DNA of 64,000 bases, taken from contig NZ_CP031229.1 of NCBI RefSeq assembly GCF_003351765.1, forward strand, positions 2,376,916 through 2,440,915, read 5' to 3'. The position numbers were made by a program, and so were the translations under genes. Source of the stretch: Ornithinimicrobium avium. GTDB taxonomy: Bacteria; Actinomycetota; Actinomycetes; Actinomycetales; Dermatophilaceae. The first letter of the stretch is position 1. Each line of letters opens with the position of its first letter. The notes beneath the pieces are model-generated. The model was not told the origin of the DNA, did not search any database, and was given only the letters and a program-made list of their open reading frames with translations. Positions 1 through 64,000 of this stretch are shown here, in pieces.

Positions 1-1363
<1,363 letters not shown>

Positions 1364-1494
1364 GCCTCCTCGCGTCGTGACGTTCCCTTCGAGAGTATGC
1401 CGTCACGCCCGCACGCGCGGGGTCGGGGACCTGTCGGGCGGTCCGCGCCTGCGACGAGCGGTCGGACGTGCGCGACGAGCGGGCTGCGACTCCC

Positions 1495-2067
1495 TCAGCC
1501 CTGGAAGCTGTCCGCGACCTCCTGCAGGCGCACCCGGTAGTCGGCCCACCACTGCGCGTCCTCGCTGGCCATGTTGCCGTTGTCGGCGCGCAGCCCGACG
1601 GCGCCGTCGAGCTCCTCGCGCAGGATGTCGGCGTGGCCGGCGTGCCGGGCCAGGTCGGTGGTGACGTGGACGAGCACGTCCCCGAGCGTGGTGTCCGACC
1701 TGCGCCCCCACCACGGAACCCGCCCGGGCGCGTCCAGCTCCAGCGCCTCGATCGTGGCGTCGGCGTGCTGCTGGACGCGGGTGTAGAGGTCGAGCACCTC
1801 CTGGGTCGAGACGTCGGCCGGCACCCAGAAGTCGGCGTTGTCCTCGCCCTCCAGGTCGAAGCCGAGGTCGAAGGGGACGGGACGGCCGAAGACGGAGCCG
1901 AAGTAGTCGGCCTCGACCCCCGTGGCGTGCCGGAGCAGGCCCAGCAGGTTGGTGCCGGTGGAGGTCAGCGGGGTGCGCACCGCCCGCTCGCCGAGGCCCT
2001 CCAGCTTCCAGATCAGCGCGTCGCGCTCGGTGCGCAGGTAGCGGTGCAGGGTCGCCTTGAGCTCCAT
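1495..2067 (-). CDS. DinB_2/DUF664 family protein (mycothiol-transferase-like four-helix bundle)
   Basis: 190-aa ORF. N-terminus LHRYLRTERDALIWKLEGL...LLGLLRHATGVEADYF matches the DUF664 signature. His-rich C-terminus HAGHAD. Confidence 0.6.
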   Translation of the reverse strand: MELKATLHRYLRTERDALIWKLEGLGERAVRTPLTSTGTNLLGLLRHATGVEADYFGSVFGRPVPFDLGFDLEGEDNADFWVPADVSTQEVLDLYTRVQQHADATIEALELDAPGRVPWWGRRSDTTLGDVLVHVTTDLARHAGHADILREELDGAVGLRADNGNMASEDAQWWADYRVRLQEVADSFQG

Positions 2068-2077
2068 GCAGACGAGA

Positions 2078-3658
2078 CTAGACGTGGTCGCGGACGGACC
2101 CCGTGCGAGGGACGGGCGACCCGGCCCTGCCCTGCGGGGCGAGCGGGGCGACGGTCACGACCTCCGGCGTGTGCAGCCGGACGAGGGTCCGCCGGGCGCC
2201 GGGAGGTATGCCGTGCGGCGTGGCCAGCGAGACGCCCACCGCCGCCAGCAGCGCCGCCGGGACGGTCCACGCCGCCGGGTGGGCCAGGAGCGCGTCGGGC
2301 CACCCGGTCTGCTGCGCGAGCAGGCCGGTGGCCACCAGCGCGCCGATCGCCAGCACGGCGCCCGTCGTCAGCCCGGCCGCGGCCCCCTGCACGGACAGCC
2401 GCGGCCACCACACCCCGAGCGCGAGCAGCGGGAAGAAGGTCGAGGCGGCGATGACGAACGCCAGGGTGACGAACGCCGCGAGCGGCACCTGCGGGAAGAA
2501 CCGGCTCACGGCATACGGGACGAGGACGGCGAGGACCGCGGCGAACCGGAACCCGCTCACCTCGGTGGAGTCGCCCTGCGTGACCCGCGCGAGGAGGGGG
2601 CGCACCAGGTCCTGGTTGAGCACGCCGGTCACCGCGACCGCCAGCCCCGAGGAGGTCGACAGGAAGGCCGCGAACGCGCCGCCGACCAGGGCCGCGGTCA
2701 GGATGTCCGAGGCCGGGGAGGCGAAGACCTCCGCCGGCAGCCGCAGCACGACGGTGTCGGCCCGGTCGCCGGCGCCGAGGACGGGCAGGTAGGCCCGGCC
2801 GAGCACCCCGTAGACGATCGTGAAGACGTAGAACAGGCCGAGCAGGGCGAGCACCCGCACGGTGGTCCGGCGGGCCGCGGCGCCGTCCGGGTTGGTGTAG
2901 TAGCGCACGACGACGTGCGGCAGGCCGGTCGTGCCCAGCGCGAGCGCGACGATGAGGGAGAAGGTGCGGTAGAGGTGGTGCTCCTCGGGCGCACGGCCGG
3001 TGAAGGGCTGGGTCCAGGCCTCGGCGACGGCCGGTGCGGGACCCTGCGTCGCCCACCAGGCGCCGAGGATCATCCCCGCGGGGACGGCCAGCGCGGTGAG
3101 CTTGACCCAGTACTGCACCGCCTGGACCAGGGTGATCGAGCGCATCCCGCCCGCCGCCACCGCCAGGATCACGACAACGGCCACGACGAGGCTGCCCACC
3201 CAGGTCGGGGCGCCGGTGACCAGGCGGAGGGTGAAGTCCGCCCCCTGGAACTGGGGGATGAGGTAGAGCCAGCCGATGAGCACCACCAGCAGCGTGCACA
3301 GCCGGCGCAGCGGCACCGAGCCGAGCCGGGCCTCGGCGAAGTCCGGCAGCGTGTAGGCCCCCGACCGCCGCATCGGCGCGGCGACGAGGATGAGCAGGAC
3401 GAGGTAGCCGACGGTGTAGCCGATGGGGTACCAGAGCGCGTCGACGCCCTGGTCGTAGATGAAACCGGCCACGCCGAGGAAGGAGGCGGCCGAGAGGTAC
3501 TCCCCGCCGATCGCCGCGGCGTTGCGCCCGGCCGACACGGTGCGCCCGGCGACGTAGAAGTCGCTGGTCCGCCGGGACAGCCGCAGCATGAACAGGCTCA
3601 GGCCGAGGGTGACCAGGCAGACGACGGCGACCGCGAGCGCCGACAGCGGACCGGTCAC
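2078..3658 (-). CDS. actP: Cation/acetate symporter ActP (sodium:solute symporter family)
   Basis: GTG start at 3658 overlaps the DUF485 stop (GTGA). Product VTGPLSALAV...DFYVAGRTVSAGRNAAAIGGEYLSAASFLGVAGF is a typical SSF/ActP N-terminus with 13-14 predicted TM helices. Sits next to acs and DUF485. Confidence 0.8.
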   Translation of the reverse strand: MTGPLSALAVAVVCLVTLGLSLFMLRLSRRTSDFYVAGRTVSAGRNAAAIGGEYLSAASFLGVAGFIYDQGVDALWYPIGYTVGYLVLLILVAAPMRRSGAYTLPDFAEARLGSVPLRRLCTLLVVLIGWLYLIPQFQGADFTLRLVTGAPTWVGSLVVAVVVILAVAAGGMRSITLVQAVQYWVKLTALAVPAGMILGAWWATQGPAPAVAEAWTQPFTGRAPEEHHLYRTFSLIVALALGTTGLPHVVVRYYTNPDGAAARRTTVRVLALLGLFYVFTIVYGVLGRAYLPVLGAGDRADTVVLRLPAEVFASPASDILTAALVGGAFAAFLSTSSGLAVAVTGVLNQDLVRPLLARVTQGDSTEVSGFRFAAVLAVLVPYAVSRFFPQVPLAAFVTLAFVIAASTFFPLLALGVWWPRLSVQGAAAGLTTGAVLAIGALVATGLLAQQTGWPDALLAHPAAWTVPAALLAAVGVSLATPHGIPPGARRTLVRLHTPEVVTVAPLAPQGRAGSPVPRTGSVRDHV

Positions 3659-4050
3659 CGCCGCTCCGTCCCCGCCTCGGAGACGAAGGCGACGAAGCGG
3701 CGCTCGGTGCGCTCCGTCTGGCGCGTGTAGAACGCCGCGGCCGCGACGACCGTCGGGTAGATCAGCACGCCGAGCACGAGCCACGGCAGCGGGAGAGGGC
3801 CCACGTGCAGCTGACGGGTGGCCGGGACGAGGGCGAAGATCAGCGGGATGCCGAGCAGGACCGCGGTGATGGTGCTGGCCACGGCGGCCGTCAGGCGCAG
3901 CTGGGCACGCAGCAGCCCCTGGAGGTAGAGCTCGCCCAGCCCGGTCTGCTCGGCCAGCGCGCTGGCGACCGGCCGCCGCAGGGCGGCGGGGGCGCCGCGC
4001 CGGGAGGCCGTCACCCGCACCCGCCGCGCCGGTCCCTCGGGCGCGGTCAC
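3655..4050 (-). CDS. DUF485 small membrane protein (YjcH-like ActP partner)
   Basis: 131 codons with two hydrophobic helices (ITAVLLGIPLIFALV / WLVLGVLIYPTVVAAAAFY). GTG start overlaps the response-regulator stop (GTGA). Conserved actP-upstream position. Confidence 0.7.
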   Translation of the reverse strand: MTAPEGPARRVRVTASRRGAPAALRRPVASALAEQTGLGELYLQGLLRAQLRLTAAVASTITAVLLGIPLIFALVPATRQLHVGPLPLPWLVLGVLIYPTVVAAAAFYTRQTERTERRFVAFVSEAGTERR

Positions 4051-4835
4051 GGCAGGCCGTCGGCACCGTCGGCGAGGACGCGCTCGCGCACCTCGCGCGC
4101 GTGGCGGCGCGCGACCGCCAGCTCGGTGCCGTCCGGCGCGAGCACCAGGCTGACCTTGCCGTGGCCCTGGCGGACCTCTCCGACGTGCCGCAGCGAGACG
4201 AGCGTGGAGCGGTGGATCCGGACGAACCCGGCGTCCGCCCAGCGCTCCTCCAGCGTCGACAGCGGCACCCGGATCAGGTGCGAGCCGGTCAGGGTGAACA
4301 GCCGGGCGTAGTCGCCCTGGGCCTGGACGTAGCGCACGTCCGAGCGGCGCACGAAGCGGGTGACGCCGCCGAGCTCGACCGCGATCCGCTCGTCGGCCGG
4401 CTCGGCCGGCGCGCTGCCGGCCACCTCCCCCGCACCCGGGGCGACCGGCCCCGGGGAGGCGGCGGGCTTCATACCCTCCACGACGCGGTCGACCGCCCGC
4501 GCGAGGCGCTCGCGGGAGACCGGCTTGAGGAGGTAGTCGGTGGCCTGCACCGCGAAGGCGTCGACGGCGTGCTCCTCGTGGGCGGTGACGAAGACGACCT
4601 GCGGCCGGCGGGCGAAGCGGGCGATGACGCGGGCCAGCTCCATGCCGTCCAGCCCCGGCATCGAGATGTCGGAGAAGACGACGTCGACCTCCCCGTCCTC
4701 CAGCGCGCGCAGGGCGTCGGTGCCGGACCCGGCGGCGACCACGCCGGAGAACCGGCCGTCCTGCTCGAGCAGGTAGGTCAGCTCGGACAGGGCCGGTGGT
4801 TCGTCGTCGACGACGAGGGCACGCATAGGGGACAT
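4047..4835 (-). CDS. LytTR-family two-component response regulator
   Basis: 262-aa ORF. N-terminal receiver domain (VVDDEPPAL...DVVFSDISMPGLDG). C-terminal LytTR DNA-binding domain (IRVPLSTLEERWADAGFVRIHRS). Confidence 0.85.
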   Translation of the reverse strand: MSPMRALVVDDEPPALSELTYLLEQDGRFSGVVAAGSGTDALRALEDGEVDVVFSDISMPGLDGMELARVIARFARRPQVVFVTAHEEHAVDAFAVQATDYLLKPVSRERLARAVDRVVEGMKPAASPGPVAPGAGEVAGSAPAEPADERIAVELGGVTRFVRRSDVRYVQAQGDYARLFTLTGSHLIRVPLSTLEERWADAGFVRIHRSTLVSLRHVGEVRQGHGKVSLVLAPDGTELAVARRHAREVRERVLADGADGLP

Positions 4836-4865
4836 CGTAGGGAGCGGCGCAAGGGGTGGGCGGAT

Positions 4866-6077
4866 CTACCCGGGATGGACGCCCGGTGCGTACTTGGGGA
4901 CCCGGAAGGTGACCTTGGTCCCCAGGCCCGGGGCCGTCTCCACGACGAGCCCGTGGTCGTCGCCGTAGACGCGCCGCAGGCGGGCGTCGACGTTGCCCAG
5001 GCCGACGGACTCGTTCGTGCCTGCCCCGTCCACCGCGTCCTCCCCGTCGAGGGCGCGGCGCACGTCCTCGGGGTCCGACCCGGCCCCGTCGTCCTCGACG
5101 CTGATCTCGGCCTGGTCGCCCAGGTCGGTGGCGGTGATCGTCACCGTGCCGGTGCCGACCTTGTCGGCCAGTCCGTGGCGGACGGCGTTCTCGACGAGCG
5201 GCTGGACGGCCAGGTAGGGCAGCACGACGGTGAGGACCTCCGGCGCGACGAGCAGGTTGACCTGGAGCCGGTCGCCGAAGCGCGCCTGCTCGAGCACCAG
5301 GTAGCGCTCGATGTTGCGCAGCTCGTCGGCGAGCGTGGTGAAGGCGCCGCCGCGCCGCAGCGCGTAGCGGGTGAAGTCGGCGAACTCCAGCAGCAGCTCG
5401 CGGGCCCGCTCGGGGTCGGTGCGCACGAAGCTGGCGATCGCGGCCAGGGAGTTGTAGATGAAGTGCGGGCTGATCTGCGCCCGCAGGCTGCGCAGCTCGG
5501 CCTCGACCGCGCGGGTGCGCTCCCGGTCCAGCTCGCCCAGCTCGAGCTGGTCGCTCACCCAGGAGGCCACCTGCTCCAGGGCGCGGGCCAGCCCCGGGGA
5601 CGGACGGTCGGAGTATGCGGTGAGGGTCCCGATCACGCGGTCCTCCACCACCAGGGGCGCGACCACGCCGGCGCGCACGTCGCAGTCGGGCCGGGCGCAC
5701 GGCAGGTCCCGCCGGCCCAGCACCGCCGTGTCGCCGGACTCCAGCGTCTGGCGGGCGTGCCCGAGGGCCTGGTCGCGGTGGTGCTCGCCGTGGCCGGTCC
5801 AGGTCAGGACCTCCTGGCCGTCGCAGACCGCGAGCGCGGAGCCGCCGAGGACGAGGCGCAGGTGCCGCGCCGCCTTCTCGGCGGTGTCTGCGGTGAGCCC
5901 GGAGCGCAGGTGCCGGCCGGCCTGGAAGCCCGAGCGCAGCGCCTCGTGGGTGAGCTGGTCGGCCTCGGAGAGGAAGCCGTGGGCGATCCGGCGCCGGCGC
6001 AGCCACAGCACGAGCAGGAGCAGCACGAAGCCCGCTGCCACGACGACGGCCGTGGGCAGGTGGAAGGTGGCGGGCAT
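4866..6077 (-). CDS. LytS/His_kinase-family sensor histidine kinase with GAF-like sensor
   Basis: 403-aa ORF. N-terminal TM helix, HFIYNSL phospho-acceptor box (His_kinase/LytS type) and HATPase region (GLGNVDARLRRVYG). Confidence 0.8.
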   Translation of the reverse strand: MPATFHLPTAVVVAAGFVLLLLVLWLRRRRIAHGFLSEADQLTHEALRSGFQAGRHLRSGLTADTAEKAARHLRLVLGGSALAVCDGQEVLTWTGHGEHHRDQALGHARQTLESGDTAVLGRRDLPCARPDCDVRAGVVAPLVVEDRVIGTLTAYSDRPSPGLARALEQVASWVSDQLELGELDRERTRAVEAELRSLRAQISPHFIYNSLAAIASFVRTDPERARELLLEFADFTRYALRRGGAFTTLADELRNIERYLVLEQARFGDRLQVNLLVAPEVLTVVLPYLAVQPLVENAVRHGLADKVGTGTVTITATDLGDQAEISVEDDGAGSDPEDVRRALDGEDAVDGAGTNESVGLGNVDARLRRVYGDDHGLVVETAPGLGTKVTFRVPKYAPGVHPG

Positions 6078-6112
6078 GGCGGGAGCCTACGATGCGCGCC
6101 GCCACCGCCCCC

Positions 6113-6445
6113 TGGTTCGAGGTGATGGAGGCCCGGGATAGGGCCGCCGTATACCTCGATCCCGGTCCCCCTTCCCGGTTCGAGGTAATGGAGGCCCGGG
6201 ATAGGGCCGCCGTATACCTCGATCCCGGGGATGGACGCTGCGGTGCAGGGTCGTCCCCTGATGGGGAAGTGGGGACATCGCGCCTCGACGAGGACCCGGC
6301 GCGCCCAGCGTTGGACCGGCTCTCCCCACCCGGTTCGAGGTAATCGACCACCACATCACGGCTGCCGCATACCTCGACTCCGGCGCCGCTGGCCCGGTTC
6401 GAGGTATGTCACGGCAGCGGCCCGGCGGTCGGTTACCTCGACCCG
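6113..6445. repeat. Four REP-like palindromic units (~52-55 bp each: CCGGTTCGAGGTA-N27-30-TACCTCGAnCCGG). Units 1 and 2 are near-identical tandem copies.
   Basis: Units read directly at about 6113-6166, 6176-6230, 6329-6383 and 6394-6445. Inverted-repeat arms GGTTCGAGGTA / TACCTCGA(A/T/C)CC. The last unit overlaps the stop of the DUF559 gene. Confidence 0.8.
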
Positions 6446-7359
6446 AAGCGGTGCTGGCAGATCCAGTAGCCGGCGCACACCTGGTCCAGGAACTCCTCCC
6501 GGAAGAGCCGCCACCCGACGAGGTCGATCCGGAGCACGGTGTCGTCGGTCAAGGTCACCGCGTTGGCGCGCAGGTTGTCGTTGGCGACGGACAGTCCCTG
6601 GTGATGCCCGGAGCCGTCGATCTCGACCACCAGTCCGTTGGGCCACCTGGCGTCGAGGTAGACCTTGTTGCCGACCCCGCGCCGGACGACCTGCCGCTCC
6701 GGCTCGGGCAGCCCGCGCATCCGGCAGCCCTCGGCGAAGTCAAGCTCACCCAACGACTGTGCCCCCAGGGCGATGTCGCGGATCACGAGTTCGATGAAGC
6801 GCCGTCTCGTCCGGCCCCTGACCGTCTTCCGGGCCGCGAGCAGCTGTTGGCCGGTGACGAGCCGCTGCTGCACCGGCATGCAGAGGATCAGCGCGGCCTG
6901 CCGGTCGGAGACCGCCCAGTGGGCACCGTGGATGGCGGCGACGGCCGGGCGGACCCGTGGGATCCCGTTCGTGAGGAGGTCCGCCTCCGGACGGCGGATG
7001 AGCTTGTGGATCCGCACCCCGGGGACGTCCTCGATGTCGTGCCGATGGAGCACGCTGACGTGGGTCGCATGCTCGGTGAAGCCGGTCATGCCCGCCTCGG
7101 TCAGCGCCGTCACCCCGTCCAGCGCAGCGATCCCCGCCCCGACCTCCCATATGGCCCGCCAGCGATCGGCGCGCGCGCCAAGCTCGCCCGTGTGCATGGC
7201 GATGGTCTGCCGCCCGTGCACGCGCCATCGCTGCGCAGCCTCCTCGCGGCGGACCATGCGGTTGTCGACCCCGATCCTGCGCAGTCGTTCTCGCGACAGT
7301 GCCCCGCCGAAGTCGTCCGCGGTCGCCCGCGCCAGCTCCCTGCGCTCCCTGGTACCCAT
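6433..7359 (-). CDS. DUF559 (Vsr-like endonuclease fold) protein with AbiEi-like N-terminal domain
   Basis: 308-aa ORF. C-terminus LVVEIDGSGHH...DNLRANAVTLTDDTVLRIDLVGWRL fits the DUF559 pattern. Bracketed by the REP-like units. Confidence 0.6.
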   Translation of the reverse strand: MGTRERRELARATADDFGGALSRERLRRIGVDNRMVRREEAAQRWRVHGRQTIAMHTGELGARADRWRAIWEVGAGIAALDGVTALTEAGMTGFTEHATHVSVLHRHDIEDVPGVRIHKLIRRPEADLLTNGIPRVRPAVAAIHGAHWAVSDRQAALILCMPVQQRLVTGQQLLAARKTVRGRTRRRFIELVIRDIALGAQSLGELDFAEGCRMRGLPEPERQVVRRGVGNKVYLDARWPNGLVVEIDGSGHHQGLSVANDNLRANAVTLTDDTVLRIDLVGWRLFREEFLDQVCAGYWICQHRFGSR

Positions 7360-7521
7360 GCTCCAGCACCGTGCCCGCTGGACCGCCCCGGCCCAACCAC
7401 GTCACGCCCGGCTGTGGACGACGGTCGCGCTCGCGGGTTCCTGTGGATGCGCGCCGCGGAGGGGCGAGGTGATGGAGCACCGACGGGCAGCTGCGCTTCA
7501 CCTCGACCACGCGGCGATGGC

Positions 7522-7577
7522 CACGGTTCGAGGTATTGCACTGCCCGAGCATGGCCGTGCATTACCTCGAACCGGGG
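7522..7577. repeat. Fifth REP-like palindromic unit, plus a partial half-site at about 7493-7513
   Basis: CACGGTTCGAGGTATTGCACTGCCCGAGCATGGCCGTGCATTACCTCGAACCGGGG. Same arms as the units at 6113-6445. Confidence 0.75.
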
Positions 7578-7585
7578 TCTTGACC

Positions 7586-8716
7586 TCAGGAGGAGGGGAA
7601 GACGCGCACCGGTCCCACGACGTTGATGCCCACGACGTCTCCCACCTCGGGCAGCCGCAGCCCGACGGTGCGCGCGCGCAGGCCGTTGACCGGCACGCCG
7701 CTGACCAGCTCGAGGTCGGCGACGCTGTCGTGGCCGAAGAAGGTCACCGAGCGCACCCGGGCGTCCACCGATCCCGTCCCCGGCGGGACGATCTGCAGCT
7801 GCTCGGGGCGCAGCAGCGCCTCGACCGCGCCGCGGGTGACGAACCCGGCCGTCTGCAGGTTGCCCAGCGCGCAGCGGAACTGGTCCCGGCTGGCCAGGCC
7901 GTGCACGTAGATGGCGTCGCCGAGGAAGGTGGCCACGTGCGCGTCGACCGGCTCGCCGTAGACGGCCCGCGGTGCGGCGACCTGGCGGAACCGGCCCTGG
8001 CGCAGGATCGCCACCTCGTCGGCGAAGGACAGCGCCTCCCCCTGGTCGTGGGTGACCAGGACGGCGGTCGCGCCGGCCGCCCGCAGCGCCCGGGCGGTGG
8101 CCTCGCGGGTGGCGGCGCGCAGCGCGGTGTCCAGGGAGGAGAACGGCTCGTCGAGCAGCACGAGGTCCGGGTGCGGGGCCAGCGCCCTGGCCAGCGCCAC
8201 CCGCTGCTGCTGGCCGCCGGAGAGCTGGTCTGGCCGGCGTCCGGCCACCTCGGGCGGCAGCTCGACCAGCTCGAGCAGCTCGGCGATCCGCTCGCGGTGG
8301 TGGCGGTCACGGCGTCCGATCGCGGGCCGCGGCAGGCCGAAGGCGATGTTGCCGGCGACGGTCAGGTGCGGGAACAGCCCGCCGTCCTGGCGCACGTAGC
8401 CGATGCCGCGCCGCTCGGGCGGCACGAGGGTGTGCTCGTCGGCGACCACGCGGCCACCGATCGACACCGACCCCGTGGTCGGCCGCAGGAACCCGGAGAT
8501 CACCCGCAGCAGCGTCGTCTTGCCGGAGCCGGAGCCGCCCAGCACGGCCGTGGTGGTGCCGGCCCGCACGGTGAGGTCGACGTCGTGCAGCACCTGGTTG
8601 CCCCCGTAGCCGGCCCGGACGCCGCGCACGCGCACCTCGCTCACCGGTGCCACCTCCGTCTGCGCGCTCGTCGTCCGCTCGGTCCGCCCTTCGGGCAGGG
8701 TCGCCACCATTGTCAT
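7586..8716 (-). CDS. ABC transporter ATP-binding protein, FbpC/PotA-type with C-terminal TOBE domain
   Basis: 376 codons from ATG 8716 (ATGA overlap with the permease stop). Walker A GGSGSGKTT, signature LSGGQQQRVALARAL, Walker B LVLLDEP. Confidence 0.85.
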   Translation of the reverse strand: MTMVATLPEGRTERTTSAQTEVAPVSEVRVRGVRAGYGGNQVLHDVDLTVRAGTTTAVLGGSGSGKTTLLRVISGFLRPTTGSVSIGGRVVADEHTLVPPERRGIGYVRQDGGLFPHLTVAGNIAFGLPRPAIGRRDRHHRERIAELLELVELPPEVAGRRPDQLSGGQQQRVALARALAPHPDLVLLDEPFSSLDTALRAATREATARALRAAGATAVLVTHDQGEALSFADEVAILRQGRFRQVAAPRAVYGEPVDAHVATFLGDAIYVHGLASRDQFRCALGNLQTAGFVTRGAVEALLRPEQLQIVPPGTGSVDARVRSVTFFGHDSVADLELVSGVPVNGLRARTVGLRLPEVGDVVGINVVGPVRVFPSS

Positions 8717-10245
8717 CCTTCCTTCGTGATCTGCCGGCGCAGCACCACGGTCAGCGGCACGGACAGGGCGATCATCATCGCGGCGTAGGGCGCCGCAGCC
8801 GTGTAGTCCAGCTCGTCCGCCGCGCCCCAGAACGCCAGGGCCAGCGTCTCGACCCCGGTCGGCGCGAGCAGCAGGGTCGCGGTCAGCTCGGTCGTGATCG
8901 CCAGCGCGACGAGCACGAAGCCACCGAGCACGGAGGGCGCGGCCAGCGGCAGCACGACCCGGGTGAGCACCGAGACGCCGCGCGCGCCCAGGGCCCGCGC
9001 CGCCTCCGACAGCTCCGGGGGCGCCGCAGCCAGTCCCGCGCGCAGCGACACCATCGCGCGCGGGATGAACAGGATGGCGTAGGCGAGGACGAGCAGCAGC
9101 GCGGTCTGGTAGATCGCGGGGGCGACGTCGACGGCCACGCCGATCAGGGCGAGGGCGATGACCACGCCCGGCAGCGCGCTGGCCAGGAAGGTCGAGCGCT
9201 CCAGCAGGATCGCCAGCGGCCCGTGGCGGCGGGCGAGCAGCAGCGCGCCGGGCAGGGCGAGCGCGACCGCGAGCACCCCGCCGGCCAGGGCCAGGGCCAG
9301 GGTGGAGAGGGTGACCGGCCCCAGGTCGCTCAGGTCGACACCACGCTGGCTCTGGCCGACGAGCAGCCAGCGCAGCACCATGACGACCGGGACGGCCACC
9401 GCCAGGGCGGCGACCGCGCCGAGGAAGACCAGTGCCGGGGCGCGCCACCCTCGCAGCGGCACGGGGTCGGCGCGTCGCCCCGCCCCGGAGCCGACCCGCG
9501 CCACCCTGCGCCGGCCGCGCGCGGCCACCTCGAGCGCGAGCACGACCAGGCACAGCCCGACCAGGACGGTCGCCAGCAGCGAGCCGGGGGTGTCGCTGAA
9601 CCCCACGGCATACTGCTGCAGGATCGCGGTCGTGAAGGTCTGGTAGCGCATCATCTCCAGCACGCCGTACTCGGCGAGCAGGTGCAGCGCGACCAGCAGC
9701 GCTCCCCCGCTGATCGCCGGTCGCAGCCGGGGCAGGACGGTGCGCAGCGCGGCGCGCAGCGGCCCCAGGCCCAGCGAGCGGGCGGCCTCCTCCTCTCCGC
9801 CGTCCAGCGCGCGCAGCAGCGAGGCGACGGGCAGGAAGACGAAGGGGAAGTAGGCCAGCGTCGTCACCAGCACCGCGCCGCCCAGGCCCACGAGCTGGGG
9901 CTGCCAGGAGATCCAGGCATAGCTGCTGACGAACGCCGGGACGGCCAGCGGCGCGAGCATGAGCGTGCGCCACAGTCCTGCCAGCGGCAGGTCGGTGCGC
10001 TCGACCAGCCAGGCCGCGACGATGCCGAGGACCATGGCCGCGGGCACGGTGAGCAGCAGCAGCCAGCCGGTGTGGGCCAGCAGCTCACCGATCCGCGGCC
10101 GCACCAGGTAGTCGACCGCCGCGGACCAGCCGTCGGCGCCTCCGCGGACGACGACCACGACGACGGGCAGGAGCGTGAGCGCCGCGACGAGCGTCGCGAG
10201 CGGCCCGAGCACCCGTGCGGGTGCATGGTCAGAGGATGCCGGCAT
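8713..10245 (-). CDS. Fe3+-type ABC transporter permease (fused double transmembrane domain, FbpB-like)
   Basis: 510-aa polytopic protein with two EAA-like loops (EAARSLG / SEAARALG). Confidence 0.85.
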   Translation of the reverse strand: MPASSDHAPARVLGPLATLVAALTLLPVVVVVVRGGADGWSAAVDYLVRPRIGELLAHTGWLLLLTVPAAMVLGIVAAWLVERTDLPLAGLWRTLMLAPLAVPAFVSSYAWISWQPQLVGLGGAVLVTTLAYFPFVFLPVASLLRALDGGEEEAARSLGLGPLRAALRTVLPRLRPAISGGALLVALHLLAEYGVLEMMRYQTFTTAILQQYAVGFSDTPGSLLATVLVGLCLVVLALEVAARGRRRVARVGSGAGRRADPVPLRGWRAPALVFLGAVAALAVAVPVVMVLRWLLVGQSQRGVDLSDLGPVTLSTLALALAGGVLAVALALPGALLLARRHGPLAILLERSTFLASALPGVVIALALIGVAVDVAPAIYQTALLLVLAYAILFIPRAMVSLRAGLAAAPPELSEAARALGARGVSVLTRVVLPLAAPSVLGGFVLVALAITTELTATLLLAPTGVETLALAFWGAADELDYTAAAPYAAMMIALSVPLTVVLRRQITKEG

Positions 10246-11257
10246 CCGTCATCATCATGACGACCTTGTCCGAGTCCAGCGCCGAGGGGTCCACGAGCGG
10301 CGCGTCCAGGCTGTCCAGCGGGGGCAGGGCGGGGTCGGCGGGCACCCCCCGGGCGACGGGGTACTCCATCGACCCGCTGCTGACCAGGACCTCCTGGCCC
10401 TCGGGGCTGGTCAGGTAGGCGAGGAACTGCTGGGCCTCGTCGGCCTTGTCGGTGGTGGCGAGCACCCCGCCCGCGGACAGCGAGACGAAGGCACCCGGGT
10501 CCTGGTCGCCGAAGTAGTGGAGCTCGGTATTGCCCGAGCCCTCCTTGGTGCCGGCCTGGTCGCGGTACCAGTAGTAGTGGTACATGATCCCGACCGGGAC
10601 CTCGCCGGCGTTGACGGCCTTCATCGTGGCGATGTTGTTCTGGTAGATCTCGGCGCCGTCCTTGAGCCCCTCGAGCCAGGCGGCGGTCTCCTCCTCGCCG
10701 CGGTCGACCAGCATGCCGGCGACGATCGCCTGGAAGTCGGCGCCGCCGGGGGCGCAGCCCCACCTCCCGGCCCAGGCCGCGTCCTGCAGGTCCATCATCG
10801 AGGCGGGCAGCTCGGCCGGCGTGATCATCGAGGTGTTGTAGACGAGCACGGTGGAGCGCGCGGCGATGCCGGTCCACATGCCGCTGGAGGGCGCCCGGCC
10901 CTCGCCGACCTGCTCCAGGGTGGTCTCCTCGACCGGCGCGAGCATGCCGGCGCGCTCGACGACCGTCATCGCCGGGGAGTTCTCGGTGAGGAAGACGTCG
11001 GCGGGCGAGGCGTCGCCCTCCTGGACGATCATGTGCCCCATCGAGGAGTCCGTGCCGGAGCGCACCTGGGTCTTGATCCCGGTCGCGTCGGTGAACGCCC
11101 TGGCCCATGCCTCGGTGACGTTCTGGTGCTGGCTGGAGTAGATCTGCAGCGCCTCGGGGTCGGGGACGTACTTCTCGTCCCCGCTGCACGCGCTGAGAAC
11201 GACGGGGCTGGCCAGGAGCGCGGCGATCAGGGTGCGGCGGCTCAGGGTGGGGGTCAC
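10229..11257 (-). CDS. Fe3+ ABC transporter substrate-binding lipoprotein (SfuA/FbpA/AfuA family)
   Basis: GTG 11257 overlaps the upstream stop (GTGA). Lipobox LSAC. LQIYSSQHQNVTEAWARAFTDATGIKTQVRSG...SPADVFLTEN resembles SfuA/FbpA. Confidence 0.8.
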   Translation of the reverse strand: MTPTLSRRTLIAALLASPVVLSACSGDEKYVPDPEALQIYSSQHQNVTEAWARAFTDATGIKTQVRSGTDSSMGHMIVQEGDASPADVFLTENSPAMTVVERAGMLAPVEETTLEQVGEGRAPSSGMWTGIAARSTVLVYNTSMITPAELPASMMDLQDAAWAGRWGCAPGGADFQAIVAGMLVDRGEEETAAWLEGLKDGAEIYQNNIATMKAVNAGEVPVGIMYHYYWYRDQAGTKEGSGNTELHYFGDQDPGAFVSLSAGGVLATTDKADEAQQFLAYLTSPEGQEVLVSSGSMEYPVARGVPADPALPPLDSLDAPLVDPSALDSDKVVMMMTDAGIL

Positions 11258-13932
11258 GCGGCGGTCCTCTCGGGGGTGGGGTCGCAGGCAGGGGTACGGG
11301 GTCGCACCAGCCGGTCCGCCAGCCGCCGCAGCGGGGCGTCCGTCCAGCGCCAGACCACGACCCCGACGGCCAGGGCGGCCAGCGTCTTCAGGGGCGGGGT
11401 GGGCACGAGGTCGAGCACCTGGAACTGGACCAGGTAGATGATCAGGCTGGCGGCGGCGAGCGTCGCGACCGCCGGCACCAGCCGGGAGGGCACCCTGATC
11501 GAGGGCAGCAGGGCGAGGGCCAGCACGCCGGCGAGGATGGTCGCGTTGCGGACCGGGTCGTCGGGGAAGTACCACGCGATGCCGAGCACCATCGCGCCGA
11601 GCGTCCACCGGCGGCGGGCCACGGTCCTCGCGGTGGCCAGGGCCAGGCCGACCGCGAAGAGCCAGAAGACGGTCGGCATCATGCCGCGCAGCACGCCGTC
11701 GGCGAAGGTGAGGATGAGGAAGCGGGGCACGAGGCCGGCCAGCACGAGGCCGAAGGCGACCTGCCAGGGGTCGACCCGCCAGCGGCGCGACACCCCGGGC
11801 AGGGAGAGCACCACGGTGGTGACCAGCACGCAGGCGAGCAGGGAGTCGATGAACCACAGCTCGTTGTGCTTGCCGTAGGAGATGTCGTCGACGAGCCAGT
11901 TGGCCATGAGGACGTTGTCCCAGCCGTAGCGCCCGTAGCTCAGCCCGACCAGCGCGACGAGCATCGTGGGGACCGCGATGCCGACCAGGAGCCGGGTGCT
12001 GCCGCGCCAGCGGCCGCGGGCGGTCGCCGCGGACAGGCCGAAGAGGGCGGCGTTGTAGCCAGCCACCACGAGGAGCGTGTGGGCACCGCCGAGCAGCCGG
12101 AAGAGTCCGGCGTGGGTGCCGCAGATCATCACCACGGCGAGCGCGCGGAGCACGACGGAGGTCTCCAGGCGGACCGGCCCGCCGAGCCAGCGCGCGAGGC
12201 GTCCGGTGGCGGGCTGCTCGTCCTGGTCGGTCCGACCGCCGGCGACCGCGGCGGTGACCAGGTCCTGGAGCGGTCGGTGGTGCCAGTCGGGCGGCAGGGT
12301 GCCGAGGAGCGCGGTGAGCCGGGTGGAGGCCTGCACGTGGGAGAGCGAGTCGCCGCCCTGGGCGACGAAGGAGCGGGCGAGGTCGATCTCGTCCCGGCCC
12401 AGGACCGTGGACAGCGCCGCCCCGACGCGGACCTGCAGGGGCGGGGCGTCCATCTGCTGGCGGGCGTCCACGCACTCCTCGGGGTCGCTGGCCCGCACGA
12501 GGACGTCGCACCCGGCGCGGTCGACCTTGCCGTTGGACAGCCGGGCGAGCGGCAGGACGGCCACCCGGACGTGGCCCACGCCCAGGCCGCAGGCGTGCGC
12601 GGCGGTGCGGCGCGCCATACCGGAGAGGTCGGTGGTGGAGGTGCCCCCGACCGGCTCGACGGCGACGCGCAGCCCGTCGTCGTCGCCGGTGACGCAGACG
12701 ACGAGGCCCTCGCGCTCGAGCGCGGTCTCGACCCGGGCGAGGTCGATGCGCAGGCCGAGGACCTTGACGAAGCCGGAGCGGCGCCCCACGATCCGCAGCA
12801 CGCCGTCCTCGTCCAGCCGGCCCAGGTCGCCGGTGCGCAGCTCGGTGAGCATCGGGCCGGGCGCGAGCTCGTCGGGGTGCTGGGCGTAGCCCATCATCAC
12901 GCCGGGGCCCCGCACGACGACCTCGCCGGTGCCGGCGTGCGGGTCGGCCTCGGGGACGTCGCGGTCGAGGACGACCTGGGTGCCCGGGACGGGGCGGCCG
13001 ACGGCGTCGGGCGCGGTCAGGGCGGCGGCCGGGTCGTGGACGGCGATCCGGGCGGTGGCCTCGGTCTGGCCGTACATGACGGCCAGGCCCCAGCCGTGCT
13101 CGGCGCCGAGGCGGGCGGTGCGCTCGACCCGCTCGGGGGCCAGCCGGCCGCCGGCCTGGGTGATCAGGCGCAGGCTCGGGTGCGGGCGCTGCAGGACGCC
13201 GGTGGTCTCCATCAGCTCGACCATGTGCGGCACCACGGCGATGTCGGTGACGCGGTGGTCGTCGACGACCGACCAGAAGGCCTCCTCGACGACGGAGGCG
13301 GTGGTGAGCGCGACGGAGGCACCGACCGTGAGGTGGGAGTGCAGGACCGAGAGCCCGAAGCAGTAGTGCAGCGGCAGGCTCGTCACCCCGCGGTCCGAGG
13401 CGGTGAGACTCAGCGCCTGGGCGATGGCCGCGGCGTTGGAGAGGACGTTCTCGTGGGAGAGCCGGACCAGCTTGGGCGAGCCGGTGCTGCCGGAGGTGGA
13501 CAGCAGGAGCGCGAGGTCGGGGTGGAGCAGGTGCCGGGGCGAGGCGTCCGCCGAGGTCTCGAACGTCCCGTGGGCCGTCATCGCCAGGTCGACCGGCCAG
13601 GCGTCGGTGACGGCGGCGGAGGCCGTCGGGTCGGCGCTGGTGACGAGCGCCACGTGCCCGGCCTCCAGCACGGCGAGGTAGCCCACCACCGCCTCGACGG
13701 TCGACGGCATCGGGACGTGGACGAGCAGCCTCTCCCCCGCGGCCCGGGCGTCCAGCTCCTCGGCGAGGGCGTCGACCCGCCGGCGCAGCGTGCCGTGGTC
13801 CAAGACCGTCCCGTCGGCCCCGACCAGGGCGGGGGCGGCCGGTTCGACCTGCCCGGCCACCGGCAGCGGCGAGCGCCGCACGTCCGGTCGGAGGACCGGG
13901 CGCGGTGCGAGACCGAGCATGGTGGGGGACAC
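11254..13932 (-). CDS. NRPS-like tri-domain protein: adenylation domain, peptidyl-carrier domain, and C-terminal polytopic membrane domain (acyltransferase-3/OafA-like)
   Basis: 892 aa. A-domain cores LSTSGSTGSPK, LRTGDLGR, GRRSGFVKVLGLRIDL, LPLARLSNGKVDR. Carrier motif FVAQGGDSLSHVQ. From about residue 590 there are 8-10 hydrophobic helices, opening with LRALAVVMICGTHAG (R-x11-H spacing as in AT3 TM1). Confidence 0.75.
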   Translation of the reverse strand: MSPTMLGLAPRPVLRPDVRRSPLPVAGQVEPAAPALVGADGTVLDHGTLRRRVDALAEELDARAAGERLLVHVPMPSTVEAVVGYLAVLEAGHVALVTSADPTASAAVTDAWPVDLAMTAHGTFETSADASPRHLLHPDLALLLSTSGSTGSPKLVRLSHENVLSNAAAIAQALSLTASDRGVTSLPLHYCFGLSVLHSHLTVGASVALTTASVVEEAFWSVVDDHRVTDIAVVPHMVELMETTGVLQRPHPSLRLITQAGGRLAPERVERTARLGAEHGWGLAVMYGQTEATARIAVHDPAAALTAPDAVGRPVPGTQVVLDRDVPEADPHAGTGEVVVRGPGVMMGYAQHPDELAPGPMLTELRTGDLGRLDEDGVLRIVGRRSGFVKVLGLRIDLARVETALEREGLVVCVTGDDDGLRVAVEPVGGTSTTDLSGMARRTAAHACGLGVGHVRVAVLPLARLSNGKVDRAGCDVLVRASDPEECVDARQQMDAPPLQVRVGAALSTVLGRDEIDLARSFVAQGGDSLSHVQASTRLTALLGTLPPDWHHRPLQDLVTAAVAGGRTDQDEQPATGRLARWLGGPVRLETSVVLRALAVVMICGTHAGLFRLLGGAHTLLVVAGYNAALFGLSAATARGRWRGSTRLLVGIAVPTMLVALVGLSYGRYGWDNVLMANWLVDDISYGKHNELWFIDSLLACVLVTTVVLSLPGVSRRWRVDPWQVAFGLVLAGLVPRFLILTFADGVLRGMMPTVFWLFAVGLALATARTVARRRWTLGAMVLGIAWYFPDDPVRNATILAGVLALALLPSIRVPSRLVPAVATLAAASLIIYLVQFQVLDLVPTPPLKTLAALAVGVVVWRWTDAPLRRLADRLVRPRTPACDPTPERTAA

Positions 13933-13940
13933 GACTGCTT

Positions 13941-13950
13941 AGGCTAGCCT
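13941..13950. promoter_or_regulatory. Perfect 10-bp palindrome AGGCTAGCCT in the 50-bp divergent promoter region between the A-T-membrane gene and the PPTase gene. Candidate operator.
   Basis: Read directly in the only AT-richer stretch (ttaggctagcctcaccaaatatcgtgag) between the divergent starts at 13932 and 13982. Confidence 0.35.
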
Positions 13951-13981
13951 CACCAAATATCGTGAGCCAAACGCGAGGTAT

Positions 13982-14554
13982 ATGAGGAGGGTGGTGTCGG
14001 CTGTGGACGTGCACCTGTGGTGGGCCGACCTCACCTGCGCCGACGCCGCCATGGAGGCGGAGCTGCCCGCCCCGGAGCGCGCGCGGCTGGAGAGGCTCAC
14101 CGGCGCCGAGCGGGCCCGCCGCGCCGTCGGCGCTGCCCTGCTGCAGCACGCCGTGCAGGCGCACCGGGCGCGGTCCGGGCCGGTCGTGGTCGACCGCACC
14201 TGCGAGGGGTGCGGGGCCCAGCACGGACGGCCCGTGGTGGAGGGCGGCCCCCACGTCTCCGTCGCCCACGCAGGCGTGCTGGTGGTCGTCGCGACCTGCC
14301 AGGACTCACCCGTGGGCATCGACGTGGAGCGGGTCTCGCGGTTCGAGGGCGCGGCCGACGCGCGGCAGGACGCCGGCAGCGGCGACCTCACGGCTGAGGT
14401 CCTCGCCGCGCAGGCGTGGGTGGGCGACGAGGCACGGCTCAAGGCCGGCACGGCCGGTGCGGTGCTCCCGGTGGACGCGCCGCTGCGCGGCTACGCGGCC
14501 GCGCTCTGCGTCGCGGGCGAGGAGTCCGAGGTCCGGCTGGTGGAGCACCGCTGA
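13982..14554 (+). CDS. 4'-phosphopantetheinyl transferase, Sfp-type
   Basis: 190-aa ORF. VHLWW...GIDVE...EARLKA motifs. Divergent from the carrier-domain gene. Confidence 0.8.
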   Translation: MRRVVSAVDVHLWWADLTCADAAMEAELPAPERARLERLTGAERARRAVGAALLQHAVQAHRARSGPVVVDRTCEGCGAQHGRPVVEGGPHVSVAHAGVLVVVATCQDSPVGIDVERVSRFEGAADARQDAGSGDLTAEVLAAQAWVGDEARLKAGTAGAVLPVDAPLRGYAAALCVAGEESEVRLVEHR

Positions 14555-14585
14555 CCGGGTCGCGCACGAGGGGTCTGCGGGGGAC

Positions 14586-14650
14586 ATGCAACGTCCTGCA
14601 CGTCATGCAGCGTTGCCGACGTTGTCTGACCGTGCAGGACGTTGTCTGTT
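14586..14650. repeat. Nested palindromic element, copy A (CAACGTCCTGCAC ... GTGCAGGACGTTGTCTG), between the convergent PPTase and MFS genes
   Basis: Inverted-repeat arms at 14589-14601 and 14632-14648. Related to the element at 31168-31236. Confidence 0.7.
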
Positions 14651-14728
14651 GCCCGGGCGGGCAGCGTCGGGCGCTGCCCCGGGGGCGCGATGCGCCAGGA
14701 GTGGCCGTCCAGGGGGCCGGGGAGCAGC

Positions 14729-16813
14729 TCAGGCCCGCGCAGGCTCCTCCTCCGGGTGCACCGTGTCCACCAGGAGCGCCGTCGACAGCTCGGACGCGGC
14801 CTGCCGTACCTGGGCGAGGTCCACGGCGGCGTGCCGCTCGGCGACGGTCGGCTCGACGGCGGTCAGCACCTCCTGCCGGGTCCGCTCCGCCGCGCGGACC
14901 GCGAGCTCCTGGCGCAGCGCGTCGCTGAGCAGACCGCCCTCGACACCGGCGCGCCGACCCAGCTCCACGGCATACCTCTCCGCAGCGGCGACCTCGTGCT
15001 CGTCGTCGCTGGTGAGCATCAGGGAGGCGTGCTGGAGGATCCGGCGGCCCTTCTCCACGTCGCCGTCGCCGAGCTCGGCGACCGCGCGGGCGAGCAGCGG
15101 ACGGTCCGGCCGCCCGGCGCTGCGGGCGAGCATCGCCAGCTGGATGCCCAGGACCCGCTCACGGGTGCGGGCCCCCAGGTCGCCGTGGCGCAGACCCGGC
15201 ACGTAGTCCTTGTCCGGGGCGCTCTGGGCCATGGTGTCGAGGTACTCCTGCTGCGCCTCGCCGGCCGTGTGCACGGTCTCGCGCAGCGGGATCGCCCGGA
15301 TCGCCAGGGTGGCCACGAAGACCACGAGCATGATCGGCAGGCCGAGCATGAAGGTCGCGTGCAGCTGGTCGGCCAGGCCGGCCCGGATCGCCTCCAGCAC
15401 CTGCGGCGGCATGCCGGCCGTCGCGGCCGGGTCGAGGGCGGCGCCGGCGTCGAGGTTGTCCAGGCCGCCACCGGCCTTCTCGAGGAGGTCCGGGGGCAGG
15501 TGCCCGGCGATGGCGCCGGCCAGCCCGTTGGTCATCACGCTGCCGAAGACCGCCACGCCCACGGTGTTGCCGACGTTGCGGAAGAACTGCAGCGTGGCGG
15601 TGCCCACGCCGAGGTCGGCGCGGGACACGGCGTTCTGGACGACGAGCGTGTACTGCTGCATCGCCATGCCCAGGCCGGTGCCCATGACCGCGATCGCCGC
15701 GGTGAGCTCCCACTCCGAGGAGTCCACGCCGAGGCGGGTCAGCATCCACAGGCCGACGGTCAGCACCACGGTGCCCAGCAGCATGAACTCCTTGTAGCGG
15801 CCGGTCTTGGTGATCAGGACGCCGGTGACGATGCCGAAGACGATGAGGCCCAGCATCATCGGCATGAGGATCAGCCCGGACGCGGTGGCGTCGACGCCGA
15901 GCACGCCCTGGGCGAAGACCGGCACGTAGATGATCGCCGCGAACATCACCATCGCCAGCGCGAACGCGGCGATGTTGGAGGCGGTGAAGATGCTGTTGCG
16001 GAAGAGCCGCAGCGGCAGGAGCGGGTTCTCGGCGTGCAGCTCGGCCCAGGCGAAGACGGCCAGCAGCACGCCGCCGACGACGAGCAGCCCGATGATGACG
16101 GCCGATCCCCAGGGGTAGGTCGTGCCGCCCCAGGAGGTCGCCAGCAGGATCGCGACCAGCGCCGGGACGAGCGTGACGATGCCGAGCACGTCGATCCGGC
16201 CGCGGTGCGGCGTGTGCTCCAGGTGCAGGAAGCGGGCGATGACGAAGACGGCGAAGATCCCGACCGGCAGCGCGGCGAAGAACAGCCAGCGCCAGCCCCA
16301 GTGGTCGGTGATCCAGCCGCCGGCGATCGGGCCAGCGACCGAGGTGACGCCGAAGACAGCGCCCATGAGGCCCTGGTACTTCCCGCGCTGCCGCGCCGGG
16401 ATGATGTCGCCGATGATCGTCTGCGACAGCGGCATCAGCGTGCCCATGCCCAGTCCCTGCACGGCGCGGCCGGCGACCAGAGTCCAGAAGTTGGGGGCCA
16501 GCCCGGAGATGATCGAGCCGATCATGAACACGACCAGGCCGGCGAGGTAGAACTCGCGCCGGCCGAACATGTCGGACAGCTTTCCCACCACGGGCACGAC
16601 GATCGCCGAGACCAGCATCGCCGCGGTCGCGACCCAGCTGTAGTGGGCCATCCCACCCAGCTCGGCGACGATGCGCGGCATCGCGGGCCCGACGATCGTC
16701 TGGCTGATGGAGGCGACGAACATGCCCAGCATCAGGCCGACGAAGACGCGACGGTGCTCGGGGGTCATCCGGTATGGGGTGGCGCCGGTGGGCGCCGTGG
16801 TGGTCGTGCTCAC
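14729..16813 (-). CDS. MFS transporter, DHA2 (EmrB/QacA, 14-TM) family with a long cytoplasmic C-terminal extension
   Basis: 694-aa ORF with MFS motifs (GKLSDMFGRR, 14 hydrophobic segments). GTG start overlaps the MarR stop (GTGA). Confidence 0.8.
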   Translation of the reverse strand: MSTTTTAPTGATPYRMTPEHRRVFVGLMLGMFVASISQTIVGPAMPRIVAELGGMAHYSWVATAAMLVSAIVVPVVGKLSDMFGRREFYLAGLVVFMIGSIISGLAPNFWTLVAGRAVQGLGMGTLMPLSQTIIGDIIPARQRGKYQGLMGAVFGVTSVAGPIAGGWITDHWGWRWLFFAALPVGIFAVFVIARFLHLEHTPHRGRIDVLGIVTLVPALVAILLATSWGGTTYPWGSAVIIGLLVVGGVLLAVFAWAELHAENPLLPLRLFRNSIFTASNIAAFALAMVMFAAIIYVPVFAQGVLGVDATASGLILMPMMLGLIVFGIVTGVLITKTGRYKEFMLLGTVVLTVGLWMLTRLGVDSSEWELTAAIAVMGTGLGMAMQQYTLVVQNAVSRADLGVGTATLQFFRNVGNTVGVAVFGSVMTNGLAGAIAGHLPPDLLEKAGGGLDNLDAGAALDPAATAGMPPQVLEAIRAGLADQLHATFMLGLPIMLVVFVATLAIRAIPLRETVHTAGEAQQEYLDTMAQSAPDKDYVPGLRHGDLGARTRERVLGIQLAMLARSAGRPDRPLLARAVAELGDGDVEKGRRILQHASLMLTSDDEHEVAAAERYAVELGRRAGVEGGLLSDALRQELAVRAAERTRQEVLTAVEPTVAERHAAVDLAQVRQAASELSTALLVDTVHPEEEPARA

Positions 16814-17244
16814 GGGGCGGGGGTCCTTCGGGACTCGAGGGTGTCGCTGAGCTTGCCGAGCAGCCGGGCGAGCTGGTCCTTGTCGGACTCCTCCCAGCCG
16901 GCCAGGGCGTCGGTGACGAGGGCGACCCGGCGGTGGCGTTCGACGCGCAGAGCCTCGGCACCGACGACCGTCAGCCGCAGCCGGTGGGCGCGGCGGTCGT
17001 CAGGGTCGGTCTCCCGCTCGACCAGGCCGCGCTCGGTCAACGAGGCGACGCGGCGGCTCATCGTCGAGGGGTCCAGGCCCTCGGCGTGGGCGAGGTCGCT
17101 GGGGCGGCAGGGACCCTCGCCCTCGACCGCGTTCGCCAGCCGGACGAGCGTGAGGTAGTCGGACCTCGGAAGCTCGGCATCCCGCTCGTTGATCGCGCGG
17201 CCCATGGCGGCGAAGGCGCGCGCGAGCTGCTCAGTCAGTTGCAT
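16810..17244 (-). CDS. MarR-family transcriptional regulator
   Basis: 144 aa from ATG 17244 (MQLTEQLARAF...). Winged-HTH region LTERGLVERETDPDDRRAHRLRLT. Upstream of, and coupled to, the MFS gene. Confidence 0.75.
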   Translation of the reverse strand: MQLTEQLARAFAAMGRAINERDAELPRSDYLTLVRLANAVEGEGPCRPSDLAHAEGLDPSTMSRRVASLTERGLVERETDPDDRRAHRLRLTVVGAEALRVERHRRVALVTDALAGWEESDKDQLARLLGKLSDTLESRRTPAP

Positions 17245-17403
17245 GATGCATGCAATCTTACCAGCCGTGAGCGGTGCCGGTGACCACGTGCAGGCCCTGG
17301 GACGGGACGGCGCGCCGCCAGGGGTGGACCGGTGTCGGCGCCGGATGAGACCGTGGGGGCTGGCGCCGGACCGCGCCGGACCGCGCCGGGCGGAGGGAGA
17401 GCG

Positions 17404-18222
17404 ATGACCACGATCGGGGGTGCGGGACTGATCCGGCGGCGGACCCTGCTGCGGGCCGGCGCGCTCGCCGTGGCGGGCGCCGCGGGCCTTCCGCTGTCCG
17501 CGTGCTCGCCGCGCACCGACGACCGCCTCGCCCCGGTGCTGGAGGGTCGGCTGAGCTCGGCGCACCTGCCCGGGACCGAGCCGCGGTGGCGGCTGGCGCT
17601 GCCGGAGGGAGCGGTGGCCACGGTGGTGGCGCTGCACGGCCACGGCGGCAGCTTGCGGACCTGGTTCGAGCCACCGCTCGGGCCCGCCCTGGCACAGCGC
17701 CTGGGCCTGGCGGTGGCCGCGGTCGACGGCGGCGACAGCTACTGGCACGCCCGCGCCGACGGCACCGACGCCGGCACGATGGTGCTGGAGGACCTGCTGC
17801 CGGTGCTGGAGCGGGAGGGGGCCCCGGTGGACCGGGTCGGCTTCACCGGCTTCTCGATGGGCGGCTACGGCGCGCTGCTGCTGGCCACCCGGCTGCCGCC
17901 CGAGCGGGTCCTGGGCGTGGCCGCGATGAGCTCCGCGCTCTTTCTCTCGCCCGCGGAGACGTCGGCGGGCGCGTTCGACGACGCCGCCGACTTCGCCGAG
18001 CACGACGTGCGCGCCAGGGTGGACGCGCTGCGACGGCTCCCGGTGTGGATGGCCTGCGGCGCCGACGACGAGTTCGTCGAGGCCAACCATGCGCTCGCCG
18101 AGCAGCTCCCCGAGGCGGTCACGGTGTTCGACGAGGGGCGGCACGACCGCGCCTACCTCGAGGGGCACTGGCCTGCGGGTATGGAGTTCCTCGCCGGGCA
18201 GGTTGGTCCGGGCCGTGCCTGA
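17404..18222 (+). CDS. Secreted putative esterase (alpha/beta hydrolase, esterase-D/PF00756-like) with Tat signal
   Basis: RRRTLLRAGALAVAGAAG twin-arginine signal. GFSMGG nucleophile elbow. The longest ORF starts at 17332; the ATG at 17404 is preferred. Confidence 0.7.
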   Translation: MTTIGGAGLIRRRTLLRAGALAVAGAAGLPLSACSPRTDDRLAPVLEGRLSSAHLPGTEPRWRLALPEGAVATVVALHGHGGSLRTWFEPPLGPALAQRLGLAVAAVDGGDSYWHARADGTDAGTMVLEDLLPVLEREGAPVDRVGFTGFSMGGYGALLLATRLPPERVLGVAAMSSALFLSPAETSAGAFDDAADFAEHDVRARVDALRRLPVWMACGADDEFVEANHALAEQLPEAVTVFDEGRHDRAYLEGHWPAGMEFLAGQVGPGRA

Positions 18223-18325
18223 CCCCCTCACCGGAGTGGCCCGTGCACGCCATACCGTCTCCTCGCGTGCCTGACCCACTCACGGGAGTGGCTCGTGCAC
18301 GCCATACCCGTCCGTCGCGGACGCT
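18220..18325. repeat. Tandem ~52-bp duplication, about 85% identical, beginning at the esterase stop codon
   Basis: Unit 1 TGACCCCCTCACCGGAGTGGCCCGTGCACGCCATACCGTC... and unit 2 TGACCCACTCACGGGAGTGGCTCGTGCACGCCATACCCGTC.... Each unit holds a short inverted repeat CACTCACGGGAGTG. Confidence 0.75.
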
Positions 18326-18330
18326 CGGCG

Positions 18331-18957
18331 TCAGGCCGACCGGCCCGCCACCGACGCGATGCCGAGCCAGGTGTGCCGGTTGCCCGCCCAGCACCAGCCG
18401 AGCTTGGGCGCGTCCTTGCGCTCCTTGCCGTCCCGGCCCGTGCCGTTGCTGATCCACAGGGCGGGGACGCGCGCGTCGAGCCGGCCGCGGCGGGAGCCCG
18501 GTCTGCGCGAACCGGTCGTCATGAAGCAGTGGTTGCGCTCGAGCACCTCCGGCACCTGCAGGGCCCAGGCCACCCCCTCGGCCGCGGTCATCAGGTCGCG
18601 GCCGCGCGCCCGGACCTGCGGGTCGACCTCGTCGGGGCTCTGGTCGGCGTACTCGTCCCCGCGCTGGGGGTCGAGCACCGCATACAGGTCGGCGTCCGGG
18701 ACCTCGACCCCCGGAGCAGGGACGAACTGCGCCAGGTCGGTCAGGTCCTCCACGACGAACCCGGGCCGCTCGCGCAGACGCAGCAGCGCGACGAGGTCGA
18801 CCACCGGGGTGTGCCGCGGGTGCACCACGAGCAGGTCGCCCGCCAGGTCCTCGGGCAGGGCCGGCAGGTCGACGCCGAGGGCGAGCAGACGGGCGTGCTG
18901 GTCGGCGAGCGCGGGCAGCGTCACGGGGCCTCCTGGGCGGGTGGTGGACCCACGCAA
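18331..18957 (-). CDS. Hypothetical protein
   Basis: 208-aa ORF with plausible codon bias. No motif recognised (NHCFM...GWCWAGNRHTWLG). Confidence 0.45.
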   Translation of the reverse strand: MRGSTTRPGGPVTLPALADQHARLLALGVDLPALPEDLAGDLLVVHPRHTPVVDLVALLRLRERPGFVVEDLTDLAQFVPAPGVEVPDADLYAVLDPQRGDEYADQSPDEVDPQVRARGRDLMTAAEGVAWALQVPEVLERNHCFMTTGSRRPGSRRGRLDARVPALWISNGTGRDGKERKDAPKLGWCWAGNRHTWLGIASVAGRSA

Positions 18958-19014
18958 ACGCCCGCGGGCGCAGGGGCATTCCCCTTGACATGCGGCCGTG
19001 CGACCGCAGGCGGG

Positions 19015-19710
19015 TCAGCCCGGCCGGTCGCCCAGGCGCACCTCGCGCTCGTCCCAGTCGATCTGCGCGACCTGCTCCATGGGGACGTATGCCGTGTCCC
19101 GGTGGATCCGGCGCACCAGCACGGCCAGGGCGGCCGGCCCCTGGTCCTCGTCGCGTTCGTAGCCCATGAGCGAGCCCGGCCTGCCCACCCGGCCGACGAT
19201 CAGACCCACGGCGCGCACCCGTCCCGAGGCGAGCTCCCCGGCCGGCGCCATCCGCACGTCGAGGACCTGCCCGAGGCGCTCACCGTCGGCCGAGGTCACG
19301 CGCACCGCGAGCAGGTCGCCCAGGCGGTGGCGCACGTCGTCCTCATCCTCCTCCGGGCCCGACGCCAGCTGCACGAGGCCGTCGCGCTCGCGGTCGAGGC
19401 GCACCTCCTGGTCGAGCTCGGCGACCCTCTCGATGCCGATCCGCCCGGGCGTGGTCCGGTGGGCCCTGGTCACGCCCAGGAGGCGCCACCACTCCAGCAA
19501 CCACGGGCCGAACCGGGGCCCCAGCCGCGGGAGCCAGGCGGGGACGCCGACGAGGATGCCGGTGACCCGCAGCCCGCCCCCGTCCTGCGTGAGCTCCACG
19601 TCGTCGACCTTGCCGGCCAGCCGGCCCTCGGAGTCGACGAGCTGGCGGTCGAGCAGCTGCAGCGCCGCGTCCAGGAACCCCTCCGGCCGGGCCAGGTCGT
19701 CCTTCCTCAT
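19015..19710 (-). CDS. Hypothetical protein (two internal repeats; possibly PRC-barrel-like)
   Basis: 231-aa ORF. The repeated G-x-V-x-D-V motif is only weakly suggestive. Confidence 0.45.
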   Translation of the reverse strand: MRKDDLARPEGFLDAALQLLDRQLVDSEGRLAGKVDDVELTQDGGGLRVTGILVGVPAWLPRLGPRFGPWLLEWWRLLGVTRAHRTTPGRIGIERVAELDQEVRLDRERDGLVQLASGPEEDEDDVRHRLGDLLAVRVTSADGERLGQVLDVRMAPAGELASGRVRAVGLIVGRVGRPGSLMGYERDEDQGPAALAVLVRRIHRDTAYVPMEQVAQIDWDEREVRLGDRPG

Positions 19711-19717
19711 TCCTGCC

Positions 19718-20947
19718 TCACTTCCCCATCCCGGTGACGATCATCAGCGGGATCGCCGCGAGGGAGACCACCAGGATGATCACCAGGTAGATCATGCCCA
19801 TCACGTTGGCGAGCCGGCCGTTGACGTGGTCGCCGAGGTAGTCGCGGTCGTTGGCGACGACGAGGATCGGCAGGTAGGTCAGGGGCAGCGCGAGGGCGGA
19901 GAAGACCACCGAGGCCTCGGTGACCATGACGGGGTCGACCGTCGTCATGAGCACCCCCGTCGCGGCGATGATCGACACCCCGACGACGACGTGGAAGGTG
20001 GTGGCCTCACCGGCCCGGACGTACTTGCCCCACTGGAAGCCGAAGTACTGCGCGACGCTGTAGCCGATCGACAGGCCGGTCTCGCAGGCCGCGCCGAAGG
20101 TCGCCGCGACGAAGCCGAGGATCACCACGGCCAGCCCGATCTTGCCCAGGGCCACGGCCACCGGCAGCGCGACCTGGCCGAGGGAGTCGACCGTGACGCC
20201 CTCGGGCATGAGGACCACGCCCGCGCTGCCCGCGATCGCCAGGGACAGCAGCCCGCCGAGGGGGAAGCCGACGAGGACGTTGGCGCGCATGACGCCGATG
20301 TCCTTCGGCGTCCACTTCTCCTCCACGCCTCCGGAGGAGAAGAAGAACACCTCGTAGGGGGTCATCGCCGCACCGAAGAGCGCCACCGCGTAGAAGGCGT
20401 AGGTGGTCCAGCTCTCCTGCGAGGGCTTGCGGGCCATCAGGGCGTCCTTGCCGAGCTCGGCCCAGTCGGGTCCCAGCTGCCACAGGGCGACCGCGAACAC
20501 GACGAGGGCCAGGCCGAGCAGTCCCACGACGTTCTCCATCGCGGAGAACTTGGCCCGCCACAGGACCAGCCAGAGCAGGACCGCGATGAACGGCGCGACG
20601 AGCAGGTAGTGCACCGAGCTGAGCAGCTGCAGGGCCAGCGCGACACCGCCGATCTCGGCGACGAGGGTCAGGAAGGTCACCGCCATCGAGGCGACCAGGT
20701 TGAGCAGGCCGACCCGCGGGCCGAGCCGCTCGCGCACCAGGTCGAAGGTGGCCCGCCCGCTGACGGCGGCGATCCGGCCGGACATCTCGGAATAGACACA
20801 GATGCCGATGACGCCGATCACCACGACCCACGCCAGCGACAGGCCGAACCGTGAGCCGACGACCGCGTTGGTGACGAGGTCGCCGATGTCGACGAAACCG
20901 CCGATCGCGGTGAGGATGCCGAGGGCGACGGCGAGGTACTTCTTCAT
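19718..20947 (-). CDS. mntH: NRAMP-family divalent metal (Mn2+/Fe2+) transporter MntH
   Basis: 409 aa from ATG 20947 (MKKYLAVALGILTAIGGFVDIGDLVTNA...). DPGN-equivalent region and 11 TM segments. The longest ORF (531 aa) has an Arg-rich spurious N-terminal extension. Confidence 0.8.
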   Translation of the reverse strand: MKKYLAVALGILTAIGGFVDIGDLVTNAVVGSRFGLSLAWVVVIGVIGICVYSEMSGRIAAVSGRATFDLVRERLGPRVGLLNLVASMAVTFLTLVAEIGGVALALQLLSSVHYLLVAPFIAVLLWLVLWRAKFSAMENVVGLLGLALVVFAVALWQLGPDWAELGKDALMARKPSQESWTTYAFYAVALFGAAMTPYEVFFFSSGGVEEKWTPKDIGVMRANVLVGFPLGGLLSLAIAGSAGVVLMPEGVTVDSLGQVALPVAVALGKIGLAVVILGFVAATFGAACETGLSIGYSVAQYFGFQWGKYVRAGEATTFHVVVGVSIIAATGVLMTTVDPVMVTEASVVFSALALPLTYLPILVVANDRDYLGDHVNGRLANVMGMIYLVIILVVSLAAIPLMIVTGMGK

Positions 20948-21396
20948 CCGCCCGCCCTCCGCAGCGGCTCGGCGGCCTGCTCGAGCTCCTGGCCGACCTT
21001 CTGCAGCCGGACCTGGAGCCCGGCGTAGTCGGCCTGCGCCCCGGTGGCGAACGCGATCCGCGCGTCGACGAGGACGGACTCGGCCTGCCGGAGGAGCTCG
21101 GCCAGCCGACGGAAGTCCTCGGCCCGCCCGGGTGCGGGCTGGCTGCCCAGGTAGCCCCGCGCGGCACCAGCCGCCGAGCTCTCCGCGTCCTGGGCGAGCA
21201 CGAGGCCGGAACGGCCCAGGAGGTGGCCCTTCTGCGCCTCGTCCAGGGCCAGCCGGCTGCTCGCCACGCTGCCGGCGACGTCGTCGAGCACCTGCACCGA
21301 GGACCTGACCCATGCCTGATCGTCCGGGGGCGAGGACGTCCCGCAGCCCGTGAGCAGGAGCACGGCGAGCGCCGCAGCGAGGGGTCGACGATCCAT
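20944..21396 (-). CDS. Lipoprotein of unknown function
   Basis: 150 aa with LLTGC lipobox. ATGA overlap with the mntH start. Confidence 0.55.
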   Translation of the reverse strand: MDRRPLAAALAVLLLTGCGTSSPPDDQAWVRSSVQVLDDVAGSVASSRLALDEAQKGHLLGRSGLVLAQDAESSAAGAARGYLGSQPAPGRAEDFRRLAELLRQAESVLVDARIAFATGAQADYAGLQVRLQKVGQELEQAAEPLRRAGG

Positions 21397-21711
21397 CTCG
21401 AGGCTGAGATTACGCCCGGGTCGACGCGTCTTCCTGTCGACGCGTCACCGTCCCCGACCCGGTGCGCTCCCACCCCGGCGTGGCGATGGAGGGCTACTTC
21501 TGGCGGGTCACGGACGCGGTGGCCGGCCGCGCGCACGGGTTCGACGAGCCGGGCGCGTGCGTCGCCTTCGCCGGCGGGCGGGTGCACGCCCGGCCCCTGG
21601 GTATGCCGTTGCGCACCGAGGTCACCGCGCTCGTCGTGCGGCTCCCCTCGGGGCGTGTGCTCCGGCTGGGCGACCCGGGCCTGACGCCGGGCGCGGGAAG
21701 CCCTGAGGAGG

Positions 21712-22308
21712 TCAGGAGCGGGCGCTCCAGCGCCATCCGCGCGGCGGCTTGCCGCTGTCCGGGCCCGCCTCGCGCACCTTGATGTCGCCGATGAGCAGGT
21801 ACGCCTTGAGGATCAGCCGCGCCCCGGTCCGCGGAGTGGCCGGGTCGGCGTCGTTGGTCTGCTTGAAGCCGCCCATCAGGGCGCCACCCTCGACCGACAC
21901 CTCGGTCCCCGGGGGGACCACGACGGCCAGGTTGCCGATCAGGGACCAGGCCTCGATCTCGAGGGTCTCGCCGGGCTGGAGCACCTCGCGCAGGTCGAGA
22001 CGGACGTCGCCGATCGCCGACAGCGCGGTCGTGCGGCGGGCCGCCGGCCAGCGGCCGGTGCGGGTCACGTCGCCGATCAGCGCGAAGAACGGGTCGGACT
22101 TCTCCCGGCGGGCCGGCGGAGGTGCCGGCGTGCCGCGGTAGGCCGGTAGCGGCGTCGCCGCGTCCGGCACGATCTCGGGCAGGCCCTGGCCGGGGACGTT
22201 GGGGTCGGGCAGCGGCGGCGGTGGTCCGACCGTCTGCTCGTCGCCGATCTCGCTGGGCCCGCGCCACTGCTCGGGGCCCGCGCCCGCTCCACCGCCGGTT
22301 GACGTCAT
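21712..22308 (-). CDS. Hypothetical protein with Pro-rich N-terminus and LiaF/DUF2154-like beta-rich C-terminal domain
   Basis: 198 aa. C-terminus LSAIGDVRLDLREV...IEAWSLIGNLAVVVPPGTEVSVEGGALMGGF. Confidence 0.4.
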   Translation of the reverse strand: MTSTGGGAGAGPEQWRGPSEIGDEQTVGPPPPLPDPNVPGQGLPEIVPDAATPLPAYRGTPAPPPARREKSDPFFALIGDVTRTGRWPAARRTTALSAIGDVRLDLREVLQPGETLEIEAWSLIGNLAVVVPPGTEVSVEGGALMGGFKQTNDADPATPRTGARLILKAYLLIGDIKVREAGPDSGKPPRGWRWSARS

Positions 22309-22370
22309 GCTCCTACGGTAACCCCGGGCCCCCGTCGGACCCGCCGCCGAGGAGACCTAGGCTGCACGGT

Positions 22371-23375
22371 ATGGAGTTTCGATACCTCGGCAACAGCGGT
22401 CTGAAGATCTCGGAGATCACCTACGGCAACTGGCTCACGCACGGCAGCCAGGTCGAGAACGAGGTGGCCCTCCGGTGCGTGCGCGCCGCGCTCGAGGCTG
22501 GCATCTCCTCGTTCGACACGGCCGACGCCTACGCCAACACCAGGGCCGAGGAGGTGCTCGGGGAGGCCCTCAGGGGCGAGCGCCGGGAGAGCCTGGAGAT
22601 CTTCACCAAGGTCTACTGGCCGACCGGGCCGCGCGGGCACAACGACACCGGCCTGTCGCGCAAGCACGTCATGGAGTCGATCGACGGGTCGCTGCGGCGG
22701 CTGCAGACCGACTACGTCGACCTCTACCAGGCGCACCGCTTCGACACCGAGACGCCGCTGGAGGAGACGATGCAGGCCTTCGCCGACATCGTCCGCGCCG
22801 GCAAGGCGCTCTACATCGGCGTCTCGGAGTGGACCGCCGACCAGCTGCGCGAGGGCCACCGGCTGAGCAGGGAGCTCGGCTTCCAGCTCATCTCCTCCCA
22901 GCCCCAGTACTCCATGCTCTGGCGCGTCATCGAGCCCGAGGTCGTGCCGGCCTGCGAGGAGCTGGGCATGTCGCAGATCGTCTGGAGCCCGATGGCCCAG
23001 GGCGTGCTCTCCGGCAAGTACCTCCCCGGGCAGGCGCCGACCGAGGGTCGCGCCGCCGACGAGAAGATGGGTCAGGGCATGAGGGACCTGATGACCGACG
23101 AGGTGCTCACCGCCGTGCAGGGCCTGCGCCCGCTCGCCGAGGAGGCCGGCCTGACGATGCCGCAGCTCGCGGTCGCCTGGGTGCTGCAGAACCCGAACGT
23201 CGCGGCCGCGCTGGTCGGCGCCTCCCGCCCCGAGCAGGTGCAGGACAACGTGCAGGCCGCGGGCGTGAAGCTCGACGCCGACCTGATGGCCAAGATCGAC
23301 GAGGTGCTCGGCGACGTCGTCGTGCGCGACCCGGCCCAGACCGCGCAGAGGGCCCCGAAGAGCCGGGCGTCCTGA
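22371..23375 (+). CDS. Aldo/keto reductase (AKR) family oxidoreductase
   Basis: MEFRYLGNSGLKISEITYGNW...FDTADAYANTRAEEVLG...LYQAHRFD. Classic AKR motifs. Confidence 0.85.
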   Translation: MEFRYLGNSGLKISEITYGNWLTHGSQVENEVALRCVRAALEAGISSFDTADAYANTRAEEVLGEALRGERRESLEIFTKVYWPTGPRGHNDTGLSRKHVMESIDGSLRRLQTDYVDLYQAHRFDTETPLEETMQAFADIVRAGKALYIGVSEWTADQLREGHRLSRELGFQLISSQPQYSMLWRVIEPEVVPACEELGMSQIVWSPMAQGVLSGKYLPGQAPTEGRAADEKMGQGMRDLMTDEVLTAVQGLRPLAEEAGLTMPQLAVAWVLQNPNVAAALVGASRPEQVQDNVQAAGVKLDADLMAKIDEVLGDVVVRDPAQTAQRAPKSRAS

Positions 23376-23376
23376 T

Positions 23377-24504
23377 GTGGGCGCGCCCTTCGACCTGACG
23401 CTGGAACAGATGCGCGGGCACCGCTCGGCCAAGTGGAGCCTGGTGCCCGAGGACGTGCTGCCGGCGTGGACGGCCGAGATGGACGTCCGCACCGCACCCG
23501 CGGTCGCCGACGCGCTGCGGCTGGCTGTCGAGCGGTCCGACCTCGGCTACGCCGGCGACCCGGCCCCGGTGGCCGACGCGTTCGCCGGGTTCGCGCGGGA
23601 CACCTGGGGCTGGGACCCGGCGCAGGGCGGCGGGGAGCTGCGGATGTTCGGCGACGTCGGCCAGGCGGCCACCGCGGTGCTCGGGGCGCTGACCTCGCCC
23701 GGCGACCGGGTGGTCCTCACCCCGCCGGTCTACCTGGCCTTCTACCCGTGGCTCGCCTCGCTCCGGCTCGAGCCGCACGAGGTGCCGATGCTCGACGTCG
23801 CCTCGGGGGGACGCCTCGACCTGGACGGTATGGAGGACGCGCTCGCCTCGGGCACCCGCGTCGTCCTGCTGTGCCATCCCCACAACCCGCTCGGGCTGGT
23901 CGCTGCCCGCGAGGACCTCGAGGCACTGGCTCAGATGGCGGCCCACCACGGGGCGGTCGTCGTCTCCGACGAGATCCACGCGCCGCTGACCCACCCCGGC
24001 GGCCCCGCGTTCGTGCCCTGGCTGTCGGTGTCCGACGCCGCGCGCCAGGTCGGGTTCGCCCTGCACTCGCCCTCCAAGGCGTGGAACACCGCCGGGCTCA
24101 AGCTCGCGCTCGGCGTCACCGGCGTCGAAGGCCGCTGGCCGCAGATCCCCGAGGAGGTCGCCTGGGGCGCCTCGATCATGGGCCAGTACGCCGCGGTCGC
24201 CGCCTACACCGACGGCCGCGAGTGGCTGGCGACCGTGCGGTCGGTCCTCGAGCAGCGGACGGCACAGCTCGTCGACCTGCTCGCCGAGCAGCTGCCGGCG
24301 GTGCGCTTCCGGCCGGGCACCGCCTCCTACCTCGCCTGGCTGGACTGCCGCGAGCTCGGCCTGGGCGAGGACCCGGCGGCCGTCTTCCTCGAGCGCGGGC
24401 CCGCCTTCGGACCCGGTGGCGCCGGCTTCGCTCGGCTCAACTACGGCACCAGCGTGGAGCTGATGGGCGAGGCGGTCCGCCGGATGGCCCTGGCGGCGCG
24501 CTGA
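23377..24504 (+). CDS. PLP-dependent C-S lyase / class I-II aminotransferase (MalY/PatB-like cystathionine beta-lyase)
   Basis: 375 aa. PLP-Lys context SPSKAWNTAGLK. Confidence 0.75.
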   Translation: MGAPFDLTLEQMRGHRSAKWSLVPEDVLPAWTAEMDVRTAPAVADALRLAVERSDLGYAGDPAPVADAFAGFARDTWGWDPAQGGGELRMFGDVGQAATAVLGALTSPGDRVVLTPPVYLAFYPWLASLRLEPHEVPMLDVASGGRLDLDGMEDALASGTRVVLLCHPHNPLGLVAAREDLEALAQMAAHHGAVVVSDEIHAPLTHPGGPAFVPWLSVSDAARQVGFALHSPSKAWNTAGLKLALGVTGVEGRWPQIPEEVAWGASIMGQYAAVAAYTDGREWLATVRSVLEQRTAQLVDLLAEQLPAVRFRPGTASYLAWLDCRELGLGEDPAAVFLERGPAFGPGGAGFARLNYGTSVELMGEAVRRMALAAR

Positions 24505-24572
24505 GCCGGGGCGCAGCTCCGGAGCCGAGCCAGCGGGACCGGCCCCCCTCGGAGCCGGCGCTGCCACAGGGC

Positions 24573-25652
24573 TCACGGGCAGGAGATGGCGCCGAGCGCC
24601 GCGAGACCTTCGAGGTCTCCCGGGCCGAAGCCGGTCTGGCCCCGGTTGACCGCGGCCATCAGCTCGTGGGGGTCGTCGACGTGGTCGAGGCCGAGCACGT
24701 GCGCCAGCTCGTGGTCCAGCACGGTCGCGTGCTGCCGGGGCGAGGAGAGGTCGCCGACGTCGAGGACGACCTGCCCCGAGGCCGACCAGGACCTGTCGTC
24801 CGCGCCGGTCATCATGGTCGGCCCGCCCATGCCGGCCGGCTGGCCGGCGAGCTCGGGCACGTCGTCGGCGTCGGCCCATGAGACGAGCACGGGCAGGCCG
24901 GCCCGCCGGGCCTCGCCGCCGCGCCAGGTGTCGTCGGTCTCCCCGACGAGCACCAGCTGCAGGCCGCTGGCCGCGCTGAGCCGCGCGAGGCTGTCCTGGA
25001 CGAGCCGGGTGTAGCCGCGCGGCGCCCGGTCGGGGTTGACCGCGACCTCGACCGGCCCGCACGGGGAGAAGCCGACGGGCACGTCGGTGCCCGGCTGGGT
25101 CGCGACGAAGGCGTGCTCCCCTGACGTCCCCGGGTGGACGACCGGCAGCACGCGGTCCCCGCGGGCCGGCTCCCAGCCCCACGGCGTCCCCTGCAGGGCC
25201 GGGACGACGGCGTCCTGCAACCGGTCGCCGAGGTCGCCGAGGCGGGAGTCCCTGCCCCCCGCCGGGGCGAGGGCCTCCGGCTCCTGGGCGGGCAGGCCGA
25301 GCACCGCGCGACCGGCCGCCGTCGCCCGGTCGAGGACGACGCCGGCGGAGCCGGGATAGAGGTAGGCGCCCACCCCCAGCGCCACCACCAGGAGCAGCAC
25401 CAGCCACCGCCCGGTCCGGCGCCGCTGCCGCACCGGGCGGTGGCCCGGCGGGCGCGGCGAGGGGTCGAGGGCGCGCAGAGGTGCCTCGCCGGCGGGCGAG
25501 TGGTGCCGCCACGTCGTGTCCGGTCGGGCCGAGGGGTGGCCGGGCGGCGCACCACCCAGCCCGTAGCGCCGGTCCCACTCGTCGAGCTGGGCGAGCCGTC
25601 GCTGCATCTCGGCCGCGCGTCTGCGGCGGCCGGCCGACTCGAACATCCCCAT
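24573..25652 (-). CDS. Membrane-anchored metzincin-like zinc metalloprotease (matrixin/M10-like HExxHxxGxxH)
   Basis: About 360 aa from ATG 25652. TM helix WLVLLLVVALGVGAYL. Zinc site HELAHVLGLDHV. The listed 860-aa ORF is extended by an unrelated reading frame. Confidence 0.7.
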   Translation of the reverse strand: MGMFESAGRRRRAAEMQRRLAQLDEWDRRYGLGGAPPGHPSARPDTTWRHHSPAGEAPLRALDPSPRPPGHRPVRQRRRTGRWLVLLLVVALGVGAYLYPGSAGVVLDRATAAGRAVLGLPAQEPEALAPAGGRDSRLGDLGDRLQDAVVPALQGTPWGWEPARGDRVLPVVHPGTSGEHAFVATQPGTDVPVGFSPCGPVEVAVNPDRAPRGYTRLVQDSLARLSAASGLQLVLVGETDDTWRGGEARRAGLPVLVSWADADDVPELAGQPAGMGGPTMMTGADDRSWSASGQVVLDVGDLSSPRQHATVLDHELAHVLGLDHVDDPHELMAAVNRGQTGFGPGDLEGLAALGAISCP

Positions 25653-25775
25653 ACCCCAGATCCTGCACCACGTGACTGACACGGTCGAGAGGCCGGGTAC
25701 CTGCCTCACCACAGGACGTGGGTGCCAGCGTCGGCGACGCCGGACCATCCCTCCTGCGGCCCTACGCTTGTCCCC

Positions 25776-26807
25776 ATGACCCGACCGCACCTGTGGATCC
25801 GCGCCGAGGCCCGCCCCACCGAGCAGCGCGTGCCCATCGTCCCCGCGGACGCCGCACGGCTGGTCAAGGACGGCTTCCGCGTCACGGTCGAGGAGTCGCC
25901 GACGCGGATCGTCCCGGTCGAGGAGTACGTCGCGGTCGGCTGCCGGACCGCGCCGACCGGCTCCTGGACGGACGCCCCGGAGGGCACCGTCGTCGTGGGC
26001 ATCAAGGAGCTGCCGCAGGACCCCTCGGACCTGGCCCGCACGCACGTCTACTTCGCGCACGCCTACAAGGGGCAGGAGGGCGCCCAGGAGGTGCTCGAGC
26101 GCTTCCGTCGCGGCGGCGGGGAGCTGCTCGACGTCGAGTACCTCACCGTGGACGGCAAGCGCGTCGTCGCCTTCGGCTTCTGGGCAGGGTATGTGGGAGC
26201 CGCCCTCTCGGTCCTGCGTCACCGTGGTCTGCTGCCCGGCGGGGTGGCGCCGATGTCCCGCGCCGAGCTGGACGCGCAGCTGGTGGGCAGCGCGCCGGAC
26301 ACCCCGGAGCACGCGCTGGTGATCGGCCACCGCGGACGGTCCGGCCGGGGGGCGGCCGAGGCGCTCGAGGTGGCCGGCTGCGCCGTCACCCGGTGGGACC
26401 GGCCGGACACCGTGCTGGTGGACCGGAACGTCCTGCTCGACCACGACATCGTGGTCAACTGCGTCGTCAGCAGGGGGGCCGCCGGTCAGCAGCCGTTCGT
26501 GACCGCCGAGGACGTCGACGCGCCGCGCCGGCTGCGCGTGGTCGGGGACGTCACCTGCGACGTGACCTCCGAGGCCAACCTCGTCCCGATCAACACCGCG
26601 GTCACCACCTGGGAGGAGCCGGTCCGCCGCTTCGGCACGGATGAGAACCCCCTCGAGGTCATCGCCATCGACAACCTGCCCTCGCTCCTGCCCCGCGAGG
26701 CGAGCGAGAGCTTCAGCGCCGAGCTGACGCCGCTGCTGCCCGACCTGGCCGACCGGTCCGGCCCGTGGGCGGCGAGCCTGGAGTGGTTCCGCAAGCACGT
26801 GCACTGA
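25776..26807 (+). CDS. Saccharopine dehydrogenase (NAD+, L-lysine-forming), LYS1-like (alanine dehydrogenase/PNT fold)
   Basis: MTRPHLWIRAEARPTEQRVPIVPADAARLVKDGFRV... is typical of bacterial LYS1 homologues. Confidence 0.75.
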   Translation: MTRPHLWIRAEARPTEQRVPIVPADAARLVKDGFRVTVEESPTRIVPVEEYVAVGCRTAPTGSWTDAPEGTVVVGIKELPQDPSDLARTHVYFAHAYKGQEGAQEVLERFRRGGGELLDVEYLTVDGKRVVAFGFWAGYVGAALSVLRHRGLLPGGVAPMSRAELDAQLVGSAPDTPEHALVIGHRGRSGRGAAEALEVAGCAVTRWDRPDTVLVDRNVLLDHDIVVNCVVSRGAAGQQPFVTAEDVDAPRRLRVVGDVTCDVTSEANLVPINTAVTTWEEPVRRFGTDENPLEVIAIDNLPSLLPREASESFSAELTPLLPDLADRSGPWAASLEWFRKHVH

Positions 26808-26985
26808 GCCGTCTGCGTAACGATTGGATAACACCGGGTCCGGCCGGCGCCGGGGCGCTCGGCCGGCGTCAAGGCGCGCGCGCGTAGCCCACAGGACGGG
26901 TCGTTCGCAAGTCGGCGAGCGGGTGCCCGGCGCGGTGGCTACGTTGGCACAGAGACCTTGCCCATCTTCCTCGAAGGAGACCCGC

Positions 26986-27879
26986 ATGATCCCCACCACC
27001 CGACGCACCCACCGACGCAGCCTGGCCGTGGTGGCCGCGCTCAGCGCCGCCGCCCTCACGCTCAGCGCCTGCGGAGGCGACGGTGACGACGGCTCCGACG
27101 CCGGCACCGACGGCGGCACCGCCGCCGAGGGCTCCGGCGCGGACCTCAACCTCATCGACGACGGGACGCTCGTGGTGGCGATGAGCGGGGAGTTCCAGCC
27201 GTTCAGCTACTTCGAGGGCAACACCCTCACCGGCTTCGACTACGACATCGGCGCCGCGGTGGCCGACCAGCTGGGGCTGGAGCTGAAGTCCGAGACCGGT
27301 GCCTTCGACACCCTCATCGGCGGCATCAAGGCCGACCGCTACGACGTGCTCGTCGCCTCGATGACGCCGACCCCGGAGCGGGACGAGCAGGTCGACTTCA
27401 CGGACAGCTACTACGTCTCCGGCGCCCAGGCCTTCGTCGCCCCCGGCACCGAGTGCACCGACATCACCGAGATGGACAAGCCCTCGATCGGGGTGGCGAC
27501 GGGCACGACATACCAGGACTGGCTCAAGGACAACGGCGGCGACTGGGTGGGCGAGGTGCGCACCTTCTCCTCCGACATCACCGCCCTGCAGGACACCTCC
27601 GCCGGTCGCCTCGACGCCGCGATGACCGACCGCAACGTGGGTCTCTACCAGATCCAGGAGTCCGGTCTGGACCTCGTCGAGTGCGGCGAGCCGGTCTTCA
27701 CCGAGGAGCCGGCCTTCGCGGTCAAGGAGGGCAACGCCGCGCTGCAGGACGCGCTCAACGAGGCGCTGGCCGCCATCAAGGAGGACGGCACCTACGCGGA
27801 GATCTCCACCAAGTACTTCGGCAAGGACATCTCCACGACCGGCGGGTCCGACGAGGCCGCCGCGACCAGCGAGGGCTGA
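26986..27879 (+). CDS. Polar amino-acid ABC transporter substrate-binding lipoprotein
   Basis: RBS gaaggaga 6 nt upstream of ATG 26986. Lipobox LSAC. SBP_bac_3-like. Confidence 0.8.
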   Translation: MIPTTRRTHRRSLAVVAALSAAALTLSACGGDGDDGSDAGTDGGTAAEGSGADLNLIDDGTLVVAMSGEFQPFSYFEGNTLTGFDYDIGAAVADQLGLELKSETGAFDTLIGGIKADRYDVLVASMTPTPERDEQVDFTDSYYVSGAQAFVAPGTECTDITEMDKPSIGVATGTTYQDWLKDNGGDWVGEVRTFSSDITALQDTSAGRLDAAMTDRNVGLYQIQESGLDLVECGEPVFTEEPAFAVKEGNAALQDALNEALAAIKEDGTYAEISTKYFGKDISTTGGSDEAAATSEG

Positions 27880-27891
27880 GGAAGCACTCCG

Positions 27892-28560
27892 GTGCAGCAC
27901 TTCCTGGAGCTGTTCGCGCAGTACGCCCCGTTGTTCGTCGAGGCGTCGTGGGTGACGCTGCGGCTGACGGCCGCGGCCCTGGTCCTGGCGATGGTCGGGG
28001 GTGCGGTCGTCGCTGCGATGGCGATGAGCAGGCTCCGGCCGCTGCGGTGGCTGGCCACCGCCTACATCGGGCTGGTCCGTGGCACGCCGCTGATCACGCA
28101 GATCTTCATCATCTACTTCGGGCTGGTCGCCATCGTCACCCTGTCCGCCTTCTGGGCGGGCGCGCTGGCGCTGGCGTTCCACAACTCCGCCTACATCGCC
28201 GAGATCTTCCGCTCCGGCTTCCAGGCGGTCCCGAAGGGGCTGACGGAGGCCTCGCGCTCGCTCGGCATGTCGCGGACCAAGACCCTCAAGCGGGTGCAGG
28301 CGCCGCTGGCGCTGCGGACCACGCTGCCGGTCCTGGGCAACCAGTACATCATCGCGGTGAAGGACTCCTCGCTCGTCTCGTTCATCGGGATGACCGAGCT
28401 GTTCCAGACCTCGCGCAACATGGCGGCGTCCACCTACGAGCCGCTCACGGCCTACATCGTGGTCGCGATCTACTACCTGGTCATCGTGCTCGCCCTGACC
28501 GCACTGGTCAGCTGGCTCGAGCACCGGCTCAGCGCACACAGGAGGCCGGCAGCAGCATGA
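27892..28560 (+). CDS. Polar amino-acid ABC transporter permease (HisM/GlnP type)
   Basis: 222 aa with 5 TM segments. EAA loop TEASRSLGMSRTKTLKRV. Confidence 0.85.
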   Translation: MQHFLELFAQYAPLFVEASWVTLRLTAAALVLAMVGGAVVAAMAMSRLRPLRWLATAYIGLVRGTPLITQIFIIYFGLVAIVTLSAFWAGALALAFHNSAYIAEIFRSGFQAVPKGLTEASRSLGMSRTKTLKRVQAPLALRTTLPVLGNQYIIAVKDSSLVSFIGMTELFQTSRNMAASTYEPLTAYIVVAIYYLVIVLALTALVSWLEHRLSAHRRPAAA

Positions 28561-29345
28561 GCGAGCAGACGAGCCAGCAGGCGGCGCAGCCCCTGGACGG
28601 CCAGACCGGCCGACCGATGGTGCAGATGCGCGACATCGTCAAGAAGTTCGGCACCACCACGGTGCTCGACGGCATCGACCTCGACGTCCACGAGGGCGAG
28701 GTGGTCACCCTCATCGGCCCCTCCGGCGCCGGCAAGAGCACGCTGCTGAGGTGCGTCAACGGCCTGGAGCGGATCTCGGGCGGGACGATCGAGGTCGACG
28801 GCGAGCAGCTGTCCTACACCGAGAAGGGCCTCAACCGCCTGCGCGCGCGCATCGGGATGGTCTTCCAGTCCTTCAACCTCTTCCCGCACATGACCGTGAT
28901 GGACAACGTCACGGTCGCCCAGCGGGAGGTCCTCGGGCGCTCCTCCGCCGAGGCCAGGGAGCGTGGCCTCGAGCTGCTCGCGCGGGTGGGTCTGGACCAC
29001 AAGGCCGACGCCTACCCGGGCAACCTCTCCGGCGGCCAGCAGCAGCGGGTCGCGATCGCGCGCGCCCTGGCGATGGACCCGGCGGTGATGCTCTTCGACG
29101 AGCCCACCTCGGCCCTCGACCCCGAGCTGGTCGGCGAGGTCCTCGAGGTGATGCGCGTGCTGGCCGACGAGGGCATGACGATGATGGTGGTCACCCACGA
29201 GATGCGCTTCGCGCGCAAGGCCGCCGACCGGGTCGTGCTGCTGGCCGACGGCGGCATCGCCGAGGAGGGGCCGCCCGCCCAGGTGCTCGACGAGCCCACC
29301 AGCGAGCGCGGCCAGGCCTTCCTGCAGCAGCTCAACGAGACCTGA
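28557..29345 (+). CDS. Polar amino-acid ABC transporter ATP-binding protein (GlnQ/ArtP type)
   Basis: GPSGAGKST, LSGGQQQRVAIARAL, MLFDEPTSALD. ATGA overlap with the permease. Confidence 0.9.
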   Translation: MSEQTSQQAAQPLDGQTGRPMVQMRDIVKKFGTTTVLDGIDLDVHEGEVVTLIGPSGAGKSTLLRCVNGLERISGGTIEVDGEQLSYTEKGLNRLRARIGMVFQSFNLFPHMTVMDNVTVAQREVLGRSSAEARERGLELLARVGLDHKADAYPGNLSGGQQQRVAIARALAMDPAVMLFDEPTSALDPELVGEVLEVMRVLADEGMTMMVVTHEMRFARKAADRVVLLADGGIAEEGPPAQVLDEPTSERGQAFLQQLNET

Positions 29346-29413
29346 GAGCCCTGCGGGGTATGGCGTGCGCCGCCCGCTCCTGCGGGCGGCGCACCCCCTC
29401 GGTCACGATCCGG

Positions 29414-30210
29414 TCACGGGAAGGGTTCGCCGACGACGAGCCCCGGTGCCCGCCCGGGCTCGATGAACCACTCGTCGCCGAAGGCCGCCGCGAACTGCTC
29501 GGTCGGCATGGCGAGCATCCAGGCGACGTCCTCCTGGGACCCGTGGCAGGCCAGGGCCTCGCGCTTGACGTCCAGGACGCGCCGCACGTCGACGTGCCAG
29601 TGCAGCTCGGCCTCCGGCGTGCCGAACGGGTTGCCGTCGTCGGCGACCGCGTCAGGGTTCCAGTCGGCGTCCTCGGTGACCAGCCCGGCCTCCTTGGCGG
29701 CGAGGAACTGGCGACGGATCGCGTCACGGTTCATCGTGCCCTCGAGCAGGCGCGGGCGGCGGGCCGCGAGCCCGGCCGCACGGTGCACGACGTGGTGGAC
29801 CTTGACGTGGTCGGGGTGGCCGTAGCCGCCGTGCCAGTCGTAGCCCACGAGCACGTCGGCCTCCTCCTCGTCGACGACGGTCGCGAGCCGCCGGGCGGCC
29901 TCCTGCGTGTCCGCGCGGTGGAAGGACCGCTCGGCCTCGTTCTGCTCCCACCCGCTCATGCCCGAGTCCGCGTAGCCCAGCCACTCCGTCCTGGCGATGC
30001 CGAGGACCTGCGCCGCGGCCGCCGCCTCCCCGCGCCGGCGCAGGACGACGGTCTCGCCCTCGGCCAGGTCGGCCGGGACGGTGCCGTGGTCGCCGTCGGT
30101 GGCGAAGACGCAGACCACGCGGTGCCCCGCGTCGGCGGCCAGCCGCATGGTGCCGCCGCTGCCGGAGGCCTCGTCGTCGGGGTGGGCGTGGAGGAAGACG
30201 ATGGTGCTCA
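29414..30210 (-). CDS. PIG-L/LmbE-family N-acetylglucosaminyl deacetylase (MshB/Mca-like)
   Basis: GTG start 30210 (VSTIVFLHAHPDDEASGSGGTM). HPDDE motif and downstream HxxH. Confidence 0.75.
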
Positions 30211-30320
30211 CGAGGGTCCAGTGTGGTGCCTGGCGCGCCGCTGCGCCTCCCGGGCCCCCGGCGCGGCGGTCCGACGGACGATCCGTTGTGCCGCTCGGGG
30301 GTAAGTGGCAGGCTGGAGAC

Positions 30321-30944
30321 ATGGCCCTCTCAGACGTGTTCGCCAGGCGCAGCGACGGGAGCCCGGAAGCACCTCCCCCGGTCCCTCCACCCCACCGACC
30401 GTCCGTGGCCGAGCAGTTCGCGACCCTGACCCGGCTGGGCCTGGAGCCGCAGGCCGGCGTGACGGCGGCCGACGTGGCCAAGGACCGCGACGCCGCGCTC
30501 CTGCTCAAGCGCCACCCCTACGTGGCGGCCATGCACTGCCTCGCCCGGGACGCCGACGGCGACCTGACGAGCCACCCACGGGTCACCACCGTCGACCTGG
30601 AGCACATCGTCGGACCGGACTCCTACCCCGACCTGCTGCGCAAGCTCTCCACCGCGGCCGGCACGCGCTACCTCCTGCAGGACGTCAGCGGAGGGGTCCA
30701 CCCGGACCGCAGCCGCTGGGTGGTGCGCTTCACCTTCGACGGCCTGACCCGCGAGATCCACCCGCGACTGGACCACGACCGGGCCGACCCCGTCGTGATG
30801 CCGGAGCTCTTCGACGCGGTCGCAGGACCCGGCCAAGGCGCCGCCCACGTCCGTCACGGGCAGACGATCAGCGTGGCCTACGTGCCGCGCCGGCACGTCG
30901 CCGAGCTGCAGCGGGTGCTCGACCAGTGGGCGACCACAGCCTGA
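30321..30944 (+). CDS. Hypothetical protein
   Basis: 207-aa ORF. No recognised motif. Confidence 0.45.
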   Translation: MALSDVFARRSDGSPEAPPPVPPPHRPSVAEQFATLTRLGLEPQAGVTAADVAKDRDAALLLKRHPYVAAMHCLARDADGDLTSHPRVTTVDLEHIVGPDSYPDLLRKLSTAAGTRYLLQDVSGGVHPDRSRWVVRFTFDGLTREIHPRLDHDRADPVVMPELFDAVAGPGQGAAHVRHGQTISVAYVPRRHVAELQRVLDQWATTA

Positions 30945-31167
30945 CCGCCGTCGCCGGCCACGCTTCGCGCTGAGGGGGCGTGGCCGCTCGCTGCTCCACC
31001 GTGCCGGTGCACGTGACGTGGGTCAAGGGCGTGGAGTTCGTCGAGCACTTCGGCGAGGTCGGCGGCGGCACCGGTGGCTACCACGACGACCACGAGCACT
31101 TCGGCCACAGCCAGACGATCCGAGGCCGCGCCGGGACCGGCGTCACCCTCCGGCCGTCGACGAGGCA

Positions 31168-31236
31168 GGACAGACAACGTCCTGCACCACATGCAGCGTC
31201 GCCAGCGCTGCATAGCGTGCAGGACGTTGTCTGTCC
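31168..31236. repeat. Nested palindromic element, copy B: perfect 20-bp inverted-repeat arms (GGACAGACAACGTCCTGCAC / GTGCAGGACGTTGTCTGTCC) enclosing a second inverted repeat (TGCAGCG...CGCTGCA). Lies between convergent genes.
   Basis: Arms at 31168-31187 and 31217-31236. Shares CAACGTCCTGCAC / GTGCAGGACGTTGTCTG with the element at 14586-14650. Confidence 0.8.
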
Positions 31237-31243
31237 CAGGCCG

Positions 31244-32758
31244 CTACCCGTCTGTCTCGACCGGGAGGTCTTCCTCGTCGCCGCGCACGAGCTCGAGCAG
31301 GTCGATGCCGGCCTGGGCCTTGAGCAGCGTCGCCAGCTCCTGGACGCCGTCGGCGACCTGGTGGGTCAGCCGGGAGGCCCCGCCCTTGTCGATGACGGTG
31401 ATGTCGTCGATGCTGCCCAGCGCGTCGGCGTAGGGCTGGGCCATCCTCGGCAGCGCGTCGAGGACCATCTGGAGACGGGCGGACTCGGGGAAGGCCTGGT
31501 AGGCGTCGGACTCGGCCTTGATCGCGGCACCGCGCGCCTCACCCCTGGCGCGCTCGGCGGCCGCGTCCGCCTCGCCGCGGGCCTGGACACCGTCGGCCTC
31601 GGCCCGGGCGAGCGCGAGCGCACCCTCGGCACGGCGCTGCTGCTGCACCAGGTCCGCCTCGGCGCGGGCACGTGCCGCCGAGGCCTCGGCGTCCGCCTGA
31701 GCGGTCGTGCGCTGCGCCTCCGCCTCGGCCTTGCGGATCGCCGCGGTCTTGGCCGCCTCGGCCTCCTGCTCGGCGGCGTACTTGCGGGCGTCTGCCTCCT
31801 GCGCGGCCTCGTACTTGCGGGCCTCGGCCGGCTTGCGCACCTCGGTCTGCAGCTCCTGCTCGCGCAGGGCGGCACGCCGCTGCGCCACGATCTCCTGCTG
31901 CTCGAGCACCGCCTGCTGCGCCTCGGCCACGGCACGCTCCTGCTCGGCCTCGGCGTCGGCCTGGGCCGTCGCGGTCTCCTGGGTGATCTGCGCGTTGCGC
32001 AGCGCCAGGGCCTTGTTGGACTCGGCGATCTGGACGGCCGCCTCGTTGGAGCGCTCGGTGCTCTCCCGGCGGGCCTGGGCCTCGGCGATCTCGGCGTCGC
32101 GCGCCACGGCCGCGGCTCGCGGCCGGCCGAGGTTGCGGATGTAGTCGCCGGTGTCCTCGACGGTCTGGATCTCGAAGTTCTCCAGGACCAGCCCCCGCTC
32201 GGACAGCATGGGGACCGCGATGTCCTTGACCTCCTTGGAGAAGTCCTGGCGCTCGTAGAGGATCGACTCCACCGTCAGCGTGCCGGCGATGGTGCGCAGC
32301 ACACCGACCAGGACCTCGCTGGTCTGCTGCTCGATCACCTGCTCCTGGCTGCGTCCGGCGAAGCGCTGCGCCGCGGCCCGCACCATGCGCTCGGTGCCGC
32401 CGACCTTGACCACCGCGATGCTGCGCAGCGTGACACCCACGCCGCTCTTGGTCGTGGCGTCCTCGGCGGTCACCGAGAAGCTCTGCGAGGCGAGGGAGAG
32501 GCGGGCGACCTGCTCGAAGACGGGCTTGACGAAGGTGCCGCCACCGATCACGACGCGCTGCCCGGACAGGTCGGTGCTCTCCTCCCCGGTCTCCGGGTTG
32601 ATCACCGGGGTCCCGCTCTTGCGGCCGGTGATGATCAGCGCCTCGTCGGGCGTGGCGATCTTGAAGCGCACCTTGGCGTAGACGAAGGCGACGACGGCCA
32701 GGACCAGGAGGACCAGCACGATCGCGGAGACGATCAGGACGGGACGGGCGAACTCCAT
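31244..32758 (-). CDS. Flotillin / SPFH (band-7) domain protein with long Ala/Glu-rich coiled-coil
   Basis: 504 aa from ATG 32758. N-terminal TM helix, SPFH core, then AEAEQERAVAEAQQ... repeats. Confidence 0.8.
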   Translation of the reverse strand: MEFARPVLIVSAIVLVLLVLAVVAFVYAKVRFKIATPDEALIITGRKSGTPVINPETGEESTDLSGQRVVIGGGTFVKPVFEQVARLSLASQSFSVTAEDATTKSGVGVTLRSIAVVKVGGTERMVRAAAQRFAGRSQEQVIEQQTSEVLVGVLRTIAGTLTVESILYERQDFSKEVKDIAVPMLSERGLVLENFEIQTVEDTGDYIRNLGRPRAAAVARDAEIAEAQARRESTERSNEAAVQIAESNKALALRNAQITQETATAQADAEAEQERAVAEAQQAVLEQQEIVAQRRAALREQELQTEVRKPAEARKYEAAQEADARKYAAEQEAEAAKTAAIRKAEAEAQRTTAQADAEASAARARAEADLVQQQRRAEGALALARAEADGVQARGEADAAAERARGEARGAAIKAESDAYQAFPESARLQMVLDALPRMAQPYADALGSIDDITVIDKGGASRLTHQVADGVQELATLLKAQAGIDLLELVRGDEEDLPVETDG

Positions 32759-32881
32759 GGGACTCCTCAGGCAGAGCTGTGGGGCGAGAAGGAGCACCGG
32801 CTGCACCTCAGGGCCCCCTGCGCCGGCCCTGCGGGCCGGACCGGCAGCGCCAACCCTACCTGCGCCCGCCCGGCGACCGGG

Positions 32882-33817
32882 TCACCCGGTGAGCGCCTGC
32901 CTGAGCCGCTCCACCACATACCCCCGCGCCTCCCGACCCGCGGCCAGCCGGTCCCCGTAGAGCAGGAACGTGTGGAACATCCCGGCGGCGCGGTGCACCC
33001 CGACGGGGACGCCGGCGTCGCGGAGGCGCGCGGCATACGCCTCGCCCTCGTCGCGGAGGACGTCGCACCCGGCCGTGACGAAGGTCGCGGGAGCGACCCC
33101 GGAGAGGTCGGCGGCGCGCAGCGGCGCGAGCAGGGGGTCGTCGGGGTCGGTGCCGTGCGGGAGGTACTGCTCGTAGTACCAGTCCATGTCGCGCCGGGTG
33201 AGCGCCGGACCGTGCCCGAAGCGGGCGTAGCTGCCCCACTCCTCGGGCCGTGCGTCGGTCACCGGCACGAGCAGCACCTGGTGGAGCAGACGAGGATGGC
33301 CGCGCAGCTGCTGGGCCGCCACCGCCGCGAGGTTGCCGCCGGCGCTGTCCCCGCCGACGGCGACCGGGAGCCCGTCGAGCTCGAGGCCGGCGCGGTCCTC
33401 CAGCAGCGCCCCGACGACGTCGAGCACGTCCTCGACCGCGGCCGGGAACGGGCGCTCGGGCGGCTGCCGGTAGTCCACGGAGACCACCGCGCAGCCCGCC
33501 CCGTCGGCCAGGTCGCGGCACAGGGCGTCGTGGGTGTCGAGGTCGCCGAGCGCCCAGCCGCCGCCGTGCAGGAAGACCAGCACGCCAGACGGGTCCGGCG
33601 CGGGGAGGTAGACGCGGACCGGCACCGCACCGGACCTGCCGGCCACCTCGTCGTCGCGCACCGACCACAGCTGCGCGCCCGGCCCGAAGGAGCTGATCGC
33701 CTCGAGCATGGCGGCGCGGTTCTCCTCCACCGAGAGCTCGGCGCGCTCGGGCCGCACCGGGGCGGCCGCCAGCAGCTCGACCGCCTCGGGGCTGAGCACT
33801 TCGGAGTCGTCCGTCAC
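32882..33817 (-). CDS. Alpha/beta hydrolase, hormone-sensitive-lipase (Aes-like) esterase family
   Basis: GTG start 33817. HGGGW oxyanion motif and GDSAGG nucleophile elbow. Confidence 0.8.
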   Translation of the reverse strand: MTDDSEVLSPEAVELLAAAPVRPERAELSVEENRAAMLEAISSFGPGAQLWSVRDDEVAGRSGAVPVRVYLPAPDPSGVLVFLHGGGWALGDLDTHDALCRDLADGAGCAVVSVDYRQPPERPFPAAVEDVLDVVGALLEDRAGLELDGLPVAVGGDSAGGNLAAVAAQQLRGHPRLLHQVLLVPVTDARPEEWGSYARFGHGPALTRRDMDWYYEQYLPHGTDPDDPLLAPLRAADLSGVAPATFVTAGCDVLRDEGEAYAARLRDAGVPVGVHRAAGMFHTFLLYGDRLAAGREARGYVVERLRQALTG

Positions 33818-33824
33818 GCGCGAC

Positions 33825-35556
<1,732 letters not shown>

Positions 35557-35603
35557 TCCCTACCTTGCCCCGTCTGGCGCGGGACCGGTAGGGCAGGCAC
35601 GAT

Positions 35604-35969
35604 GTGAGGATGGCCACCTACGAGGTGAACGAGGCGGGCGTGGCGCGCTGCCGGGGGTTGATCGAGGCGCGGCAGTACGTCCTGGACAGCGAGTGGTCGG
35701 AGGTCCAGCCGGACGCCGCAGCGCAGAACGCCTACCTGGAGCGGCACAGCATGGAGGAGTACGCCGCCTGGCACCTCGGTCTCACCGTAGGCGCGACCGA
35801 TCTGACCAAGGGACGCTACGCCTTCGGGTACGGCGACTTCCGGCGCGTGCACCGCTCGGCGCTCATCGCCTGCGTGTTCCGGGCAGCGCAGTGGCGGCAC
35901 AAGGCGGTGGAGCTGGCCGCGCACGACCTGCTCCAGCGCCTCGACGCCCAGGCGCGGATCGGCACCTGA
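35604..35969 (+). CDS. Hypothetical protein
   Basis: 121-aa ORF. No motif recognised. Confidence 0.4.
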   Translation: MRMATYEVNEAGVARCRGLIEARQYVLDSEWSEVQPDAAAQNAYLERHSMEEYAAWHLGLTVGATDLTKGRYAFGYGDFRRVHRSALIACVFRAAQWRHKAVELAAHDLLQRLDAQARIGT

Positions 35970-36003
35970 GCGCCGCCCACCCGGCGGCGGCGACACTGGG
36001 ACG

Positions 36004-36720
36004 ATGGGCAGGAGCGAGGGCAGGGCCGGGTGCGCGACCGTGCTCGGCACCCTCGTGGTCGTCGGGGCGGTCATCGTGGGCGCCGTCGCAGCCTCGCCGC
36101 AGATGGACCTGGCCGACCTGTGGGAGGCCACCGTCGTGGACCCGCACGACGGCGAGGCCGGCTCGGGCGGCGAGGGCTACTCGTTCATGATCACCTCCTC
36201 CTCCGGCAGTCCCGTCACCTGGGGCTGCGACGCCCGCATCGAGATCGAGGTCAACCCCGAGGGGGCACCCAGGGGGTATGCCGAGCCGCTCACCTCCGCG
36301 GTCGCCCGGGTCAACGAGGCCAGCGGCTTCACGTTCGAGGTGACCGGGGAGACGACGGACCGGGACTTCGACGACCGGCACCGCCGGACCGTGCTGCTGG
36401 GCTGGGCCGACGAGGAGGAGGTGCCCGGCCTGGAGGGCACGGTGGCAGGGCTGGGCGGGTCGACCTACCTGACCGGGCCCGGTGGTGGCGGCCGTGCCGT
36501 CGGTGGCTCCGTGGTGGTGGACACCGACGACGGCGGCTGGCTGGGCTTCGGCGGCATCGACCTGGAGGTGCTGCTCGTCCACGAGCTGCTGCACGTGCTC
36601 GGGCTGGGCCACACCGAGGACACGACGCAGCTCATGGCGGCGGAGAACTCCGGCCAGAGCGAGCTCGGCGAGGGCGACCTGGCCGGGCTGGCGGCGCTGC
36701 GGGAGGCGGCCTGCTCGTAG
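36004..36720 (+). CDS. Membrane-anchored metzincin-like zinc metalloprotease, paralogue of 24573..25652
   Basis: N-terminal TM helix. HELLHVLGLGHT zinc motif. Shares VNPEGAPRGY...GDLAGLAAL with the other copy. Confidence 0.7.
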   Translation: MGRSEGRAGCATVLGTLVVVGAVIVGAVAASPQMDLADLWEATVVDPHDGEAGSGGEGYSFMITSSSGSPVTWGCDARIEIEVNPEGAPRGYAEPLTSAVARVNEASGFTFEVTGETTDRDFDDRHRRTVLLGWADEEEVPGLEGTVAGLGGSTYLTGPGGGGRAVGGSVVVDTDDGGWLGFGGIDLEVLLVHELLHVLGLGHTEDTTQLMAAENSGQSELGEGDLAGLAALREAACS

Positions 36721-36784
36721 GACGCCGGGCGCTGGGCCGGAGATCGTCACCGGACGCCACGAGATCGACGCAGCCACCAGTGGT

Positions 36785-37921
36785 CTAGGTGAAGGCTGGT
36801 TCGTAGGGCAGTTCGATCCAGCGGATGCGCGCACCGCCGCCGTCGGCTACGGCGTCGTGCAGGGCGTCGGCGGCGGACCCGATGGAGTCGAAGGCGTCGT
36901 CACCTCCGGAGCGCAGCGCAAGGGTCAGCTCTCCGTCCACCTCGCGCTCGACCGTGACCTTCGCACCGCCGAGGCCGTAGACCTCACCAGGCAGGTGGGT
37001 CACCGACACGCGCTCCAGGACCTTCAGCCACCGCTCGACGGCGGACGACACCGCCGGGTCACTCACATCGACCAGTGCCCGTAGGTCCGCGATCTGGTGG
37101 GCACCCAGCGGGCCGGCCCAGTCGTATTTGAAGTCCCAGCGCGTCATGCTCTGACCGGCAAGGTGCTGACGGCGTCGAGGCCGGAGCGCCGACATCCACG
37201 CGACGGTGTCCTCCCACCAGGGCGCGTCCGCCGCGATGAGCGCCAGGTGGTCGACGCCGGGGAGCGTGCGCAGCTCCACGTCGTCGCCGGCGGAGCGGGC
37301 CGCCGCGACGTAGTCCTGGCTGTGGGCCAGGGGCACCCGCACGTCGGCGTCGCCGTGCACGACGAGGACCGGCACGCCGACGGGGAGCTGGCCGAGCGCG
37401 GACCCGTCGCGCAGCAGCGACTCCTCCTGGCCGGGCGAGGCGGCGACCAGCTCCTCCACCGCGTCGTCGCCGAGGTGCTCCCGGCGGGTCCGGGGCAGGT
37501 CGGTGACCGGCGCGAGCGCCACCACCCCGTCGACGCCGCGCTCCGCCGTGAGCAGGGCGAGCTGCCCGCCGACCGAGTGGCCGACCGTCACCACCGGACC
37601 GGACCACCCGCGCTCGCTGGCCGTGACCACCGCCAGGTCGACCCCGGCGCGGGCGTCGTCGAGGATCACCGGCCAGCTGCCGCCGGCACCGACGCGGCGG
37701 TACTCCACGTTGGCCACCGCCCAGCCCCGCCGCACGAGGTCCGCGGCCATCGGGGCCATGAGATCGCAGGTGAACCTCGCCCGCCAGTAGCCGCCGTGCA
37801 CCAGCACCGCGACGCCCGTCGGGCCGTCGCCGTGCGCCGTCGGTCCGGGCTCGTGGAGCTCGAGCACCTGGTCATCGTGCACGCCATACCGGAGCAGCTC
37901 GCTCATCCGCCCAGTGTGCAC
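36785..37921 (-). CDS. Alpha/beta hydrolase (HGGYW / GHSVGG) fused to a ~130-aa C-terminal domain of unknown function
   Basis: 378-aa ORF. Hydrolase motifs in residues 1-245. The C-terminal part MTRWDFKYDWAGPLGAHQ... is in the same frame with no intervening stop. Confidence 0.6.
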   Translation of the reverse strand: MHTGRMSELLRYGVHDDQVLELHEPGPTAHGDGPTGVAVLVHGGYWRARFTCDLMAPMAADLVRRGWAVANVEYRRVGAGGSWPVILDDARAGVDLAVVTASERGWSGPVVTVGHSVGGQLALLTAERGVDGVVALAPVTDLPRTRREHLGDDAVEELVAASPGQEESLLRDGSALGQLPVGVPVLVVHGDADVRVPLAHSQDYVAAARSAGDDVELRTLPGVDHLALIAADAPWWEDTVAWMSALRPRRRQHLAGQSMTRWDFKYDWAGPLGAHQIADLRALVDVSDPAVSSAVERWLKVLERVSVTHLPGEVYGLGGAKVTVEREVDGELTLALRSGGDDAFDSIGSAADALHDAVADGGGARIRWIELPYEPAFT

Positions 37922-37935
37922 GGCAAGATGGACTC

Positions 37936-39120
37936 ATGCTCGGACAAGAGGTGTTCCTCCTCGACGCCGTGCGCACGCCGTTCGGCAAGCTGCGCGGCGG
38001 CCTGTCCCACGTGCGCACCGACGACCTCGCGGCCACGCCGCTGCGCGAGCTCGTGGCGCGCCACCCGGGGCTGGACCCGGCGAGGATCGAGGACGTCTAC
38101 TACGGCAACACCAACGGCGCCGGCGAGGAGAACCGCAACGTCGCCCGGATGGCCGCGCTCCTGGCGGGCCTGCCGGTCACGGTGCCCGGCGCCACGACGA
38201 ACCGGCTGTGCGCGTCCGGCTCGGAGGCGCTGGTCCAGGCCGCCCGGGCCGTCGCGGTCGGCGACGCCCGGCTCGTCGTCGCCGGCGGCGTGGAGGGGAT
38301 GAGCCGCGCGCCGTACGTCCTGCCCAAGCCTGACGAGGCGCTCCCCCGGCGGATGGAGCTGCACCAGAGCACGGTCGGGTGGCGGATGGTCAACCCCGCT
38401 TTCCCCGAGGCGTGGACGGCGTCGCTGGGCGCCAGCGCGGAGGCCGTCGCGACCGCTCGGGGCATCGACCGGGAGGAGATGGACGAGTATGCCGTGCGCT
38501 CCCACCAGCGCGTCCACGCCGCCTTCGAGGCAGGCCTGCACGACGGGTTCGTCGTACCGCTGGAGGGCGTGGAGCGCGACGAGTCGCTGCGCCCGGAGGC
38601 CTCGATGGAGACCCTCGGCGCCCTGCGGCCGGCCTTCACGCCGGACGGGACGGTCACGGCCGGCAACTCCTCGCCGATCAACGACGGCGCCCTGGCGGCG
38701 CTGGTCGGCACGGCAGAGGTCGCCGAGGAGCTGGACGTGGAGCCGCTCGCGCGGATCGTCGGGTCGCGGACGGTCGCGCTCTCGCCCGAGCTCTTCGCGG
38801 TGGCGCCGGTGCCGGCGGTGCGGCAGCTGCTGGAGCGGACCGGGGTCGGCTTCGACGACGTCGACCTGTGGGAGGTCAACGAGGCGTTCGCGGCGATGGT
38901 GCTCTCGGTCCTGCACGACCTGCCCGAGCTCGACCCCTCGATCGTCAACGTCAACGGCGGCGCGATCGCGATCGGGCATCCCCTTGGCGCGAGCGCACCG
39001 CGCGTCGTGGTCGACCTGGCACGAGAGCTGCGTCGGCGCGGCGGTGGCGTCGGCGTGGCCGCCGCGTGCATCGGGGTGGGCCAGGGCACGGCGGTCATGG
39101 TCGAGGTGCCCCGCGCTTGA
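37936..39120 (+). CDS. Acetyl-CoA C-acyltransferase (thiolase II family)
   Basis: 394 aa. NRLCASG active-site Cys region and C-terminal GHPLGASA / CIGVGQG. Confidence 0.85.
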   Translation: MLGQEVFLLDAVRTPFGKLRGGLSHVRTDDLAATPLRELVARHPGLDPARIEDVYYGNTNGAGEENRNVARMAALLAGLPVTVPGATTNRLCASGSEALVQAARAVAVGDARLVVAGGVEGMSRAPYVLPKPDEALPRRMELHQSTVGWRMVNPAFPEAWTASLGASAEAVATARGIDREEMDEYAVRSHQRVHAAFEAGLHDGFVVPLEGVERDESLRPEASMETLGALRPAFTPDGTVTAGNSSPINDGALAALVGTAEVAEELDVEPLARIVGSRTVALSPELFAVAPVPAVRQLLERTGVGFDDVDLWEVNEAFAAMVLSVLHDLPELDPSIVNVNGGAIAIGHPLGASAPRVVVDLARELRRRGGGVGVAAACIGVGQGTAVMVEVPRA

Positions 39121-39192
39121 GCAGGCAGGGTGGCCTCTGATCCTGGGGCTCTGCAAGAACTCCCACCCGACCGCCCGATACACGCGAGGAGG

Positions 39193-39208
39193 GTGCGTCA
39201 TTCCGCCC
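39193..39208 (+). repeat. Island motif copy a (GTGCGTCATTCCGCCC, degenerate) at the left island boundary
   Basis: Read directly. Followed by the direct repeat TTCCGCCCAcTATGGG / TTCCGCCCAgAATGGG. Confidence 0.6.
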
Positions 39209-39396
39209 ACTATGGGACGCGTCCTTCCGCCCAGAATGGGCTAAGAACGACCTCGCCGAGGACAGCTAGGAATGGGTCCACATTAGGCGGAGGCTCCAAC
39301 GTTCACATTCCGAGGCAGCCCCCGGGACGCCTGCGACCAAGTGCCGTCAGTCGATTAAAGTTCCCGAATTCCTAACTCGAAAGAACAATGAGAAAT

Positions 39397-39417
39397 GTTG
39401 TCGTCAAGCACGACAAC
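39397..39417 (-). terminator. Hairpin GTTGTCGT-caagc-ACGACAAC downstream of the minus-strand gene ending at 39460
   Basis: Perfect 8-bp stem with 5-nt loop in an AT-rich stretch about 45 nt past the stop. Confidence 0.5.
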
Positions 39418-39459
39418 GGCCCCCCCAAACCACCGGAGGGCAGTCGTCCTCTCAGTTGG

Positions 39460-40410
39460 TCAGCCGAGCGTAGTCAGCAGTCTGCCCAAGGCCTCCGCGA
39501 TCGCGATCCCGCCAGATGAGCCGAGCGCGGCCACCGCCGCGCCGGACGCGTTCTCCGCGAGTCGCCTGATCACACCCGGGTCGCGAGGGCCGTTCGCCTC
39601 CGCCTCGATTTCGTCCAGACTCTCAACTACCTTCGCACGGGCTGTCGCGTCATACTCCGGGTTGGCATCTAGCAAGGCCCGCACCGCTTGGACGTCGGCC
39701 AGAACTTGCTGCCTCTGGTCGTTGCTGATCGGAGCGACCATTACATTCTGATCGCCGATCTGAACGTTCCCGCCATGGTTCGTGAACGAGCCATGTACTC
39801 CGCTGCGCTGGTCGTACGTCACCGACGATGAACCCGAGAACAGCGAACCGGTCAGCGACACGTCAGGCCTACCAAGGACTACTCGACCCTTCGGTTCCAG
39901 CCTGGTTCGCACGAAGTCCTGCTGGGCGCTGTGGAACCCGTGGATATACCCCTGAGATTCGAGGACTTTCATGCACGTTTCGCGTTCCTGCTCCGTGACT
40001 TCCGGTAGCCCGGGCATGTGCAGGTTCCATGAAGCGACCTCGGTCCACGTGACGTCCTGGCCCTTCTCGGCCATGTGGCGCAGGATCTCACGAGCCGTGT
40101 GGTCGTAGCGGTCCTGACCGGTCGCCTGCGATTCCTGCAGTTCCCTCACAACCGTCCTCCCCATCGCCGTTGGTTGGTGACCGCCACTCATCCGGCCGCT
40201 TGACCGGAGAAGACCGAGGGCCTCAAGGTCTCTCGTGTGCTCCATCACGTCGCGAGTACCGAGCCCCACCGACTTCCCTGCAGATTCGGTAGAAACGTAC
40301 TCGTTAGGTTCGTCTCCCGGGTTGTCGCCCACGGCTTCAGCTACGGCTGCCAGCAACTTGAACTGGTCGGTGCCCCTAAGCCGTGCTTTCAAAGCAGTCT
40401 TATCCATCAT
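39460..40410 (-). CDS. Hypothetical protein, possibly two tandem winged-helix-like domains plus a C-terminal domain
   Basis: Low-GC ORF. Preferred start MMDKTALKARL at 40410 with a GAAGG RBS. The longest ORF extends to 40509. Confidence 0.5.
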   Translation of the reverse strand: MMDKTALKARLRGTDQFKLLAAVAEAVGDNPGDEPNEYVSTESAGKSVGLGTRDVMEHTRDLEALGLLRSSGRMSGGHQPTAMGRTVVRELQESQATGQDRYDHTAREILRHMAEKGQDVTWTEVASWNLHMPGLPEVTEQERETCMKVLESQGYIHGFHSAQQDFVRTRLEPKGRVVLGRPDVSLTGSLFSGSSSVTYDQRSGVHGSFTNHGGNVQIGDQNVMVAPISNDQRQQVLADVQAVRALLDANPEYDATARAKVVESLDEIEAEANGPRDPGVIRRLAENASGAAVAALGSSGGIAIAEALGRLLTTLG

Positions 40411-40531
40411 TCTCGCCTTCTCGCTCGCCGCCGGAACATGGATATCGGTCGGCGGCCCTCCCGATGTTGTCAAACGGTAGTCTTGCGGACCGACACACCC
40501 CCAGGGCACGGTCTCGGGCGACTCGTCATCG

Positions 40532-40550
40532 GTGCGTCATTCCGCCGCGA
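40532..40550 (+). repeat. Island motif copy b GTGCGTCATTCCGCCGCGA
   Basis: Read directly. Confidence 0.8.
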
Positions 40551-40693
40551 CTAACTGCTCTTCCCCATTGCAGCCAGTTTGGGTCCGCCTGCTCGGCCGT
40601 TGCGAGCGAAGCAGGAATTGGTCCGCGTAGCAGCTTGCCTTGTGGGGGCGACCGGTGATGGACGGTGGCCCTCTGCCACACTCAAAGTGGCGT

Positions 40694-41554
40694 TCAGTGC
40701 TCGAGCCCAGACGTTCTAACGAAGTTCGCTATCGCGATTCCATAAAGGCAGAACGCTAGCCCTGCGGCTACTAGGAAGATCAAGGACAATGAGTCGACTC
40801 TTCCAAACTCAGGGAAGGTCTCCAGTGCCGACGGTACTGGAGAAAGAATATAGGCACAGATAACGAACCCACCGGTCGTAACGCCGCACATGCGAAGGCG
40901 CCGCAAGAGAGTGCGCTCCCTTACACTAGGTGGAGTCTTCCAGGTTCGAACCACGCGAGTGCTGCCGCGGCATCCGAGCCAAACGACAACGAAGACATAC
41001 AAGGAGGTCGGGACGATCGATCTCTCGATCCCGTAGGCGTTGAGTGCGAACACTGTGAATACGGATACCTCGTAGGCAGCGAAAGCGACGAGTGCCATGA
41101 ATACCTCAGCCAGAAGTCGGTCAGAGCCAAATGTCGGCGTCCTTCCCATCGCTTCAAGCGCACCAGCGAAGAGGGCTAACGCCCCAGCCGCCATTAATAT
41201 AACCGCCATGGCCCCGACTGCGCTGCTTCGCGCTACTGCTCGAGAGAGCAGGTCTGAGTCCTGAGACTCCCGTGCAAATTCGCCAAGGTCACTGAGGCTA
41301 GGATGCCCAGTTAGGCCGCCCCAGATGATGGCGGCGAGTATCAAGAAGACGCAGGCCATTAGCAGGAGTTTGAGGACCTGCGCGATTCTCGTCTTGTCGC
41401 CTTCGGTAGAGTTGGGGGCAGCCTTCCAGGACCGCTCAGCAATAATCGACATCAGCACCAAGATGATGCTTGCCAGGACGCCAGATAGCGTACTGTGGGC
41501 AGTTGCTGCCTCGGTGACATCCCATCCCATCAGGCAAGTGTAGTGCCCGCACAT
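40694..41554 (-). CDS. Hypothetical integral membrane protein (6-7 TM)
   Basis: 286-aa hydrophobic ORF in the low-GC region. Confidence 0.5.
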   Translation of the reverse strand: MCGHYTCLMGWDVTEAATAHSTLSGVLASIILVLMSIIAERSWKAAPNSTEGDKTRIAQVLKLLLMACVFLILAAIIWGGLTGHPSLSDLGEFARESQDSDLLSRAVARSSAVGAMAVILMAAGALALFAGALEAMGRTPTFGSDRLLAEVFMALVAFAAYEVSVFTVFALNAYGIERSIVPTSLYVFVVVWLGCRGSTRVVRTWKTPPSVRERTLLRRLRMCGVTTGGFVICAYILSPVPSALETFPEFGRVDSLSLIFLVAAGLAFCLYGIAIANFVRTSGLEH

Positions 41555-41670
41555 GGGCTGCCGTCCTAGCGCGTATCAGTTCGTTGTGTCAATCAGCGAC
41601 TTAAGTTCCGTGCCACACCCACGCGCCGTGCGGTGTCAGGCCCGAATGAGCACCCGCCACCGAACTTCGG

Positions 41671-41688
41671 CGTGTCATTTCGCCGCAA
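41671..41688 (+). repeat. Island motif copy c CGTGTCATTTCGCCGCAAG
   Basis: Read directly. Confidence 0.7.
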
Positions 41689-41975
41689 GTGGCATGCGTG
41701 GCCGGTCGAGGGGGACCAGCCGATGCTGTCCTCTCGTGCACGTGCAGGCCAACGGTCGACGCTCGGGTGGCAGGGCTTGTCGGAGCCCGTCTCTAGCATC
41801 TCGGCATGGCTCAATGCACAGCGCCCGTCGACGGTCACCGCACGGCAAGCCTCCCGGCAAGCGGCCGCACCTGCCGCAGGCGTCGCTCTTACTGCCGCCC
41901 CACCTACCCCAACGCCACTCGGCGCCTGTTTGCGGCACTAAGCGTTGAAGAATCATTTGCGTTGCGGGAGAGGGT

Positions 41976-42554
41976 ATGGTAAAGCGCGCGTGGGGCAGTT
42001 GGAGGGAGGCTTCCCGCCTGTGGGACGCGTATCTATTGCGTGTTGGGCAATGGAGACTGCTACCGAAGCTCGCGGGCGTTGCAGTTGGCGACCTCGTGCT
42101 CAGCGTGTTGCTTGCCCGCCTTTCCTTTCTCCTTTGCCTACTCTTGGGCCTTCCTATGGTGTGGTTCGAGACGATCGTCAAGTTCATCGCCTTCACGGGG
42201 GCAATCGCTTTCGCTGTAGGTCTCGGCTCAATCTGCTGGATCGGCCTGAGGGACCTCGGGCTCAAGATTGGTGGTGTCGGCGCCTTGGCGATTGCAGTCG
42301 TGAACTTCTATGTGCTGAACTATGTTATCGACTATCAAGAGTGGATTTTGACTCAGGTCTCACGGGCGAGCCCGGATCCAGGTGGTTTTGCCGAGGGCAT
42401 TGACTGGGCCAATCCTTACGCTCGCTGGTACGTCGGAGTTGTTGCCCTGCTGGGAACTTTGATTGGATTCGTCTTCAAGATTAGGAACGCCTACGGACTG
42501 CTGCGCCACGGAGAGAAGCATAAGCAATCACCGACATGGAGCCGCCTCCAGTAG
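41976..42554 (+). CDS. Hypothetical integral membrane protein (4-5 TM)
   Basis: 192-aa hydrophobic ORF. Confidence 0.5.
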   Translation: MVKRAWGSWREASRLWDAYLLRVGQWRLLPKLAGVAVGDLVLSVLLARLSFLLCLLLGLPMVWFETIVKFIAFTGAIAFAVGLGSICWIGLRDLGLKIGGVGALAIAVVNFYVLNYVIDYQEWILTQVSRASPDPGGFAEGIDWANPYARWYVGVVALLGTLIGFVFKIRNAYGLLRHGEKHKQSPTWSRLQ

Positions 42555-42664
42555 GGACCATCCAAGCAAGTACTACGCCAGCTTGGTAACCCATCCGTAA
42601 GCGACCCGGGTGGGCACGTCCTTTTCCCGCGGACTCGCTTGTCGCGAGTCAGCGAGTCCGACCG

Positions 42665-42688
42665 GTGCGTCATTCCGCCGCGAGCGGA
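42665..42688 (+). repeat. Island motif copy d GTGCGTCATTCCGCCGCGAGCGGACG, directly 5' of the conserved integrase leader (42697-42786)
   Basis: Read directly. Confidence 0.8.
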
Positions 42689-42786
42689 CGCGGAGTCGGG
42701 CGCCGTAGCGTCGTTGGGGTCAGTGCCTCGTCGCGCTGGCGGCGGGCGTCGACAGTGGCCCTACGAGGTCGCCGCAGGAGGCGACC

Positions 42787-43710
42787 ATGTCCACCACGAC
42801 CAGCTCCACCGCGGCACTGCCGTTCCAGCCGTCCTCGATGAGCCCTGCGCAACTGGCAGCGGTCTCGTTCTTGGCTCGCTACTCCGGAGCGACTCACGCC
42901 CTGTACCGGGCACATCTGGGTCGCTGGTTCGCCTGGTGCGAGACCAACGCGTTGGACCCGTTGGTCGGGATACAGCGTGCGCACGTCGAGCTCTACATCC
43001 GTGACCTCGGGGACGCCGGCCTGATGGACTCCTCGGTGAACACGATGATGCACGCCGTGCGCGGGTACTTCCGGTTCGCGCACATCGACGGCACCATCCC
43101 CGCCGACCCGGCCGTGTACGCCCGGCTCCCGAAGGTCCACCGGGACGAGTCGCGCACCCAGGGCCTGGACCGGCTGGAGCTGATCCGCTTCCTCCAGGTC
43201 GCCCAGACGATCTCCGTCCACCACGGCGCGCTGGCCTACCTGCTCGGGATCAACGCCCTGCGCGCCTCCGAGGCCGCGGCCGTTCGCATCGAGGACTACA
43301 CCGACGTCCTGCGCGGCCACCGGGTGCTGCACCTGGTTGGCAAGGGCAACAAGCCCGCCACCATGCCGCTGACCGTTCCCGTCCTGCGGGTCCTGGAGGC
43401 CTGCCGCGGTGAGCGCACCACCGGGCCGCTGATCCTGCGACCGCTCTCCGGGAGACCGATCGACCGTCGTGACGTCTACCGGATGGTGCAGCGCATCGCG
43501 AGGAGCGCGCGGATCCCCAGGCACATCAGCCCCCACTCGCTACGGCACGCCGCCATCACCAACGCCCTGGACGCCGGCGTGCCCCTGCGCGACGCCCAGA
43601 TCCTCGCCCGTCACGCTGACCCCAGAACCACCGAGCACTACGACCGAGCCCGCGGCAACCTCGACCGCCACGGCGTCCACTTCCTCACCGCCTACGTCGC
43701 CGGCGTATAG
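42787..43710 (+). CDS. Tyrosine recombinase/integrase (XerD-like, 307 aa), copy 1
   Basis: N-terminal SAM-like core-binding domain. C-terminal catalytic R...HSLRHA...ARHADPRTTEHYD (R-H-R-Y). About 98% identical to the copy at 47742. Confidence 0.85.
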   Translation: MSTTTSSTAALPFQPSSMSPAQLAAVSFLARYSGATHALYRAHLGRWFAWCETNALDPLVGIQRAHVELYIRDLGDAGLMDSSVNTMMHAVRGYFRFAHIDGTIPADPAVYARLPKVHRDESRTQGLDRLELIRFLQVAQTISVHHGALAYLLGINALRASEAAAVRIEDYTDVLRGHRVLHLVGKGNKPATMPLTVPVLRVLEACRGERTTGPLILRPLSGRPIDRRDVYRMVQRIARSARIPRHISPHSLRHAAITNALDAGVPLRDAQILARHADPRTTEHYDRARGNLDRHGVHFLTAYVAGV

Positions 43711-43872
43711 GTACGCGGCCGACTACGTCAGATCCGCCCAGGATGATGTACCTGCGTGTGGGGCCTCAGGGGTCATCACAGGCCGCAGGTGACCAGCGCG
43801 TAGGCACCTGGGTTGGCGTGCAGGGAGAGGTGCGAGGAAACCCCGACTACTCTACGAAAGGATTATCTTACA

Positions 43873-44082
43873 TGAGAGCCGTCAACACCAGCACATTCCG
43901 CAGGAAACACGCCGATCAGATCACCGCTATGTCAGGAGTCCTGGGGGCAGCCGCCGAACCCCACGGCTCGGACAAGGAGTCGGCAGGGGCCGAGCGTTCG
44001 GCTACCTGTTGTGTCGCCCCGTATTGTCAATGGCCAAGAAGCCGACGTCAGGGTCCGGGTCTGGCCCTGTCCAGTCCTTGAT
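43873..44082 (+). CDS. Possible small Cys-containing ORF (69 aa)
   Basis: AAAGGA RBS 9 nt upstream of the ATG. Overlaps the 3' end of the antisense EF-hand pseudogene. Weak. Confidence 0.2.
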
Positions 44083-44306
44083 ACAGATCACCCCGTCCCC
44101 GTTCTTGTCGATGGTGTCAAAGAATCCCGGATTGTAAAGAATCCCGGATTGTCCGGGTTCACCAAGGTGGTGTTTTCCACCCACGGGCCCAGGCACTGTC
44201 CCCCCGCGGGAGGCACGGCCAAAGCGGTAACCGGTCCTACAGCGCCCAAGCCCAATGCAATCGCGACACATCCAAGAGCGCGGCGAGTGCGGTAATGACG
44301 ATCCAT
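44002..44306 (-). pseudogene. Secreted EF-hand calcium-binding protein gene inactivated by a 17-bp tandem duplication
   Basis: ATG 44306 with GGGAGG RBS. Signal peptide MDRHYRTRRALGCVAIALGLGAVGPVTALA. Frame breaks at the duplication, after which DTIDKNGDGVICIKDW (a DxNxDG loop) continues in another frame. NPGFF is encoded twice. Confidence 0.7.
44119..44152. repeat. Perfect 17-bp tandem duplication AAAGAATCCCGGATTGT x2
   Basis: Read directly. 17 is not a multiple of 3, so it causes a frameshift. Confidence 0.9.
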
Positions 44307-44763
44307 GACGACCTCCCTGTAAGCACGAAAGTGGGTCACCTCAGTGTTCTGCGGCCCTGCTCGCATGTCAACAGGCGGATCACAGCGGACGCCCGCCTCT
44401 GCCGCCGGTCGGTCGTTTCGGCGTGCGTCAATCCGCCGCATAGGGACGCGTCTTGGCGCCCGGACTGTGTGCTCCCTCCGTATCCAACGGAACCTCTGGC
44501 TCGCAGAAAACGCGCCGGTCGCCAACCTCGTCCCAGACAGGTGGAGCACCTGACCGCCCTCGCCCCTCCCTGACCCATCAGCGCTCATCCTGTCCCGACC
44601 AGCTAGCACACCGCCTGGGACCATGGAAAACTGACGTCGCGGAAGGCCGTCCGGAACTCTGTCCTACCCCAGTGCCAGAACTACCCCCCGACATCTCCTG
44701 CAACGCCGTCACACCACGGCCGACGGCGACCCACGAAAGAACGAGGATGGGCAATCTATTCAG

Positions 44764-45936
44764 CTAGTTTAGCGGTCGATTGCCGATCTTATCATGGATC
44801 GCGTCCTCATTCTCCATGTAAATTTGAGCTATGTCGCCGTCACCATTCGGCGCACCTAAGTAGTTTTGATTTATGGCGTTGGCCATCGAGTCGCTAGTAA
44901 AGGGCACTTCTAGTGGGTACAACATGAAGCGATTATCGACCGAAAATTCGGCGGTGAGTAGTTCACTGGTCGCACCATCGATGTAGTGGAGCGTGATGTC
45001 GTCATGTCGATTTCGCTCATCAGGGAAGAAATTGATCTGAGCGCCAAGGACAACGCTGTCAGCCGGCAAGGCGTCAGCCGTGGCGATCATCTGCCGGAGA
45101 CCAGCGTGGTCGAGCGCCGACGGACAGTCGAATTCATCCTCACAAAGTGTGCGGTCTTCGCCTGTCTCTGCCATGCCCCGTATCAGATAGGTACCCATAG
45201 CATCGAATATCCTTTGTGATTCTGGCATTACCCGATCGATATCTATGCCTAGCTCATCCTTGTTGACGAGATAGACGTTTAGGACGGCAGTGATATTTTC
45301 ACCAGCTGCCACCGCGATTTCAACCGATTCCGTCCCCCCACCAGGGGTCTCTAAGTCAGCCAGCCACGTGTTGTCTTCACGATCTATCAAGTCGGCGTGG
45401 TGGGCAAGAGGCGTCGATGCGCCCCTCTCGACCAGGAAGTTTTCGACATAATTACGCCCTGCTTCCGGTGCGGAACCTAGTATCCAATCGTGGTCCAGGC
45501 CCGCGTAGAAGGCTCGCATCTGGCTGATGTCCCCACCGTCATGAAAGTACGGCACCCGTTCAGTTGCAAATCTGAAGTCGACAGCTGCCGGCTCAGTATC
45601 GCTGGCTGTTGGGTCAACCACCTCTCCACCGGCCGGGCTGGGCGGGTCGATTTCGACAGGGGCGCTTGGCTGGACCCCAGCCGACGCGGTTGATACAGGT
45701 GGGGTTTGCTCGGCTCCGGGCTCGGTCTCGCCGTCGCCCAGGGTTGAGCCGACGAGTACGCCTCCACCCAGCAGCACCACTCCCGCCGCGACTCCGCCGA
45801 TTAATTTACTCCGGCTCTTTCGCTTGGCCTCCGCCTCACGCATGCGCGCAAGTTCGGCCCCTTCTTCGTCCACCACGTCGTGCTCCCTCAGTCCACGGAT
45901 GCCGGGATCGTACAACAACCCGCGTCGCGCCCGCAC
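44764..45936 (-). CDS. Hypothetical single-pass membrane-anchored protein with a large extracytoplasmic domain
   Basis: 390 aa, about 50% GC. Lys/Arg-rich N-terminus, TM helix LIGGVAAGVVLLGGGVLVG. Confidence 0.5.
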   Translation of the reverse strand: MRARRGLLYDPGIRGLREHDVVDEEGAELARMREAEAKRKSRSKLIGGVAAGVVLLGGGVLVGSTLGDGETEPGAEQTPPVSTASAGVQPSAPVEIDPPSPAGGEVVDPTASDTEPAAVDFRFATERVPYFHDGGDISQMRAFYAGLDHDWILGSAPEAGRNYVENFLVERGASTPLAHHADLIDREDNTWLADLETPGGGTESVEIAVAAGENITAVLNVYLVNKDELGIDIDRVMPESQRIFDAMGTYLIRGMAETGEDRTLCEDEFDCPSALDHAGLRQMIATADALPADSVVLGAQINFFPDERNRHDDITLHYIDGATSELLTAEFSVDNRFMLYPLEVPFTSDSMANAINQNYLGAPNGDGDIAQIYMENEDAIHDKIGNRPLN

Positions 45937-46181
45937 CGGACCGCTCGCGGCACCGAGAGTCCCTCCCGTAATCGATGAGCACCCGGGTTACGTGTTCAGT
46001 GTCTGTGTACTTCATCAGGACCCTCCTGCGCTACAACGTCGCTGTAGCCTTCGACGACCCTGATACGACGTTCTTGATGTCGTAGAAGCATTTGCCCGGA
46101 CGAGTGTGCCTTGGTCTCTTGTCTGCCATATCCGGGCTTGCTTCCCACTGAACTCATCGGCATTGGGTCGATCGTTGCGGA

Positions 46182-46207
46182 GTGCGTCATTTCGCCGCGA
46201 GCGGACC
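46182..46207 (+). repeat. Island motif copy e GTGCGTCATTTCGCCGCGAGCGGACC
   Basis: Read directly. Followed by GCGCCGGCGTAGTGGGACTCGG, resembling block 2 of copy d. Confidence 0.8.
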
Positions 46208-46237
46208 TGCGCCGGCGTAGTGGGACTCGGTGGATCG

Positions 46238-46501
46238 TCAGCGACGTTGGTAGATGTCGCGTCTGTGGCCGACGGCCACGACCAGGACGAGAAGGACGTC
46301 GTCGCGGATCTCGTAGATGATGCGGTAGTCGCCAGTGCGAACCCGCCACTCACCGTTTCCACCGACGAGTTTCTTCGCCGCATTGGGCCGGGGTTGGTCC
46401 GCGAGCAGCTCGACCGCTGCCTGCACGCGGCGCCGCGCATCTGGGTTGAGCTTACGCAGCTGGCGCACCGCGGCAGGCGCGACCTCGACGCGATATGTCA
46501 T
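46238..46501 (-). CDS. RelE/ParE-family type II toxin
   Basis: 87 aa: MTYRVEVAPAAVRQLRKL...GEWRVRTGDYRIIYEIRDDVLLVLVVAVGHRRDIY. ATGA overlap with the antitoxin. Confidence 0.8.
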   Translation of the reverse strand: MTYRVEVAPAAVRQLRKLNPDARRRVQAAVELLADQPRPNAAKKLVGGNGEWRVRTGDYRIIYEIRDDVLLVLVVAVGHRRDIYQRR

Positions 46502-46761
46502 GCCAGGCCGAGGTCGGCCTTGACCTGATCCCACGGGATGGCAGTCTCGCCCTCGTCCAGCTCGGCTCGGGCGGCCCGGGCGGCCTCGATGTCGGCAAGG
46601 TCCTCCGCGGCTGCGATCAACCCGTCCAGATCGTTGGCATCGATCACGGCAGCCACCCGCCGGCCACGACGGGTCAGGTAGATCGGGTCGTGCCCGATGC
46701 GGGCGGCATCGACGACATCCGCCAGTCGAGCTCGGGCGTCGCTGACAGTGATCTCTCTCAT
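46498..46761 (-). CDS. Phd/YefM-family type II antitoxin
   Basis: 87 aa: MREITVSDARARLADVVDAARIGHDPIYLTRRGRRVAAVIDANDLD. Confidence 0.8.
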   Translation of the reverse strand: MREITVSDARARLADVVDAARIGHDPIYLTRRGRRVAAVIDANDLDGLIAAAEDLADIEAARAARAELDEGETAIPWDQVKADLGLA

Positions 46762-46884
46762 GGATCAACGGTACCGCATAAACCGCGATTTTGTACAATA
46801 GAGCCTAGTTGGCGCACTTCTGTCGGGTAGGGCAGCACCCCAGCAGCACCCCAGCGTCGCGGCGGGTCACGTCATCAGGAGACC

Positions 46885-46902
46885 GCATCACTTCGCCGCG
46901 AG
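46885..46902 (+). repeat. Island motif copy f GCATCACTTCGCCGCGAG
   Basis: Read directly. Confidence 0.7.
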
Positions 46903-46952
46903 TAGGTATGGACGGTAGCGGCCCCGGAGAGGAAGTCCAGCTCGCCGTGGCC

Positions 46953-47558
46953 TCAGTGGCTCCGGCCAGCTTTGGCGGGGCAGTGCTCGACGCCGACTCC
47001 TCCCGGCCTCCAGGTGATTCCGGTGATCGAGCGCAGCGGCGCGAACGGGTCGCATGCTCGTGGCCAGGCCACCGGCAGGCTGGCCGAGATCTCTGTTGCC
47101 TCGCCCGGGGAGGCCCGAACGGCCAACCGGCGCAACGCCTCTACGTCAGTGAGCTTGACCGTGACACTCCAGGTCGCCGTCCCGTGGTCGACGGAGTCGC
47201 CGCCCTTGGCCTCGCTCTCCACCGACAGGATCCGCAAGGCGCCGGCCTCCACCGCCTCCTCCAGCCCATCGCTGGGCCAGATCAGCCAGGCAAGGGCATC
47301 GAAGACGTCATCGTCGGGCGCGGCATCCGGTGCCTCACGCTCGGCCTCCTCGACGCCGAGGTCACCGCCCGAGGCGGCGATCACGACGCCCTCGTTCGAC
47401 CGCGCCGCGGCCTGCAGGGCAGAAGCATCAGTGATGGTGACCTCTGCGGTGGCGGTCAGTTGCCACACCTGCCGGTTCTTCCCGCGCTGCGGTGGCTGGG
47501 GAGGGACCTGCGGCTGGTGGTCGGGCAGCTGAAAGAGACCTGGCTGGTCGGCATCCAT
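46953..47558 (-). CDS. Conserved hypothetical protein 'geneX' (201 aa), divergently paired with integrase copy 2
   Basis: ATG 47558 (MDADQPGLFQLPD...). An about 85%-identical paralogue is fragmented at 53342-53861 and 55313-55406. The listed 610-aa ORF is extended by the antisense of the integrase. Confidence 0.6.
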   Translation of the reverse strand: MDADQPGLFQLPDHQPQVPPQPPQRGKNRQVWQLTATAEVTITDASALQAAARSNEGVVIAASGGDLGVEEAEREAPDAAPDDDVFDALAWLIWPSDGLEEAVEAGALRILSVESEAKGGDSVDHGTATWSVTVKLTDVEALRRLAVRASPGEATEISASLPVAWPRACDPFAPLRSITGITWRPGGVGVEHCPAKAGRSH

Positions 47559-47741
47559 GCCGACCGACCCTATGCCCCTCAGCTCCGCTGGTCCGATGTC
47601 TGACGGAAGGTCGCGCGCTCCGTCGCACGTCTCATCGCCGGGCGGGTCCAGTGTTCGGCGTAGCGTCGTTGGGGTCAGTGCCTCGTCGCGCTGGCGGCGG
47701 GCGTCGACAGTGGCGCAACGAGGTCGCCGCAGGAGGCGACC

Positions 47742-48665
47742 ATGTCCACCACGTCCAGCTCCGAGACGATCCTGCCGTTCCAGCCGTCCTCGATGAGTGC
47801 CGCGCAGCTGGCAGCGGTCTCGTTCCTGGCGCGGTATTCCGGGGCCACGCATGCCCTGTACCGGGCGCAACTGGGTCGCTGGTTCGCCTGGTGCGGGACC
47901 AACGGGTTGGACCCGTTGGTCGGGATACAGCGAGCCCACGTCGAGCTCTACATCCGTGACCTCGGGGACGCCGGCCTGATGGACTCCTCGGTGAACACGA
48001 TGATGCACGCCGTCCGGGGCTACTTCCGGTTCGCCCACATCGACGGCACCATCCCCGCCGACCCGGCCGTGTACGCCCGGCTCCCGAAGGTCCACCGGGA
48101 CGAGTCGCGCACTCAGGGCCTGGACCGGCTGGAGCTGATCCGTTTCCTGCAGGTTGCTCAGACGATCTCCGTCCACCACGGCGCGCTGGCCTACCTGCTC
48201 GGGGTCAACGCGCTGCGTGCCTCCGAGGCCGCGGCGGTGCGGATCGAGGACTACACCGACGTGCTGCGAGGCCACCGGGTGCTGCACCTGGTTGGCAAGG
48301 GCAACAAGCCCGCCACCATGCCGCTGACCGTTCCCGTCCTGCGGGTCCTGGAGGCCTGCCGCGGTGAGCGCACCACCGGGCCGCTGATCCTGCGACCGCT
48401 CTCCGGGAGACCGATCGACCGTCGTGACGTCTACCGGATGGTGCAGCGCATCGCGAGGAGCGCGAGTATCCCCAGGCACATCAGCCCCCACTCGCTTCGG
48501 CACGCTGCCATCACCAACGCCCTGGACGCCGGCGTGCCCCTGCGCGACGCCCAGATCCTCGCCCGGCACGCTGACCCCAGAACCACCGAGCACTACGACC
48601 GAGCCCGCGGCAACCTCGACCGGCACGGCGTCCACTTCCTCACCGCCTACGTCGCCGGCGTATAG
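47742..48665 (+). CDS. Tyrosine recombinase/integrase (XerD-like, 307 aa), copy 2
   Basis: Near-identical to copy 1, including the 97-bp upstream leader (47645-47741). Confidence 0.85.
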   Translation: MSTTSSSETILPFQPSSMSAAQLAAVSFLARYSGATHALYRAQLGRWFAWCGTNGLDPLVGIQRAHVELYIRDLGDAGLMDSSVNTMMHAVRGYFRFAHIDGTIPADPAVYARLPKVHRDESRTQGLDRLELIRFLQVAQTISVHHGALAYLLGVNALRASEAAAVRIEDYTDVLRGHRVLHLVGKGNKPATMPLTVPVLRVLEACRGERTTGPLILRPLSGRPIDRRDVYRMVQRIARSASIPRHISPHSLRHAAITNALDAGVPLRDAQILARHADPRTTEHYDRARGNLDRHGVHFLTAYVAGV

Positions 48666-48711
48666 TCGGGCTGCCACGTCAGTTCCGCCCAGATAGACGC
48701 GCGCTTCGCTG

Positions 48712-49380
48712 CTATTGCTCAGCGCGTTGTCCGGGGGAGATGAATCCTGACTCGTAGGCGAAGATGACTGCTTGCACGCGGTCACGCACTCCGAGCTTGG
48801 CGAAGAGCCGGTTGATGTGTGTCTTCACCGTGGCTTCGGACACGAACATCACGCGGGCTATGTCGGCGTTCGAGCGGCCGTTGGCCAGGTGCTCGAACAC
48901 CTGTCGCTCCCGCTCGGTGAGCTCAGCGAGTCCGGGTGCTGTTTCGCCGGGGCGTGGTTTGGCCATGAACTGGCGCATCAGCTGCCTGGTCACGTCGGGA
49001 GCGATCAGCTCCGTCCCTGCGGCGACGGACCGTACCGCGTGGACGAGGTCACCGGCGGTCGTGGTCTTCAGGAGGAAGCCCGACGCGCCTGCGTGGAAGG
49101 CGTCCCAGACGTTCTCATCGGCCCCGTAGGTCGTCAGCACGATGACCCGTCCGGTCCAGTGCCGGTCGGAACAGATCCGACGGGTTGCCTCGACGCCGTC
49201 CAGCAGCGGCATCCTGATGTCCATCAGGACGACGTCCGGAGTCAGTCGAAGGGTCTGCTCGACAGCATCGACCCCGTCCTCCGCTGCGCCGACGACCTGG
49301 CAATCGGGTTGAGAGTCGAGGATTGCCTGGAACCCTTCGCGCACGAGTGCCTGGTCATCCACGACGAGGACGCGAATCAT
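48712..49380 (-). CDS. NarL/LuxR-family two-component response regulator
   Basis: Receiver domain (VLVVDDQALVREG...VLMDIRMP) and LuxR HTH (LTERERQVFEHLANGRSNADIA). Confidence 0.85.
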   Translation of the reverse strand: MIRVLVVDDQALVREGFQAILDSQPDCQVVGAAEDGVDAVEQTLRLTPDVVLMDIRMPLLDGVEATRRICSDRHWTGRVIVLTTYGADENVWDAFHAGASGFLLKTTTAGDLVHAVRSVAAGTELIAPDVTRQLMRQFMAKPRPGETAPGLAELTERERQVFEHLANGRSNADIARVMFVSEATVKTHINRLFAKLGVRDRVQAVIFAYESGFISPGQRAEQ

Positions 49381-50651
49381 GACTCACCCACGTGATGCTC
49401 CAAGGGGAACCGGCCCCGGACGACCCAGCTGCCATCCGGCAAGCGTGGTCCGGCTTCGAGTGTCCCGCCATAGAGCCGGGCACGTTCGCTCATGCCGATG
49501 ATCCCGAAGCCAGGACTCTCCGGGCGCTGGGGACGACCGCCTCCGTCGTCGATGATCTCCACCTGTAGGGCGACGGGGGTGTAGGTGATGATCACCTCGC
49601 AGCGGCTCCGGCTCGCGTGCTTGCGCACGTTGGTGAGTGATTCCTGGACGATCCGGAAGATCGAGAGAGCCAACCCGCGCGGCAGCTCACGAGGTGTGCC
49701 CTGGACGCTCAGGCTCACCGAGTGACCCACGGCCTGCTCGGCGGCGATGAGCTCGTGCACGTCATCGAGGGCCGGTTGAGGTCGGCGTCCGGCAGTCTCG
49801 CCTCCGCGCATCAGCCCCAACATGTGGCGCATCTCGAGCATCGCTTCAGCACCTGTCGCCTGGACCTCGTGCATGGCCTTACGAGCAGCCTCGGGTGAGT
49901 AGTCAATCAGCTCGGCGGCAGCAGCTGCCTGCACGACCATCGCAGAGAGGCCGTGAGAGACGATGTCATGAAGCTCTCGGGCGATGCGCTCTCGTTCGTC
50001 GTCGGCCGCCCGTCTCGTCCGGCGCTGCGCGCTGGCGACCGCCTCCGCCTCCGCGCCGGCGCGCGCGCGGACCAGGACACCAGCGATCCACGGACCAGTG
50101 ATGAGGAGCAGACCGAAACCGTAGTCGGAGCCGCCCACGCCTGTGGCCGCGATCGCAACCGAGACCAGCGTGGTGCCGATCGCGAGGCCGATGGCCGAGG
50201 CTTTCCGATCGAGGTGCGCGCCGACGGAATAGGCGGCGACGAGGATGAACGGGATCGTCATCAGCTGGGCGTTGACGGCGACGCCGAGGAATGACTGGAC
50301 GGTCAGCGCCAGCAGGACGAGCGTGAGGCACGTGCGCGGGCGCAGCCGCCGTATTATCAGCGCAGCGGTCATGACCAGCAGGGACAGGTTCGCGACCAAC
50401 GCGTGGCCGGGGACCGCCCCGAGCGTCACCTCGACCAGGCCAGCGAGTCCGATGACTCCCGCGAGCAGGATGTCCTCTCGACGCTCCGCACCCATCGTCC
50501 GGACCGACGAGCTGACGGAGTGGACGTCGAGCCCATCACCGACCCACCGCATGCCCATCAGCGTCTCAGGTACCGCCGCGGGATGCATCCACCTTGCGGC
50601 CAGCTCCCTCAACCTGCGGATGGAACAGGCTCCGCGATTTCTTGGAGCCAA
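49377..50651 (-). CDS. Sensor histidine kinase (HisKA_3/NarX-DesK type) with multi-TM sensor
   Basis: H-box ELHDIVSHGLS. HATPase region. ATGA overlap with the regulator. The exact start is uncertain (50651 is the longest ORF). Confidence 0.75.
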   Translation of the reverse strand: MAPRNRGACSIRRLRELAARWMHPAAVPETLMGMRWVGDGLDVHSVSSSVRTMGAERREDILLAGVIGLAGLVEVTLGAVPGHALVANLSLLVMTAALIIRRLRPRTCLTLVLLALTVQSFLGVAVNAQLMTIPFILVAAYSVGAHLDRKASAIGLAIGTTLVSVAIAATGVGGSDYGFGLLLITGPWIAGVLVRARAGAEAEAVASAQRRTRRAADDERERIARELHDIVSHGLSAMVVQAAAAAELIDYSPEAARKAMHEVQATGAEAMLEMRHMLGLMRGGETAGRRPQPALDDVHELIAAEQAVGHSVSLSVQGTPRELPRGLALSIFRIVQESLTNVRKHASRSRCEVIITYTPVALQVEIIDDGGGRPQRPESPGFGIIGMSERARLYGGTLEAGPRLPDGSWVVRGRFPLEHHVGES

Positions 50652-50743
50652 GAGCTACCGAAACTGCCTCTGCGGCCGACGCGCGAGCCAGCGAGAACGG
50701 ATGGACTTACCGGGTCCGATTCCGTCAATGAGGAGCCAAACCC

Positions 50744-51457
50744 ATGCGCAACGAACCACAGGCGTTGTCCGCAACAAGTCCAGTCGACACACACGCCTCA
50801 CACGCCCATCGCATCGTCACGGCAGCGGCGCTCGCCGGCTCCGCCATGCTCGTTGGCATCGGCGGACTCATCGCGCCGCCGAACGACGGGCAGGCAACTG
50901 GCCTGTACGACGTGGCGTCCTCGGCCCCCGGCCGCCTGACGGTCGAGGCCGTCGTACTCGTCATCTCATCCATCCTGCTCGTCGTCGGCGTGATCGGCGC
51001 CGCGCGGGTGGTCCGCGGCCGCGGGAGGCGGCTGGCCTGGGCCGCCGCCCTCTTCGGGGTGATGGGCGCCCTCGGCCACGTCGCCTACGCCACCTTCTCC
51101 CTCATCACGATCCAGGTCGTAGACGCAGCACCAGACCGCGCCGCGGCAATCGAGACTCTTGACAGTATCAACGGCGATGCGGCGATCGGACTGCTCGTGA
51201 TGCCGCTGGTCGTGGCGTACGGGCTGTCGGTGATCCTGCTCCCGATCGCCTTCTACCGTCGCCGGCTGGTGCCACTCTGGGTCGTCGGACTCGCCGGCGT
51301 GGCGTTCGTCCTCGAGGTGGTAGCCCCCGGCGGCGTCCTCGCGGTCCTCGGTCTAAAGTACGCACTCGGGGCGGCGGCAGGCCTGGCCCTAGGCTGGCGG
51401 ATCACACAGCTCTCCAACTCGGAATGGCGCAACCCAGAAACCATCGACCTAACCTGA
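50744..51457 (+). CDS. Hypothetical integral membrane protein (6 TM), divergent from the two-component system
   Basis: 237-aa hydrophobic ORF. Confidence 0.5.
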   Translation: MRNEPQALSATSPVDTHASHAHRIVTAAALAGSAMLVGIGGLIAPPNDGQATGLYDVASSAPGRLTVEAVVLVISSILLVVGVIGAARVVRGRGRRLAWAAALFGVMGALGHVAYATFSLITIQVVDAAPDRAAAIETLDSINGDAAIGLLVMPLVVAYGLSVILLPIAFYRRRLVPLWVVGLAGVAFVLEVVAPGGVLAVLGLKYALGAAAGLALGWRITQLSNSEWRNPETIDLT

Positions 51458-51587
51458 CCCGACACCGTCGCGGCGGACGCGCGTCACCAGGCGGGCCACA
51501 AGGAACCCTCGGGTCGGGATGGCCAACTGCACCCCGCTTCGCCCGTGCTGGTTAGTCACGAAACCCCTTGCACGCCGCAGCCGACAA

Positions 51588-51608
51588 GCGCGTCACTTCG
51601 CCGCGAGC
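51588..51608 (+). repeat. Island motif copy g GCGCGTCACTTCGCCGCGAGC
   Basis: Read directly. Confidence 0.75.
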
Positions 51609-51676
51609 CGGGCGCTTTTACTCGCGTCGTGGGTAGCAGTTGGAGGGCGAGCCGCCGTGTAGACGGAATCATCTAC

Positions 51677-51892
51677 ATGGCGTACCGTTGCCACATGGCC
51701 GAGACGACGACGATACGCATCAGCCGGGACACCCACGCCCGGGTCACCCGCTTGGCGGCCGAGCGCCACGAGACGATCGACGAGTTGGTGAGCAGCGCTC
51801 TGAGAGCGCTGCGCCAAGACGGCATGGGCCGCGACCTGTCCGAAGATCTCACTGAGGATGAGACGGCCTGGCTCGATGCTGACGCCGGGTGA
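51677..51892 (+). CDS. Ribbon-helix-helix (MazE/CopG-like) antitoxin
   Basis: TTIRISRDTHARVTRLAAERHETIDELVSSAL. Start at 51677 or 51695. 17-nt overlap with the toxin gene. Confidence 0.65.
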   Translation: MAYRCHMAETTTIRISRDTHARVTRLAAERHETIDELVSSALRALRQDGMGRDLSEDLTEDETAWLDADAG

Positions 51893-52214
51893 CGTCGTCG
51901 AGCTCGACCTCGGCACTCCGGCCGGTAGCGAGGCGGGGCTACATCGTCCCGCGGTCGTCGTCACTGCCGCACGGGTGCTGGCGGGTGGACCGAACGTCGT
52001 GCAGGTAGTGCCGCTGACCCGCACCATCCGGTCCAGCAGCACCGAAGTGGTCATCGACCCTGATCACGGCAACCGTCTTGCAGAGCGTTCCTCGGCGCAG
52101 TGCCAGCACGTGCGATCTGTGGCCACCTCGCGTATCCAGCACCGCACCGGAAATGTCGGCCCCGTAGTACTCGGCGAGGTCCGAGAGACCCTCGCGCTGC
52201 TGCTGGACCTCTAA
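51876..52214 (+). CDS. MazF/PemK-family endoribonuclease toxin
   Basis: MLTPGDVVELDLGTPAGSEAGLHRPAVVVTA...VQVVPLTRTIR. Confidence 0.75.
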   Translation: MLTPGDVVELDLGTPAGSEAGLHRPAVVVTAARVLAGGPNVVQVVPLTRTIRSSSTEVVIDPDHGNRLAERSSAQCQHVRSVATSRIQHRTGNVGPVVLGEVRETLALLLDL

Positions 52215-52265
52215 CGTCCCTCGGCGCGGGCCCTCGACGAGAGTCCAGCGCTTCGACGTAGCCCC

Positions 52266-52280
52266 TTCCGCCGCGTTTCG
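52266..52280 (+). repeat. Degenerate island motif copy h (CCTTCCGCCGCGTTT), preceded by block 2 GCGCTTCGACGTAGC
   Basis: Read directly. The block order is reversed relative to copies d and e. Confidence 0.45.
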
Positions 52281-52381
52281 CCATTTGTAGGCCTTGTCGA
52301 AGTCCGTCTAGACCTCGAGAAGTTGGATGTTGGACTCGCTTGATCGGTCACTGTTGGAGAGGGCTTGGCTACGAGGGTTGG

Positions 52382-52684
52382 TCAGCCCCAGAAGATGTGG
52401 GTGGGGTCGCGGTCTATCTCGTCTAGGAGGGACTCGATGGTGCGTGCGGACCCGACCCGGTCGTACAGGTGGAAGCGGAGGTTGCGGTCCCTCCAGTACA
52501 AGGTCCAGGCCTTGTCCTTTGCGGTGTATCGCAGGCGCGCGATGGGCAGGCTCGTCCATTCGGGTCCGAAGTCCTCGCGCCAGGGCGCGCGCCGCTCGAC
52601 GATGGTCAGGTGTCGGTCGCTCTGGAACGGCCACCGGTCAGGCTCCGTTGCTGCCGGCTGCGGCGTTGAGCGCTTCGAAGGCAA
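52382..52684 (-). CDS. Small hypothetical protein (DUF3024-like?)
   Basis: 100 aa: WTLYWRDRNLRFHLYD. Confidence 0.4.
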   Translation of the reverse strand: MPSKRSTPQPAATEPDRWPFQSDRHLTIVERRAPWREDFGPEWTSLPIARLRYTAKDKAWTLYWRDRNLRFHLYDRVGSARTIESLLDEIDRDPTHIFWG

Positions 52685-53222
52685 CGTCGAGTCGCCGCTG
52701 GCGACGCATGTCAGTTTCGTGGTTGGCTTCGGCTGCGAGGGACCCGATGAGTTCCTCCAGTCCGTCTTCGGTGGCAGGCAGGACGACCTTGCCGGTGGCG
52801 TGAGGATGGATCCGGAACACCAACCGTTGAGAGTCGACGTCGAGCAGGTTCAGTTCGCGCAGCGTCGCTGCCACCTCGGTGGGGATGAGGATCTGGTGGA
52901 CGGGCTCGGCGCGAGCGAGCCGTCGCGGTCGCAGGTCGAACGGTGAATCGGCCCAGTTACTGATGCGGCCCTGGTCTGCGCAGCTGCTGCACTGCCAACG
53001 GATCGGAACCGAGACGTCGAGGTCGCGGTGCAGAACCATCCGGCCCGGGCAGGCACGGTGGCCGGGGCGGCGGCGACATGGCAGCGCGCTCTCCCAAGCT
53101 GTACCCGCGTCGCCTGCGGTGGCCGCGCTGACGAGGTCGCCCAGCTGCTCGGCAAGCCGGCGTGCGGGGCCTGGTGCATCCAGGGGCAGGTCGAGGAAGT
53201 GCTGCAGATCGGTGACCATCAT
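52638..53222 (-). CDS. Hypothetical Cys-rich protein
   Basis: 194 aa. CRRRPGHRACPGR...WQCSSCADQGR is a possible Zn ribbon. 47-nt overlap with the downstream ORF. Confidence 0.4.
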   Translation of the reverse strand: MMVTDLQHFLDLPLDAPGPARRLAEQLGDLVSAATAGDAGTAWESALPCRRRPGHRACPGRMVLHRDLDVSVPIRWQCSSCADQGRISNWADSPFDLRPRRLARAEPVHQILIPTEVAATLRELNLLDVDSQRLVFRIHPHATGKVVLPATEDGLEELIGSLAAEANHETDMRRQRRLDVAFEALNAAAGSNGA

Positions 53223-53341
53223 CGCCCCGGAACTGTACCTGCCGCCAGGGCTGGGCTACGGCTCGGTGTACACCCGCGTCACCGCCGCGAGAAGACCTGG
53301 AGGGTTGCGGTCCCACCGGATGGAGCCAGCTCTGCGTGGCT

Positions 53342-53861
53342 TCAGGGATTCCGGTTAGCCCTTGCCGGGAGGTGCTCGACGAGGACTCGCCCCGGCTTCC
53401 AGGTGATTCCGGCGACCGAGCGCAGCGGCGCGAACGGGTCGGCTGCCCGCTGCCAGGCCACCGCCAGGCTGGCCGAGATCTCCGTTGCCTCGTCCGGGCA
53501 TGCCCGGGCGGCCAACCGGCGCAGCGCCTGCACGTCAGTGAGCTTGGCCGTGACGCTCCACGTGGCCGTCCCGTGATCGACGGAGTCGCCCCTGGCCTCG
53601 CTCTCCACCGACAGCATCCGCAGGGCGCCGGCCTCCAGCGCCCCCTCCAGTCCATGACTGGGCCAGATCAGCCAGGCAAGTGCATCGAAGACGTCATCGC
53701 CGGGCGCGGTATCCGGTGCCTCACCCTCGGCGTCGTCGAGGCCGAGGTCTCCGCCCGAGGCGGCGATCACGACACCCTCGTCCGCCCGCGCCGCGGCCTG
53801 CAGGGCTGCAGGATCAGTGATGGTGATCTCCGCGGTGGCGGTCAGTTCCCACAGACCCGTG
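53342..53861 (-). pseudogene. geneX paralogue B, 3' fragment (disrupted by IS110)
   Basis: WELTATAEITITDPAALQAAARADEGVVIAASGGDLG... is about 85% identical to the copy at 46953. It joins in-frame to the IS110 transposase C-terminus, producing the chimeric 502-aa ORF. Confidence 0.7.
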
Positions 53862-55081
53862 AATAACCCGGGCCAGGGCGTGCGCGGGAGCGCGTCGGGC
53901 GGAGCCCGACACGTCGTTCCGGTATACTGGTTGCGGCGGGCCAACCAGTCCGCACCGACGTCAAGGTAGGGCTCGTCGTTCTTGAGCATGTGGTAGGCGC
54001 ACACCAGAATCGAGTGCGCGACCGCGACCTGAGCCCGACCCGCCCCGCGGCGCTTGGTCAGGCGGGCGTGCTGGGCCGCGAGATAGTTCTTGCCCTTCAT
54101 CCGTCCCACCGAGCCAGCGGACTCGACCAGCATCGCGCATAGCCACTTGTTGCCATGCCGGGTACCGGAGGGTCGAGTGCGGCCCGCTGACTGGTACACC
54201 GAGGGTGCCAGCCCTGCCCAGGAGGCCAGGTGCGCCGCGGAAGGAAAGCGCGACATATCGGCTCCGGTCTCAGCCACGATCACCTGGGCGACGCGTTCAC
54301 CGACAGAAGGGATCGTCTGCAACAGCTCGATCTGGTGAGCCCACGGCGCGCAGGCGACCGTGATCGCCTCGTCGGCCTCGACCAGGTCCTGCTCGACCAT
54401 GTCCAGCCGGTTCAGGATGGAGCGGGCCAGCTGGGCGTGGTGGGCGTCGAAGTGCCCCTCCAACGCCTGGGCCAGGTCGGGGATCTTGCGGCGCATCTTG
54501 CCCTTGGCCAGCTCGGCCAGCACCAGCGGGTCCCGTTCCCCGGCGATCATCGCCGCCAGCATCGCCCGGGCCGAGACCGTGGTCAGCGTGGACGCGACCG
54601 ATGACAGCTTGATGGAGGCGTCCTCCAGCATCATTTCCAGGCGGATGCACTCCCGGGTCCGGTCGCCCATCAGCTGCACCCGGTAGCGGGTCAGCATCCG
54701 CAGCGAGCGGATCCCCGGCGGCGGCACGAACGAGGGCGCCAGCAATCCGTGCTCCAGCAGCTGGGCGATCCACTCCGCGTCCCGCACGTCGGTCTTGCGA
54801 CCCGGCACCGCCTTCATGTGCGCGGCGTTGAGCAACCACACCTCCATCACCTCCTCCAGGCAGTAGAACGGCTTTCAGTACGTCGAGGTCGACTCCATCG
54901 CCGCGATCGTGACCCCGCACTCGGTCAGCCAGTCCCGCATCACCCGCAACGACCCGGTCGTCGTCTTGAACGTGCGCGTCTCCGCGTGCCGGCCACGCCG
55001 GGCTCCCGGGGTGCGCACGCACACCGTCACCGAGTCCTTGCCGACGTCCAACCCGGCCACCCGCTCGAAGAGCACTTGCAT
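53862..55081 (-). pseudogene. IS110 transposase with an in-frame TGA (W-to-stop) at 54875-54877 and an aberrant 3' end
   Basis: MESTSTY*KPFYCLEEVMEVWLLNAAHMKAVPGRKTDV. The expected SYWKP tryptophan codon reads TGA. The C-terminus diverges from the second copy after DEPYLDVGADW. Confidence 0.7.
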
Positions 55082-55312
55082 CTGTCCCAGCTCCCTTCCC
55101 AGTCATCGGCCGCGACCATCGCGACCCGACGCCGTCCGGAAGACCCTCTGCCAGGACACAGACCCGCGTGCTCGTAGCAACAATCCAGCGACACCCGAGG
55201 ACCTCGCGTCATACACCTCTACGGGCTCACCCGCACCAGTGTGTGTCGACGTCGCCGGACGACACCCCCATTCTCAGCGACCGGCACAGGGACCGCAGGT
55301 CCCAAGTCCGTT
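53862..55312 (-). mobile_element. IS110-family insertion sequence (1451 bp, no inverted or direct repeats) inserted in geneX-B
   Basis: Flanks reconstruct an uninterrupted geneX (agagaggtgt|IS|gggaactgacc). The transposase has the DEDD N-terminus VAGLDVGKD and LLQTIPSVG...LASWAGLAPS. Confidence 0.75.
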
Positions 55313-55406
55313 ACACCTCTCGGGTCCTCCCGCGGTGCCCTCGTTCGGCAGGAAGTTGCGTCTCGCGATCGGGCAGCTCAAAGAGCCCAGGCTGGTCGGG
55401 ATCCAT
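55313..55406 (-). pseudogene. geneX paralogue B, 5' fragment (MDPDQPGLFELPDRETQLPAERGHRGRTREV)
   Basis: ATG at 55406. It ends at the IS110 right end. Confidence 0.65.
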
Positions 55407-55600
55407 GGCGACCCACCCTATGCCCGTCATCCCACTGGTTTGATGTCTGGCGGGCACGGTCGCGCGGGCGCGTCATAGCGTGCTCATCGCCGGAGGCGAT
55501 GCTTGTGCGCTTCGACGTAGCGTCGAAGTCGTTCAGAGCCTCGTCGCGCTAGCCGCGGGCACCGCTGAGGCCCCAGTCCAGGTCGCCGCAGGAGGCGACC

Positions 55601-56161
55601 ACGTCCACCACGACCACCTCAAGGACGGTGCCGCCGTTCCAGCCGTCCTCGATGAGCCGCACGGCTCGCGGCGGTCTCGTTCCTGGCCCGGTACTCCGGG
55701 GCCACGCATAACGCATGCCCTGTCAACACGATGATGCACGCCGTCCGGGGCTACTTCCGGTTCGCGCACATCGACGGCACCATCCCGGCCGACCCGGCCG
55801 TGTACGCCCGGCTCCCGAGAGTCCAGCGGGACAAGTCCCGCACCCAGGGCCGGGCCTGGACCGGCTGGAGCTGATCCGCTTCCTTCAGGTCGCCCAGACC
55901 ATCGTCCACCACGGCGCACTGGCCTACCTGCTCGGGATCAAATCACTGCGCGTCTCCGAGGCCGCAGCCGTGCGCCTCGAGGACTACACCGACGTCCTGC
56001 GGGGCCACCCGGTGCTGCACCTGCTCGGCAAGGGCAACAGGCCGCGCCACGATGCCGCTAATGGTCCCAGTCTTGCGGGTCCTCGAAGTCCGCCGCAGGG
56101 GAGCGCACCACAGGCCCGCTGATCCTGCGCTCGCTCTCTGTGCTATGGCACGCCGCCATCA
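55601..56161 (+). pseudogene. Tyrosine recombinase copy 3, decayed (start ATG to ACG, internal ~140-bp deletion, frameshifts, 3' truncation by IS110 fragment)
   Basis: Leader and coding sequence align to copies 1 and 2 (LDRLELIRFLQVAQTI-VHHGALAYLLGI...). The start reads gcgaccACGtccacc. Confidence 0.75.
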
Positions 56162-56690
56162 CTAACGCCCTGGACGCAGGTCATCGTGGCCGAGACCGGC
56201 GCGGACATGTCCCGCTTCCCTTCCGCCGCGCACCTGGCCTCCTGGGTCGGGATCGCCCCCGGCGTGTACGAGTCCGCGGGCAAGACCCGTCCGGCCGGCA
56301 CCCGGCACGGCAACAAGTGGCTCTGCGCGATGCTCGTCGAGGCCGCCGGATCGGTGGCGCGAGGGCACGGGAAGAACTACCTCGCCGCGCAGCACACCCG
56401 CCTGGCCAAACGCCGCGGCCGGGGCAGAAGCCAGGTCGCGGTCGCGCACTCGTTCCTGGTGTCGGCCTACCACATGCTCATCAACGACGAGCCCTACCGC
56501 GACCTCGGCGCTCACTGGGTGTCGCGCCGGACCCAGGAAGCCCACACCCGCCGCCTCGCCGCACAGCTGGAACGGCTCGGTCATATGGTCGTCATCGACC
56601 CAGCCGCCTGACCCTCCGGTCCGGAACGACGTGCCGGTCTCCGCCCGCGCCCTCACGGGCACGCCTCGGCCGGGTTATTCACGGGTCTGT
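56162..56690 (+). mobile_element. IS110-family fragment (3' half; transposase C-terminal 141 codons at 56186..56611) in opposite orientation to the first copy
   Basis: AETGADMSRFPSAAHLASWVGIAPGVYESAG... is about 85% identical to the first copy. It shares the terminal sequence CCCGGGTTATTCACGGGTCTGT. Confidence 0.7.
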
Positions 56691-56691
56691 G

Positions 56692-57069
56692 TCAGTGCAC
56701 CCCGAAGCAGAGCGGGTGGCCTGCTGGGCTGGCGTAGACAGCAAACATCTCGTTGCCATCGGGGTTGTCGGCTGGTCTCTTCGCTGCCTGCAGTTGGCGA
56801 CCTCCGAGAGCGACCGCAAGCCGACCGGCCTGCGCCAAGTCCTCCACGTGCAGGTCCAGGTGCACCTGTTGCTGTTGTTGGCCGCTGGGCCATTCCGGGG
56901 CCGCGTGGTTGGGGGCGAGCTGCACACCCATCACCCACTCGCCGTTGACCACGATGCTGTGCCAGTCCTCGTCGCGGTGCACCTCACCACCCAGGAGGCC
57001 CGCCCAAAATCTGCTCTCGGCCTCGATATCGCTGGCGTCGAACACGATCACCCGCCTGATGACCTTCAC
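56692..57069 (-). CDS. VOC-family (glyoxalase/bleomycin-resistance fold) protein
   Basis: 125 aa. GTG start overlaps the upstream stop (GTGA). Confidence 0.6.
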   Translation of the reverse strand: MKVIRRVIVFDASDIEAESRFWAGLLGGEVHRDEDWHSIVVNGEWVMGVQLAPNHAAPEWPSGQQQQQVHLDLHVEDLAQAGRLAVALGGRQLQAAKRPADNPDGNEMFAVYASPAGHPLCFGVH

Positions 57070-57896
57070 GTCGGCTCCTGTTCTCGCACCAACGATGCAA
57101 CGTACGAAATGTACGACTGACTGCGGAGTGCTGGCATCCACCAGATGCGCCAACGATGCACTGCTCGGGCCGCGGGGGACGCTGACCGCGAACGCAAGGC
57201 TATGCCGCTGAGCCAGAATCGACGTATGAAGCGACTGATCAAGGCGGTGCCGCTGTGTTCCGCGACGAGGATGGCCGCCAGTGCCCAGCTGATGAGGAGG
57301 CCAACGGTGAGCGCTGGCGGCAGGTACCAGAAGACGAGGAACCCAGCAACCGCCGTCAGTGGCAGCGCGCAGATCAACGACCACGCCACTGGTTTCGGCA
57401 GGACCCCGTGACGCAGTGCCGAGACACCGCAGGCCTCGGTCCCTCCGATGGCCAGGAGCAGCGCCGCCAGGTCGATCAACCAGCCGTAGCTCGGAGTGCT
57501 GTACTCCAAGCCGATGGCCGCCGTCGCCACGAGAAGGCCGATGCGGGTGCCCCAACGCGCGAGCGTCCATGGCACCAAGCTGGTGACCGACCACACGAAG
57601 GGAAGCGCTGCTGCGAGAGAGAGGAAGAAAGGTCCGCGCCACCACCACACCGGCTGTCCGCCGGCCACGAGGGGGAGGGTCTCTGCCATCCATCGGCCTA
57701 CGGTCGACGCTCCGGGAGGCATCTCGTGGAAGGCACCCCCGGCGCTCAGTTCCCACTGGACGGCCATCGCGGCACCGAGCACGGTGGCCCACACGGGGGC
57801 CACCACGGCGAGGGCGCGCTTCCACACAGGAACTCGCATACCCCATTCTGCGGCAGAGGTCGGCGACAATGCCCCGGCCATGTAGGAGTGACGCAA
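57066..57896 (-). CDS. Hypothetical integral membrane protein
   Basis: 276-aa Trp-rich hydrophobic ORF. The start is uncertain. Confidence 0.45.
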   Translation of the reverse strand: MRHSYMAGALSPTSAAEWGMRVPVWKRALAVVAPVWATVLGAAMAVQWELSAGGAFHEMPPGASTVGRWMAETLPLVAGGQPVWWWRGPFFLSLAAALPFVWSVTSLVPWTLARWGTRIGLLVATAAIGLEYSTPSYGWLIDLAALLLAIGGTEACGVSALRHGVLPKPVAWSLICALPLTAVAGFLVFWYLPPALTVGLLISWALAAILVAEHSGTALISRFIRRFWLSGIALRSRSASPAARAVHRWRIWWMPALRSQSYISYVASLVREQEPT

Positions 57897-58014
57897 CTAC
57901 TGAGCCCCACGCTGCCAGCGAAGCCCCCGACGAACGCGCGCATCCGCCGCCGGGCGGACGTCCCAGTAGGAAGGCTGACTCCCGCGGCACATGGCGGCAG
58001 CGCGGCATTCGGGT

Positions 58015-58230
58015 TCAGCGGGCGCAGATCTGGTTGTTGCGGGCCTGGTGAGTTAGTTCTGCGAGGTCGAGCGCCTCGAGGAGCGGCGGAAGGTACATGC
58101 CGAATCTGCGGCGGTATCCCTTGCGCAGTCGGTACCAGCCCCCGACCGGGTTGTCCGGGGAACGGCCCCAGGCCTCCACGGTGCCAGGGGCAGGGTCCTT
58201 CTTCTCGTCGGCAGCACCTTCCTCAGCCAT
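58015..58230 (-). CDS. Small hypothetical protein (71 aa)
   Basis: AAGAGG RBS 7 nt upstream of the ATG. Confidence 0.4.
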   Translation of the reverse strand: MAEEGAADEKKDPAPGTVEAWGRSPDNPVGGWYRLRKGYRRRFGMYLPPLLEALDLAELTHQARNNQICAR

Positions 58231-58545
58231 GAGTACCTCTTAGTGGAGTCCACCAAAGTGGTGCACGACGATCCCCGGTGAGCGTGTCCTACCAGCCGGT
58301 CAAAGCGACCGCCTCGTCCAGCATCCGGCGCCGATCCCTCTTAGACGACCTCACGTACGCCCTTGGCGTATCGCGTCGTGATCTGCGTACGGCGACCTCA
58401 CCGACAACACACCGTCCATGTCCTAGGGTGCACCCGTCGACACGATTTCGCGAGCAGTCCCTCGTTGAGGCACCGGACCACGTACTCTGGGCATTGGTGT
58501 CATCGGGGTGTTGCGGAGGTGGGGGCGGCCTGCGAACCTCGACGC

Positions 58546-58896
58546 ATGAGAGTCGTGCGCATCATTCCCGACCTGCCCGTCGACAGCATCGCCGCGGCGG
58601 ATGAGTTCTACGGCGGCTTCCTCGGCCTGGAGCGCCAAGAAATGGGCCTTGACTGGGTAGCGCGTTACCTCGCGCCTTCGGGGGCAAGCTTGCAGATCCT
58701 CACGCACGATGCGTCAGCTGCGGACGTCCCCGCTGTCTCCATCGCGGTCGATGACGTGGACGAGGCCTACGAGGAAGCACTCCGCCGCGGCTACGAAGTC
58801 GTGCACCCGCTGACGACCGAGCCGTGGGGGGTTCGACGCTTCTTCGTGCGAACGCCTGATGGGCAGGTTCTGAACATCTTGCGTCACCACCAGTAG
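58546..58896 (+). CDS. VOC-family (glyoxalase-like) protein
   Basis: 116 aa: MRVVRIIPDLPVDSIAAADEFYGGFLGLE.... Confidence 0.6.
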   Translation: MRVVRIIPDLPVDSIAAADEFYGGFLGLERQEMGLDWVARYLAPSGASLQILTHDASAADVPAVSIAVDDVDEAYEEALRRGYEVVHPLTTEPWGVRRFFVRTPDGQVLNILRHHQ

Positions 58897-59041
58897 GCAT
58901 CCGCTCCTGCCGCGGATCGCTCGTTCGTGGGTGCGGCCAGCTGCACGAGGGCGTCGAGCGGCACGCCGCATCACCGGGTGCCAGGTCCCGTCCTGCGTCG
59001 ACCGGGCGGCGGGCCAACCGTGTCGCCGGTCGGTGTGGGGA

Positions 59042-59065
59042 GGCGCTGCTCCGCGGAGCAGCGCC
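59042..59065 (-). terminator. Perfect 24-bp palindrome GGCGCTGCTCCGCGGAGCAGCGCC immediately downstream of the mutase gene. Likely an intrinsic terminator or attachment-adjacent hairpin.
   Basis: Read directly, 16 nt after the stop at 59081. Confidence 0.55.
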
Positions 59066-59080
59066 AGCCCCGCGTCCGGG

Positions 59081-60616
59081 TCAGAACTCCGCGCTCGGCT
59101 GCCAGCTGCCGAACTCCTCCTTGAGCACCGCCACGACCTCGCCGAGCGTCGCGTAGGCCTTGACCGCCTCGATCGTCGCCGGCATTACCGAGCGCCCGGC
59201 CTGCACGTCGGTCCGCAACCGCTCCAGAGCAGCCTCCACCGCCGCCTGGTCCCGCGTCTGACGCAGCCTCCGCACCGAGGCCGCCTGGGACTCCTCGGTC
59301 GCGGGGTCGATCGCAAAGACTTCCAGCGGCTCGGTCGGGGCCGGGAAGCGGTTGACCCCGACGACGGTCTTCTCCCCCGACTCCACCCGCTGGGCCAGCC
59401 GGTAGGCCGCCTCGGAAAGGTCGCGCGCGAACCGGCCCGACCCGATCGCCTCCAGCGCGCCGCCGCACTCCTCGATGTCGTCCATCAGGGCCCAGATGGA
59501 CGCCTCGAGCTCGTCGGTGAGCTGCTCCACGGCATACGAGCCGGCGAGCGGGTCGAGGGTGGTGGTGAGCCCGGTCTCGAAGGCGACCACCTGTTGGGTG
59601 CGCAGGGCCAGCGTCGCCGCGGCCTCGGTCGGCACGCCGAGCGCCTCGTCGTAGGCCGACACGTGCAGCGTCTGCACGCCCGCGAGCGCGGCGACGGTCG
59701 CCTCGACGGAGGCGCGCACCACGTTGTTCATCGGCTGCTGCGCGGTCAGGGTCGAGCCGGCGGTGAAGGCGAAGATCCGCAGCTGCTCGCTGCGCGGGTC
59801 CTTCGCGCCGTAGCGCTCCCGCATCAGCCGCGCCCACACCCGTCGGGCCGCGCGGAACTTCGCGACCTCGGGCAGCACGTCGGTGGTGATCGCCAGGAAG
59901 GTGAACAGCGTCGGCGCCACCTGGTCGACGTCCACCCCGCGGCGCACGCACTCGTCCAGGTAGGCCCGCGCGTTGGCGAACGTGAAGGCGATCTCCTGCG
60001 TGGCCGAGGCCCCGGACTCGCGGATGTGGTAGCCGCTCATGGCGAGCGGCACCCAGCTCGGGGTCTCGCGGGCGACGTGCTCGATGCAGTCGACGGCCAG
60101 CCGCAGCGAGGGCTGCGGCGGGAAGATCTGCGTGCCGCGGGCGATGAACTCCTTGAGCACGTCGTTCTGGATGAACATCCCGAACTCGTCCGGGTGGACG
60201 CCGCGCTTCTCGGCCAGCGCGACGAAGAGCGCCGCCCACAGGTAGCCGATCGAGTTGGCGGTCGTGCGCACCTGGGACAGCTCCTCCAGCGGGATGCCGT
60301 CCATGAGCACCTCGATGTCGGCCAGGCTGTCGATGGCCACGCCGACCCGGCCCACCTCGCCGGCCGCCCGCGGGTCGTCGGAGTCGATGCCCATCTGGCT
60401 GGGCAGGTCCATCGCGACGGAGAAGCCGGTGACGCCGGCGTCGAGCAGCGCCCGGAAGCGCGCGTTGGACTCCTTGGCGGTGCCGAAGCCGGCGTACTGC
60501 CCCATGATCCAGACCTTCGGCTCGTCGCTGACGCCGCGGGTGTAGGGGTACTCGCCGGGCCGCTCGGCGCCCTCGGGGGCGTAGTCGACCTGGAGGTGCG
60601 GGTCGTCCCAGCTCAC
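59081..60616 (-). CDS. Methylmalonyl-CoA-mutase-family acyl-CoA mutase large (substrate-binding TIM-barrel) subunit, without B12-binding domain
   Basis: GTG 60616 overlaps the upstream stop (GTGA). PGEYPYTRGV...IMGQYAGFGTAKESNARFRALLDAGVTGFSVAMDLPSQMGIDSDDP. Confidence 0.75.
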   Translation of the reverse strand: MSWDDPHLQVDYAPEGAERPGEYPYTRGVSDEPKVWIMGQYAGFGTAKESNARFRALLDAGVTGFSVAMDLPSQMGIDSDDPRAAGEVGRVGVAIDSLADIEVLMDGIPLEELSQVRTTANSIGYLWAALFVALAEKRGVHPDEFGMFIQNDVLKEFIARGTQIFPPQPSLRLAVDCIEHVARETPSWVPLAMSGYHIRESGASATQEIAFTFANARAYLDECVRRGVDVDQVAPTLFTFLAITTDVLPEVAKFRAARRVWARLMRERYGAKDPRSEQLRIFAFTAGSTLTAQQPMNNVVRASVEATVAALAGVQTLHVSAYDEALGVPTEAAATLALRTQQVVAFETGLTTTLDPLAGSYAVEQLTDELEASIWALMDDIEECGGALEAIGSGRFARDLSEAAYRLAQRVESGEKTVVGVNRFPAPTEPLEVFAIDPATEESQAASVRRLRQTRDQAAVEAALERLRTDVQAGRSVMPATIEAVKAYATLGEVVAVLKEEFGSWQPSAEF

Positions 60617-62154
60617 CTCATACCCTCCTCGAGCTGTGCGCGGAGCACCTTCTTGGCGATCTTGCCGGTCGAGTTGAGCGGGAACTCCTGCACGACCCGG
60701 ACCTCCTTGGGCTTCTTGTATGACGCGAGCCGGCTCGCGCAGTGCTCGCGCACCGCCTCCTCGGTCACCCCCGCACCGGACCGGGGCGTGACGAAGGCGA
60801 CGACGCGCTGGCCCCAGTCGCAGTCCGCGACGCCGACGACCGCGACCTGCGCCACGTCCGGCACCTCGGCGATGACCTCCTCGACCTCGCGGGGATAGAT
60901 GTTGTAGCCGCCACTGATGATCATGTCGCCCTTGCGGTCGATGAGCCACAGGTGTCCGCTCCCGGACAGCCGGCCCAGGTCGCCGGTGTGCAGCCAGCCG
61001 TCGACGACCGCCTTGGACAGGTCGGTGCGCTCGGCGGCGTTGTAGTAGCCGGCCATGACGTGGTCGCCACGGGTGATGACCTCGCCGACCTCGCCCGGCG
61101 GGAGGCGGCGGCCGTCCTCGTCGACGACGGCGAGCTCGACGCCGAGCGCGGGGCGGCCGGCGCTGGTGAGCAGCTCGGGGTCGGAGGTGAGGCCGCGCTC
61201 GTGGTCGGGGGCGTCGAGGACGGTGACGGGCGGGATGGCCTCGACGAGGCCGTAGTACTGGACGAGGTGGGGCGTGAGCTCGTCGTGCGCGCGGCGCATC
61301 TGCTCCGGCGGCATCGGCGCGCCGGCGTAGCCGAGCATCTTCAGCCCCGCCAGGTCCTCCCGCGTGGCGCCGTGGGACAGCAGGCGCGCGACCATCGTCG
61401 GCACCAGCGCGGTGTGGGTGGCGCCGCGCTCGAGGACGGCCTCGAGGAAGGTCTGCGGGTCCCAGGTCGGCAGCACGATCTGCCGGGCGCCGGCGACGAG
61501 GAAGGGCAGCACGAACAGGCCGGACGTGTGCGTGACCGGGCCCGCGTGGACGTAGCAGTCGGCGTCGGGGTCCGGCGGCCCGCCGAGCACGTCCTGGGTC
61601 ATGTTGACGATGGAGGCGAACCAGTTGCGGTGCGTGCGCTGCGCGCCCTTGGGGTGCCCGGTCGTCCCCGAGGAGTAGTGCAGCCCGCACAGGTCGTCGG
61701 GCGCGCGCACCGGGAGCCGGCCGGCGGTGGCGCCGGCGACGAGCTGCTCCAGGGAGGTCTCGGGCCCGTCGCCGACCACGACGACGTGCGGCACCTGCTC
61801 GCGCACCGCGGCGACGTCGTCGGCGAACCGCTCGTGGTAGATCAGCCCGCGCGCGGCGGAGTCGGTGGCGATCCGCTCCCAGTCGCTCGGGTGCAGCCGG
61901 TGGTTGAGGGCGACCCGCACCAGGCCGGCGGCGCGGATCGCCAGGTCGGTCTCCAGGTAGGTCGTGCTGTTGCTCTGCAGGTCCAGCACCCGGTCCCCGG
62001 GCTCCAGACCGAGGGCGAGCAGCCCGCCGGCGATCGCGGTGACGCGGTCGGCCAGCTGCGCGAAGGTGCGCCGGTCGCCGGGTTCTGTGCCCTCGACGGC
62101 CACCCGGTCGCCGAAGCGGTGGCCGGCGCGGGTGAGCAGCGTGCCGATGTCCAT
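60613..62154 (-). CDS. AMP-dependent fatty-acyl-CoA ligase
   Basis: 513 aa from ATG 62154. YSSGTTGHPKG, GYGLVE-like YYGLVE, ISGGYNIYPREVE, GKIAKK. Confidence 0.8.
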   Translation of the reverse strand: MDIGTLLTRAGHRFGDRVAVEGTEPGDRRTFAQLADRVTAIAGGLLALGLEPGDRVLDLQSNSTTYLETDLAIRAAGLVRVALNHRLHPSDWERIATDSAARGLIYHERFADDVAAVREQVPHVVVVGDGPETSLEQLVAGATAGRLPVRAPDDLCGLHYSSGTTGHPKGAQRTHRNWFASIVNMTQDVLGGPPDPDADCYVHAGPVTHTSGLFVLPFLVAGARQIVLPTWDPQTFLEAVLERGATHTALVPTMVARLLSHGATREDLAGLKMLGYAGAPMPPEQMRRAHDELTPHLVQYYGLVEAIPPVTVLDAPDHERGLTSDPELLTSAGRPALGVELAVVDEDGRRLPPGEVGEVITRGDHVMAGYYNAAERTDLSKAVVDGWLHTGDLGRLSGSGHLWLIDRKGDMIISGGYNIYPREVEEVIAEVPDVAQVAVVGVADCDWGQRVVAFVTPRSGAGVTEEAVREHCASRLASYKKPKEVRVVQEFPLNSTGKIAKKVLRAQLEEGMR

Positions 62155-62158
62155 CTGG

Positions 62159-64000
62159 TCAGTCTCCCGCTTCGTCCGCCGTGGCGAGGGCCGCGTCGAG
62201 GATCCGCACGCCGTCGCCCTGCGCGAGGACGGTGACGGGGTTGAGGTCGAGCTCGGCGCCCGGCGGCAGGGTGGCGGCGACGCCGGCGACCGCCAGGACC
62301 GTGTCGACGAGCGCGGCACGGTCGGCGGGGCCCTGGCCTCGGACACCGGCGAGCAGCCGGCCCAGGCGGGTCTCGTCGAGCATCTCCTCGACGTCCTGCC
62401 GGTCGACGGGCAGCAGCCGGAGCGCGACGTCGGCGACGACCTCGGTGAGCACGCCCCCGACGCCGACGGTGAGCACCCGGCCCAGCGGGCTGTCGGTGGA
62501 GCCGACGAGGGCCTCGAGGCCGCCGGGCACCAGCTCCTCGACGAGCACCTCCCCGCCCATCGCGGCGAGCCGGTCGAAGACCTCGGGCGCCTGCTCGGCG
62601 GTGACGTCGAGGACGACGCCTCCGGCGTCGGACTTGTGCAGCAGCCCGGGCACGACGGCCTTGAGCACGGCGCGACCGCCGGCCTCGGCCACGGCGGTGA
62701 CGGCGTCGTCCCGGTCGGCCGCGACCCGGCCCACGGGGACGGGCAGGCCGAGACGGGCGAGGGTCGCCTTGAGCTCGTCCTCCCCCATGTCCGCGGTCAG
62801 GTGCGCGTCGACCGCGGGCGGCGCCGGACGCTCGCGCACGTCCGGCCGGGCCATCTGGCTGAGCGCGGCGAGCGCCCGGACGGCGCGCTCGGGCGTGGTG
62901 TAGACCGGCAGGCCGGCGGCGCGCATGGTCGCGGCGGCCTGCGGGGCGAGGTGGTCGGCACCGGTGCGCACGACGACGACGGGCACCCCGGTGGCCTCGC
63001 GCACCCGGGCCAGCGCGGCGACGACGTCGTCGACGTCCTTGCCCGTCAGCACGCAGAAGCAGGCGACGACGGCGTCGACGCCGGGGTCACCGGCGATCGT
63101 GGTCAGCGCCCGGTCGAAGAGTGCGGGGTTGCTCATCACCGAGGCGGTGACGTCGACCGGGTTGCCGGTCGCGCCGTAGGCCGGGACGATCTCCTCCAGC
63201 GCGGCGGTCGTCGCCGCGGACAGCGCGGCGAGCTCCAGCCGGTCGCCGTGCGTCTCGATCGCGTCGGCGGTGAGGATGCCCGACCCGCCGGAGGTGGTGA
63301 CGACCGCGACCCGGCGCACCCGCCGCCCGCGCACCGACGGGACCAGGCCCATGACGTCACCGACGTCGAGCAGCTCCTCGACGTCGTCGACCCGCACGAC
63401 ACCGGCCCGGCGCAGCGCGACGTCGACGACCGTGTCCCCTGCCGCGAGCGCACCGGTGTGCGAGGCGGCGGCGCGGGCACCGGCGTCCGAGCGCCCCGCC
63501 TTGAGCAGGGCGACCGGGACCCCGGAGGCGACCACCCGGGCGAGGGCGTGCACGTCGGTGAGCGACTCGGCATACCCGAGCAGGCCGGTGCAGCCCTCCT
63601 CCCCGGCGACGGCCGCCATGACCTCGGCCGCGGAGAGGTCGGCCTCGTTGCCGGTGTTGACCACCCAGCCCAGGCCGAGGCCGCGCTCGAAGGCGAGCGA
63701 GACCGCGCCATAGCCGAGCGCACCGCTCTGGCTGACGAACCCCAGCCCGCCGGGGACGAGCTCGGTGCGCTCGCCGGAGAAGAGCGGGGAGAACGAGCTG
63801 ACCTGCCCGGTCGCGGTGCCGACCGTGCCGATGCAGTTGGGCCCGAGGACCCGCACGCCGAGCTCGCCGGCGACGGTGACCAGCTCGTCCTGCAGGAGCG
63901 CGCCGCCCTCGCCGGTCTCGGCGAAGCCGCTGGAGCAGACGACGACGACCGGCACGCCGGCGGCGGCGCAGTCGCGCACGGCGGCGGTCACCTTGTCGGC
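62159..64000 (-). CDS. NDP-forming acyl-CoA synthetase (CoA-binding + ATP-grasp), C-terminal ~610 codons; 5' end beyond window
   Basis: GFAETGEGGALLQDEL...GPNCIG...NTGNEADL motifs of the acetate--CoA ligase (ADP-forming) family. The ORF reaches the window edge. Confidence 0.75.
   Translation of the reverse strand, partial: ADKVTAAVRDCAAAGVPVVVVCSSGFAETGEGGALLQDELVTVAGELGVRVLGPNCIGTVGTATGQVSSFSPLFSGERTELVPGGLGFVSQSGALGYGAVSLAFERGLGLGWVVNTGNEADLSAAEVMAAVAGEEGCTGLLGYAESLTDVHALARVVASGVPVALLKAGRSDAGARAAASHTGALAAGDTVVDVALRRAGVVRVDDVEELLDVGDVMGLVPSVRGRRVRRVAVVTTSGGSGILTADAIETHGDRLELAALSAATTAALEEIVPAYGATGNPVDVTASVMSNPALFDRALTTIAGDPGVDAVVACFCVLTGKDVDDVVAALARVREATGVPVVVVRTGADHLAPQAAATMRAAGLPVYTTPERAVRALAALSQMARPDVRERPAPPAVDAHLTADMGEDELKATLARLGLPVPVGRVAADRDDAVTAVAEAGGRAVLKAVVPGLLHKSDAGGVVLDVTAEQAPEVFDRLAAMGGEVLVEELVPGGLEALVGSTDSPLGRVLTVGVGGVLTEVVADVALRLLPVDRQDVEEMLDETRLGRLLAGVRGQGPADRAALVDTVLAVAGVAATLPPGAELDLNPVTVLAQGDGVRILDAALATADEAGD

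Follow-up and report, generated by a model that had tools for sequence, protein, structure and literature searches.

Integrase genes and their leader

The window analysed in this study is a 64,000-nucleotide stretch of the Ornithinimicrobium avium chromosome (contig NZ_CP031229.1), which contains three copies of a Xer-like tyrosine recombinase gene, all at the places indicated by an earlier note made from the sequence alone. Two of them, int1 (42787..43710, +) and int2 (47742..48665, +), are intact open reading frames (ORFs) of 307 aa that both match the Phage_integrase and Phage_int_SAM_1 domains. The third, int3 (55601 to ~56161, +), is a remnant with ACG as start codon, deletions (one of 126 bp) and frameshifts; it has kept the leader and hairpin of the other copies, and is truncated by a fragment of an IS110 element (56177..56611, +) that is inverted and diverged, with 80% identity, relative to the IS110 copy described below. 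At 94.7% DNA and 96.7% protein identity, int1 and int2 are slightly less alike than the ~98% first estimated, and the shared DNA of their units extends ~30 bp beyond the stop codon. Their dN/dS of 0.11 indicates that int is under purifying selection, and Int is conserved at 84-93% identity between genera. The motifs LRASE, GKGNK, HSLRH, ARHAD and EHYDR appear to be those expected near the catalytic residues of tyrosine recombinases: R159, H250, R253, H276 and Y285 of int2 are candidates picked by eye from LRASE, HSLRH, ARHAD and EHYDR, and a candidate lysine falls within GKGNK on motif reading only. Int is neither an IntI (45.5 bits versus a cut-off of 265 for TIGR02249), being closer to XerC/XerD/XerA, nor a housekeeping XerC or XerD (101 and 88 bits versus cut-offs of 335 and 330).

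The conserved leader reported for all three copies is indeed present. Leader 1 (42691..42786, +) comprises a TAGCGT block, a GCC..GGCGGC block and a hairpin, GGTCGCCGCAGGAGGCGACC, spanning the ribosome-binding site; leader 2 (47651..47741, +) precedes int2, and leader 3, together with a decayed L3 site (55478..55600, +), precedes int3. Leaders 1 and 2 are identical at 84/90 positions (42697-42786 versus 47652-47741). In the TAGCGT block, T, A and T are invariant in all genera compared, giving a -10-like TAnnnT; the leader probably carries the int promoter, marked by this motif, and probably also holds further putative GCGTC-like and CGCCGC-like binding elements. Strong conservation of the roughly 135-nt leader between genera, and a ribosome-binding site under a hairpin immediately before the ATG, might also be expected of an RNA, structured or guide, akin to a riboswitch or a bridge RNA and serving to programme or regulate the recombinase. 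However, an Rfam search gave no match at E <= 1, the RNAalifold covariation term is -0.18 kcal/mol with a compensatory change in only 2/9 predicted pairs, and the folding energies are not better than those of shuffled sequences (z from -0.8 to +0.9). What is conserved is the primary sequence, including site-like arm and core motifs and the invariant TAnnnT, and we consider an RNA function extremely doubtful.

Putative recombination sites and the integrase unit

The int genes are associated with an oriented site of ~24 bp. Its left arm, (G)TGCGTCA, is strongly conserved; two to three variable bases and an almost invariant centre, CCGCC, follow, and the right arm is weak. In class-1 sites, which are positioned between cassettes, the central region reads CCGCCGC(G/C); the L site (GCGTCAyyCCGCCGCC...) belongs to this class and is always located ~120-135 nt 5' of int. 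In R-type sites the central region is CCGCCCAG and the arms, GCGTCAyT / AATGACGC, are near-palindromic. One such site is found 10-45 nt 3' of the int stop codon (GCGTCrnyTCCGCCCAGAATGACGC), and others occur further upstream, among them those beside core genes at the left edge of arrays. The right arm is complementary to the left at 3.0/8 bases in class-1 and 4.4/8 in R-type sites, with a background of ~2. Such a layout, a conserved 8-bp centre between two inverted arms, is that of a tyrosine-recombinase core site and is clearest in the R-type.

When ~85 int loci from several genera are compared, sequence conservation begins at the L site and stops at the R-type site, and the flanks outside both are unrelated. 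The conserved unit as mapped by these comparisons is thus [site - leader - int - site], within a larger array of site-bounded cassettes, its ends being the 24-bp site upstream of int and the near-palindromic site after the stop codon. The earlier note had proposed a self-contained unit formed by int, its leader and a divergent neighbour, geneX; int does appear to be the core of a mobile recombination module, but geneX is not its dedicated partner.

A position weight matrix (PWM) of 22 nt, trained without the window, was applied to int loci that include its training loci, where 156 sites match the int strand and 2 the opposite strand. Outside this training set, all 9 sites of Pedococcus bigeumensis lie on the int strand and are intergenic, but for one with a 6-nt overlap of a gene start; in Flexivirga endophytica the int strand carries 6 sites and the opposite strand 1 weak one. 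These sites could in principle be REP-like, regulatory or terminator elements among which the integrase is a mere resident, with rearrangements arising by homologous recombination between short repeats. Such an explanation would accommodate the weak right arms and the many int genes without a detectable R site: the strict pattern missed an R-type site for 38/74 int genes, and several loci (L036, L043, L080) have few or no sites. Against it, int is bracketed by specific variants in fixed order and orientation, the upstream site being class-1 in 31 cases and never R-type, and the first downstream site R-type in 35 and class-1 in 1. Moreover, polarity relative to int is nearly absolute, the sites have the two arms and conserved 8-bp centre of a core site, and a scan restricted to 42560-42800 revealed no terminator-like feature. 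An identity of ~16 bp is also too short for efficient RecA-dependent exchange. We therefore regard this explanation as improbable.

The cassette array in the window

The sites delimit a ~17-kb array of small cassettes, an array whose right end is not defined. The PWM gives 9 hits at >=14 bits in the window, all on the + strand and all within 39192-51587; the remaining ~46 kb contains no site at this threshold, and shuffled island sequence yields 0.5 hits at 10 bits. All window PWM sites are intergenic, lying between ORFs, and they cut a GC-poor island (39.2-53.3 kb) into cassettes of ~0.7-2.9 kb carrying ORFans, ParE/Phd, MazF, a two-component system, a DUF3024 pair and geneX.

At the left end, 75 nt past the stop codon of a thiolase gene, are two adjacent R-type sites, GCGTCATTCCGCCCACTATGGGAC and GCGTCCTTCCGCCCAGAATGGGCT (39195..39242, +). 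A simple attB-like insertion predicts R-type sites at the right edge of an array, whereas they are found at the left, beside core genes. An ORF of 349 aa (39460..40509, -) is followed by a class-1 site, GCGTCATTCCGCCGCGACTAACTG (40534..40557, +; 25.9 bits), then by an ORF of 286 aa (40694..41554, -) whose hydrophobicity, judged by eye, suggests a membrane protein, a weaker class-1 site, GTGTCATTTCGCCGCAAGTGG (41672..41695, +; 18.2 bits), and an ORF of 192 aa (41976..42554, +); no known domain was found in these three ORFs. The class-1 site L1, GCGTCATTCCGCCGCGAGCGGACG (42667..42690, +; 28.1 bits), forms the 5' edge of the int1 unit, which is followed by the R-type site R1, ACGTCAGATCCGCCCAGGATGATGT (43725..43749, +), with a degenerate right arm. 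Beyond a further class-1 site, GCGTCAATCCGCCGCATAGGGACG (44425..44448, +; 24.2 bits), lie an ORF of 390 aa, also without a known domain (44764..45936, -), the class-1 site GCGTCATTTCGCCGCGAGCGGACC (46184..46207, +; 28.8 bits), a ParE toxin/Phd antitoxin cassette (46238..46761, -) and the class-1 site GCATCACTTCGCCGCGAGTAGGTA (46885..46908, +; 17.7 bits). The single-gene cassette of geneX comes next, and is separated from leader 2 by L2, a decayed class-1 site, ACGTCTCATCGCCGGGCGGGTCC (47627..47650, +), that aligns to the intact site of locus L002.

Downstream of int2 and the R-type site R2, ACGTCAGTTCCGCCCAGATAGACGC (48676..48700, +), the interval 48712..51457 encodes a response regulator (-) and a histidine kinase (-), named by reading translations rather than by domain search, and a hydrophobic 237-aa ORF (+). 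It is followed by the class-1 site GCGTCACTTCGCCGCGAGCCGGGC (51590..51613, +; 24.4 bits), a MazF/PemK toxin gene (51858..52214, +) with an upstream ORF that is likely its antitoxin, and a gene for a DUF3024 protein (PADLOC candidate PDC-S43) with a 194-aa partner (52382..53222, -), a pair that adjoins geneX again in Serinicoccus and O. flavum. A class-1 site with a 1-nt deletion, GCGTCACCGCCGCGAGAAGACC (53276..53298, +), has a downstream flank homologous to that of the site at 46885. Given the two site classes and their positions, a repeating R - cassettes - L - leader - int - R order can be read in the window, giving three units in tandem (39219-43725, 43725-48676 and 48676 to ~56.2 kb), the third being decayed and IS110-invaded.

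geneX is probably an ordinary cassette gene

As described in the note, geneX is present in one intact copy (46953..47558, -; 201 aa) and one split copy, geneX' (53342..55406, -), whose pieces (53342-53850 and 55313-55406) are separated by a 1.46-kb IS110-family element (53851-55312) and, rejoined, give one open in-frame reading. The two proteins are 75.5% identical, against ~85% in the first estimate, with a dN/dS of 0.58. True to its description as lacking a recognisable domain, geneX has no match in Pfam, NCBIfam or PADLOC; its 165 homologues at E <= 1e-3 nonetheless indicate a real conserved family.

It had been suggested that int and geneX, arranged as [geneX <- leader -> int], make up a self-contained module of two genes, with geneX acting as the recombinase's own directionality or targeting factor. 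Head-to-head pairs do occur twice in the window and again in O. flavum, Serinicoccus and one Humibacillus MAG, and the two genes travel as a single block; the pairing was seen only in Ornithinimicrobium, Serinicoccus and this MAG, and outside one lineage the partners do not co-occur. geneX is present in 0/80 close int loci (metagenomes, 83-93% identity), 19/23 genomic geneX loci lack such an integrase within 6 kb, and int1 in the window has no geneX. At L002, geneX has a site on both sides and is a single-gene cassette two cassettes away from int, while at L014, L015 and L023 an intact site lies immediately upstream of geneX and no int follows. The dN/dS between the window copies and a fold in which no hint of DNA binding was found also argue against a dedicated partner, and we judge this role very unlikely. 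geneX is better described, from its distribution and flanking sites, as an ordinary single-gene cassette. The site between the geneX and int cassettes is decayed in the Ornithinimicrobium and Serinicoccus copies, and geneX may have become joined to the int cassette there through loss of this intervening site, so that both would now duplicate and move together.

Arrays and module movement in other genomes

Similar arrays are found in the independent genomes of Pedococcus, Flexivirga and O. flavum, and some, at L015 and L033, have no nearby integrase. Intervals without int (n=77) have a median of 1.3 kb and are mostly single-ORF, and only 4 families with more than one member were found among 110 predicted cargo proteins. 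The cargo includes toxin-antitoxin or defence-like genes (ParE/Phd, MazF, PIN, Abi_C, CHAT, Mrr, TIR, SLATT, NERD, nSTAND), and cassette ORFs show no orientation bias (58 versus 52).

In Serinicoccus, a 3.0-kb [DUF3024 - 194 aa - geneX - int] block occurs at 99.2-99.4% identity in four contexts with unrelated flanks. At one end the shared sequence begins with CGCCGCGTTTCG..., preceded in each context by a flank that ends in ...GCGTCAnnn with a different nnn; at the other it ends in ...CATCACGACTCCGCCGA, beyond which the flanks differ. Both breakpoints fall inside sites. In O. flavum, int2 and geneX are found at 88% identity, and the homology, bounded by 46883 and 48694, ends at the 46885 site and R2. 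Overall, 106/459 inter-locus homology breakpoints lie <=20 bp from a site, where 10 are expected. These comparisons indicate that modules have moved, although some breakpoints could stem from short-repeat homologous recombination. Neither an empty site nor a circular intermediate was observed, and among the compared loci no otherwise collinear pair differing by one cassette was found.

Taken with the site architecture, this leads us to propose, as the likely explanation, a chromosomal cassette platform that is analogous to an integron and run by a Xer-like recombinase, with the three integrases as its recombinases. Int, as the presumed catalyst, would bind the site arms, with strand exchange, and hence cleavage, within the CCGCC central region. 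Recombination between class-1 sites would excise, insert or reshuffle cassettes. The L and R sites flanking int may be poor mutual partners because their central regions differ, in which case int would not be lost through self-excision, and recombination between R-type sites could transfer a whole unit.

The direct site repeats and several int copies would also be expected if independent small integrative elements, a few with int and most without (CIME-like), had piled up in succession at one chromosomal att site, with no integron-like cassette exchange going on. R-type sites adjoining core genes (thiolase in the window, dnaB in Flexivirga, where the site follows the gene) and the unbiased ORF orientation fit such accretion too. 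Yet one block, whose two ends both lie in sites, is found 99% identical in four neighbourhoods, the neighbours of the geneX cassette vary from array to array, and arrays lie beside different core genes in different genera. These three features point to repeated exchange among many sites rather than at one attB, and make accretion rather unlikely, even if it differs from the cassette platform in degree more than in kind.

Relation to known systems

No description of this cassette platform was found in the literature, nor any described family matching the elements, in agreement with the first reading of the locus. As in integrons, a tyrosine recombinase is beside a specialised site (here L, in the attI position), and the cassettes of the array are small, highly varied, mostly of one gene, and each bounded by a repeated oriented site; ORFans, toxin-antitoxin pairs and defence-like genes likewise abound in the cargo, and the arrays without nearby integrase resemble CALINs. 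By contrast, the recombinase is nearer XerC/XerD/XerA than IntI, the sites are ~24-bp core-type sequences instead of folded attC hairpins of 55-140 nt with a GTTRRRY core, cassette ORFs have no orientation bias, int is itself enclosed in a site-bounded unit, with three occurrences in one array, and a second site class, the R-type, brackets whole units. The host phylum, the actinobacteria, has been reported to be without complete integrons (PMC9024848).

With Xer/dif systems and the elements that exploit them (IMEX and the pdif modules of Acinetobacter), the platform shares a Xer-like recombinase of ~300 aa without an arm-binding domain, short two-armed core sites around a central region, and site-bounded modules, often with toxin-antitoxin genes. 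It differs in that Int is not the housekeeping XerC/XerD and is multi-copy in a GC-poor island, and in its GC-rich, directly repeated sites, which are unlike dif. Furthermore, the recombinase is element-borne and the arrays are chromosomal, with no close relative found in PLSDB. Tandem accretion of integrative elements and CIMEs, and composite SCC arrays, likewise place modules with and without a recombinase in tandem between direct repeats of an att core, and recombinase-less modules could be mobilised in trans; here, however, modules are ~1 kb, numerous and recur in different neighbourhoods, the sites fall into two classes, and conjugation or phage functions are absent, while SCC elements use serine recombinases. 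Finally, RIT elements and Tn554-type tyrosine transposons are also mobile units with multi-copy tyrosine recombinase genes in Actinobacteria, but no TnpC-like accessory gene or terminal inverted repeats were noticed in the units described here, and RIT elements have three different adjacent recombinases where each of these units has a single one.

Integrase copies and type of enzyme

Judged from its sequence, the GC-poor part of the window appears to be an integron-analogous cassette array of an apparently undescribed kind. Two intact 307-aa tyrosine recombinase genes lie in it on the + strand, int1 (42787-43710) and int2 (47742-48665), together with a decayed third copy, int3 (55601 to ~56161, +), which has the same leader, an ACG start, a 126-bp deletion and frameshifts, and is truncated by an IS110 fragment. 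All three are located where the earlier note had put them. It had estimated the integrases to be about 98% identical; the measured identity is lower, 94.7% in DNA and 96.7% in protein. The conserved leader that it had described is confirmed, as int1 and int2 have common DNA from ~90 nt before the ATG, with 84 of 90 positions matching, and the leader is also found before int3. Downstream, the common DNA reaches ~30 nt beyond the stop codon.

The integrase matches Phage_int_SAM_1 and Phage_integrase, the two-domain architecture of tyrosine recombinases, and int2 carries LRASE, GKGNK, HSLRH, ARHAD and EHYDR as candidate catalytic motifs, the residues being assigned by motif. Together with a dN/dS of 0.11 between int1 and int2, the motifs and the two domains point to a site-specific tyrosine recombinase. 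Its score against the integron integrase model TIGR02249 is 45.5 bits for a cut-off of 265, with a match confined to residues 226-287, and its score against NF011946 is 19.6 for a cut-off of 435. The scores for XerC (101 bits, cut-off 335) and XerD (88 bits, cut-off 330) are also far from threshold. The top matches in the PDB are XerD (1a0p) and a XerA-like protein (4a8e), IntI is absent among the matches at E < 1e-5, and the closest solved structures are XerD, archaeal XerA and Brujita Gp33. The enzyme is a simple Xer-like tyrosine recombinase, and neither XerC nor XerD nor IntI. It belongs to a very large family, with >4,000 proteins reaching E < 1e-40. Identity is at least 84% for every one of the top 120, and the named sources among them are Ornithinimicrobium, Nocardioides, Flexivirga, Pedococcus and Intrasporangium; an O. 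avium integrase (P0121) is 99% identical to int2.

Limits of the integrase unit and two classes of site

The flanks of ~85 integrase genes were lined up. Comparing copies and relatives, as the earlier note had proposed, gave precise ends for the unit. Upstream, conservation stops at the L site, ~120-135 nt before the ATG, (T)GCGTCAyyCCGCCGCCTGCGGACGC; downstream, it stops at an R-type site, 10-45 nt past the stop codon, GCGTCrnyTCCGCCCAGAATGACGC. Beyond both, the sequence is unrelated from locus to locus. The sites are ~24 bp long, with GTGCGTCAyyyCGCCGC as the conserved part, and the right arm shows weak complementarity to the left (3.0 of 8 bases). The 13-bp direct repeat CGTCAnTTCCGCC on either side of int had been tried as the motif; searched for in the window as a simple pattern, it had too few hits for significance, and a position weight matrix (PWM) built from many loci replaced it.

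Two classes of site can be told apart by their central region, which is CCGCCGC(G/C) in class-1 sites and CCGCCCAG in R-type sites, the latter having near-palindromic arms (GCGTCAyT / AATGACGC). Of the sites next upstream of int, 31 are class-1 and none is R-type; of those downstream, 35 are R-type and one is class-1. R-type sites occur also 0.2-8.5 kb upstream of int. With the strict pattern, roughly every second int gene is without an R-type site, and at some loci sites are few or absent. We infer from these two classes that recombining partners would need matching central regions. L and R, with different centres, would not recombine with each other, so that int would stay where it is; cassettes would be exchanged at class-1 sites, and a whole unit could move by way of R-type sites. 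Class-1 sites would then serve the cassettes, and R-type sites would bracket whole int-bearing platforms.

The leader, which runs from the L site to the ATG, is conserved in primary sequence across genera. It contains a TAGCGT block with invariant T, A and T, GCGTC-like and CGCCGC-like elements, and a hairpin that covers the ribosome-binding site. The idea of a known or structured RNA, or of a guide RNA, was rejected on the lack of any match in Rfam, a covariation term of -0.18, which is almost none, and folding no more stable than that of shuffled sequences (z -0.8 to +0.9). The leader is better read as a set of DNA-level signals, a putative promoter and recombinase-binding elements, the TAGCGT block being a likely match to the actinobacterial TAnnnT -10 motif. 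A scan of the leader for sigma-70 promoters and terminators found none, which says little because its consensus is of E. coli type and the host is an actinobacterium. In one integrase subfamily (six loci, L086, L088, L100, L102, L107 and L114) the leader has another 3' end, GCATGCTCGCCAGrTCGCCGGGAGCATGCC; the hairpin that it can form lies over the ribosome-binding site at the same position with a different stem sequence, and its folding energies are no better than those of shuffles. In Nocardioides sp. YIM B13467 (L036, 3360-5000), the leader and L site have been replaced by an IS481-like transposase gene, whose end is 40 nt from the start codon of int; downstream of int come genes for ThiF, Prok-JAB and DUF6602.

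The array in the window

The window has a GC content of 71% overall, and a GC-poor stretch from ~39 to 59 kb has 0.60-0.69 as against 0.71-0.77 elsewhere in the window. Sites were searched with a pattern and then with a 22-nt PWM trained on other loci only, at a threshold of at least 14 bits. Nine sites were found, at 39192, 39216, 40531, 41669, 42664, 44422, 46181, 46882 and 51587, all on the + strand and all within the GC-poor island. The remaining ~46 kb of the window has none at this threshold, and shuffling of the island gave 0.5 hits even at 10 bits. In addition, R-type sites R1 (43725, +) and R2 (48676, +) follow int1 and int2, a site with a 1-nt deletion lies at 53276 (+), and decayed L sites precede int2 and int3. 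The nine PWM sites, R1, R2 and the weak site at 53276 thus form an array of one-strand sites spanning 39.2-53.3 kb.

All sites in the window are intergenic and cut the array into cassettes of ~0.7-2.9 kb. The left part contains three ORFans, int1, a small ORF, a 390-aa ORFan, ParE/Phd, geneX and int2; the right part contains a two-component system with a 237-aa hydrophobic ORF, MazEF with a pair of genes encoding a DUF3024 protein and a 194-aa protein, and a second copy of geneX (geneX') with int3. The order of L and R around int, plus the R-type sites further upstream, therefore lets the window be read as three units in tandem, each arranged R - cassettes - L - leader - int - R, and this reading accounts for the repeat spacing of 4,955 bp.

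At the left edge, two R-type sites at 39195-39242 lie 75 nt past the stop codon of a thiolase gene. They overlap head to tail, with the first site's right arm (GGGACGC) lying over the left arm of the second (GCGTCC). In the array of Flexivirga endophytica (L117), a single R-type site at 4576 lies 15 nt past dnaB. Such R-type sites at the left edge are at odds with simple insertion at an attB-like site. Integration at a tRNA or tmRNA gene was also considered and rejected: the window has one dubious tRNA-Gly, and none stands beside geneX or int in 20 loci. The tRNA in question, a 79-nt tRNA-Gly(tcc) called by ARAGORN within a cassette (44601-44679, -), is probably spurious, or else the remnant of a decayed tRNA-like sequence, because Rfam finds no tRNA there at E <= 1. 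Past the last integrase remnant, the window carries a weak L-like sequence at 57938-57965 (+), GCGCATCCGCCGCCGGGCGGACGTC, which may be a relic of a further unit; the DNA is GC-poor to ~59-60 kb.

Arrays in other genomes and their cargo

Further arrays were found at seven loci (L024, L077, L100, L114, L116, L117 and L118). At the int loci, the int strand carries 156 sites and the opposite strand 2; at geneX loci the sites are antisense to geneX, matching the window. Two named genomes outside PWM training agree. Pedococcus bigeumensis (L118) has 9 sites, all on the int strand; one of these extends 6 nt into the start of a gene, and the other 8 fall between gene calls; F. endophytica has 6 sites on the int strand and 1 weak site opposite.

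The 77 intervals without int have a median length of 1.3 kb and usually one ORF, with no bias in ORF strand relative to the site (58 vs 52). Their cargo is extremely diverse, with only 4 multi-member families among 110 proteins, and outside the window it includes Abi_C, CHAT, Mrr, ParB_N, TIR, SLATT, NERD, nSTAND NTPases, PIN/Phd, ParDE and ThiF-JAB. The DUF3024 protein of the window (pair at 52382-53222, -) has a PADLOC hit to PDC-S43, a candidate defence family (E 2e-16), and the 194-aa protein encoded upstream of it has no match. The pair is also found directly downstream of geneX in Serinicoccus and O. flavum; because of the PDC-S43 match and this recurrence, it may be a two-gene candidate defence cassette. 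The response-regulator/histidine-kinase pair of the window (48712-50651) has homologues in a site-bounded interval of another locus (L080, 3443-5233), where they lie on the opposite strand relative to the sites; this could be the same cassette inverted or generic two-component similarity. A MAG locus (L015, 1454-7667) has two diverged geneX copies and five same-strand sites, and no integrase within its 12.6 kb; it is an integrase-less array, resembling a CALIN.

Evidence that the modules move

Four Serinicoccus contigs (L026, L027, L028 and L031) have in common a 3.0-kb block, [DUF3024 - 194 aa - geneX - int], which is 99.2-99.4% identical, and nothing outside it. At one end, each flank gives ...GCGTCA and its own 3-4 variable bases, and the block then begins from CGCCGCGTTTCG; at the other, the common sequence runs to ...CATCACGACTCCGCCGA and the flanks then diverge. 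From these junction sequences, both breakpoints therefore lie inside the CCGCC core of a site, as would be expected if a tyrosine recombinase had exchanged strands in the central region of its site.

In O. flavum, int2 and geneX are found at 88% identity, and the limits of homology to the window (46883 and 48694) coincide with the site at 46885 and with R2. In the window the geneX cassette stands between int and either ParE/Phd or the 194-aa gene; it has other neighbours in O. flavum and at five further loci (L002, L014, L015, L023 and L032), the homology stopping at sites each time. Over all loci there are 459 internal breakpoints of homology, and 106 of them are no more than 20 bp from a site, where 10 were expected. 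Collinear loci differing by a single cassette were not found among the 118 loci.

Comparison with known systems

Integrons are the model for site-specific gene capture and shuffling. The array described here resembles them in having a recombinase, an adjacent primary site (L) and an array of small, diverse cassettes, and in that arrays without an integrase occur too. It differs in that the integrase scores far under the IntI cut-offs, and in its sites, which are ~24 bp long and lack GTTRRRY, whereas attC sites are imperfect palindromes of 55-140 nt folding as single-stranded hairpins. Moreover, its cassettes are not co-oriented, whereas integron cassettes are mostly promoterless, co-oriented and served by a common Pc promoter. 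Among the defining features of integrons, IntI, folded attC sites and co-orientation are thus absent, and a site-bounded array beside an integrase is present.

Dimer resolution of the XerC/XerD type does not suit an enzyme that scores under both cut-offs and is present in three copies within 14 kb of a GC-poor island rather than as a single housekeeping gene. RIT elements are operons of adjacent RitA, RitB and RitC, whereas each int gene here stands singly, ~5 kb from its near-identical copy and separated from it by unrelated genes. The array bears a resemblance to pdif modules and to CIME tandem accretion, but scale, type of site and recombinase differ. A plasmid or phage origin was rejected: the best integrase match in PLSDB is 36% identical, no relative was found in IMG/VR, and phage and conjugation genes are absent from the array.

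Integrons are reported to be all but absent from Actinobacteria, where IntegronFinder 2.0 found no complete one (PMC9024848), and the arrangement seen here is not described in a survey of tyrosine recombinases (PMC8138268). No description of the cassette system was found in the literature, subscription journals being mostly outside coverage, and an earlier description is possible. The broadest reading, on which we find the balance to be even, is an undescribed gene-capture system of the Actinomycetota, integron-like in working and independently evolved, with a recombinase of Xer-like type, two classes of short, double-strand core-type site, int inside the array and a cargo mainly of ORFans, toxin-antitoxin and defence-like genes, filling the niche that integrons have in Proteobacteria. 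If so, a cassette-capture strategy would have evolved more than once, with another recombinase clade and a simpler site. It would open a route to mining a large pool of small cassettes with accessory, toxin-antitoxin and defence genes, in a phylum that matters for antibiotics and biotechnology, and the compact recombinase and its ~24-bp site could be a genome-engineering tool for high-GC bacteria. The integrase family is large, and the combination of motif and integrase makes the system easily searched and tested.

GeneX and insertion sequences

GeneX is intact at 46953-47558 (-), and geneX' is split by a 1.46-kb IS110 (53851-55312), both as previously noted; the split copy is in frame once rejoined. 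The two had been thought to be ~85% identical in protein, and the measured value is 75.5%. GeneX has no match in Pfam, NCBIfam or PADLOC. Its homologues at E <= 1e-3 number 165 and come from Ornithinimicrobium, Serinicoccus, Fodinibacter and Nostocoides as well as many MAGs; the family is real and conserved.

The earlier note had seen in geneX and the integrase what looked like a small mobile or recombination module, in which geneX, as a dedicated accessory protein, would resemble a directionality or targeting factor. The broader idea of a mobile module is supported; the accessory-factor part is not. Co-occurrence was counted at 23 geneX loci from one-genome-per-species contigs, within 6 kb. 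An integrase stands head to head with geneX at one of them (L016), two near-identical MAG contigs (L002, L003) have a convergent integrase two cassettes distant, one has integrase fragments alone, and 19 of the 23 have no integrase of this kind in range. Conversely, geneX was found at none of 80 metagenomic loci encoding integrases 83-93% identical to that of the window. Since co-occurrence fails from both directions, the outcome that the earlier note had named as refuting its reading, geneX is not the integrase's partner, and the head-to-head arrangement is limited to close relatives, O. flavum and Serinicoccus.

GeneX as a general neighbour of tyrosine recombinases was also rejected, as a phage-type integrase is found in the flanks only of Nostocoides (L009, the same as L025) and two other loci (L021 and L032). 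In Nostocoides sp. F2B08 (L025, 6246-8606), a 574-bp gap separates geneX from a 393-aa phage-type integrase, unrelated to that of the window, with which it is paired head to head; the element of that integrase has an HTH_17 excisionase-like gene and a TrwC relaxase, and array sites were not detected at this locus. GeneX may often lie at island borders, for reasons separate from the cassette system.

The third unit of the window holds two diverged IS110-family copies (53851-55312 and 56177-56611), which are inverted and 80% identical over 360 nt. The first splits geneX' without target duplication, and the second is the fragment that truncates int3. IS1111 elements use attC as a target. In the Pedococcus array, an IS110 lies at the edge, from 20794 onward.
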